Part shown: piece after piece, positions 1 to 41,218 of the stretch
Layout of the letters: every line of letters begins with the position of its first letter
Numbering within the stretch: the stretch's first letter is position 1
Assembly (NCBI GenBank): GCA_963932905.1
Contig: CAWVRN010000034.1
Coordinates: 1 to 41,218 of the forward strand
Reading direction: 5' to 3'
Length of the DNA: 41,218 nt
Source: an uncultured Bdellovibrio sp.
GTDB lineage: Bacteria > Bdellovibrionota > Bdellovibrionia > Bdellovibrionales > Bdellovibrionaceae
Position numbers and translations under genes: made by a program
The notes under the pieces: model-generated
Database searches by the model: none
Told to the model about the DNA's origin: nothing
The model's input: the letters and a program-made list of their open reading frames with translations, nothing else

Positions 1-22
1 CTTGATTTGACGATATTTTAAT

Positions 23-49
23 TGGCCTTAGCCGCAGGCTAAGGGGCCA
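23..49. terminator. GC-rich hairpin, possible terminator or REP-like palindrome
   Basis: CCTTAGCC-GCA-GGCTAAGG perfect 8-bp stem (26-44), extended by TGG/CCA; no clean U-tract. Confidence 0.35.
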
Positions 50-171
50 GTTCATTCAATATAAATCTTCCAAACTGTATCGATTTTAGAAAAGTAACCT
101 AAGTACTTTATTGAAGGCATCTAGTTTATTTAGAACGGTCGAATCAGGTTGATACCATTACTAACAGATAA

Positions 172-315
172 ATTTGTTCTTTAGCAGTCTTTGTTCTTGC
201 CGAAGAGCTTGTTGCTGTTGCTTCCGACAATGCGGTTGTCAGTGTAGTGGCCAGAGTATCGGGTAAGTCTAGTATTTCAGGAAATGCCGTGGTGACAGGT
301 GGCGCCAAATTATAG
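172..315 (+). pseudogene. Remnant of a hexapeptide-repeat (left-handed beta-helix-like) coding sequence
   Basis: Frame 1 reads SDNAVV/SVVARV/SGKSSI/SGNAVV/TGGAKL* with 6-residue periodicity; upstream stop at 169-171, no ATG. Confidence 0.45.
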
Positions 316-339
316 ATAAGAAGTAGCTAGGAGTAAGAG

Positions 340-1410
340 ATGAGAATCAGATCAGAGGTTATTTGGTTGTCGGTATTTGCATTGGGAGCGACGCTCGTGG
401 GATGGGCTGATGAAAAAGATTGGTTGGATCGCGATTCGCCATATTTGATACTTAGCTATTCTAAACGAAAGGCACTACGCGAACCACCTCCGGTAAAATT
501 CTACGACAATAAAGAGTTCAAGGGTGATCCCGTTATGGTTATGGATAAAAAGGGACTAAGCATCCGGGGTAAACTAGAGTGTGACTGGCGAGGTTCTATA
601 AGCGAAGGGATGTTGAAAGTTCATGAAGAGGCAGTAGCCGGGAATTATTTCACAGTTTGTCCCAGGAAAGGTCCGATAGTATCAGGGGACGATTCTCCGG
701 TGATAATTGAAGTCAAAGATAATCAGTCAAAAAATTTCTATGAGACTAAAAAGTATGAAGACAGGGTATTGTATGTAAGCAAAAAAGAAGCTGAGCTTTT
801 TGAGTACAGAGAGTCAGAGAATTCGGTTCAAAGAGCAGAGATAGCAGCCAACAAAGCGTCATATGAAGCCCTTAAGAAGTCAGATAAGAGTCTGGTGGAG
901 TTTTTAGAAAAGTGGAATAAGTGTGTGGAACAGAAAGATGAGAAGTGTTTGCCTAAAGGGGACGAATCAGAGCTAAGTGTCCGTAAGCCGGCAGATCTTT
1001 GGCGTGACTATGCCTGTATAAAAGGAGAGGACCTTTCTAAGGATCCATTTTGCGTTGAATGGCTTAAATATAGATGTGGATTCGAAGGCGAACTAAAAAG
1101 AAAATCTAAATGTGACAGGGTGGAGAGTTCTGACGAAAGACCAAAGGCTTCGGAGAAATTTGATAAAAAGGCTAAAGATTTGGTTTGGAATTTTTTATCT
1201 CGTTGTTTCTTAAAAGAAAATTTGGAAAAAAACTATGTGGTGGTGAACAGAAGCAGTATGGATATTATGCTAGAAATAAAAGCTCGTGGTGATTTTCCAG
1301 ACGGTAGTTGTGTAATACAAAAAAATTTGGAGAAACAGTCCAACTGGAGACTAATTCAGATGGTAGATGAAAGTGATTTTAGACTCGACGGTACTTTTGT
1401 AATATATTAA
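340..1410 (+). CDS. Secreted Cys-rich hypothetical protein
   Basis: 356-aa ORF, SD AGGAG, N-terminal signal peptide, many Cys; no family recognised. Confidence 0.8.
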   Translation: MRIRSEVIWLSVFALGATLVGWADEKDWLDRDSPYLILSYSKRKALREPPPVKFYDNKEFKGDPVMVMDKKGLSIRGKLECDWRGSISEGMLKVHEEAVAGNYFTVCPRKGPIVSGDDSPVIIEVKDNQSKNFYETKKYEDRVLYVSKKEAELFEYRESENSVQRAEIAANKASYEALKKSDKSLVEFLEKWNKCVEQKDEKCLPKGDESELSVRKPADLWRDYACIKGEDLSKDPFCVEWLKYRCGFEGELKRKSKCDRVESSDERPKASEKFDKKAKDLVWNFLSRCFLKENLEKNYVVVNRSSMDIMLEIKARGDFPDGSCVIQKNLEKQSNWRLIQMVDESDFRLDGTFVIY

Positions 1411-1590
1411 CGATGTAATGGCCAGAGTCAGCGGCATGGCTGAGGGTAGGCGGTTTAAAGCCCGAATTGTTCAATTTCCACCACGTTGACGATTTATGTC
1501 GGCTAACGATACTTTCTTCGTTTAAAAAATAGGAAATTAAAGGATTGCTGGCTCGGGCTGGCGTTTCAAATTAAGGCGGTTGGTCTAGTT

Positions 1591-1617
1591 TAAGATTGTT
1601 TGAATTTTAACCGACAA
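1591..1617 (+). promoter_or_regulatory. Sigma28 (FliA)-like promoter
   Basis: TAAG-N15-ACCGACAA versus consensus TAAA-N15-GCCGATAA. Confidence 0.6.
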
Positions 1618-1621
1618 GTCG

Positions 1622-4162
1622 TTGGTGAGTAAACAAATTACGTATTCAACCACTATGCTTTTTGCGATTTTCTTTGCTCTTTTTGCTTCAGTTGGATGTA
1701 TGATTCAAGAGCCAAAAGTGATAGAGGGAAAATCGACTTCTATTTCTCAAACGGCCGAACGAATAGTATTTAAAGATTATCCACTTAATGGAAACGCCGA
1801 TTCTGTATGGGCTGTTCAACCACTTGTAGAATTATATGATAAAAATGGAGATCTTGTAACGACGGGCGCAGATGCTTGGGCCGCGATAACGTTATCCATT
1901 TATTCAGGTACTGGGGAATTATCTGGTCAGACGACCGTTTATGCGATTCGGGGCCGGGCCCAGTTTGTCGGTCTTAAGATTAATCTTTCCGGGAGCAAGT
2001 CTCTGAAGGCAGTTAAGGGCGATTTATCTAGCTATGGTGGCGCTGAGGAACTTAACGTCGTAGGCGAAAGCTTTTCAATTAGTTCAGCTTCCGCCAACAA
2101 ACTAACTTTCTCAGGAAGTGCTTCTGTTCAACCTGGTTCTTGTAACGCTTATCAAGTGTTGGTTCAAGATAGTGGTGGCAATAACGTAAGTCTTTCTTCT
2201 GACCAGGGCGTTGGGTATACTTACACGGGCAATGCTAGGGTTTACGACGACCCGGGTTGCAGTAGTGCAATAACAAGTTCTAATATTCTTGCCGGAACAT
2301 CCAGCACTACGATTTATCTCAAAACTGAAGGGCACGAGAATTTGAAACTGTTTGCGACCTCGTTTTCAGGGGCCCTAAATTCGGCCTCGTTGGAAATTAA
2401 ATCCGTTGCGATACCCATTTCTGACTTTTTCATTTCTCCGACCTTTTCGACGAAGTGTTTTTTGTACAGTAATGGTAATGCGTATTGTACTGATACTGGC
2501 TTCGTAACTTTTGTGGGTAAAAAGATTCAAAAAATGTCGTTGGGAAGTGGCTTTAAATGTGCGTTGCTTGATGATGGCACTGTATGGTGTTGGGGGGATG
2601 GAGGATCTGGCCAGTTAGGAAATGGATCTAGTATTTCTTCGTCCAATCCTGTGCAGGTCAGTAACCTTGGCGGAACGGCGACCGATATAGTTTCAGGAAA
2701 TAGTCATACGTGTGCTCTTGTCACGGTCTCGGGATCAGGTACTGTTAAGTGTTGGGGATCCAACACTACACGACAAATTGGCGACACCACGTCTATAACC
2801 AGAAATTCAGCGACTCAGGTGGTACTAGGTCTGACGGGGCTTCAGTCCGTAGTTGCTATTTCGAAATCTATCGGATCGTTAGAAAAGAATTTTGCTGTTC
2901 TGAGTGACGGCTCCGTAAAGGTGTGGGGTGGGGGAACCACCACGTCGTTTAATCCAGCAACTCTTTCTGGAGTTTCAAATGCTAAAAGTATTACCGCCTA
3001 CTTGTCGGGGAGCAATTATTACTATTGCACTTTAAATACCACCAACACGGCAAACTGTTGGGGAAGTGATAATAGCTATGGTCAAATTGGATCTGGAAAC
3101 TTAACAACTTACACCTCGCCAACTGCTGTGGTCGGACTTTCAGATATTAAATCAATTGTGAATAATTTGTTTGGTACCTGTGCTATTAAGAACTCAGGGG
3201 AGCTTTATTGTTGGGGCCTTCGAGGAAATTCAAGTTATATTTTGAACGAATACGGATATAGTTCTACATCCACCAAAACTCAATCTGTCGCGACCCCGGA
3301 AGAAATTAGTTGGCTGCCAAAGTTTTCGCTTCTGAAGTCACATTATAATTATGATAGCAACTATGGAAAGACGAACAATTATTTTTGTGGAGTAACTACG
3401 AGTGATAGCACATTTGTATGTTTTAAATGGCATACGGGAAATGATCTGCCAGAGATAATTTCTGAGAATAAAAGTAAGTCCTATCAAGTCTTGGTCGCCG
3501 AATCGAGTTCAAAAAAGATCCTAAGCGGTTCTTGCCAGAAGTTATCTTTAAAAATTTATAACAACGGGGTAGCTGTCGGGCTTAGCTACAATCTATTGAT
3601 TGATCTTTCTATTACTAGTGGCTTTGGTGAATTTTATGTTGATTCAGGTTGCAGTCAAAGTGTAACCCAAGTGAACTTGATATCTGGTCAGACTTATACC
3701 GATGTTTATTTTAAAAGTAACAATCTTTCGAGCGACCCAAAATACTCTTATATTTCCCTGAGTACAAATGATCTAAGTACGGGAACTATCGGACTGTTGA
3801 TTCAAACAAATGGTCTCCCTTACGATTTGGGGGATACTTATGATGTTGATCAGTCCAGTGGAGTCTGTTTTCCTTATACATTGCAAATTGTTGATTCGTT
3901 CGGTAATTTTACAAAAAATGCATCATCGGCCACTTCAATAAATTTTTCTATTTCTGATTCCAGCGCTGCGAAATTATATTCTGATAGCAATTGTACGTCA
4001 GAGATTTCTTCAATGAGTGTCCCGGCTGGATACTATTCCGGGATCGTTTATGGAAAAATTTTAGCTAGTTGTGGAGGAGCCACTATCACGGCTACTCCAA
4101 CAAGCTTAACGACCGGTGCTCCAAAAGTTTTTAGCTTCTATGAAAATTGTGGTTGCGACTAG
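1622..4162 (+). CDS. RCC1-repeat (beta-propeller) surface lipoprotein with flanking Ig-like Cys domains
   Basis: Lipobox-like ASVGC; repeats CALLDDGTVWCWGDGGSGQLGNG, TVKCWGSN, ANCWGSDNSYGQIG, LYCWG; start may be GTG 1625. Confidence 0.85.
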   Translation: MVSKQITYSTTMLFAIFFALFASVGCMIQEPKVIEGKSTSISQTAERIVFKDYPLNGNADSVWAVQPLVELYDKNGDLVTTGADAWAAITLSIYSGTGELSGQTTVYAIRGRAQFVGLKINLSGSKSLKAVKGDLSSYGGAEELNVVGESFSISSASANKLTFSGSASVQPGSCNAYQVLVQDSGGNNVSLSSDQGVGYTYTGNARVYDDPGCSSAITSSNILAGTSSTTIYLKTEGHENLKLFATSFSGALNSASLEIKSVAIPISDFFISPTFSTKCFLYSNGNAYCTDTGFVTFVGKKIQKMSLGSGFKCALLDDGTVWCWGDGGSGQLGNGSSISSSNPVQVSNLGGTATDIVSGNSHTCALVTVSGSGTVKCWGSNTTRQIGDTTSITRNSATQVVLGLTGLQSVVAISKSIGSLEKNFAVLSDGSVKVWGGGTTTSFNPATLSGVSNAKSITAYLSGSNYYYCTLNTTNTANCWGSDNSYGQIGSGNLTTYTSPTAVVGLSDIKSIVNNLFGTCAIKNSGELYCWGLRGNSSYILNEYGYSSTSTKTQSVATPEEISWLPKFSLLKSHYNYDSNYGKTNNYFCGVTTSDSTFVCFKWHTGNDLPEIISENKSKSYQVLVAESSSKKILSGSCQKLSLKIYNNGVAVGLSYNLLIDLSITSGFGEFYVDSGCSQSVTQVNLISGQTYTDVYFKSNNLSSDPKYSYISLSTNDLSTGTIGLLIQTNGLPYDLGDTYDVDQSSGVCFPYTLQIVDSFGNFTKNASSATSINFSISDSSAAKLYSDSNCTSEISSMSVPAGYYSGIVYGKILASCGGATITATPTSLTTGAPKVFSFYENCGCD

Positions 4163-4255
4163 GAAGTCTAATTAAGGTTAATTCACTGGTCGCGTCTCCA
4201 AACATGATGTTGAATATTTTTAGCAGAGCCTTTCGACAATTAAGGAGAAACCACG

Positions 4256-5206
4256 ATGAAGGTTATATACGAATACGCAACAGGACTGATGATTTATGGC
4301 GAAGTATATGAGCTTAGTGGCAAAACTGTTAGTGTCAGCAACGTTACTTATCAAAAAGGGGAGTCTCGTCGGATTGGCAAAGCCTCGGTTAAAAAATTTG
4401 AATCCGATTCCTTAGCCGAAAAATATTTTCAAATGCGTATAAAAGGAGCTCAAAAATTAAATTGGCAGCTTGTGGAAGGAACGCTGCCATCAGTTGATTT
4501 AGCCGAAAACTTTATAGCTGTGAAAGATAAATCGGAAGCTTATCGTTACTTTGAAAACCCACAAACCGGAATGTTTGTCGATATTGATTTAGACTATACT
4601 GATGTGTATATCCATACAGGGAAAGTGGGCGAAATCGGCAAAGAAGAGGTGATCTCGTACGACTGGGACGGTGATGCCACGAAAGCTTATAAAAATAAAA
4701 TCAAAGAGTTTATAAAAGACGGCTATATTTTAAAGCAAAATAATTTTAACTCAAAAGATCTATCAGCCCTTTACGGTTTAAAGTTCCCGAAAGTTTTAAG
4801 TGATTTTTACGACAAAAAATTATACGAGGAATATGAAAACCACAGTATTGGAAATCTTCCCACCTATAAATCGGAATCCCATTTCATGGTTCAATTCAAT
4901 GATCCCGGTCTTAGTGGGCGATTAAGTCAAATTAATTTTGATAAATCCAAACACCCAGGTCTTATCCCGTTATCCGGCCTGGAGGAAGAACCCGGACTAC
5001 TCATGGTCCAAACAAATCAGAAAGACTGCCCTGTCTACCTCTTCATGTCTTCAGATGCTGTCCCTCATTTAGTTAACGAAAGCCTGAATGGGTTTCTAAA
5101 ATCTCTTTCAAAACCAAAAGAAAAAACAGCGTCTAAAGTTTCTAAACCACCCAAAAAAACTGAAAAAATAAAACCTAAAGGCCAAAAGCTACTAAGAAAA
5201 AAATGA
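4256..5206 (+). CDS. Tandem WGR-like domains plus SMI1/KNR4 (SUKH)-like domain protein
   Basis: SD AAGGAG; WGR-like block IHTGKVGEIGK...ATKAYKNKIKEFIKDGY; SUKH-like LYGLKFPKVLSDFY...CPVY...ESLNGFL; Lys-rich tail. Confidence 0.65.
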   Translation: MKVIYEYATGLMIYGEVYELSGKTVSVSNVTYQKGESRRIGKASVKKFESDSLAEKYFQMRIKGAQKLNWQLVEGTLPSVDLAENFIAVKDKSEAYRYFENPQTGMFVDIDLDYTDVYIHTGKVGEIGKEEVISYDWDGDATKAYKNKIKEFIKDGYILKQNNFNSKDLSALYGLKFPKVLSDFYDKKLYEEYENHSIGNLPTYKSESHFMVQFNDPGLSGRLSQINFDKSKHPGLIPLSGLEEEPGLLMVQTNQKDCPVYLFMSSDAVPHLVNESLNGFLKSLSKPKEKTASKVSKPPKKTEKIKPKGQKLLRKK

Positions 5207-5279
5207 AGCGCCAGCAAGCGCATCTTTAAAACACCTAGTGGCGTTTCAAAGATTGGGAGGACTAGATCGCTAGCCCTTT

Positions 5280-5831
5280 CTATCGAAGTCGTGCTTTGAT
5301 TCGACTTAATGCCACCGGCGTAATACCTAAATATTTTGACAACTCATTTTGCGTTAGTCGGCCTACGAGCTGGGATGACTCCCGCTGAAATTCAACAAGT
5401 CTTTCTTGCGGGGTCTTTGTTAAAAAGTCGAGTTCCCGTTTTTCCTTTTTTGCCGCGATGGAGAAAGCATATTTAGCGACTAATATGGCAAAGCGGTGAT
5501 CTTGCTCAAGTAAAGCATTCAAATCGAAACCACGAATGTAGGTGAATTCGGTATCTTCCATGGCTGTTAAGGTAAAGCCGGCCGGAGCCTGCAACGTGAG
5601 TGACAGCGTCGAGGCCACGATTTGTCCTTCGGCAGCAAACCATTTAGTGACCTCTTTGCCTTCGCTTGTTAAAAAGGAGGCTTTTGTGAACCCCTTTTTT
5701 ATTCGTAACACATCCATAAAAACGTCGTCCTGATGGAAAATTTTTTGGTCGGCGCGAAAGCTCTTTTCGCTGATTTTATCAGGAATAAGAGCCTCCGCTT
5801 TAGAGAATATCTGTTGTTCAAGTGAATTCAT
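5280..5831 (-). CDS. Crp/Fnr family transcriptional regulator
   Basis: cNMP-binding-like N-terminal domain and HTH LTQNELSKYLGITPVALSRIK. Confidence 0.92.
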   Translation of the reverse strand: MNSLEQQIFSKAEALIPDKISEKSFRADQKIFHQDDVFMDVLRIKKGFTKASFLTSEGKEVTKWFAAEGQIVASTLSLTLQAPAGFTLTAMEDTEFTYIRGFDLNALLEQDHRFAILVAKYAFSIAAKKEKRELDFLTKTPQERLVEFQRESSQLVGRLTQNELSKYLGITPVALSRIKARLR

Positions 5832-5858
5832 TTTTAAAGTCTAAAATGACATATGCAA

Positions 5859-6332
5859 TTAATCAACGGAAGCCGTCAGCTCAATTTCCACTAGAGCATC
5901 AGCGTTGTCAAAGCGCTCAACACCGATTATCGTCGATGCTGCAAACGGCGGTTGCGTTTTCAAGTCTTGAAACGCCTTTTGCACTCCTAGAAGAAACTGG
6001 GATTTAGAATTTTTTTTGTAGCCTTTTATATAAATGCGAACGTGTACAACGTCCTGAAATGTGGCTCCAGCCGCTTTCAATGCCTCAAATGCATTCTTAA
6101 TCGATTGCTGGGCCTGTTTTTCCAAGTTGCCTTTGCCGACGATTTTCCCGTTCACGTCCACGGCTGTTTGACCTGAAATATAAACGGTCTTCACACGATT
6201 CGTAGTTACTACCTGAGCATACGTAGGGTCGTCATGCAGAGTTTCGGGATCGAATCGGTTGATCTCGTTAGCTAAAAGTGAATGACCAGATAATAGCCCG
6301 ATACAGATTGCCATAAAAAACATCTTTTTCAC
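5859..6332 (-). CDS. RidA/YjgF/UK114 family protein with signal peptide
   Basis: VYISGQ, LKAAGATFQDVV and LVEIELTA motifs; hydrophobic N-terminus. Confidence 0.9.
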   Translation of the reverse strand: MKKMFFMAICIGLLSGHSLLANEINRFDPETLHDDPTYAQVVTTNRVKTVYISGQTAVDVNGKIVGKGNLEKQAQQSIKNAFEALKAAGATFQDVVHVRIYIKGYKKNSKSQFLLGVQKAFQDLKTQPPFAASTIIGVERFDNADALVEIELTASVD

Positions 6333-6667
6333 GTTGTCTCCTTTTGTTGTTGTTGTTCGTAGTGCTTAAATCCTTCAATGATTCCCATTTGAATTTTTAC
6401 TAAATCGAAATACTCTTCCGTAAAAAATTGCGAATCTTTTAGCTCTTCAATAAAAAAATAGTAGCGCTGAATGTCGCTGGTGGTTAGCTCTGCGATATCA
6501 GTTACATCCGAACTAAATGCTTCCAGATCTATCCAGCTGAAATTAATTTCTCTGAATTTTCCAATGAGTATTTGAATCTCGTTTTCAAATATTTCTCGGC
6601 GTCTGTTTCGAGAAAGCTTTAGCCATTTGGGTAACACTTTAAAATGAAGATAAATACGATAAGACAT
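6329..6667 (-). CDS. Darcynin family protein
   Basis: LPKWLKLSR..R, DLEAFS..TD and YYFFIEELKDS.FF..YF motifs; 4-nt overlap with the next gene. Confidence 0.8.
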   Translation of the reverse strand: MSYRIYLHFKVLPKWLKLSRNRRREIFENEIQILIGKFREINFSWIDLEAFSSDVTDIAELTTSDIQRYYFFIEELKDSQFFTEEYFDLVKIQMGIIEGFKHYEQQQQKETT

Positions 6668-6680
6668 TTTCAGCTCCTTG

Positions 6681-7415
6681 TTAGTTTTTGCTCATTATTT
6701 TCCGCGCCAGCCACGGCGCTACCCAAGCAATGAGCCGTAGCGCGTTTATAGAACCGATATAGATATCCATGTGGCGACTTTCTAAGCCTTTTAATATTTT
6801 TAAAGCGACGTCGGATGGAGAGCTTAATTGCGTTTGCGTAAGTCGTTTTTTTGTCATTTGCGTGTTCGTAAGCGGAGGGAAAGCTTGGTATACGTCAACA
6901 CCATGACCCCGCAACTGATAGCGAAGCGAGCGAGTAAATGAAGTGATGGCCGCTTTGGTTGCACAGTAGACAGCAGACGACTTCTTCGGCGCTAGGGCCA
7001 GTCCAGACGAAATATTTAGTATAAGTGGCGCTTTTTTTGATGCGACTAATTTAGGTAATAAAAGATAGGTTAATTCACAAACGGCTGTAAAGTTGATGGA
7101 AATTTCTCGGCGAATGCCTTCGAATTCAAAGTCATCACTCAAAAAGTCGGGGTAATATTGAACTGCCGCATTGTTTATCAACATATCGATACTTTCTAAT
7201 GATTCTAGTTGGTCTACGCAGTGTTCGATGTCTTTTCTTTGCGAAAGATCGCATTGGAGGGTGACGATATTTGGAAATGCATTTTTAAGTAAATTCAGAT
7301 TGTTTTCATTACTGGCGATAACCAAAAGCTTATTGGATGGGTATAAAAGTTTGCACAGCTCTAGTCCTATACCTTTGGTCCCGCCGGTAAGAACGATTGT
7401 TTTGTTTTGATACAT
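6681..7415 (-). CDS. Short-chain dehydrogenase/reductase (DltE-like)
   Basis: TGGTKGIG, LINNAA, catalytic YCATK; SD GGAGG. Confidence 0.93.
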   Translation of the reverse strand: MYQNKTIVLTGGTKGIGLELCKLLYPSNKLLVIASNENNLNLLKNAFPNIVTLQCDLSQRKDIEHCVDQLESLESIDMLINNAAVQYYPDFLSDDFEFEGIRREISINFTAVCELTYLLLPKLVASKKAPLILNISSGLALAPKKSSAVYCATKAAITSFTRSLRYQLRGHGVDVYQAFPPLTNTQMTKKRLTQTQLSSPSDVALKILKGLESRHMDIYIGSINALRLIAWVAPWLARKIMSKN

Positions 7416-7458
7416 GATCAGACCTCCTTTATTCCATTTATCTCATAATTCTCTGAGA

Positions 7459-7484
7459 TAAAAATTAACCTGGGTTAATTTTTA
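7459..7484. promoter_or_regulatory. Operator palindrome, probable binding site of the operon's Crp/Fnr regulator
   Basis: TAAAAATTAACC-TG-GGTTAATTTTTA, perfect 12-bp arms, about 45 bp upstream of the SDR start. Confidence 0.65.
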
Positions 7485-7619
7485 CGAATAAAATAAATGC
7501 GTGCTTATCCAAGTAATTAACCGATTACATTGCGTCCTGTTGATAATCCCATAACAATACAGGACTTTTTACACCCATCTTTCCATATTCATTCATTATT
7601 TCAGTCTTAAACTGAAGGC

Positions 7620-8909
7620 ATGAAAACAGGTGTCTTAGAAACCTTAATATTAGTAACTCTCTTAGCGATGGCAACGTATGCGGAAACTTATTCGTTGAAA
7701 TCGTTCCTGGCTAAAACACTCGAGAAATCCAGAGATGTCGAGTCAGAATCGGCAAATCTTCAGAAAATGCAAGACTCGGTTGAAGGCAGCCGATCTGGTT
7801 TTCTTCCTGATGTCAATGCGACGATCCAGTATACGACAGTGGGTACTCGTCAAAATCAGGTCAACACATACAATCAAACAGTCAATGGCACCTCGACAAA
7901 GATCAACCTGACTCAAAATCTATTTAACGGATTAAAAGATTTAAATTCACTGGAAGCTGCCAAACACAGTCGTGATGCACAAACTTACAAATTACAAGAA
8001 AAACGTAAAAGTGAAATAGAATCCGCTTTGAATATCTATTTTAAATTACTGCAATATCAAAAAGACATCGAAAACCAAAAACAGGAAATCAGACTGTACG
8101 AAAAAAACTTAGCAGAGTTAAAATCACGCGCGCAAAATGGTAGTGCCCGTCAAACAGAGGTCATTAATCTTGAAGCTACATTGGCCAATTCCATCATTGA
8201 CCTTGCGACGTCAGAAAACAGTTTGAAGTTAGCCCAGGCTGATGCCGCCAACGTCGTTCGGGTTTCCGATGCTAATACTGTTTTTGTATCGTCAAATAAA
8301 CTGTCATTTTCTTACGAGCAAACAAAACCTTTGATCGACAAAATGGATTTAAATAATCGCGACGAAGTACGATCACTAACCTCTACCGTTCAATCTAAAG
8401 AAAACAATATTAAAATTCAAAAAGGATACTATTCACCAACATTAGATTTATCGGGCAGTTACTTGGTTAACAGCAGCGATACGACTACCAATCAAAACAC
8501 CTACACAGCCGGTGTCGTGTTAACAATTCCGTTTCCAGTCAGTGTCAACAAATCAAGCGAGCTGGCAAAAGCTCGCACTGAAAAAGCTATTGCCGAAATC
8601 GAATTAGAAAAGAAAAAAGAAAATTTGCAGAAACAGCGCACGCAGTTGATTCAAGCCCTGCAGAACAGTGTAAAACAAATTGAATTACTTAAAAATGCTA
8701 AAACATTAAACAAAGCGAACGTAGATTCGTTAACGCGGGATCATCGCAGTGGGCAAGTCAGTTACAGCGATGTGCTGAATGCATCGATCACGTATCAAAA
8801 AACGGTACAAAAATATGATCGCGCAGTGCTTGATTTTGAATTGAATTGTTATCAAGCATTGTTGTGGTCTTCTGATGTGGATTCCGTCATTGCGAGTATA
8901 GGTGAATAG
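7620..8909 (+). CDS. TolC family outer membrane efflux protein
   Basis: Signal peptide; two OEP repeats (FLPDV...LTQNLFNG, YSPTLDLSGSY...LTIPF). Confidence 0.9.
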   Translation: MKTGVLETLILVTLLAMATYAETYSLKSFLAKTLEKSRDVESESANLQKMQDSVEGSRSGFLPDVNATIQYTTVGTRQNQVNTYNQTVNGTSTKINLTQNLFNGLKDLNSLEAAKHSRDAQTYKLQEKRKSEIESALNIYFKLLQYQKDIENQKQEIRLYEKNLAELKSRAQNGSARQTEVINLEATLANSIIDLATSENSLKLAQADAANVVRVSDANTVFVSSNKLSFSYEQTKPLIDKMDLNNRDEVRSLTSTVQSKENNIKIQKGYYSPTLDLSGSYLVNSSDTTTNQNTYTAGVVLTIPFPVSVNKSSELAKARTEKAIAEIELEKKKENLQKQRTQLIQALQNSVKQIELLKNAKTLNKANVDSLTRDHRSGQVSYSDVLNASITYQKTVQKYDRAVLDFELNCYQALLWSSDVDSVIASIGE

Positions 8910-8910
8910 T

Positions 8911-9735
8911 ATGAAAAAAGGTAAATATATTTTAATTTCAATCATTTCCGCCGTCACTGTTTTGGGATTGGCATTTAAACCCAGCAGTGGAGCAAAACGA
9001 ACAGTACAGATTCATCGCGGTGATTTAGTCGAAGCCGTTTATGCCATCGGATCTGTCAAAGCCGAGCGAGTGTTCAATCTAAAAATCGGCGTCACCAGTA
9101 AATTGCTAGAACGTTATGTTCGCCCAGGCGACAGAGTTAAAAAGGGCGACAAGCTGGTGCAATTTGAAGGTTTGAAAACGATCTATGCGCCATTTGATGG
9201 AATGATCACAACGGTCGCATATGAAAAGGGCGAGCTAGTTTTTTCTCAGACTGTAATCGTTACGGTCGTCGATACCTCGTCGTATTATATTGAAATCAGC
9301 GTGGACGAACGCAATGTTCCTTTGATCAAAGCAGGACAAAATGTGGACATCAGTTTCGAAGGCGCGCGCGATCAAAAAATTTCAGGCAAAGTACGATCTG
9401 TGTATTCAAATGCCGGTGAATTCTTGGTCGCTATTGATGCGGACTTGTCAAAAATATCGCTGCTGCAAGGGATGACCTGTGATGTCGCCGTCAGATTAGA
9501 TGAACATAAAAATCAAATTTTAATTCCGCTTGGGGCAATTGATAAAGACGGCCACGTAAAAGTAATCCGTAACGGCCGACCACAAACGGTATCGCTAAAA
9601 ATCGGTGCAAAGAATTCACAATACTCGATTTTAAAAGAAGGCGACATTTTTGAACATGACGAAGTCGTGATCGAAGACACGGGTAAACGTGGACCGGCCG
9701 CGGCCGATGGCTCTGGCGAAGGACCTCGCCCATGA
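8911..9735 (+). CDS. Efflux periplasmic adaptor (MFP), short form
   Basis: N-terminal anchor, lipoyl motifs VRPGDRVKKGDKL / IYAPFDG, beta-barrel ...GMTCDV; alternative GTG start at 8902. Confidence 0.88.
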   Translation: MKKGKYILISIISAVTVLGLAFKPSSGAKRTVQIHRGDLVEAVYAIGSVKAERVFNLKIGVTSKLLERYVRPGDRVKKGDKLVQFEGLKTIYAPFDGMITTVAYEKGELVFSQTVIVTVVDTSSYYIEISVDERNVPLIKAGQNVDISFEGARDQKISGKVRSVYSNAGEFLVAIDADLSKISLLQGMTCDVAVRLDEHKNQILIPLGAIDKDGHVKVIRNGRPQTVSLKIGAKNSQYSILKEGDIFEHDEVVIEDTGKRGPAAADGSGEGPRP

Positions 9736-10973
9736 TGATCTTTCTAGCCCTTAAACACATTTTATCTAGGAAAAAACAAAGTATTGTAACACTGCTTGGA
9801 ATTTTTATGGGAACAGTCGCGTATATTATTATTTCGACGTTCTTTCAAGCGTCACAAAATTCGATGATTGCATCCATGGTTTCTGGCGATCCCCATATTC
9901 GTATTCAAGCTCGCGAACGTGAAATCGATCCGCAAGAAATCAAAGACGTTTTGTTGCCAGAATTTGAAACAGTGATTTGGAAGCGAACGCCGTCAGGTAT
10001 CCGTGCGTCTGCTGCGATCGAAAATTCACGTGGCTGGCTTGATTTTCTAAACATCAACCCTAATGTCGTTGCGGCATCACGTGTGTATTCCACTACGGCA
10101 CTAGTGACCTATAACAAAACGACGTATTCAATCAGCATCACTGGGGTGGATCCGCAAGAACAAGTAAAGGTAACTAATATTGAAGAAAACATGGTTGAAG
10201 GCAGTTTGCTAGACTTAAATAAAGGCACGGCACGCATCGTAATCGGGCAAGAACTGGCAACGACGTTAGCAAAACAAATCGGCGATAATATAGTGCTAAC
10301 CTCAACGAAAGGATCCCAAGTTCCGTATAAAATCGTAGGCCTATTTTCAACAGGAAACAAATTTTCAGACCGAGGATCTGCCTACATGCAACTGTCCGAC
10401 GCACAGAAACTGGGTGGGGCGAATGGAAAAATTTCCCAGGTGTTTGTGAAGGTAGCAGATTTTCGTCAGGCAGCAGATATTGCTTCCAGCTGGCAGGTGA
10501 TTTCGGAAGACCGTGTACGCAGCTGGGATCAAATCAACGAAAACCTATTGTCTATGTTTCGGACTCAAGACGTCACTCGGTACACGATCACTGGTATCAT
10601 CATGTTGGTAGCTGGTTTTAGTATTTATAATATTTTAGGAATCGTAGTGACGCAAAAACGCAAAGACATCGCGATTCTCAGATCCATGGGATATGAAGCC
10701 AACGATATTACAACGCTGTTTTTGTACCAAGGGCTCATATTGGGACTGGTCGGCGGTTTGTTAGGTTGCGCGATTGGATATATCATTTCGATCAGCATTG
10801 GTGAAATTTCAATGGGTGGCCCGCGCAGTACCGTGTTTCGTTTAGAATTTAGCTGGAACATATATCTGATCGGAATTTTAATTTCCAATGTGGTAGCACT
10901 GCTTGCCAGTTATTTCCCAGCGCGATCCGCGTCTAAATTATCTCCAATTGAAATCATAAGGGGGGCTGATTGA
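9732..10973 (+). CDS. ABC transporter permease, FtsX/LolE-MacB type
   Basis: TM1, large periplasmic loop, 3 TMs, KRKDIAILRSMG, YFPARSASKLSPIEIIR. Confidence 0.93.
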   Translation: MMIFLALKHILSRKKQSIVTLLGIFMGTVAYIIISTFFQASQNSMIASMVSGDPHIRIQAREREIDPQEIKDVLLPEFETVIWKRTPSGIRASAAIENSRGWLDFLNINPNVVAASRVYSTTALVTYNKTTYSISITGVDPQEQVKVTNIEENMVEGSLLDLNKGTARIVIGQELATTLAKQIGDNIVLTSTKGSQVPYKIVGLFSTGNKFSDRGSAYMQLSDAQKLGGANGKISQVFVKVADFRQAADIASSWQVISEDRVRSWDQINENLLSMFRTQDVTRYTITGIIMLVAGFSIYNILGIVVTQKRKDIAILRSMGYEANDITTLFLYQGLILGLVGGLLGCAIGYIISISIGEISMGGPRSTVFRLEFSWNIYLIGILISNVVALLASYFPARSASKLSPIEIIRGAD

Positions 10974-11632
10974 TCGCTTTAAAAGTTGTTAATTTAGAAA
11001 AAGAGCTGGGTGCTCAGAAATCACTGATCCTTAAGGGATTAAATTTTGAAGTCAACGAAGGCGAATTTGTATCGTTAACAGGTAAATCGGGGTCGGGTAA
11101 AAGTACGTTGCTGTACATCTTGTCGACATTGGATTGGCCAACGCGCGGTCAGATATTTTTGGGAGACAAGGACGTCCAAGCGCTGTCATCCAACGATTTA
11201 CACAAGTTAAGAAATAGAAACATCGGCTTTGTCTTTCAATTCCATTATTTACTGCCTGAATTAACTGCACTAGAAAATGTCATGATGCCCGCACGTAAAG
11301 CCGGTGTTTACGAAGAAAAATTACCATTTGCGAAACAGCTTTTGGAAATGGTCGGTCTGGGGCAACGAATAAATTATTTACCTAAGGAGTTATCGGGTGG
11401 GCAGTCGCAACGTGTGTCGATTGCACGGTCGTTGATCATGAATCCAAAGTTCTTGTTTGCGGACGAACCGACAGGATCACTGGATTCAACTAATTCAAAA
11501 CTGGTGCTGGATATTTTTAAAGAAGCGAATAAGAAATACAATACCACCATCGTTATGGTGACTCATGATACGGATATGGCCTCGGCGACGGATAGGCAGA
11601 TTCATCTGGTTGATGGCAGGGTACTAGTCTAA
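10970..11632 (+). CDS. ABC transporter ATP-binding protein, LolD/MacB type
   Basis: Walker A GKSGSGKST, signature LSGGQ, FADEPTG, VTHD. Confidence 0.95.
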   Translation: MIALKVVNLEKELGAQKSLILKGLNFEVNEGEFVSLTGKSGSGKSTLLYILSTLDWPTRGQIFLGDKDVQALSSNDLHKLRNRNIGFVFQFHYLLPELTALENVMMPARKAGVYEEKLPFAKQLLEMVGLGQRINYLPKELSGGQSQRVSIARSLIMNPKFLFADEPTGSLDSTNSKLVLDIFKEANKKYNTTIVMVTHDTDMASATDRQIHLVDGRVLV

Positions 11633-14600
11633 GAAGACTGTTCCAACATCCAGCTGTATATGTAGTGAGTTGTTTTTTGAACCTCAGGGACTAGAAATTC
11701 TGTTTTCAAAGACGCATCCAGGTAGTTTTCATTTTTAATATCTTCTGTAATCTGATCACAGAGACGGGCAATCGCAGAACCACCAAAAGTTGAAGCGGCC
11801 GATTTTAATGTATGAGTCGCATTCTTAGCTTCACTTTGACTTCTATTGGTGATTGCGGTTTTTATAGCTTGAATCCGTGTCGGTAAGTTTTTTTCAAATA
11901 TTGACACTGTGTCTTTGATAAGATCGTCAGAATTGTTGCTGGTTAATGTTTTTAAATCATTTAGAATTCTTTCGTCAACGAGGATGCTTGTTATAGAAAC
12001 GTCTGATGTTGCAGTCGTTGAATATACTTGAGAATTTCCAGGTCTAAGCCATTTTGTCAAAACGTCGTTTAGAATTCCTTTGGTGAAAGGTTTACTAATA
12101 TAGTCTGACATACCCGCATCCAGGCAATGTTTGCGATCTTCTTTGCTAGCATGTGCTGTGATTGCAATTACGGGAATTTTATTTACTTCGGTAGTAAGAT
12201 TTCTAATTTTTCTAACGGCCCCTAAACCATCTAGTTTAGGCATTTGACAATCCATTAACACTAAATCGAACGGCTGACTTTGGACGATGGCTAGGGCCTC
12301 TTCGCCGTTTGAGGCGAAGACATAGGAACAGCCAAAATCGGCAAGCATTGTTCCTAAAACTTTTCTATTTGTATCGATATCTTCAGCGACTAAAATCTTG
12401 GGATTTTTTTCGAATCTATAAAAAGTGTTGGTGTGCATATCAAAGTTTTGGTCTTTGACAAATTCGTGAGGTAAATCCAACGTAAAGTGAAATTTAGACC
12501 CGCGACCTAAAGCGCTTTCAATTAGAATTTTAGATTCCATTAATTCAGCCAAAGTTTGGCTGATGGATAATCCCAAACCCGTTCCGCCTGATGACCGCGA
12601 CAATGTGCTGTCCGATTGGTAGAACGGTTTGAATAACAGTGCCTGGTCATTGGCCGAAATTCCTATGCCGGTATCAATGACCTCGAAATAAATTTTCGAT
12701 ATTGTTGTACTCGTTGTAGTTACCGAAACATTCACATCAATTTTTCCTCGTTCGGTAAATTTGATGGCATTTGAAATCAAGTTAGTCAGAATTTGTTGAA
12801 TACGATTTCGATCGCCATAGAAATTCAGGCGATCGGCGCCTTTCACAGAAAACGAGATACCTAGTTCCTTTTTAAAAGCCGCCCATCTCAATTGTTTTTC
12901 AACTTCAACCAGTAATACCTTTAAAGAAAAGTAGCTAGGAACTAGTTCCATTCGTCCAGACTCGATTTTGCTAAAATCAAGAATATCGTTCACTAAATAA
13001 AAGAGAGTGTTTGCGGATTGCTTGATGGTGTCTACGATATCATATTGCTCTGAATTCAACTTCGTTGCCATCAAAACTTCGGACAAACCAATGACGCCAT
13101 TCAGAGGGGTACGGATTTCATGGCTCATTGTTGCCACAAAATTAGATTTTAAACGTGAACTTTCCTCGGCAGCACGTTTACGGATTTCAAGCTCTCTTGC
13201 AATTTTCACATCAGAGATATTTCTCCATACGGATCTGCTGTTTAGGATCTCGCCATTTTTTCCGCGAACTAAAGTGGAACTTAGGCTGACGTCAATTCTG
13301 TTTTTATTTTTTGTAAGGACCGCAAGCTCAATGTTGTTGATCGATCCGGTTTTAATAAAATCCTTTGAAAGCTGAGGGATAATTGCGATACTTTCTGGAG
13401 TGTAAAATTTTGAGATATGATGACCGACAACTTCGTCCATTTCATAACCCAGATTGTTTAACAGCGTGCGGTTGCATTTAAGAACGATACCGGTATTGGG
13501 GTTAACAGATAGCAACATATCAGGAGCTTCGTTGTACAAATCTGTGTACATTTTTTTTGTTTCAATAAGGTCATTTAACGTAGCACTAATTTCACTGATA
13601 TCGTGAAGAGTACCATGGACTTCTTTTTTCCCGGTGACTTTGTTTAAGCGAAGCTCGGCGCGACCATGCACTGTTTTTTCCGTTCCATTTTTTTGTTTGA
13701 AGGAATGCTTAATATCGACGGGCGTCCCTTTTTCAATACAGTTTTGCATTTGCATTTGAATATTCTTTAGGTCATTTTCTGCAAAATAGGATTCAATAGT
13801 GGATAGAGTGATGGGTGTGCCGGCCGGAATTCCATAGATATTGTACATTTCTAATGACCAATTTGGATTGTTGGAGCCGACTTCTAGAGTCCAGCTGCCG
13901 ACATGAGCCAGTTTTTGAGCTTCCATTAGATCAAATTCTTTTTGTTTTAAAACATCAATGGCTATTTCTCGTTCGCGATCATTTTTATTTAAATAACGAG
14001 TCGTAGCAAACAGCGCAAACCCAAAAATAATGAATGAACTAATGACAATAATGTTGAATGCGTAGTGAAAATCATAAAAACCATGCTGGCTACCCAAGCT
14101 GGCGATTATGGCCGTAATGGCTAGTAACGGAAATGCGAATAATGTTGAATTTCTTAAGTGTCTGCTGCCGATGTTTTCGGCAAATACTACCGTCATTAGT
14201 CCGTCGGTAGGCCTTTGCATCAAAAGCGAAATTGAAAATAAAAGTATACTAATTGCAACGGGCAAGGACGTGTCACTAAAAAAAAGTTTTGATTGTAGAA
14301 GTTGAGAACCTAAAATAAAAGCAAAAATTGTGCTAATTGTAATAAGAATCGTACCAACACTGAATAGCTGAGATATTATCAAAAACTTTACCTCTTTAGA
14401 TTTTCGAAAAAAAAGAGCCTGCGTGCTGCTTAAAAAACATATTAATGACTCTAGCGAAATTTGCAATTTTTCGTTTTCTGGTGAGCCGTTTATGAATGTG
14501 TTTATAAAGATCCACAAAAGGTAGACAGATAGAAAGACTAAACTTGAATAGGCGAAGGAGGCCAATTTACCAAGGCTTGTGGATTCAGGTTCTGTGCATA

Positions 14601-14790
14601 GGGCAGCAAAAGACAATATAAATATTATAGCTGATTCGGCATTGCTTGTGTAAATTCCAGGAATTTGAATATTTATGAAATTTAAAAACAGATTGATTAG
14701 CGATAGAACGGCTAGAAGATAAAGTGCATTTTTGGAAACCGCTTTTGTTTTTTGAATCAAATTTTGGTCAAAGGTAAATGGGATGTTCAT
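11629..14790 (-). CDS. Membrane-bound hybrid histidine kinase (multi-TM, 2 PAS, HisKA, HATPase, REC, Hpt)
   Basis: MSHEIRTPLNG, NLISNAIKFT, GTGLGL, LMDCQMP, Hpt HTLKSAA; ORF open to 14883, ATG 14790 preferred. Confidence 0.93.
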   Translation of the reverse strand: MNIPFTFDQNLIQKTKAVSKNALYLLAVLSLINLFLNFINIQIPGIYTSNAESAIIFILSFAALCTEPESTSLGKLASFAYSSLVFLSVYLLWIFINTFINGSPENEKLQISLESLICFLSSTQALFFRKSKEVKFLIISQLFSVGTILITISTIFAFILGSQLLQSKLFFSDTSLPVAISILLFSISLLMQRPTDGLMTVVFAENIGSRHLRNSTLFAFPLLAITAIIASLGSQHGFYDFHYAFNIIVISSFIIFGFALFATTRYLNKNDREREIAIDVLKQKEFDLMEAQKLAHVGSWTLEVGSNNPNWSLEMYNIYGIPAGTPITLSTIESYFAENDLKNIQMQMQNCIEKGTPVDIKHSFKQKNGTEKTVHGRAELRLNKVTGKKEVHGTLHDISEISATLNDLIETKKMYTDLYNEAPDMLLSVNPNTGIVLKCNRTLLNNLGYEMDEVVGHHISKFYTPESIAIIPQLSKDFIKTGSINNIELAVLTKNKNRIDVSLSSTLVRGKNGEILNSRSVWRNISDVKIARELEIRKRAAEESSRLKSNFVATMSHEIRTPLNGVIGLSEVLMATKLNSEQYDIVDTIKQSANTLFYLVNDILDFSKIESGRMELVPSYFSLKVLLVEVEKQLRWAAFKKELGISFSVKGADRLNFYGDRNRIQQILTNLISNAIKFTERGKIDVNVSVTTTSTTISKIYFEVIDTGIGISANDQALLFKPFYQSDSTLSRSSGGTGLGLSISQTLAELMESKILIESALGRGSKFHFTLDLPHEFVKDQNFDMHTNTFYRFEKNPKILVAEDIDTNRKVLGTMLADFGCSYVFASNGEEALAIVQSQPFDLVLMDCQMPKLDGLGAVRKIRNLTTEVNKIPVIAITAHASKEDRKHCLDAGMSDYISKPFTKGILNDVLTKWLRPGNSQVYSTTATSDVSITSILVDERILNDLKTLTSNNSDDLIKDTVSIFEKNLPTRIQAIKTAITNRSQSEAKNATHTLKSAASTFGGSAIARLCDQITEDIKNENYLDASLKTEFLVPEVQKTTHYIYSWMLEQSS

Positions 14791-14938
14791 AGGTAAAGTG
14801 TATAATATTTCCTGATTTTTAAAAATTAGGATAATGGTGCCGGGCCTAAGGCTAGACAGGGTGTCTAGTTTATCTAAGTCCACTTTTCAGGATTGGGGAA
14901 TAAGGTATCCTTAAAGTTATCAAGGTGAGGACAAGTAG

Positions 14939-15652
14939 ATGTATAAAGTGTTGCTGGTAGAAGATTCGGAAGAATCAAGATTGGTAGTTTCAAAAGCATT
15001 AGCCAATTCAGACATCGCACTTGTTATTGCCGACTCAAAACAAAATCTAAATCTACTTCTTGAAAATCAAGATGCTAATTTTGATTTGGTTATTGTTGAT
15101 ATCGTTCTGCCGGATGGTACAGGTTTCGAAGTATTTGAAATTTTACAGACACATGGTTTGAAGAAAGAGACTCCGGTGTTTTTTTTGACTAGTTCCTCGG
15201 AACTCGAATCAAAATTGTTAGCTTTCAATTTAGGAGCTGACGATTATTTAGTAAAGCCAATTAGTCCTGTAGAATTACGAGCGCGAGTAGAAACTAAACT
15301 TCGAAAATCCAAGCAAATCACAGCCGACGTCATTACAAAAGGCGATTTGCGGGTTGAACTATCGCTACTTAAAGCCTACCAGGTTAAAGAAAGTCGAAAA
15401 ATCGAAATGCCGTTAACCGCAACGGAATTTAAAATTTTAGCATTTTTAATGCAAAATGAAAATTCAACATTTTCGCAAGAAGAACTGATTCGCGCCGTTT
15501 GGGGAAAGGACGTGCATATTCTTGCTAAAACAGTAGTTTCCCATGTCTATGGATTAAGGAAAAAACTGGGTGCTGAATCTGTCTATATCGAAAATATCCC
15601 ACACGTAGGGTATCGATTCAAAATTCCTAGTACAAAGATTGAAACCGCGTAG
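14939..15652 (+). CDS. OmpR/PhoB family response regulator
   Basis: LLVED, DIVLPD, GADDYLVKP; winged helix LTATEF...LRKKL..GYRF. Confidence 0.95.
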   Translation: MYKVLLVEDSEESRLVVSKALANSDIALVIADSKQNLNLLLENQDANFDLVIVDIVLPDGTGFEVFEILQTHGLKKETPVFFLTSSSELESKLLAFNLGADDYLVKPISPVELRARVETKLRKSKQITADVITKGDLRVELSLLKAYQVKESRKIEMPLTATEFKILAFLMQNENSTFSQEELIRAVWGKDVHILAKTVVSHVYGLRKKLGAESVYIENIPHVGYRFKIPSTKIETA

Positions 15653-15705
15653 AATGTATCTATGCGATTTCAATCTTTGTCTTGCTTAAGAATTCCTATG
15701 CCAAA

Positions 15706-17796
15706 CTACACGTCCTTGAATCCTGGATCGTCAGATGAAGGGACATCATCACCTGAAGCTTTACCTATTCGTTCAATTGATTCAAGCTTCGTTGATTTCA
15801 CTTTGGCTAGATCAATAAGGTTGTTTGGGGATTTCCTTGACTCGTTCATAGCCCCCGTAGAATAAGAATGGCCTGTTTTTCCGACTACTACTTGTAAAAG
15901 CTCGGATACAATTTGATTCATTTGATCAGCCTGATCAGAAAGCGAGTTGGCGTTTCCAGATACTTTCTGTGTGGTCGTTGCATTCGCATGGGTGGTTTGA
16001 TCAAGTTCATGCATAGCTCTTGTAATTTCGCTAACGCCTTGAGACTGCTCTTGGCTAGCGACACCAATTTCTGCGACCATGATTGCTAGGTCATTGACGT
16101 TAACGACGACATCATTCAGAATTTTGCTGCATTGATCAGCGATCGTAATACCTGTGCGTAGTTTTTGACGACCCTCCGAAATAAGTCCTTCCACTTTACG
16201 CTTACTTTCCGAAACTGTGTTTTCAACGTTTTTAATACTCTCTGTTAACATTTCTGAAATTTCTTTTGCCGCATTTCCGCTCATTTGAGCCAAATTTCCC
16301 ACTTCTTCGGCGACAACAGCAAACCCTTTACCGTGTTCGCCAGCACGGGCGGCTTCAACCGAAGCGTTAAACGACAGGAGTTTGGTTTGAAATACGATAT
16401 CGTTAATAACTTTTGTTTTTTCGCCGATTTCGGCTATGACACGGGCGATATCGGTGATTTGATTGTTACTGGCATCGATTTGTTTTAATACCGCTTCGTT
16501 GCTGACATTAATTTCGTTGATAGCGTGAGACATTTCTTCAACTGATTCCTGTCCTCGTTTAGCTATTTCGGAAGAATTTTCCGCCACTTGTCGTGAGCGA
16601 GTTGAGTTTTCGCTGCTCTTCTTGATCATCGCGTTTATTTCTTCAATCGAAGCCGCGGTTTCTTGTAAAGCCGATGCTTGCTCGGTAGTAGATTCTGACA
16701 GACTATGTGCTGATGTAGTTACTTCAGATGCATTTGCAGACACTTTGCCTGATTCAATTTCTAGCCTTGAAATAATTTTTTCAAGGCTACCGCTTGTACC
16801 TTGAGCAACAAAAACTGTAAAACCAGCAATCACAACTAGCGCCAATAATCCGGTGATGGACAACATGATACTTTCACGGATAAACTTGTCACTCTTAGGA
16901 ACTTGTAATGTAACCGTCCAGCCTTTGCCCGGATAGCTAGAAAAACCTAGTTCACGAGAATAAGCTTTGATGGCGACATCATTTATTCTTTCTCGTTCAT
17001 CAACCATTTCAGAGGCCCTATTTGATTTTCCAGAAAGAAAATTCTCGGCACTTGAATCTTTGCCGTTCAATATTTTGTTTGTATCAATGTGATGTAAGAA
17101 GTCACCTTTAGAGTTTAACAAGTTTGGTACTATGGTGCTAAAACGTTCACTCACTAATTTTCCACTTTCATTAACAATTAGATCTTTTACGACGTCGTTC
17201 CAGCTCATTTGGTTACTCCAAACTCCTAGAATTTCACCGGTAGCGGCATCTCGGATGGGGGCGGCAAAAGTCATAATTTTCCCATCTGATTTAACTGCAT
17301 TGCCTATATCAGTATCTGTATAAAGGTCTGTGTAGTATGCTTGGCCAGGCTGTATTTTATTTTCGACACAGTTTTTAAACCAGTCTTTATCCGAGAAGTT
17401 TTTTCCTTTTACGGCGGAGGTATCTAAAGGATTGCCTTTTTTATCTACTTTGTTGATCGCTACGACGTTCCCTTTTTTATCTAAAACAAGCATCACATCA
17501 TAAATAGGTGCGTAGGCGGCCATCATATCGTTCATAAATTTAGTGATTCTGTCAGGATCGCCGCTGCGAGCCGGTTCTGACAGCGCGAATGCTTGAACGT
17601 CGCCAAAACGTTCAAATAGATTGCGATCAATTTTGTCGGCAATTCCGTCCGCAGCTTCACCCAGCAGTTGGGCCTTCATCGAAATACTATCGTTATATAA
17701 TTTATAGGTTAGGAATCCGCTCGTCAGAACAGATACTAAACTGAGTGCGCCTATTGCTATTTGCAACTTCTTTTTAAATGACCAATTACCAAACAT
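15706..17796 (-). CDS. Methyl-accepting chemotaxis protein with Cache-type sensor domain
   Basis: Two TMs, tip [37 protein letters not shown] before ATG 17796. Confidence 0.95.
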
Positions 17797-17869
17797 ACCT
17801 ACCTCCAAGTGGTCCAACTAATATCCCATACCGTTTAGGTCGGGTGGTGTTTACATTTCTGCAAACGGA

Positions 17870-17897
17870 CTATCGGACGTTCGTTAAAATAACTTGA
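17870..17897 (-). promoter_or_regulatory. Sigma28-like promoter of the MCP gene
   Basis: Minus strand TCAAG-N15-TCCGATAG. Confidence 0.65.
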
Positions 17898-17920
17898 TAT
17901 CTAAATTAAAAATCTGGACT

Positions 17921-17947
17921 TATACTTTTTTATTAATCAACCGACAA
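17921..17947 (+). promoter_or_regulatory. Sigma28-like promoter of the porin gene
   Basis: TATA-N15-ACCGACAA. Confidence 0.55.
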
Positions 17948-17982
17948 GGAAGGAGAGCAATTTCTGGAAAAAGGAGAATTCC

Positions 17983-19491
17983 GTGAGAGTATCACTTTGC
18001 TACATGTTATTGGTTGGTTCTATTCTGTCTTCGGGTTCAGCATCGGCGTTAGAGGCCTGCGGATCAGTGGCCTCCTTAGAAGGGGCGACTTGCGAGCAAT
18101 TCAAAGTTCAATTTGATTTAAGTAAATGTGAAAAGGATATCGGAACGGTGGTTGCTGTTCCTTCTTGTGAGGGCGACAAGGTTGTGGCCACATATAAAAC
18201 TAAAACCGCCAATTACCGAGCGATTTTTGAACCAAAACAGTTAGGTTGGGGAAAAGTCAGCTATGAGCTTCAAGGAAAAATTTGGAAGCATATAAAGAAA
18301 AATAAAATCGTAGTTAAAGATATCGTCAAGAAAGATCCCGTTCCTTTGCCAGCTCCAGTTAAGCCGGTGGAGCCTGCAGTGCGGGAAGTAGCGTCTGTGT
18401 TTGCACCACCACCGCCACCAGCTCCTAGTAAAATAAAAGAGGAAGAACTAACGAATATCGCCAATCTTTTTTCGGGAGTCAGTATTAAAGGTTCGGTGGA
18501 CGCCTACTATGCGGTAAATTCAAATAACCCGGCTCCATTGACAGGTACGCCGACGGCTTCGGCTCCTCAGGTACAAAATAAGTATCACGTGTTTGATACT
18601 TATCACGATGATCTGCAATTAAGTTTTGCGCGTTTGCAAATTCAAAAACGTTCTGACGATGTAACAACAACTCTTGATTTTGGTTACGGCCCAACCATGC
18701 AGATTGTTTCAGGAACTAAAACGGACGCGGCTCAATTTAATTTAAAACAGGCGATCATCGGTTATAAACCAAGTGATAAGGTTAATATCGAGATTGGCCG
18801 GTTTGTTACCTTTTTAGGATTCGAGTTAATCGAAACTCAAGATAATTGGAACTATTCGCGCGGATTATTGTTTGGGTATTTTGTTCCATTTTGGCATCAA
18901 GGAGCCAAAGTTACATATTCCATAAATGATACTGTTTCCGTAATGGGAGTTGTAGCGAATGGATGGAATAATTCCTATGAAGATAACAGAAACAGATCTT
19001 ACGGAGCCCAAATTGCTTGGGTACCGTCAGCAAATGGATCTTTATATGTAAGTGCTTTGTCGGGCCCTGATGCAACTCCGACTAACGTTAATCCCGATGC
19101 AACAATAGAGGTTAGGACGGTGGTTGATGTAGTTGGTACGTATAAACCTAATGACAATTTGTCTCTGGGATTCAACTTTGACTATTTATCCCACAAAAAA
19201 AATGCGACAGGCGTAGCCGGATATTTACGATATCAAATTGATCCAAAGTGGGCCGTGTCGCCACGAATTGAAGTTGTAGAAGACAAAGATAACTTAGCGA
19301 TGGGTGAATCCTTAGACGGCGGTCAGAAACTGTCTTCATACACACTAACTTTAGAGCGAAAATTAAATCCCAATTTGATTCTTCGATTAGAAGGTCGTTA
19401 TGATACTAGTAATAACAAAGTATTTACAAGCAATAACGAACCTAAATCCAGTCAGACGGTTGGCATTTTAGGTATCACTGCCAGTTTTTAA
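17983..19491 (+). CDS. Outer membrane beta-barrel porin (BBP2/OmpL-like) with N-terminal Cys domain and Pro-rich linker
   Basis: Signal peptide; GSVDAYY, GRFVTFLGFE...NWNYSR, NGWNN, LRLEGRYD; C-terminal Phe. Confidence 0.85.
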   Translation: MRVSLCYMLLVGSILSSGSASALEACGSVASLEGATCEQFKVQFDLSKCEKDIGTVVAVPSCEGDKVVATYKTKTANYRAIFEPKQLGWGKVSYELQGKIWKHIKKNKIVVKDIVKKDPVPLPAPVKPVEPAVREVASVFAPPPPPAPSKIKEEELTNIANLFSGVSIKGSVDAYYAVNSNNPAPLTGTPTASAPQVQNKYHVFDTYHDDLQLSFARLQIQKRSDDVTTTLDFGYGPTMQIVSGTKTDAAQFNLKQAIIGYKPSDKVNIEIGRFVTFLGFELIETQDNWNYSRGLLFGYFVPFWHQGAKVTYSINDTVSVMGVVANGWNNSYEDNRNRSYGAQIAWVPSANGSLYVSALSGPDATPTNVNPDATIEVRTVVDVVGTYKPNDNLSLGFNFDYLSHKKNATGVAGYLRYQIDPKWAVSPRIEVVEDKDNLAMGESLDGGQKLSSYTLTLERKLNPNLILRLEGRYDTSNNKVFTSNNEPKSSQTVGILGITASF

Positions 19492-19576
19492 TGAAGCTGT
19501 ATAAGGAACCTGGTGATGAAGATTTCTGGGTTTTGTAAGCTATTAGAAACTATGGGAAAAGGCAGAAAGGCAAGCT

Positions 19577-19603
19577 TTAGTTAAATAGGCAATTGACCGA
19601 GAA
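19577..19603 (+). promoter_or_regulatory. Possible sigma28-like promoter of the kinase-cheA operon
   Basis: TTAG-N15-ACCGAGAA, weaker match. Confidence 0.4.
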
Positions 19604-19625
19604 GTAGAAGGCAGAGGTTGTACGT

Positions 19626-21626
19626 ATGCTAAAGCCGAATATTCACCACCAAGAATCAGACAGGATAAAAGCTTTAAAGGCATTATCACTGTTAGATACA
19701 ATGAGTGAAAAAGAGTTCGATGAAATCACTTTTTTGGCTTCAAAAATTTGTGGGACCCCGATCGCGTTAATTTCTTTGGTGGATGAAAATCGCCAGTGGT
19801 TTAAATCGAAACAAGGTCTGACTATTGACGAAACACCAAGAGACGTTTCGTTTTGCGGACACGCTATTTTAGGCGATGATATTTTTTACGTTCCGAATGC
19901 GTTGGAAGATAAACGGTTTGCAGATAATCCGTTGGTGGTAGGGGAATCACATATCGAGTTTTACGCGGGCATTGCTATTTGTGATCCCGTTATGGGTTTA
20001 CCGATTGGAACACTGTGCGTGATAGACAACCGACCAAATCAACTTTCTGCCGAACAATTTGAAGCCCTGCGATCATTGAAGAACCAGGTCCAGAGACTAC
20101 TGAAATTACGTAGTCAGTTGGAGGCAAGCAAAGAACTTGAAAGTCAGCTTAAAGTTCAAAATCAACGTTTTGAATTTATCTTGGAAGGCGCTAAATTAGG
20201 ATCTTGGGATTGGTGGCTTGACACCAATGTTGTGCATTTTGACCGAATCTGGTGTGAGATGCTTGGATTGGATCCAAACACGACAGAAAATGTTTTGGCG
20301 ACTTGGGATGCCTTAGTTCATCCTGATGACAAGGCTAAAGCATATGAAGATATCAAATCTTATTTGAATGGAACTGCGAACATTTACGAAAATTTGCACA
20401 GACTAAGACACACCTCCGGAGATTGGGTGTGGATCTTAGATCGCGGTCGTATCAGTGAATGGCATGCCGACGGTCGTCCTAAACGATTTACGGGAACTCA
20501 TTTTGATGTAACAAAGCAAGTGAAATCTGAAAAACAACTTGAGGAAGCACAAAGCATTACGAAAATAGGTAGCTGGAGTTTTGATTTACGAACGCACAAA
20601 CAGTCTTGGTCCAAAGAACATTACAATATATTTGAAATAGATTTCTCACATTCCGAGGATACGCTATTTCAGGCTTATAGAGAACGCATTCATCCTGATG
20701 ATCTGCCCGAATTAGATCGTATTCTTGAGCGCGCAGTGAGTTTCGCTGAAGGATTTGTCTACAATCACCGTGTCGCTCTGGATAAAGGAAAACGTATTAA
20801 ACATGTTCAAGGAATTGGAAAGGTTTCTGTCGACATAAATGGGAAAGCAATTTCGATTTCAGGTACTTGCCAGGATATCACTAAAAAAGTTGAAATTGAA
20901 AATGAACTTGAATTAAAACGGTTAGAAACAATTCAAGCGTCAAAGATGGCTACGTTGGGCGAAATGGCGGCCGGGGTGGCTCATGAAATCAATAATCCGC
21001 TAGCCATTATAAAAGGAAATATAGCCTTGATTCAGTCAAAGCAATTGGACAACCAGAAAGTTGAGGAGCGAATTAATACGGTTATGTCTTGTATCGATAG
21101 AATTGCAAAAATCGTAAAAGGTTTGAGTCAGTTTTCTAGATCATCGGCCTCGACCGAACGTGAAAGTTGCAAAGTTAAAAAATTGATCCAAGATGCGATG
21201 TTTCTAAGCGATGTGAATGCTAAACGGCAATCCGTGAAAATATTATCAGACTATTCTGGAGACCACGAAATTTTTTGTAATTCTGTAGAAATAGAGCAGG
21301 TTTTGGTAAACCTCATCAATAATTCAATTGATGCTGTCAAGGAATCTGAAGATCGTTGGGTTTCTATCGATGTTGGCGTAGATACAGGATCCATCTATTT
21401 ACGAGTGATGGATTCAGGAATGGGAATCCCTGTTGAAATAGAAAATAAGATATTTCAACCATTTTTCACAACTAAAACGGTAGGGCGGGGAACGGGATTG
21501 GGTCTGTCGATCAGTAAAGGAATAGTGGAAAGCCACAACGCTAGTATCAGTGTGAACAAAAATTTTAGAAACACATGTTTTGAAATCAAATTTAAACGAT
21601 ATAAGCAAGCCGAAGCTGCGGCCTAA
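19626..21626 (+). CDS. Cytoplasmic GAF-PAS-PAS sensor histidine kinase
   Basis: GAF (RDVSFCGHAI, FADNPLV), two PAS_3 (HPDD), AHEINNPL, GTGLGLSIS. Confidence 0.94.
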   Translation: MLKPNIHHQESDRIKALKALSLLDTMSEKEFDEITFLASKICGTPIALISLVDENRQWFKSKQGLTIDETPRDVSFCGHAILGDDIFYVPNALEDKRFADNPLVVGESHIEFYAGIAICDPVMGLPIGTLCVIDNRPNQLSAEQFEALRSLKNQVQRLLKLRSQLEASKELESQLKVQNQRFEFILEGAKLGSWDWWLDTNVVHFDRIWCEMLGLDPNTTENVLATWDALVHPDDKAKAYEDIKSYLNGTANIYENLHRLRHTSGDWVWILDRGRISEWHADGRPKRFTGTHFDVTKQVKSEKQLEEAQSITKIGSWSFDLRTHKQSWSKEHYNIFEIDFSHSEDTLFQAYRERIHPDDLPELDRILERAVSFAEGFVYNHRVALDKGKRIKHVQGIGKVSVDINGKAISISGTCQDITKKVEIENELELKRLETIQASKMATLGEMAAGVAHEINNPLAIIKGNIALIQSKQLDNQKVEERINTVMSCIDRIAKIVKGLSQFSRSSASTERESCKVKKLIQDAMFLSDVNAKRQSVKILSDYSGDHEIFCNSVEIEQVLVNLINNSIDAVKESEDRWVSIDVGVDTGSIYLRVMDSGMGIPVEIENKIFQPFFTTKTVGRGTGLGLSISKGIVESHNASISVNKNFRNTCFEIKFKRYKQAEAAA

Positions 21627-21645
21627 CCGTGAAGTTAAAGGATTT

Positions 21646-23439
21646 ATGGACGATTTTGAGAAGGAACTAAAAATTGGATTTCTAGCCGAAGCGAAACAGG
21701 CGACCGCAGATGCCGAGCAATGTTTTTTGGATTTAGAATCTAATCCCGACGATGCAGAGACAATGAATAAAATTTTTCGCTTGGCTCATAACCTAAAAGG
21801 GTCATCGAAAGCAGTAGGTTTTATCGAGTTGGGTGACTTTACCCACGAATTTGAATCTTTTATTTTAAAAGTAAAAAACGGCGAACTTAAAGCCAGTGCA
21901 AAAGTTATAAATATTCTTCTTCAGGGCAATGACCATATCATTAAAACTTTAGATTTATTAACTGAGAATCTGGACGCCCGGATTGAGCCGATTGGTTTGG
22001 TTCAAGAAATGAAAATGTATACCGAAGAACCAGAAGTTGAAGAACCAGTTGTTCAGGAACATGTCAGCAAAACAAAAGAAACGATTGAAAGTAAAGATCT
22101 TGAAAATCCACTTCCTGACTTGGATTTTGACCAGTCCCGGTTTCAAGAAACTCAACCAGAAACACTGGAAGTCGCCACTCAGGAAACCAAATTGCTCGAT
22201 ACGGTCCTTGACGTAGTGCCAGAAAAGAAAACTCGCGCGGCTTCAGCAGGGACAGACGAAACCTTACGTGTGTCACTTCAAAAAGTCGAATCACTGATCA
22301 ATTTTGTCGGCGAGATGGTCATATTGCAAAGTGGCTTGAAAGAACAAGCCCAGTTGTCGAACTCGACGGCACTAAAACGCATCGTTCAGCATTTGAATAA
22401 AGTCAGCAAAGAAATCCAAGAAACATCAATGAGTTTACGGATGGTTCCCATCAAACCCGTTTTTCAAAAAATGCAAAGAATCGTACGTGATACTTCGCTA
22501 TCCTTAAATAAGGATGTGTCTTTTCGTCTGATTGGCGAAGACACAGACATTGACAAAACCATTTTAGAAAAAATCAGTGATCCGTTAGTGCACTTAATAC
22601 GAAACTCTGTAGACCATGGAATCGAAAGTGCCGAAATCAGAAAAGAAAGAAAAAAATCTGAAACGGGATCGGTGGTGCTTAAAGCATTTCATCAAAGCGG
22701 CAAATTAGTAATTGAAGTCATCGATGATGGTGGTGGACTAGATCCCGAAAAACTCAGAAAGAAAGCTATCGAGAAAAAAATTATTTCTTCTGACGTTAAG
22801 TTAAGCGAAACAGAAACATTCAATTTAATTTTTGCACCGGGTTTTTCAACTAAAGAGTTAGTGACGGATGTTTCTGGTCGTGGTGTCGGTATGGATGTGG
22901 TGAAAACCAACATTCATGAATTAGGTGGAGAAGTTCAAATTGAATCAAAACTGCATTTAGGTTCAACTTTTCGAATTATACTGCCGTTAACTCTGGCGAT
23001 TGTTGACGCCATGATTTTAGCGTATGGAGACGAAAAATTTGTTGTTCCGGTAAACCAAGTTTTCGAAACTGTAAAACCAGAAAAAGGAAATCTAAGATCC
23101 ACTACTTTGGGTAATATATTACTCTTGCGTTCGGAAAATCTGCCTCTTTTTAAATTGGGCGATTTCTTATCAATAAAAAACTCGAGTTCAATTGAAAATA
23201 TGATTGCCATCGTGATTAGAGCTGGTGGAAAACCATTTGCGTTTCTAGTGGATGATATTCTGGGACAATCGCAAGTGGTAGTAAAACAATTAGGCCCAGA
23301 ACTACAAGGTATTGCAGGTATCAGTGGAAGCACGATATTGGGTGATGGAAAACCTGCATTGATTATTGAGGCACCGGATCTATTAAAAAGAACTCGTTCA
23401 GGTAACACTAAGAATTTTCAAGAAAGGATACAGAAATGA
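21646..23439 (+). CDS. cheA: Chemotaxis histidine kinase CheA
   Basis: Hpt FRLAHNLKG, dimerisation domain, HLIRNSVDHG, DVSGRGVGMDVV, C-terminal CheW domain; ATG 21646 after AAGGA. Confidence 0.96.
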   Translation: MDDFEKELKIGFLAEAKQATADAEQCFLDLESNPDDAETMNKIFRLAHNLKGSSKAVGFIELGDFTHEFESFILKVKNGELKASAKVINILLQGNDHIIKTLDLLTENLDARIEPIGLVQEMKMYTEEPEVEEPVVQEHVSKTKETIESKDLENPLPDLDFDQSRFQETQPETLEVATQETKLLDTVLDVVPEKKTRAASAGTDETLRVSLQKVESLINFVGEMVILQSGLKEQAQLSNSTALKRIVQHLNKVSKEIQETSMSLRMVPIKPVFQKMQRIVRDTSLSLNKDVSFRLIGEDTDIDKTILEKISDPLVHLIRNSVDHGIESAEIRKERKKSETGSVVLKAFHQSGKLVIEVIDDGGGLDPEKLRKKAIEKKIISSDVKLSETETFNLIFAPGFSTKELVTDVSGRGVGMDVVKTNIHELGGEVQIESKLHLGSTFRIILPLTLAIVDAMILAYGDEKFVVPVNQVFETVKPEKGNLRSTTLGNILLLRSENLPLFKLGDFLSIKNSSSIENMIAIVIRAGGKPFAFLVDDILGQSQVVVKQLGPELQGIAGISGSTILGDGKPALIIEAPDLLKRTRSGNTKNFQERIQK

Positions 23440-23918
23440 AACGTCAAAAAAGCATTCTTGTTTTGGATGATGAACAAGACATCGGCGAAATCATGTTAGA
23501 TATTCTAAATCCGGTGTACCAAGAAGTCGTATTTTGTTCCTCACCAATTCGGGCCAAAGAGCTGGTTGCTGAGAGATCTTTTTCTATGATTTTGACTGAC
23601 GTTCAAATGCCTGAACTGCCAGGCCCAGACTTTGTGAAATATGTTCGTTCGATGGGTAAAATTGACCCGATTATATTTGTGACAGGAAACGCGACGACCA
23701 GCGTTCTTTTGTCGGCATTGCGCTTAGGTGCATGCGATGTGGTTGAGAAACCATTTGAGCCACAAGATTTGCTGCAGACTGTCGAGCGCGCTTTTGAAAT
23801 AGAGAAACGACGATACCAACTTTATGAAACTATATTTACGAAAAAAGATAATGAAAAATCTGTTGGTGGACAAAAACGGATGATCGGGTTGTTGCAAGTT
23901 GTAAACGGAAAGAAATAA
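23436..23918 (+). CDS. Response regulator receiver protein with short C-terminal helix
   Basis: LVLDDE, TDVQMP, FVTG, EKPF. Confidence 0.92.
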   Translation: MKRQKSILVLDDEQDIGEIMLDILNPVYQEVVFCSSPIRAKELVAERSFSMILTDVQMPELPGPDFVKYVRSMGKIDPIIFVTGNATTSVLLSALRLGACDVVEKPFEPQDLLQTVERAFEIEKRRYQLYETIFTKKDNEKSVGGQKRMIGLLQVVNGKK

Positions 23919-23938
23919 ATATTTAAAGGAAGTAACGT

Positions 23939-24439
23939 ATGAGTCATTCAATCAGAAATCATAATTCGCATGCCGACAGCGGTAATCGGTATTTATGTTT
24001 TTCGTTGGGAAAAGAGAAATTTGCTATTCCACTTTTGCAGGTAAAAGAAGTAATTGCCAATACTGCGACCACGACCATTCCTCAGGCTCCGGCCTATTTT
24101 AAGGGAATTATGAATTTACGTGGACAGGTGATATCTGTGATCGACTTGCGTTCGAAACTGAAGATTGCCCATGCTGAAACAAGTTTAGAAACTACTATTG
24201 TAATTTTGGATATAAATGGTCTGTCGTTAGGGGTCATCGTTGACTCGGTCGACGCGGTATTAGCATATTCTGCAGACTCGATTAGCGATCCTCCAGATCA
24301 TGACAACAGTATGAAAGCTGACTATATTGTTGGTGTCGCTCGAGAAAAAGATCATTTAACTCTGATACTGGATTTAAAACGGGCGCTAAACACTGATGAT
24401 ATGAAGTCACTAAGACTGCAGCAAAAAGCTACGGCTTAG
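23939..24439 (+). CDS. cheW: Chemotaxis coupling protein CheW
   Basis: YLCFSLG, IPQAPAYFKGIMNLRGQVISVIDL, GVIVDSV. Confidence 0.96.
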   Translation: MSHSIRNHNSHADSGNRYLCFSLGKEKFAIPLLQVKEVIANTATTTIPQAPAYFKGIMNLRGQVISVIDLRSKLKIAHAETSLETTIVILDINGLSLGVIVDSVDAVLAYSADSISDPPDHDNSMKADYIVGVAREKDHLTLILDLKRALNTDDMKSLRLQQKATA

Positions 24440-24640
24440 CTATAAATTAACATGACCCATAACTGAATAGATGTTTGTGGTGATGATAACATCATTTGGT
24501 TCAAAAGCTTTCCATGAAAAATTAAACTTATCATCGGCTCATTCTCATTGACGTGCGGTCTTTCCAAAGTATTCGTGGATAGAGTAATTGATGTGAAGCC
24601 TTAAGGTCGTGAATGAATCGCGCCAAGTATAGGAGGCTAT

Positions 24641-25072
24641 ATGGATATGAAACATATTTTAGTCATCGATGATGAGCCTTATATGAGATCATTATTGATA
24701 GATTTGGTTTCTGATCTGAACGTCCAAATTGACGAAGCTGAAGACGGTGTTGCCGGTCTAGAGCGACTAAGAAGATGCCAATACCATTTAGTAGTAAGTG
24801 ATATTAAAATGCCGAGGATGGATGGAATCGAGTTGTTTGAAAACGCTTTGAAAGAAAATATATTAACACCTTTCATTTTTTTAACGGGCTACAGTGACGA
24901 TGAAAAGGTTTTAAAAGCTTTAAGGATGGGTGCGGCTGATTTTATTGCTAAACCATTTTTCCCAATAGAACTTTCTAATGTGATTGTAAGAATACTTGAA
25001 CTTGGACAGCGCAGAATTGAATTGTCTCGTGAACTGATGGTATCTAGTCCGCATCTGTTCAAAAAGAAGTAG
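24641..25072 (+). CDS. Response regulator receiver protein
   Basis: SD AGGAGG; LVIDDE, SDIKMP, FLTG, AKPF. Confidence 0.92.
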   Translation: MDMKHILVIDDEPYMRSLLIDLVSDLNVQIDEAEDGVAGLERLRRCQYHLVVSDIKMPRMDGIELFENALKENILTPFIFLTGYSDDEKVLKALRMGAADFIAKPFFPIELSNVIVRILELGQRRIELSRELMVSSPHLFKKK

Positions 25073-25295
25073 TGATAATTGTGAAATCGGCCTGAATCTC
25101 CTGATTCTTAGAAAAATACGTTTTGCACGGATGTTTTTTTTAGTCCTGCGTTTACCTCTGTTAAATTCCAAAAACTAGGCCCCACCCAGGGTGAAATGAA
25201 TTCAGATGGATCGGTACAAGGCGGAACAATGGGTTTATCCGTTGGTGGCGGATGGGGAAAATTTTCGATCTATCTAGAGCCTGGACCAACGTCAA

Positions 25296-25322
25296 TATAA
25301 CAATATTATTAAATACCGATAC
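25296..25322 (+). promoter_or_regulatory. Sigma28-like promoter of the caspase-like gene
   Basis: TATA-N15-ACCGATAC, 7 nt before in-frame GTG 25330. Confidence 0.45.
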
Positions 25323-25329
25323 TATCTAC

Positions 25330-26760
25330 GTGGGATTATTCGGTTTATTAAGTTTTATGGCTCTACTTTTTTCTAATTATTCGCATGCAATGAATGACGC
25401 TTATTTTTTTGGTGGAGTGGAACACGATGAAAAGCAGGCAATATTTAAAACTGAATTTTCATTGCTGTTTGCGGGATCCGGTGCGGGCAAATGGAAAACT
25501 GAATATTTATATAGCGAAAACTCGGGAAAAACGGAGTCGTTTACTAGAGGCAACTTCCAAAAAACGTTAGATAAAATAAAAGAAAAATTGAAGGATCGTA
25601 TTTCAGGCAAAGAAACTGGAGGCAAAGACGATCAGCTGCTATTGTATATATCTGCCCATGGCAATGAGCCCAAAAAAGACGATAAAACTCACACTGTGGA
25701 AGCTGCTGATGGTTCGGTGAGTATGGATGATTTACAAAGCATTGTAACCTTGGCTGAACAAGCCAAGGTGAAACTTGCTATAGTTAGTCAAAGCTGTAAT
25801 TCTGGAAATATTTTAAAATTAGAAACAAACAATACATGTATCATTTCAGGCAGCGGTGAAAAAAGCGGTGCCTATTCAGGCGGTGCGGAATATTTCGCAT
25901 TTGAAATTCAAGACGCTTTCAGAAAAGGAACCAGAAATGTTTCTCTAGAACAGGTTTTCCTAACCGCAAGGAAAAAGCAGGTGGAGACCGCAATTCCCAT
26001 GATAAACACCGACGCTGGAAAAAAGGCTGCCGAGTTTTTAAAGAGCGTCGAACTATTTTTAACAACCACAAACGAGTTTCATTTACGCAATGTGAGTGCC
26101 TGTTCACAGGATAAAGCTATCTCCAAAAATTTTTTAGGAGTGTTAGATGTGTTGTTAAGAGAGCAAGTCAATGACCCAAAACTACGCAAAAGACTGATGA
26201 ACCAGTTTCAGGAAATCGAAGTCCAAAAACATAAAATGAAATCCATATATCGTGCCTTGGCAAAACTGGAAAATAATCCCCCTTTGCTGTGTCAAAGGAA
26301 AATTACTGTAAAAAATAGTGCCCCTAAATTTCAGCACTACAGCCCAAAGTATGATGCGGAAGGAAATATTGTTACTAGTTTTAGTGATGACCAACCAGAT
26401 GTGGAAGTTATCTACCATTTAAGGAAAAACAAAAGTCAAAAAAAGCGTAACGAAAAGTGTGAACCGTTTGTTGGTACCTACTGGGCCTACCTGAATATCG
26501 ATCAGGTGATCGAAAATACGACGGATCCCGATATGCGCATGGTACTTTATCACTGGAAAGATGTTATAGACACGATCGAAGATAAAAAAGGTTTTAAAAA
26601 AATCCTTAATAATTCTATTCGCACTAAAAGCCAACTGGATGCCGCAATGTTATCTAAAGCTAAAGCCCTCGTCGCTAAAGAGAAAGAGGTGTTTCAAGAA
26701 CTGTACTCTTATTTCAGATCCCAGGAATCGTCTAACGCTTGTTCTGAGTTTGTTCTGTAA
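25330..26760 (+). CDS. Secreted clan CD (caspase/legumain-like) cysteine peptidase
   Basis: DQLLLYISAHG and AIVSQSCNSG His-Cys dyad motifs; signal peptide ending SHA; ORF open from 25252. Confidence 0.75.
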   Translation: MGLFGLLSFMALLFSNYSHAMNDAYFFGGVEHDEKQAIFKTEFSLLFAGSGAGKWKTEYLYSENSGKTESFTRGNFQKTLDKIKEKLKDRISGKETGGKDDQLLLYISAHGNEPKKDDKTHTVEAADGSVSMDDLQSIVTLAEQAKVKLAIVSQSCNSGNILKLETNNTCIISGSGEKSGAYSGGAEYFAFEIQDAFRKGTRNVSLEQVFLTARKKQVETAIPMINTDAGKKAAEFLKSVELFLTTTNEFHLRNVSACSQDKAISKNFLGVLDVLLREQVNDPKLRKRLMNQFQEIEVQKHKMKSIYRALAKLENNPPLLCQRKITVKNSAPKFQHYSPKYDAEGNIVTSFSDDQPDVEVIYHLRKNKSQKKRNEKCEPFVGTYWAYLNIDQVIENTTDPDMRMVLYHWKDVIDTIEDKKGFKKILNNSIRTKSQLDAAMLSKAKALVAKEKEVFQELYSYFRSQESSNACSEFVL

Positions 26761-26800
26761 ATAAAACTCTTAAAGAGAGCGGGGTAAACTTTATATCTAG

Positions 26801-26833
26801 GGACAAAGTGTCCTACGTACTGACTTTTTGTCA
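26801..26833. promoter_or_regulatory. Paired GAC-N5-GTC palindromes, candidate enhancer (UAS)
   Basis: GGACAAAGTGTCC (26801) and TGACTTTTTGTCA (26821), 20 bp apart, upstream of a sigma54 promoter. Confidence 0.55.
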
Positions 26834-26883
26834 TAACCTCATATTTGAAACACAACCTAAGATGTTATGGGATCGACTTGATC

Positions 26884-26899
26884 TGGCATCTGCCGTGCT
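26884..26899 (+). promoter_or_regulatory. Sigma54 -24/-12 promoter of the second ABC operon
   Basis: TGGCAT-CTGCC-GTGCT (GG-N10-GC). Confidence 0.7.
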
Positions 26900-26913
26900 T
26901 ATACAGCCTATAA

Positions 26914-27687
26914 ATGAAGAAAAGATTTTGGGTCCTAGCTGTAGTTTCTATTTTGAGTATTCCGGTTTTAGTAGTTTATTTGTACAACGAAAAAAGTATT
27001 CAAATTGTCCATCCAAGTCGGGGGAACATCACCGAAGCGGTCTATGGTTTGGGGAAAGTAAAGTCGGACGATCGATTCGAAGTTATATCTGCTTTGATTT
27101 CCACAGTTACTAAGAGATACGTGAATGAAGGCGATATTGTTGAAAAAGGAATGCCTTTAATTGAATTAGACAACCACGCTGTATTCCGAGCCCCATTTAA
27201 AGGGACAGTGACGGCGGCGAATCGATTTGTCGGTGAGACCGCGATTCCCAATAGCCTACTTCTTCGGATCGAAAATTTACAAAAAAGATATATTGAACTT
27301 TCTTTAGAACAGCAGTCAACCCTTAGGGTTAAACCCGGACAAGTTGCTCGCGTTTCTTTTGAGTCACTGCGGGGAAATATATTAAGTGGAAAAGTAACTT
27401 CTGTTTTTCCTCGCGAAGATGAATTTATTGCGCGAATTTCCGTGGATGGCTTGGATCCATCGATCCTTCCCGGGATGAGTGCCGATATTACTATCGAGGT
27501 TGGTCGTATCGAAAATGCGTTGCTTATTCCGATTAATGCAATCTCCAATGGTTTTGTTACCGTTAGAAAAGGTAATCAGTGGAAAAAAATAAAACTAGAA
27601 TTAGGACACATTGACGGACTTAATGCGGAAGTAAAAGGTAACTCCATTAATGTAGATGATGAAATTCGTTTAAGTAAGGGGAAGTAA
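26914..27687 (+). CDS. Efflux periplasmic adaptor (MFP), short form; paralog of 8911
   Basis: ITEAVYGLG, VNEGDIVEKG / FRAPFKG, LPGMSADI. Confidence 0.9.
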   Translation: MKKRFWVLAVVSILSIPVLVVYLYNEKSIQIVHPSRGNITEAVYGLGKVKSDDRFEVISALISTVTKRYVNEGDIVEKGMPLIELDNHAVFRAPFKGTVTAANRFVGETAIPNSLLLRIENLQKRYIELSLEQQSTLRVKPGQVARVSFESLRGNILSGKVTSVFPREDEFIARISVDGLDPSILPGMSADITIEVGRIENALLIPINAISNGFVTVRKGNQWKKIKLELGHIDGLNAEVKGNSINVDDEIRLSKGK

Positions 27688-28932
27688 ATGTTTTTCTTAT
27701 CTTGGCGACAGTTAATCTCTAAAAAAAAACAAACATTTCTTATTTTAGTCGGTGTCAGCCTAGGCACAACTTTATATATAGCCATTGCGGGACTTCAGTT
27801 GGGAACGCGACACTATATGATGGAACATCTTTTAAATAATACATCCCATATTTTGGTTTCCGGTGCGGAGCGTATGATCGAAGAAGAAGAGGTTCGAAAC
27901 GAATTTTTTAGTGCAGAAGCCAATGTTCGATGGGTTCTGCCGCCGTTTGGGAAAAGGGAAGAAGTACGTCTTGAAAATTATCAAGGATGGTACCAGCGAT
28001 TTATGTCTGATACAGACGTACGTGATTTTTCGCCACGTTTGACAACCAATGCGATTCTATCCAACGGGCTTTTTACAGCGTCGGTAGGCTTAATCGGAAC
28101 TATTCCCGAACGCCAGGCACGTACCACGTCGGTGGAAAGTTACATGAAGGAAGGTAAATTTACAGACCTACAATCAGGGGCAAATAATATTATTATCGGT
28201 AGCAAAGTAGCCCAAAACCTGGGGGCGAGGGTGGGCCAAATCATAAACGTCAGCACCGGACGTAGTTCTATGCGGGGGTTTAAAGTCGTTGGCATATTAC
28301 ATTTTGGTAGCGATCAAATTGACAATTCCATAGCCTTTGCTGAACTAAGCCACGTTCAAGTATTGACTAAGAGTCCAGGACGAGTAAATGAAATTGCGGT
28401 TGCATTATTTGATATCGATAATGCGAATCAAAAAGCGGCAGAATGGAAAATGTTAGGAACAGATAAAGTTCAAGATTGGCAAGAGGCCAACAAAATGTTT
28501 TTAGAAATCATCAATGTCCAAGATTACACTCGATATTTTATTACTGTGACCATTTTAGTGGTGGCAGCGTTCGGCATATATAATGTTCTAACAATTATGA
28601 TTAATCAAAAACGAAAAGAAATAGCAATTTTACGTGCTATTGGATACGGTCCTCAACGTATTTTGCAGTTAGTGGTATATCAAGGCCTGCTGATGGGTTT
28701 TTCTGGTGGGGTATTAGGAGTTTTGTTAGGTTTTTTGTTATGCCTGGTCATTGCGAATATCAATTTAAATATTGAACTAGGAGGCAGTCACCATTTGCTG
28801 GTGGATTTTAGCCTACAAACCTATGTTGTTGGCTTTTTAGCGGCCAATGTAGCGGCTCTTTTCGCATCCTATTTTCCAGCGCATTTAGCTAGTAAACTAT
28901 CGCCGATGGATATTATCAGGAGTGATGGATGA
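27688..28932 (+). CDS. ABC transporter permease, FtsX/LolE-MacB type
   Basis: KRKEIAILRAIG, YFPAHLASKLSPMDIIR; collinear with the 9732 paralog. Confidence 0.93.
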   Translation: MFFLSWRQLISKKKQTFLILVGVSLGTTLYIAIAGLQLGTRHYMMEHLLNNTSHILVSGAERMIEEEEVRNEFFSAEANVRWVLPPFGKREEVRLENYQGWYQRFMSDTDVRDFSPRLTTNAILSNGLFTASVGLIGTIPERQARTTSVESYMKEGKFTDLQSGANNIIIGSKVAQNLGARVGQIINVSTGRSSMRGFKVVGILHFGSDQIDNSIAFAELSHVQVLTKSPGRVNEIAVALFDIDNANQKAAEWKMLGTDKVQDWQEANKMFLEIINVQDYTRYFITVTILVVAAFGIYNVLTIMINQKRKEIAILRAIGYGPQRILQLVVYQGLLMGFSGGVLGVLLGFLLCLVIANINLNIELGGSHHLLVDFSLQTYVVGFLAANVAALFASYFPAHLASKLSPMDIIRSDG

Positions 28933-29588
28933 TCCGATGTCAAAAACTTACGAAGGAATTCGGTTCGCCGCCACAGCGTATTTTACATTCGTTAGATATA
29001 GAAATTAAGGATGGTGAGTTTGTTTCCATTTCGGGCAAATCAGGAAGCGGAAAAAGCACACTGTTATATATTATCAGCACCCTTGATAGTCCAACCCAAG
29101 GTTCCGTTGAAATCGATGGTAAAAATGTATCCCAGATGAATTCGGATGACGTTCATTTATTTAGAAATAAAGAAGTGGGGTTTATATTTCAGTTCCACTA
29201 TCTACTTCCCGAATTGACGGCAATGGAAAATATTTTACTTCCTGCCCGTAACCTTAACTGCATGTCGGAAAAAAAAGATCGTGCGAATGAATTATTAGAT
29301 CAACTGGGATTGTCAGGTAGAGGAAATAGTTATCCGTCACAGATGTCGGGTGGAGAGCAGCAAAGAATTGCAATCGCACGCGCCTTAATTTTGAACCCAA
29401 AATACATTTTCGCTGACGAACCAACGGGAAATTTAGATACCGAGAACGCGGAAATAGTAATGAATCTGTTGAAACAAGTTAATCAGTCGGGAACAACCGT
29501 GTGTTTAGTAACCCACGATCCTGATTATGCGGCTATGGCGTCACGGGCAATCTATCTTCGTGATGGTCGACTGGCGTCTGCTACTTAA
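28929..29588 (+). CDS. ABC transporter ATP-binding protein
   Basis: GKSGSGKST, MSGGEQQR, FADEPTGNLD, VTHD. Confidence 0.95.
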   Translation: MIRCQKLTKEFGSPPQRILHSLDIEIKDGEFVSISGKSGSGKSTLLYIISTLDSPTQGSVEIDGKNVSQMNSDDVHLFRNKEVGFIFQFHYLLPELTAMENILLPARNLNCMSEKKDRANELLDQLGLSGRGNSYPSQMSGGEQQRIAIARALILNPKYIFADEPTGNLDTENAEIVMNLLKQVNQSGTTVCLVTHDPDYAAMASRAIYLRDGRLASAT

Positions 29589-29614
29589 CCAGAATTAAAA
29601 ATGTCGAGGTCTGC

Positions 29615-30205
29615 ATGTCTGAAAAAAATTGTCGAGTAGTATTAACGGGAGGCCCAGGCGGCGGAAAAACCACGGCCGCGGATTTATATCGCAGGGAAAT
29701 TGGTGATGAGGTGGTGATAGTTCCTGAAGCAGCCACGTTACTATATTCGGGGGGATTTCCTCGTGGTGGTGAAAATGGTGTTCGGCGCGCTACTCAACGT
29801 GCAATTTATCACGTACAACTAAATTTGGAAGATGCTCAATCGGCTCACTATCATAGCCGCGTTTTACTTTGCGACCGTGGTACGGTGGATGGGGCAGTGT
29901 ACTGGCCTGATACACCTGACCAGTTTTTTAAACATTTGGGAACGACTCTAGCTAAAGAACTTTCTCGTTATGATGCCGTTATTTTTTTTGAAACGGCAGC
30001 TGTCGGTGGGATTTCCATCGAGGGAGGTAATCCAACCAGGATTGAAACCATAGAACAGGCTCTTCAAATCGATTCGAAATTGAAAGCACTATGGTCCCAG
30101 CACCCCAACTTTGTATTCGTTCCCCATGAAAAGTCATTTATCAAAAAGGTCAATACAGGACTGCAGAAACTAGCCGAAATCGTAGCGCAGCAGCGACCAA
30201 AATAG
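29615..30205 (+). CDS. AAA_28 (NadR/Ttd14-like) P-loop NTPase/kinase
   Basis: VVLTGGPGGGKTT, VPEAAT, LCDRGTVDG, W..HP. Confidence 0.88.
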   Translation: MSEKNCRVVLTGGPGGGKTTAADLYRREIGDEVVIVPEAATLLYSGGFPRGGENGVRRATQRAIYHVQLNLEDAQSAHYHSRVLLCDRGTVDGAVYWPDTPDQFFKHLGTTLAKELSRYDAVIFFETAAVGGISIEGGNPTRIETIEQALQIDSKLKALWSQHPNFVFVPHEKSFIKKVNTGLQKLAEIVAQQRPK

Positions 30206-30213
30206 TCTGGCCT

Positions 30214-30765
30214 CTATAACTCTACCCGTGTGGATTCTGTAAGCGAGTTTAAAATTTGCCGGTAGGGAGTGTTGTCCATGATCTGGCGAATGATATTCGC
30301 CATTTTTTTTGCAGTAAAATTAAATTCTTTTTCCATTTTAAGAGAAATATATCGTGGATGTCGAATCCAAATATTTGTTTTAATTGCATCATCTGTTGGC
30401 GATAGCAGTTCTAAAACCCAATCGTATCGTTCCGTTTCTGTTTTTAACGTACTATGTATATTATCGAAAAAAGATTCCACACTTTCAGGCCAGTATCTAA
30501 ACACATCCAGTGTGCTGCCATCACAAATAACAATTTTGCCGTCAGATCCCAAACTGACAATCTCTTCTAACTCTTTTTGGAAAAAAAAGAGGGCGCGTTG
30601 ATAGTGTTTAAATGCATCCATATTTTTTGTTTCTGGAATTGACTCTTTTTTAATTATTTCAAATTTGTCAGGAACCAAAGTTACTTCTTCGGGATACTGA
30701 AATTGTAAAATGTGTACTAAAGTTGTTTTTCCTAAATTGGGTTGTCCGACAATGGCAAGTTTCAT
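30214..30765 (-). CDS. Divergent AAA_28-like P-loop protein
   Basis: IVGQPNLGKTT, ICDGSTLD..YWP, RYD.V, W..HP; collinear with 29615. Confidence 0.78.
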   Translation of the reverse strand: MKLAIVGQPNLGKTTLVHILQFQYPEEVTLVPDKFEIIKKESIPETKNMDAFKHYQRALFFFQKELEEIVSLGSDGKIVICDGSTLDVFRYWPESVESFFDNIHSTLKTETERYDWVLELLSPTDDAIKTNIWIRHPRYISLKMEKEFNFTAKKMANIIRQIMDNTPYRQILNSLTESTRVEL

Positions 30766-30809
30766 AAGGCCCTCGATGTTATAAAATATAATAAACTCTA
30801 TTTATAGAT

Positions 30810-30825
30810 AGCAACGGTGGTGCCA
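30810..30825 (-). promoter_or_regulatory. Sigma54 -24/-12 promoter
   Basis: Minus strand TGGCAC-CACCG-TTGCT, consensus match. Confidence 0.85.
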
Positions 30826-31143
30826 TCTGGTTGTACCAATCCAGTAGGTGGATATCGCCGCGCACATAAAAAAAATTTCGCAGTGACTGAAACTTGTGAC
30901 AATTTGGCACGCCAAGAGATTCCTATCTCGACATCTATTATATACGCTATTTAAGTTCAGCAGCGCTTAAAATTGTCACAACAGATACGTGATTTTTAAT
31001 GAATAGACGGTCAGATGAAAAATATATTAAGTAACTTTATGTATTAATCCACTTTTTTAAAAACAAAAAAAATCAATTTGCTTTTCATCTGATGAAATTT
31101 GTAAAACATTTTAACTTGAATCAATTTTGTGAGGATTGTTTAT

Positions 31144-32094
31144 ATGCGTACATCTAAATCAAAAAAAATGCAGGCTATCCTTAAAACTATGGATTCCATT
31201 GCTTGGTCTAATGCTAATGTTCTTATTACGGGTGAAACAGGAACTGGAAAGGAATATGTCGCAAAATATATTCATCAATCTGGTGACCGTGCTAAACAAA
31301 ATTTTGTATCGATCAACTGCGCTGCGATTCCTGAAGCACTTTTAGAGTCCGAGCTCTTTGGATATAAAAAAGGTGCATTTACTGGTGCGTATGCCGACCA
31401 AATAGGTTTAATAGAAAGAGCAAATGGCGGCACCGTTTTTTTGGATGAAATTGGTGATATGCCAATGTCTTTGCAGGCCAAGATCCTTAGGGTGTTGCAA
31501 GAAAGAAAAGTTCGACCAGTCGGTAGCAGCACAGAAAAACCTGTCGATTTCAAATTGATTTCTGCCACCCATAAAGATTTAAGAACTGAAATTGAAAATA
31601 GTCGCTTTCGCGAAGATTTATTTTATAGGCTTAATGTTATCCCTATCAACTTGCCTCCCCTTAGACAGCGGCGTGAGGATATTCCGAATCTAATAAACAA
31701 ATTTGCCTCACATTTTTCAGAAAAGTATGGTCTTCCTATGCCTAAGTTTACACCGCAAACTATAGAAGATCTTTGTCAGCGCCGATGGCCAGGAAATATC
31801 CGTGAGCTAGAGAATTTAGTTGAACAGGTTACTGTGTTGCAAAATAAAGAAAGCGATTTTGTGCAGGTTCATGATTTACCTAGAACTATCGACGAATGCG
31901 GGCACAAAGGTATTAAATATGTTTTTGAGAACCTAAACGAACTGCCGTCTTTGACAGAACTTTCAAATCAGTATGTGGATTTTGTTTTAAAACATGTGAG
32001 TTATCATCAAGGTAATGCAGCGGCAATTTTAGGAGTCAGCAGACGCACGATATATCGGAAAATCCACAAAGAAATTTTGGATTTTACTAGTTAA
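31144..32094 (+). CDS. Sigma54-dependent enhancer-binding protein (AAA+ and Fis HTH) without N-terminal sensor domain
   Basis: GETGTGKE, ESELFG..GAFTGA, FLDEIG, FREDLFYRL, WPGNIREL, HTH; ATG 31144 after GAGGA (GTG 31129 alternative). Confidence 0.95.
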   Translation: MRTSKSKKMQAILKTMDSIAWSNANVLITGETGTGKEYVAKYIHQSGDRAKQNFVSINCAAIPEALLESELFGYKKGAFTGAYADQIGLIERANGGTVFLDEIGDMPMSLQAKILRVLQERKVRPVGSSTEKPVDFKLISATHKDLRTEIENSRFREDLFYRLNVIPINLPPLRQRREDIPNLINKFASHFSEKYGLPMPKFTPQTIEDLCQRRWPGNIRELENLVEQVTVLQNKESDFVQVHDLPRTIDECGHKGIKYVFENLNELPSLTELSNQYVDFVLKHVSYHQGNAAAILGVSRRTIYRKIHKEILDFTS

Positions 32095-32122
32095 GTAGTT
32101 TGAACTAGCTGATAGTGAAATC

Positions 32123-32608
32123 CTACCGGCCTATAGCACTCGATAAAGACATTTTGGCATCTTGGTTTAAATTGGATAAAATCGCGAGCAACTTGCTTTT
32201 GGGAGTTTTTACGAAATCCTTTTTTATCCAATTGACCACGACCTTTTTAAGATTTGCATTCATTGAGGCACTGACTTTTCCCATAAATCCTGGTTCAGCC
32301 AGTATAGTCAAATTGAGGAAGTGATTTTGCCGTCTTTCTTCTTCCAAATACAATGCGATTTTTTTTGCGAACTGTTTGGCCGCGATTTCGTGGGGATCAC
32401 TGCGTTTGGGGTGAGAATAGCGGACGGTAGACATGCGACCAATTGTTTTTTGTTCATGTCCTGCTTGTTTGCGAACAAGCGATCGATTTCTTTCCCGGCC
32501 CAATGGATTCTGAAGTGTCACGATTTCTTTCAAAGAATTTTCGCTATCAACTTCTGAATAAATTTTTACTGTGTTTTGATTCATAATTGCAAACCAAGGT
32601 TTTTGCAT
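32123..32608 (-). CDS. Host attachment family protein (baeRF12-like)
   Basis: W.AIMNQ..VKIY, FAKKIA.YL, LTILAEPGFMG, IKKDFVK. Confidence 0.82.
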   Translation of the reverse strand: MQKPWFAIMNQNTVKIYSEVDSENSLKEIVTLQNPLGRERNRSLVRKQAGHEQKTIGRMSTVRYSHPKRSDPHEIAAKQFAKKIALYLEEERRQNHFLNLTILAEPGFMGKVSASMNANLKKVVVNWIKKDFVKTPKSKLLAILSNLNQDAKMSLSSAIGR

Positions 32609-32636
32609 ATTTACCTCTCTGTTCTATTTATGGTTC

Positions 32637-32652
32637 AGCAAAGTCTATTCCA
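32637..32652 (-). promoter_or_regulatory. Sigma54 -24/-12 promoter
   Basis: Minus strand TGGAAT-AGACT-TTGCT. Confidence 0.7.
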
Positions 32653-32693
32653 GTTCGATTGAAAGCACGCGTTCGTATTGTGTTTATAAGGTA

Positions 32694-32726
32694 AGAAAAG
32701 TTGTCTTGATAAATGACTTTTTGTCT
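32694..32726. promoter_or_regulatory. Paired GAC-N5-GTC-like sites, candidate shared enhancer
   Basis: AGAAAAGTTGTCT (32694) and TGACTTTTTGTCT (32714), 20 bp apart, midway between divergent sigma54 promoters. Confidence 0.5.
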
Positions 32727-32765
32727 CAAATATTTAATGGCGACAGTTTTGAATTAACTTAAAAT

Positions 32766-32781
32766 TGGTCCGGTTGATGCA
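32766..32781 (+). promoter_or_regulatory. Sigma54 -24/-12 promoter
   Basis: TGGTCC-GGTTG-ATGCA (GG-N10-GC). Confidence 0.6.
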
Positions 32782-32839
32782 TTGTCGACTGTGGAATGTC
32801 CGAATCAATTCGATTCGTGCCAATTAAATGGAGGAAAAA

Positions 32840-33499
32840 ATGAAAACAGATTCACAAATTCAAAATGACGTGATTCAAGAATTAAAATGGGATCCAAGTG
32901 TAACTCACGAACACATTGGTGTAACCGTCGATGATGGGATTGTTACATTGTCAGGAACAGTACCAACATATATTGAAAAATGGGCGGCCGAAAAAGCAGC
33001 GCAGAAGGTGGCCGGTGTCAAAGCAGTCGTTGAAAAAATCGAAGTTAAGCTGGCCAGCTCCACCGAACGTGATGATAAAGCGTTGGCTAAAGCAGTTGTA
33101 CAACAATTTAAATGGAACGTACAAGTGCCAGACCAATTAATCAAAACCAGTGTTGAAGATGGTTGGGTCACCCTAACAGGTGAAGTTGAATGGGATTTTC
33201 AACGAAATGCTGCCGCTAAGTGTATTCGCGCCTTAAGTGGAGTACGCGGTGTTTCTAATGATATTACTATCAAAGTTAAAAAAGTTCAGCCTGAAGTCAT
33301 CAAACAAAAAATCGAGGAAGCTCTGAGACGCGAAGTCGAACGGGAAGCACAAAAAATTAAAGTCGACGTGAATGGAAGTAAAGTCACTTTATCTGGAGAT
33401 GTTCATTCTTTCCGTGAAAAATGGGATGCTCGAGGTGCCGCATTAAGCGCACCTGGGGTAACGACTGTAGAAAATAATTTACAAATATCACCCTATTAG
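32840..33499 (+). CDS. Triple BON domain protein (OsmY-like)
   Basis: Three repeats GIVTLSGTV, GWVTLTGEV, KVTLSGDV with GV..V.N; SD GGAGGA before ATG 32840. Confidence 0.94.
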   Translation: MKTDSQIQNDVIQELKWDPSVTHEHIGVTVDDGIVTLSGTVPTYIEKWAAEKAAQKVAGVKAVVEKIEVKLASSTERDDKALAKAVVQQFKWNVQVPDQLIKTSVEDGWVTLTGEVEWDFQRNAAAKCIRALSGVRGVSNDITIKVKKVQPEVIKQKIEEALRREVEREAQKIKVDVNGSKVTLSGDVHSFREKWDARGAALSAPGVTTVENNLQISPY

Positions 33500-33538
33500 A
33501 CATCGCGAGTTCATTTCAAGCGGTGTAAGGAGACTTCT

Positions 33539-34174
33539 TTGATACTGGAAAACAGAAAACAAGCCGGACACTTGTTAAGTGAGCGGCTTGTTAAATATAA
33601 AGGTACAGATTCCTATATACTGGCGCTCCCTCGTGGTGGAGTGCCAGTCGCCGCGGAAATCGCATCAACTCTGGGCTTGCCTTTGAATATTCTAGCCGTT
33701 AGAAAAATTGGCGCGCCTTTTCAGCAAGAAATGGCAATTGGTGCCGTTTGTGAAAATCGCGATCCTATTTGGATGCATTCCATCTTGTCCAAGTTGGGGC
33801 TGCAACCCGACGATATGGGGAAGGCGGTCATTAAGGAAAGAAATAAAATACGACAGCAAATTGAAATTTTTCGTCATGGACGATCGTTAGAGAATCTATC
33901 TAATCGCAATGTCATATTAGTCGATGACGGACTGGCTACAGGTGCGACTCTATTCGCTGCTATCGATTACATAAAGGAAAGTGGTGCTAGAAAAGTAATT
34001 GTCGCAGTGCCCATAGCGGCTGAAGGTTCATTGGAAAAAATCAAACTGCGAGTAGATGATTTCGTTGCTCTTAAAATAGTAAAGAACTTGGGCTCCGTCG
34101 GTGAATGGTATCATGATTTTTCCCAAGTTTCGAATGCCGAAGTCGCGATGACTCTAGACAAGTTTACAATATAA
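33539..34174 (+). CDS. Phosphoribosyltransferase family protein
   Basis: LALPRGGVPVA, VRKIGAP, VILVDDGLATGAT, VGEWY.DF.QV. Confidence 0.93.
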   Translation: MILENRKQAGHLLSERLVKYKGTDSYILALPRGGVPVAAEIASTLGLPLNILAVRKIGAPFQQEMAIGAVCENRDPIWMHSILSKLGLQPDDMGKAVIKERNKIRQQIEIFRHGRSLENLSNRNVILVDDGLATGATLFAAIDYIKESGARKVIVAVPIAAEGSLEKIKLRVDDFVALKIVKNLGSVGEWYHDFSQVSNAEVAMTLDKFTI

Positions 34175-34176
34175 AT

Positions 34177-35166
34177 CTAGTTTATCAGTTGTGATGTTTC
34201 GACAGCGATCGATTTAGCAGGTAGGCCCCTTTCCCGCGGCCTATTTGCTTTGGGCTTATGAAAGATAAGCACAGGACATTTCGCTAGTAGTAGAATGTCT
34301 CTAACCGTTCCACCCAAAATAGCTTGAGATAATCGACCTTGATGGCTAGACAAAGCGATCAAATCAAACGATTTTTTCGAAGCTATTTCAAGAATGTCTT
34401 GGGCTAACGATTTTTTCTGTGCTTGAACTATTGAATCACATTTAACCCCTTGATCTGTTAAATTATCTGCTAAGTGAGTTAATTCTCTTTCATTGGCTTT
34501 TTCTGCTTCTTGCATCATTTTTTTCCACTCCAGAGCCAACGAGAAATCAGCGTAACTTGGCACAAACAAGCTTGGATTTTCAAGTTGATTAAACAATGTA
34601 ATTTTTGATTTTAATGGTTTAGTCATCGTGGCTAAGTTTTCTAAAGCCAGCTTTGAATCACGAGAAAAATTGGTTGGGAAAAGGATGGAGCTAATTTTCT
34701 TGGAAGGGCGAGCCGCATGATTAAATAAAAGCACGGGGACTCGTGATGTTGCCACCAATGTTTCGGCAAATCCGCCCAATCGAAATGGATTCCATGTTTT
34801 TTTTGCTCGTGTATTGGCGAAAATAACTGACGTATTTGATTTTTCGGCATAGTCGGATAGCACCGAGGCCATCTCGCGATTAGACAGACTTTTTGCGAAA
34901 ACAACATGCGCAGGAAGCAAATTTTTTACATTGGCTTTCTTTAAATAGGAATTTAAAGTTCTATAGGCATGGTCTTCAATTCCTTTGGTCCAAAGGTCCC
35001 TCAAATTTGTATAGTAGTCTGCTGTTGATTGAGAAAAAACCGCAACCGGCTGAATTTGACATTTCAGCCGCTTAGACCAAATTTTTAACTCCCTTATAAT
35101 ATTTTTTGCGTCTTGTGGATGTCGCATAGGATCTATCGCCCATATAATTTTATTTTTTGAATTCAT
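34177..35166 (-). CDS. Universal stress protein with two USP domains
   Basis: LGGFAETLV...PVL; ILFPTNFS; ILGGTVRDILLLAKCPVL. Confidence 0.92.
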   Translation of the reverse strand: MNSKNKIIWAIDPMRHPQDAKNIIRELKIWSKRLKCQIQPVAVFSQSTADYYTNLRDLWTKGIEDHAYRTLNSYLKKANVKNLLPAHVVFAKSLSNREMASVLSDYAEKSNTSVIFANTRAKKTWNPFRLGGFAETLVATSRVPVLLFNHAARPSKKISSILFPTNFSRDSKLALENLATMTKPLKSKITLFNQLENPSLFVPSYADFSLALEWKKMMQEAEKANERELTHLADNLTDQGVKCDSIVQAQKKSLAQDILEIASKKSFDLIALSSHQGRLSQAILGGTVRDILLLAKCPVLIFHKPKANRPRERGLPAKSIAVETSQLIN

Positions 35167-35220
35167 TCTATCTCCCGGTGATTTTGGTATTTTTTTAATA
35201 CCGATATGAAAATTATTAAT

Positions 35221-35236
35221 TGCAAGGCGGAAGCCA
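35221..35236 (-). promoter_or_regulatory. Sigma54 -24/-12 promoter of the USP gene
   Basis: Minus strand TGGCTT-CCGCC-TTGCA. Confidence 0.78.
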
Positions 35237-35274
35237 GCTTCATTGCCAAAAAAAATAAGTCCGCAGTTAACACA

Positions 35275-35308
35275 GGACTAAGTGGCTCATTTATTTGACA
35301 GAAAGTCT
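35275..35308. promoter_or_regulatory. Paired GAC-N5-GTC-like sites, candidate shared enhancer
   Basis: GGACTAAGTGGCT (35275) and TGACAGAAAGTCT (35296), 21 bp apart, between divergent sigma54 promoters. Confidence 0.5.
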
Positions 35309-35361
35309 CGATATCGGTTTTGTCGTTCGCTGTTATCTAAAACACGTGGAGGTTCCATCGA

Positions 35362-35377
35362 TGGCATTCACCTTGCT
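35362..35377 (+). promoter_or_regulatory. Sigma54 -24/-12 promoter
   Basis: TGGCAT-TCACC-TTGCT. Confidence 0.82.
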
Positions 35378-35393
35378 AAAGCATTCACCTTGC
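35364..35393 (+). repeat. 13-bp direct repeat overlapping the sigma54 promoter
   Basis: GCATTCACCTTGC at 35364 and 35381. Confidence 0.8.
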
Positions 35394-35440
35394 AAAAGGT
35401 TGCTTACGCGAAGAGAGGTACACATCGGAAAGGAAGGACA

Positions 35441-35728
35441 ATGTTAAAATTATTGATAGTAGGTCTGGTTAGTTATTTTGTTATTGAATCATTCGCATTG
35501 GATAAAGTTCCAGCGCAAGATGCGGATTCTAGATTGGCACATATCGAGATGCACAAAAAAATGATGGCGGCTCATCAACAAGCAGCCGAGTGTTTGAAAT
35601 CTGGCAAACAAGAAGAGGATTGCAGGGAAATTTTCCAAAAAATGTGTCTTGAAGCTAACGGACACAGAAAATGTGGACCTTGGATGATGAATCAGATGAA
35701 CAAAAAAGACGTAAAAAAGAAAAAGTAA
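35441..35728 (+). CDS. Small exported His/Met/Cys-rich protein
   Basis: SD AGGAAGG, signal peptide ending SFA, 4 Cys; the ORF-track start at 35282 lies upstream of the promoter. Confidence 0.8.
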   Translation: MLKLLIVGLVSYFVIESFALDKVPAQDADSRLAHIEMHKKMMAAHQQAAECLKSGKQEEDCREIFQKMCLEANGHRKCGPWMMNQMNKKDVKKKK

Positions 35729-35740
35729 ATTGGAGAAAAT

Positions 35741-36223
35741 ATGAAAGCAGAATGTCATTGGAATGGGAAAAAAAATTTTATTACTAATATTAATGGCTTC
35801 AAAGTACACATCGATGTGTCGCTCCCTCTGGGAATGGAAAAAATCCCGACCATCAAACAACTTGTACTGGCTTCATTTTGTGGGCGGGCAGGCATGTTTG
35901 TTATTAACATGCTAACACGAAGTCAGAACAGACCTTCTAAGTTTAGAATCGACGCTGATTCTAGAATTTCTGAATCCTATCCTTATGAATTAAAGGAAAT
36001 AAAATTGAAATATTTTATTGAGGGTGACTGCAGTCCTGACGTAGCTAACGAAGCTGTCGTTGTATCCCAAAATCGATACTGCGCCATCAGTGCCATGGTT
36101 TCTCAGGGTACCTCTATCGATTATGAAATTTGGTTAAATAACCGTCGAATCACAGGCGCAGAATATTTAGCACTTCCGTTTGCATCGCGGATGAATGACC
36201 AGGTAATGTACTATGAAGCCTAA
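35741..36223 (+). CDS. OsmC family protein
   Basis: SD GGAG; P..KQLVLASFCG, YP....I.L.Y, SQNRYCAISAM. Confidence 0.88.
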   Translation: MKAECHWNGKKNFITNINGFKVHIDVSLPLGMEKIPTIKQLVLASFCGRAGMFVINMLTRSQNRPSKFRIDADSRISESYPYELKEIKLKYFIEGDCSPDVANEAVVVSQNRYCAISAMVSQGTSIDYEIWLNNRRITGAEYLALPFASRMNDQVMYYEA

Positions 36224-36443
36224 TCATGGCCAAATTTGGCCATTAGAGCAGAAGGAAAGTATCGAATTTGAGGAACTAAGTGGCGATATAGCCACCCTTG
36301 GTATGAGGATGTTACTTAGAAGAGTCTTGTCAGTGGAAAAACAAAAACAGCGATCAGAATTAGAAATTGATTTTTCTGCACAATTGGAATCTGCCGTGAT
36401 TTATCGAATGCGTATGCAGAAAATGACTGGCCGTTTTGAATAA
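36213..36443 (+). CDS. Small hypothetical protein
   Basis: 76-aa ORF filling the gap in the operon, 11-nt overlap with OsmC. Confidence 0.55.
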   Translation: MKPNHGQIWPLEQKESIEFEELSGDIATLGMRMLLRRVLSVEKQKQRSELEIDFSAQLESAVIYRMRMQKMTGRFE

Positions 36444-36480
36444 TGAATTGAATAAAGAACCTGTTTGGGGTGGAGGCTGA

Positions 36481-38544
36481 TTGAGTAACTCGCATACTTT
36501 AGATACCGACTATGAATCGCTTAAACAAGTTCAAAATCATGAAAAATTTTGCAGTTGGACTTGGGATATCGCAAATGACAGCCGTCAATGGTCCGATGAA
36601 ATATACAAAATAGTAGGAGTTCAACCAAAGAGTATTGAACTCAAACCGGAATATATTTGGGAGTTTATCCATGTTGATGACAGGGAAAGAGTAAGGAATG
36701 CCGTTAACGACTCTCTTAAAGACGGAAAACCCTATAATATTGAATACCGTATTATTCGAAAAGATGGCGTTGAAAGAATTGTTCATGCCGTTGCGGATGT
36801 GTATTTCGACGATAAAAGCCATCCAGCCAAAATGGTAGGTACTCTGTACGATGTGACCGATAGTAAAAAAAACATCGATAAAATATTTGAATCTGAACAA
36901 AAATTTCGAGGTTTGCTGGAAACGGCTTATGACCCAATTATTATTGTGGATGAAAAAGGAAAAATTGAGTTTGCGAATAGGCAAACTAAAAACACATTAG
37001 GCTATAGTTCGGAGGAGCTGATGGGGCAGCCGGTTGAAGTTTTAGTTCCAGAATGGCTTCGGTTAAATCATCAAAATAAACGAGAAAACTATATGAAGAA
37101 TCCTTTGTCGCGACCCATGGGGCATAGTCTTAGTTTGGCAGCCAGGCGAAAAGACGGCAGTGAATTTCCTGTGGAAATTTCTTTATCGCCGTTTAAAACT
37201 AGGCGCGGAACAATTGTCACAGCGTTTATTCGTAATATGACCGATATTCGGCGTGCAGAAAATCAACAGAAGTTTTTGGCAGAGACTAGCCAGTTACTGA
37301 GTGAAACGATGGATTTGCAAGAGCGCATTCATCTTATTTCGGACCAGGCGGTACCGACGTTAGCAGATGTTTGTGCGGTGTACATTCATGATTCAGCAAA
37401 ACTGAATTTAAAGGCGGTGGCTCATAGCCCAAACCTGGATGCAGAGCATGTCCGAAATTTAGTACAAAATGGTTGTTTTTTTAAAGATGATAATGGATTG
37501 AGTTTCACCTCAATTGCTAAAACTGGTGTACCTAAACTGATCGATCATATTAATGATCAAGTGTTGAAAGAAGTTACTTCTAGCGATGAAAACTGTGAAC
37601 AGCAATTAAAAGGTCTGCATGTTCAGTCTTTGATTGCAGTGCCCATGCAGGCCAGAGGGCGAACGATTGGGGTCATTTGTTTTATTCGGTGTAAGCCGTT
37701 AAATTACACTGAAAAAGACTTGGGTTATTTAAAAATAGTGGCCGAACGAGCGGCATTTGCTTTGGACAATGCAAGGCTATATAAAGAAGCGCAAGATGCC
37801 ATACGCCTACGAGAAGATGTGTTAGCCGTTGTTTCCCATGATCTAAGAAATCCACTTGGAATTATTCATGGATTTAACGACCTTTTAGCCGAAAGCTTTC
37901 GAAATTCAAAAGATCAACAGAGGGAAGAAAACTTTACGGAAGCGATTGGTAGATCCCTTAGGCATATGGAGCGACTTATTGGCGATCTGTTGGATTTCGC
38001 AAAGATTGAATCGGGAACGTTCACTATCGAGGCAAAACCTTATCAGATTGGTAAATTGTTCTGGGAAAGTGCCGAGCTAGTAAAAAGACACGCAGATGAA
38101 AAAAAAATCCAAATTTTCCCCAAATTTTCTCCGTCCTTATCGGAAATAATGTGTGACTCTGATCGCTTAAAACAGGTTTTTATGAATCTACTTGGGAACG
38201 CGATTAAATTTTCTCCAGTTGGTGGTGTTATCAAAGTGGGTGCGAAAGAAACACCGGTTGGAATCGAATTTTCGGTAACAGACACGGGACCGGGAATACC
38301 TACAGAAAACCTACCGCATATTTTTGATCGTTATTGGCAAGCGAAAGAAACCGCTAAGCTGGGGACAGGTCTAGGGCTTTCTATTGCGAAGGGGATAGTA
38401 GAAAGTCACGGTGGCAAGATATGGGTAAAAAGCATGATGGGTGCAGGTACGACCTTCTATTTTACCATTCCCAGAAATAGAGCCCTTAAGGTCAAGGTAC
38501 CATACTCAAAAGAAATCAAGAACGTCGAACTGAGGTTACATTAA
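36481..38544 (+). CDS. PAS-PAS(heme, FixL-like)-GAF sensor histidine kinase
   Basis: SD GGAGG; LVPEWLRLNH...Y...RPMG...RKDGSEFPVEISLS; GAF ending ALDNARLY; SHDLRNPL; GTGLGL. Confidence 0.93.
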   Translation: MSNSHTLDTDYESLKQVQNHEKFCSWTWDIANDSRQWSDEIYKIVGVQPKSIELKPEYIWEFIHVDDRERVRNAVNDSLKDGKPYNIEYRIIRKDGVERIVHAVADVYFDDKSHPAKMVGTLYDVTDSKKNIDKIFESEQKFRGLLETAYDPIIIVDEKGKIEFANRQTKNTLGYSSEELMGQPVEVLVPEWLRLNHQNKRENYMKNPLSRPMGHSLSLAARRKDGSEFPVEISLSPFKTRRGTIVTAFIRNMTDIRRAENQQKFLAETSQLLSETMDLQERIHLISDQAVPTLADVCAVYIHDSAKLNLKAVAHSPNLDAEHVRNLVQNGCFFKDDNGLSFTSIAKTGVPKLIDHINDQVLKEVTSSDENCEQQLKGLHVQSLIAVPMQARGRTIGVICFIRCKPLNYTEKDLGYLKIVAERAAFALDNARLYKEAQDAIRLREDVLAVVSHDLRNPLGIIHGFNDLLAESFRNSKDQQREENFTEAIGRSLRHMERLIGDLLDFAKIESGTFTIEAKPYQIGKLFWESAELVKRHADEKKIQIFPKFSPSLSEIMCDSDRLKQVFMNLLGNAIKFSPVGGVIKVGAKETPVGIEFSVTDTGPGIPTENLPHIFDRYWQAKETAKLGTGLGLSIAKGIVESHGGKIWVKSMMGAGTTFYFTIPRNRALKVKVPYSKEIKNVELRLH

Positions 38545-38545
38545 G

Positions 38546-39157
38546 ATGGAGATTGCTATCGCATACTATTCCGATAACGGACAAATTAAAAGGATTGTAG
38601 AAAGTATTAAACAATACATCGTTTCCCTTGGGGTACATCAAAACAATATTCATGAAATTGATATTTGCGACGAATACGCTTTTAAAGATTTATCGCATAA
38701 AACAGATCATTTAATTATAGGGTGTCCTTTTTATTTTGGACGTATTCCAAAGAAAATGAAAGATTGGATAGAAAGGAACAAGTTACACCTGGCTGGAAAA
38801 GACGTTTCGGTGTTTAAGGTCAGTCTTACTGAGGATAGTTCCTTGAAAGAGGGAAAAAAAAATGATCTACAGAATTTTCTGTCAAAAAATTTAAGTGCCA
38901 CGCCAAAGTTGCAAGTTTCGTTTATCAGTGATCTTAGATTCGGCAGATATGGTAAATTTTTGAATTTTCTTTTGGATACCACGCGACGATCGGGTGGTTC
39001 AGTAAACGACCACTATACAGATTACGAAGCGGAGAACAGGAATAGGGTAAAAGAATTTGTAGAAGGAATATGGAAGCAACTTCATAGATCTCGTTTTGAG
39101 AAAACTAGAAGCTATGGTCCGACATTCGAGTTCCGTGAAGACTTTACTCCGAACTAA
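38546..39157 (+). CDS. Flavodoxin-domain protein, HemG-like
   Basis: IAYYSDNGQIKRI, DHLIIGCPFYFG, F.VSL, L....Y, DYE...V..F. Confidence 0.72.
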   Translation: MEIAIAYYSDNGQIKRIVESIKQYIVSLGVHQNNIHEIDICDEYAFKDLSHKTDHLIIGCPFYFGRIPKKMKDWIERNKLHLAGKDVSVFKVSLTEDSSLKEGKKNDLQNFLSKNLSATPKLQVSFISDLRFGRYGKFLNFLLDTTRRSGGSVNDHYTDYEAENRNRVKEFVEGIWKQLHRSRFEKTRSYGPTFEFREDFTPN

Positions 39158-39416
39158 ATATTTTAGGTTTTATTAACTTGTTCATGAGTTTACTTAGAAT
39201 TTTTGGACGTCGTAGAGAATGAAAAAAAGGAGGAGCTCTGAAACAGGATGGAATGAAAATCTAGATCTTAAATTGAGAATCTCATAATTGGAATTTTGTT
39301 TTTAGATCGAATATACCGATTTAAACAAAAAATAGTAGAGCCGTCAGAATTGTCTTTATTTATTGCCCCAAAATCTCTGACAATAGAAAGAGTAGTACTG
39401 GCAAGGGGAAATACAG

Positions 39417-41168
39417 ATGTATACACTTTATAAAGCTATACTGTTTGTCTTGTTTATAGTTTCGATTGCTTTGTTTCAAAATTGTAGTAATGGGTTTTCT
39501 TTGCAAACGTTCGATTCGGCATCCGTTCAATCTGACTCTGCTGGGACTTCGTCTAGTTCATCTAATAATTCAAGTTTACCCCCGTTGGCGCCTGCAGAAA
39601 GCTTATCTGAATGCTTGAAGAGTGTTACGGATCTTTCTGTAACAACAAGTGGCAATGGTTTCATGCGAGTAGAAAACATTGGCCCTTGGAACTATCAACC
39701 TGTTTATCCTAGTCAGTCGGCTTGTGCTGTTGGGGAAGGTACTGTGTATAATGTCGGCCCTGGGAAAACGTATTCGTCTCCTAAGACAGTGCCGTGGTTT
39801 AATATCAAGCCGTGTGATGTGGTGAACATTCATTATAGTTCGACACCATATCGTGATATAATTTACTTTTCCATGAGAGGCGAAAAGAATAGATGGATCA
39901 TTGTTCGAGGTATCCCGGGACCGAATGGTGAGAAGCCAATCTTTGACGGCGACAATGCTGTTATGCCAAATGATTCAAGAGTTAATCCGAACGTAGATGC
40001 CGCTGGATTATTTATCGTATTCAAACCGTCTTCGGACGTTGCGCGTGCTAATGATTATAAACCTGGCTATTTGCAAATAGATGGTTTCACATTTCAAAAT
40101 GCTCGTGCTCCAGCAATGGTAACTGCGGCTTCAGGAGAACGTCGGCAATGGGGATCTTTTAGTTCTGGATTGTATGTGACGGGTGCAGATTTTGTTGCGA
40201 TCACAAACAATGAGTTTAAAGGCAATGGTTTAGGTCTTTTTGCTAACTCAAACGATGCCGGTAATGCATTGCAGACGGTGAGTCTTTTAGTAAGAGGCAA
40301 TTACTTTCATGACAATGGTAATCCCGCTAGCTTTAGCGAACATAACTCGTACACGGAAGGTATCGGAACGATTTATGAGTATAACTATTTTGGACCATTG
40401 GTGGATGGTTCATATGGTGACAATATTAAAGAAAGATCTTCGGGCGTTTTATTTCGCTATAACTATATTGAAGGCGGCGCAAACTTAATTTCTCTGAGAG
40501 ATCCTGAATCTAACGGTGCTTATGAAGCTGCTCAGAAAGATGCTTGGGGCGAGCGCATGGTGACGGCTGCGTTTATTTATTCAAATATTTTTGTAATTAG
40601 AAAAGATACTTCTAATATGATTGGTCACGGTGATGCCACTCACGGAACCAATGCCCAATATCGCGAAGGAAATATATATTTTTATGGGAACAGGGTTATT
40701 GGCCGAGTGAATAATTCTCCGTTCTGGTTTAATAATGCCTACTATGAAAAGTCAGGAATACCGTTGTTTGCGCTAAGTAACACGCGCGCTCCGACTACGG
40801 TGGTGGCTCGTAACAACCTATTTGATGTACGAAGTTATACCTCGGATTCGTCTTCAGCTGCTTTTTCAATTTTCTATTATCAAGGGCGAGCTGATTTCGA
40901 ATCGAATTGGATCAATTCAGCGTTTTTACGAACATACGTAGATACTAAACCCGCGGATAGTATGCTGGCTGTGGGTGATTTATTTGATGGTGTTGGTGTT
41001 ACGTCATTAACACCGAGTCTGGGTGTCAATCCAGGCTTTGTTGATGAAGCAAATGGTAATTTCCTGACAACCGCAAGTTCACCATTTGCGTCTCTTAATG
41101 CCGCTTTGCCGACAGCCGTTAATAAGCGTTGCCTTATGCCTGCTGGAAATCCTGTCGTTAAACATTAA
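39417..41168 (+). CDS. Right-handed beta-helix (pectin lyase-like) lipoprotein
   Basis: FQNC lipobox, Ser linker, YNVGPG, RGIPGPNGEKP, stacked Asn repeats GNYFHDNG, YNYFG, YNYIEG. Confidence 0.82.
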   Translation: MYTLYKAILFVLFIVSIALFQNCSNGFSLQTFDSASVQSDSAGTSSSSSNNSSLPPLAPAESLSECLKSVTDLSVTTSGNGFMRVENIGPWNYQPVYPSQSACAVGEGTVYNVGPGKTYSSPKTVPWFNIKPCDVVNIHYSSTPYRDIIYFSMRGEKNRWIIVRGIPGPNGEKPIFDGDNAVMPNDSRVNPNVDAAGLFIVFKPSSDVARANDYKPGYLQIDGFTFQNARAPAMVTAASGERRQWGSFSSGLYVTGADFVAITNNEFKGNGLGLFANSNDAGNALQTVSLLVRGNYFHDNGNPASFSEHNSYTEGIGTIYEYNYFGPLVDGSYGDNIKERSSGVLFRYNYIEGGANLISLRDPESNGAYEAAQKDAWGERMVTAAFIYSNIFVIRKDTSNMIGHGDATHGTNAQYREGNIYFYGNRVIGRVNNSPFWFNNAYYEKSGIPLFALSNTRAPTTVVARNNLFDVRSYTSDSSSAAFSIFYYQGRADFESNWINSAFLRTYVDTKPADSMLAVGDLFDGVGVTSLTPSLGVNPGFVDEANGNFLTTASSPFASLNAALPTAVNKRCLMPAGNPVVKH

Positions 41169-41218
41169 GAACTGGCCCCTTACTTTGCATTTGGAATAGT
41201 ATTTGTTTAAGGCTCATT

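Follow-up and report, generated by a model that had tools for sequence, protein, structure and literature searches.

A cluster of predicted sigma-54 promoters around a receiver-less activator in an uncultured Bdellovibrio, likely one locus of a wider low-oxygen or energy-stress regulon

The window analysed here, a stretch of 41,218 nucleotides from an uncultured Bdellovibrio sp., contains a block (26801..39157) in which nearly every transcription unit appears to start from a sigma-54 promoter. An earlier note on this DNA had described the block as a self-contained regulon, wired to the orphan enhancer-binding protein encoded at its centre. The question raised by this locus is whether the block and its activator stand alone or belong to something larger.

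All six GG-N10-GC boxes described in the block were recovered exactly, each 16-mer being unique in the window and having the coordinates and strand first reported. The boxes lie in non-coding DNA and are correctly oriented, each pointing at a gene start 14-63 nt downstream, distances that depend on gene starts taken from a simple purpose-made caller. With a criterion of TGG-N9-TGCW and at least nine of twelve consensus matches, boxes were found at six of the seven transcription-unit heads in the block, with the activator gene as the sole miss, and at none of the thirteen heads in 1-26.7 kb, where the four matches to TGG-N9-TGCW are all inside ORFs. Both observations agree with the earlier note, which had seen a box before every block unit but the activator gene and none in the intergenic regions of 1-26.7 kb. 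The genome scan suggested there for the background rate gave 65 of 2626 heads (2.5%) in the rest of the genome and 0.3% in shuffled upstream regions, which places the block far above chance. As a correction for the choice of region, 2300 windows of seven heads were compared; the block alone has six boxes, and none of 2000 permutations reached that number. Among 1372 co-directional heads, a forward box was found before 33 and a reverse box before 4. The genome encodes one RpoN (a single match, C2:328170). Judging from these features, the six boxes look like real sigma-54 promoters, with transcription starts that are predicted rather than mapped.

The products of the block were assigned mainly with Pfam. 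Box 1 (26884..26899, forward strand, predicted start ~26910) precedes a MacAB-type transporter (26914..29588, forward) consisting of an HlyD adaptor, a MacB/FtsX permease and an ABC ATPase, with orthologues of 68-81% in the same-genus genome G003; its transcript would be nearly leaderless, with only ~4 nt before the ATG. Next comes an AAA_28 P-loop protein (29615..30205, forward), and a second AAA_28 protein (30214..30765, reverse) lies behind box 2 (30810..30825, reverse, predicted start ~30799). Box 3 (32637..32652, reverse, predicted start ~32626) reads into the gene of a Host_attach/baeRF12 protein (32123..32608, reverse), which is convergent with the activator gene, while box 4 (32766..32781, forward, predicted start ~32792) reads into a unit (32840..34174, forward) encoding a three-BON-domain protein (32840-33499) and a phosphoribosyltransferase-fold protein (33539-34174). 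A universal stress protein (34177..35166, reverse) follows box 5 (35221..35236, reverse, predicted start ~35210). Downstream of box 6 (35362..35377, forward, predicted start ~35388) are a 95-aa protein without Pfam match, an OsmC-like protein (35741-36223) and a 76-aa ORF (36213-36443), together spanning 35441..36443 (forward), then a PAS-PAS-GAF histidine kinase (36481..38544, forward) and a flavodoxin-fold, HemG-like protein (38546..39157, forward) whose score is under the curated cut-off. The assumption that 35441-39157 is a single unit is possible, since the 76-aa ORF fills the 258-nt gap before the kinase, and the proposed stress or dormancy character of the block is reflected in these genes. 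A PDB sequence search gave no match for the host-attachment protein, which had been considered as a possible hibernation factor like Balon, and the accessible part of PMC10901736 does not mention the host-attachment family.

The boxes were also found to be conserved in orthologous loci, as the reading of them as promoters had implied. In a comparison covering boxes 1-5, four are kept at orthologous places in G003, before the MacA, AAA_28, BON and USP orthologues; box 2 aligns there, and boxes 1 and 5 have counterparts before the orthologues in G006 as well. Boxes also precede the host-attachment genes in G138 and G016.

The central activator (31144..32094, forward, 316 aa) consists of an AAA+ domain and a Fis-type HTH. 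It carries the GAFTGA motif previously noted in it and all ATPase motifs (Walker A/B, arginine fingers, sensor II), has no N-terminal input domain, and is by architecture a receiver-less (group IV) enhancer-binding protein. Truncation or frameshift was considered and rejected, with no receiver-like frame found upstream and eight relatives that are equally short (313-337 aa). Together with the block activator they form a conserved receiver-less clade found in 8 of 390 genomes; all six relative loci that were inspected completely have dormancy-type genes next to the activator gene, and some of the relatives have SRRTISR or SRRTLCR in the recognition helix. P0010, a likely fragment on a 1.4-kb contig with a different helix, was left out of the clade alignment. 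A metagenome scan with this alignment was discarded, as its generic patterns retrieved 80 unrelated activators of 39-53% identity. In a quick tree built without L132, L133 and other rows with an unparsed Walker A, the activator groups with receiver-bearing Bdellovibrionota activators. Known receiver-less group IV proteins, such as PspF and HrpR/HrpS, consist of AAA+ plus HTH only and are active without phosphorylation; PspF is held off by PspA and HrpS by HrpV. By likeness to such truncated and group IV proteins, the block activator would work without phosphorylation too, whereas the block holds no recognisable gene for an inhibitor partner. None of the block genes fell into a psp or hrp family in Pfam, and the activator scored 244 bits on the PspF model TIGR02974, below its cut-off of 443.55. 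The activator gene has no sigma-54 box upstream and no promoter was found for it, with a sigma-70 scan at chance level (27 vs 31.4). A terminator scan was likewise at chance level (11 vs 11.1), and the gap between the activator and host-attachment genes contains no significant hairpin (z -1.75 and -1.36).

Upstream of the boxes we found a common motif, GAC-N5-GTC occurring twice with 20-22 bp between site starts. Five of the six block promoters carry the tandem form and the sixth (box 2) carries one site. The placement is fixed, with site starts ~53 and ~74 bp ahead of the box or farther from it by one turn. The box 1 pair (26801..26833) comprises GGACAAAGTGTCC (26801) and TGACTTTTTGTCA (26821), candidate activator sites 20 bp apart with a leave-one-region-out pair score of 24.8. 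Divergent boxes 3 and 4 have one candidate pair in common (32694 and 32714; 32694..32726), whose proximal site is identical in G003 and whose divergon recurs in G016, and boxes 5 and 6 have another (35275 and 35296, 21 bp apart; 35275..35308). The single strong candidate site of box 2, TGACAATTTGGCA (30897..30909), scores 15.0 alone and only 8.1 as a pair; it overlaps a 12-mer (30894-30905) that recurs inverted at 30970-30981. With at least one motif copy at all six promoters, the proposal that the block is switched as one unit is favoured.

The same motif leads outside the block. When 71 strict promoters were scored with one region left out at a time, the top ten comprised five from the block and five from outside, and a matrix trained on the block scored 20 or more at 7 of the 185 candidate promoters outside it vs 0 of 4944 box-less control positions. 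The tandem motif thus occurs at no fewer than seven non-block promoters, at least one on each of four contigs (C2, C15, C29 and C38), and its recurrence there suggests that the block probably belongs to a wider programme. Four of the seven belong to a second stress cluster on C38 (CBS, USP, BON, Hsp20). This contig also encodes a receiver-bearing paralogue of the block activator with a near-identical recognition helix (SRRTLYRK in the block activator, SRRTIYRK in the paralogue), accompanied by a PAS kinase and receiver proteins. C38:7970-13871 and its neighbours hold an NtrC-like regulator, a sensor kinase, a receiver-only protein and a REC-HisKA-HATPase hybrid, adjoining CBS genes; beside the paralogue are four CBS genes and genes for BON, USP, Hsp20, PfkB and beta-CASP proteins.

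Across related loci, the tandem motif was found with five of seven C38-type activators, five of six receiver-less ones and none of four C11-type ones. The motif-plus-box pattern matched 19 of 182 family genomes vs 0 of 100 genomes without these activators; it was designed with knowledge of the receiver-less loci, which makes its 5/5 among them partly circular, and related genomes do not count as independent. In its strict form it matched no more than 9 of the 22 genomes that carry a C38-type activator. The tandem pattern was used in place of a single-site pattern, which proved too noisy (50 of 182 genomes). In GTDB outside Bdellovibrionota, 65 of 71 matches were taken as chance, since they had no regulon-type neighbours (generic activator or kinase genes not being counted as such) and most were in ORFs.

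These observations bear directly on the idea of an island switched solely by its own orphan activator. That idea has in its favour the densest box cluster of the genome, a common motif and an intact activator in the middle, and it is improbable here in view of the seven promoters on other contigs and the same-helix paralogue on C38. Synteny argues against it as well: G003 has most block genes and a C38-type activator in one island, with the MacAB, AAA_28, BON, PRTase and USP genes and their boxes beside that activator, while the orphan is missing at that place. Neither the self-containment nor the wiring to the orphan claimed by the earlier note could therefore be upheld. The self-contained picture better fits five genomes of another genus (g9), where no matching activator other than the receiver-less protein was found and none of the eight pattern matches is more than 9 kb from its gene.

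The absence from G003 might instead mark the orphan and host-attachment genes as a silent passenger cassette, with the C38 activator doing all the work. Window positions 30827-32694 correspond to only ~72 bp in G003, the receiver-less clade was found in none of the nine same-genus genomes searched, and the activator gene has no identified promoter. We consider this very improbable, as the frame and motifs of the activator are intact, the host-attachment and BON promoters use common tandem sites in a geometry also seen in G016, and G138 and G276 have the same convergent activator/host-attachment pair.

A protein with the helix of the C38 activator that cannot receive the kinase signal could also act as a damper, occupying the sites or mixing into C38-protein rings and so lowering or reshaping activation. 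HrpR/HrpS are an interacting activator pair, and interacting pairs of enhancer-binding proteins have reportedly been found in one further study. A damping role nevertheless seems quite unlikely, given that Walker A/B, the GAFTGA-type loop, the arginine finger and sensor II are kept across nine aligned sequences. Furthermore, none of the other eleven activators matched in G066 has an SRRT helix, which would leave a pure damper without an evident target in that genome.

The nature of the signal was approached through the kinases and the gene content. In the block kinase, the second PAS domain is most like heme-PAS domains of FixL and DosP (13 of 14 PDB matches are FixL- or DosP-type; closest are 10jx, FixL and DosP). 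Its RxxH histidine, presumably the heme ligand as in FixL-type domains, aligns, although the FixL model scores only 191 vs a cut-off of 850. The PAS of the C38 kinase is flavin-type by likeness, being closest to 3ewk, the aerotaxis receptor and NifL-type domains. The cofactors of both, heme and flavin respectively, are assumed from likeness. In relatives, L291 has the tandem motif and a box directly before a cbb3 oxidase operon, and cbb3 operons lie inside the 20-kb loci of the related activators L193, L196 and L197. In the present genome, no matching sigma-54 promoter precedes the first gene of the cbb3 operon, which sits after a CRP/FNR-like gene; respiration at low oxygen may therefore be under separate control here.

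A comparable gene set for survival without oxygen is the mycobacterial DosR regulon, whose regulator is a two-component protein that does not use sigma-54. The lxa locus of Burkholderia cenocepacia also clusters genes for survival without oxygen (USP, alpha-crystallin, phospholipid-binding of BON type, cation ATPase, metal-dependent RNase and transporter genes); its genes have an Anr/Fnr-like TGA-N6-TCA motif, unlike the sigma-54 boxes here, and the accessible part of its description mentions no sigma-54 activator (PMC3721108). The nearest likeness is to NmpRSTU of Myxococcus xanthus, a multi-locus sigma-54 regulon induced under hypoxia (PMC11841059). In both, an NtrC-like activator is encoded next to a CBS gene together with several kinases and receiver proteins (here on C38), the upstream palindromes are paired, and genes for CBS, USP, P-type ATPase and cbb3 oxidase proteins are spread over several loci, a likeness of architecture and gene content. 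Hypoxia induction is demonstrated for Nmp, whereas here it is presumed. The NmpR sites are GCGCA-N5-TGCGC, 14-15 nt apart, in contrast to GAC-N5-GTC at 20-22 bp; the Nmp sensor (NmpU) is a protoglobin kinase, whereas the kinase beside the C38 activator has a flavin-type PAS; and the main text of PMC11841059 describes no receiver-less second activator such as the one found here. A search for protoglobin (PF11563) gave no matches in this genome (G000, 98.6% complete).

The regulon could also answer to general energy or stationary-phase stress instead of oxygen or redox. USP, BON, OsmC, Hsp20 and CBS are general stress genes, the genome's own cbb3 operon does not seem to belong to the regulon and no protoglobin was found, but the flavin-type and heme-type PAS kinases of the two loci, the cbb3 operons of relatives and the lxa-like gene content make such a signal unlikely.

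On balance, the block is probably one of several loci of a sigma-54 low-oxygen or energy-stress regulon that is read through the tandem GAC-N5-GTC motif by receiver-less and C38 activators and has a survival output. Both activators would bind the tandem sites and open the sigma-54 promoters, the sensor-less block activator acting beside its kinase-controlled twin rather than on its own. The C38 protein would be the signal-gated master, phosphorylated through the flavin-type PAS kinase as respiration or oxygen falls. The block activator, being without a receiver, would be active whenever made and set by its amount, and may boost or prolong activity of the same promoters. The output would serve survival under low oxygen through USP, BON, CBS, Hsp20, PfkB, OsmC, a P-type ATPase as well as the HemG-like protein, to which one relative adds its cbb3 oxidase operon. 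The best reading is that of an undescribed hypoxia or dormancy regulon of Bdellovibrionota, NmpRSTU-like but with another motif and another sensor, and with a signal-independent activator in addition.

A design of this kind has a precedent in NmpRSTU, the sigma-54 hypoxia regulon of a bacterium related to these. The literature searched gave no account of how predators of the Bdellovibrio type deal with low oxygen. The regulon provides two candidate activators and two candidate redox sensors, together with a motif and predicted start sites. It would also be a natural case of an enhancer protein that lost its input domain yet kept its target sites. More tentatively, predatory Bdellovibrionota may run low-oxygen dormancy through sigma-54 and a GAC-N5-GTC tandem enhancer, and a mobile clade of receiver-less activators may be able to take over this programme or lock it on without a kinase. 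In some strains its members would drive a self-contained island by themselves, with a possible positive loop where they are co-transcribed from their own target promoter (G079, G088), and in the present genome the member found would act as a co-activator beside a signal-gated twin.

A total of 4144 genes were called in the source genome (G000), and 200 nt of non-coding sequence upstream of 2633 unit heads was scored for a strict sigma-54 box (TGG-N9-TGCW with at least nine of twelve consensus matches). The six boxes described in the earlier note, at 26884(+), 30825(-), 32652(-), 32766(+), 35236(-) and 35362(+), were all found with exactly the sequences it reported, and the absence of boxes it described for 1-26.7 kb held for the strict box at all 13 unit heads there. 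Within the block (26801..39157), six of seven heads carry a strict box compared with 65 of 2626 elsewhere in the genome, an enrichment over background, and shuffled upstream regions gave a rate of 0.3%. The block was the only one among 2300 runs of seven heads to hold six boxes, a number reached in none of 2000 permutations. One RpoN gene and 23 strong activator matches were found in G000. Homologues from named organisms assign the window to Bdellovibrio-like bacteria. No promoter was recognised upstream of the orphan activator gene itself (31144..32094, +).

Six of the 71 strict promoters, including the one at 26884-26914, leave a gap of 12-14 nt to the called start codon and are predicted to give nearly leaderless sigma-54 transcripts. 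The sequence GCATTCACCTTGC recurs just after the 35362 box (35362-35395), this second copy without GG, and TGGAATCTGCCGTGAT at 36385-36400 is a near copy of the 26884 box without GC, located within a small ORF preceding the block kinase gene (36481..38544, +). The stretch preceding the activator gene (30990-31100) is AT-rich; it contains a TTTCATCTGATGAAA palindrome, and CAGATGAAA occurs a second time about 75 bp upstream. Another regulator may bind there. At 11629-25072, chemotaxis and two-component genes (hybrid kinase, MCP, CheA, CheW, receivers) form a dense cluster that has no sigma-54 boxes.

According to Pfam, the block encodes a MacAB-type transporter, two AAA_28 proteins, the activator, a Host_attach/baeRF12 protein, a triple BON protein, PRTase, USP, OsmC, a PAS-PAS-GAF kinase and flavodoxin. 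The block MacAB operon has no outer-membrane factor of its own; a second MacAB operon with such a factor, 30-51% identical, lies at 7620-11632. The activator consists of AAA+ and HTH domains only, with the Walker A/B, GAFTGA, arginine-finger and sensor II motifs all kept, and no receiver-like frame was found upstream of its gene.

GAC-N5-GTC palindromes were found in all four block intergenic regions and are paired at 20-21 bp in three of them. When the matrix was rebuilt once per region with that region left out, five block promoters had scores of 19.5-24.8 and, together with five on contigs C2, C29 and C38, made up the top 10 of the 71 promoters; the 30825 box has one site only and scores 8.1. 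When the set was widened to 191 candidate promoters, twelve scored at least 20, namely the five block promoters (the training set) and seven outside (C15:28518, C29:53219, C2:344524, and C38:9637, 16956, 17069 and 23974), compared with none of 4944 box-less control positions, taken four per head and hence non-independent. The position and symmetry of the motif make it a putative activator-binding site.

These results confirm the observations of the earlier note and part of its interpretation, with the exception of the proposal that the block is self-contained. The seven outside promoters share the block motif, and the closest paralogue of the orphan in G000 (C38:12468-13871, REC-AAA+-HTH, 45% identity) has the recognition helix SRRTLYRK, compared with SRRTIYRK in the block protein; no further SRRT helix occurs among the 23 activators. 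A PAS kinase, a receiver-only protein and two hybrid kinases are encoded with the C38 activator, in a cluster containing four CBS genes, BON, USP, Hsp20, PfkB, a beta-CASP protein, acetyl-CoA hydrolase and flavodoxin. In the same-genus genome G003, a single island (C149) joins a C38-type activator and kinases with orthologues of the block genes (MacAB, both AAA_28, BON, PRTase and USP; 66-90% identity), and boxes stand before MacA, AAA_28, BON and USP. When this island is aligned with the window, the boxes of AAA_28 and BON match up, as does the proximal BON site. Between them the window has 1.87 kb with the orphan and the host-attachment gene (30827-32694), where G003 has about 72 bp; either G000 gained this segment or G003 lost it. 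The gene pair is present again in G138 and G276. It is highly probable that the block and the outside promoters form a shared regulon.

Another six-box sigma-54 cluster in G000 (C11:80844-99767) surrounds a different activator with the helix DRKTLYR, and several of its promoters, as well as those close to relatives of this activator (L199, L200), carry a palindrome of another form, GGG-W-rich-CCC. Further short activators with this helix have open frames of 327 aa in L326 (G066) and 360 aa in L333 (G063); short forms recur in the group.

The best protein matches to the orphan, its own entry aside, are eight proteins of 313-337 aa without a receiver (51-66% identity). By profile search, 8 of the 390 class genomes, G000 among them, have a member of this clade; none of nine other same-genus genomes does. 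In a quick tree its ten included rows form one group (support 99), nested in a larger group (support 99) with nearly all remaining members receiver-bearing, so that receiver loss is the simplest reading. In G098, a receiver-less activator of 316 aa (L137:1456-2406), which is encoded next to an AAA_28 gene and branches at the base of the C38 clade, apparently represents a second, separate loss. In all six clade loci read, stress genes (Hsp20, USP, CBS, PRTase fusions, beta-CASP, P-type ATPase, PfkB) surround the receiver-less gene, and their order differs between loci. TGTAAC, possibly an ECF-type promoter element, occurs upstream of the receiver-less gene in all five loci of another genus (L132-L136) and was not seen upstream of the window's activator gene. 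Receiver-less islands (L132:11214-13796, L133, L136) also encode 860-aa PRTase fusions with a weak erythromycin-esterase-like region, presumably resembling Rv2030c of the DosR regulon.

The tandem motif precedes a box in five of six receiver-less loci (score at least 16) and five of seven C38-type loci (score at least 18), and in none of four loci each of the related INRRT-helix group and the C11 type. Across the family, 19 of 182 genomes contain the tandem-motif-plus-box pattern: G000, 9 of the 22 that have C38-type activators, 4 of the 54 that have related ones, all 5 that have the receiver-less protein alone and none of the 100 that have none of these. The pattern was designed with receiver-less loci in view, making 5/5 partly circular, and kin are non-independent; the informative class is the last. 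In the five receiver-less-only genomes, each of the eight pattern matches is no more than 9 kb away from the activator gene. Searches of G063, G064, G066, G079 and G088 revealed no C38-type activator, and inspection of the helices of all 12 activator matches in G066 located SRRT in the receiver-less protein only. The receiver-less gene in G079 and G088 lies about 70 bp downstream of a gene with its own motif-bearing promoter, a placement that would allow a positive loop. The short protein is likely to act as an activator.

3ewk (E 2e-53), which we take to be MmoS, matches the PAS domain of the C38 kinase, as do aerotaxis receptors, a nitrogen-fixation regulator and the NifL model; such 3ewk-, aerotaxis- and nitrogen-fixation-type proteins presumably bind FAD and sense redox. 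In the block kinase, the second PAS has 10jx, FixL and DosP as matches, and the RxxH histidine aligns. A stricter motif pattern gave 71 matches over GTDB, six of them in Bdellovibrionota, where five adjoin regulon-type genes, and in L291 tandem sites and a box stand directly upstream of a cbb3 oxidase operon. An oxygen or redox signal is reasonably probable; counting against it, the first gene of the G000 cbb3 operon (C7:18440-26665) lacks such a promoter, and the operon follows a CRP/FNR-like gene. This gene, of presumed likeness to FNR, is Cys-rich, and an ATGAT-N4-GTCAT sequence also stands before the operon.

In the available part of its description, NmpRSTU of M. xanthus resembles the present system in its sigma-54 activator, multi-kinase relay, paired sites and CBS/USP/cbb3 targets, and is induced under hypoxia, a condition that we infer for the present system (PMC11841059). 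The sensor and motif both differ from those described there, and therefore the present system was not assigned to NmpRSTU, the likeness being functional. The lxa locus, as far as its account was available, has a similar gene content (PMC3721108). In Desulfovibrio, the accessible text states that most activators govern one to four operons and that paralogous activators can have motifs in common (PMC4641369), and the accessible part of a B. bacteriovorus promoter map treats FliA only (PMC3627812). A literature search covering few subscription papers found no published account of this regulon or of the receiver-less clade.

Most likely, falling respiration or oxygen would switch on the C38 kinase relay; the C38 activator, once phosphorylated, would then bind the tandem sites and open sigma-54 promoters on C38, C34 (the window's contig), C15, C29 and C2. 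Taken as a whole, this explanation of a shared regulon, a low-oxygen or redox signal and a short co-activator is one we favour narrowly. The receiver-less protein would be active whenever it is made and would reinforce or extend the C38-driven activation.
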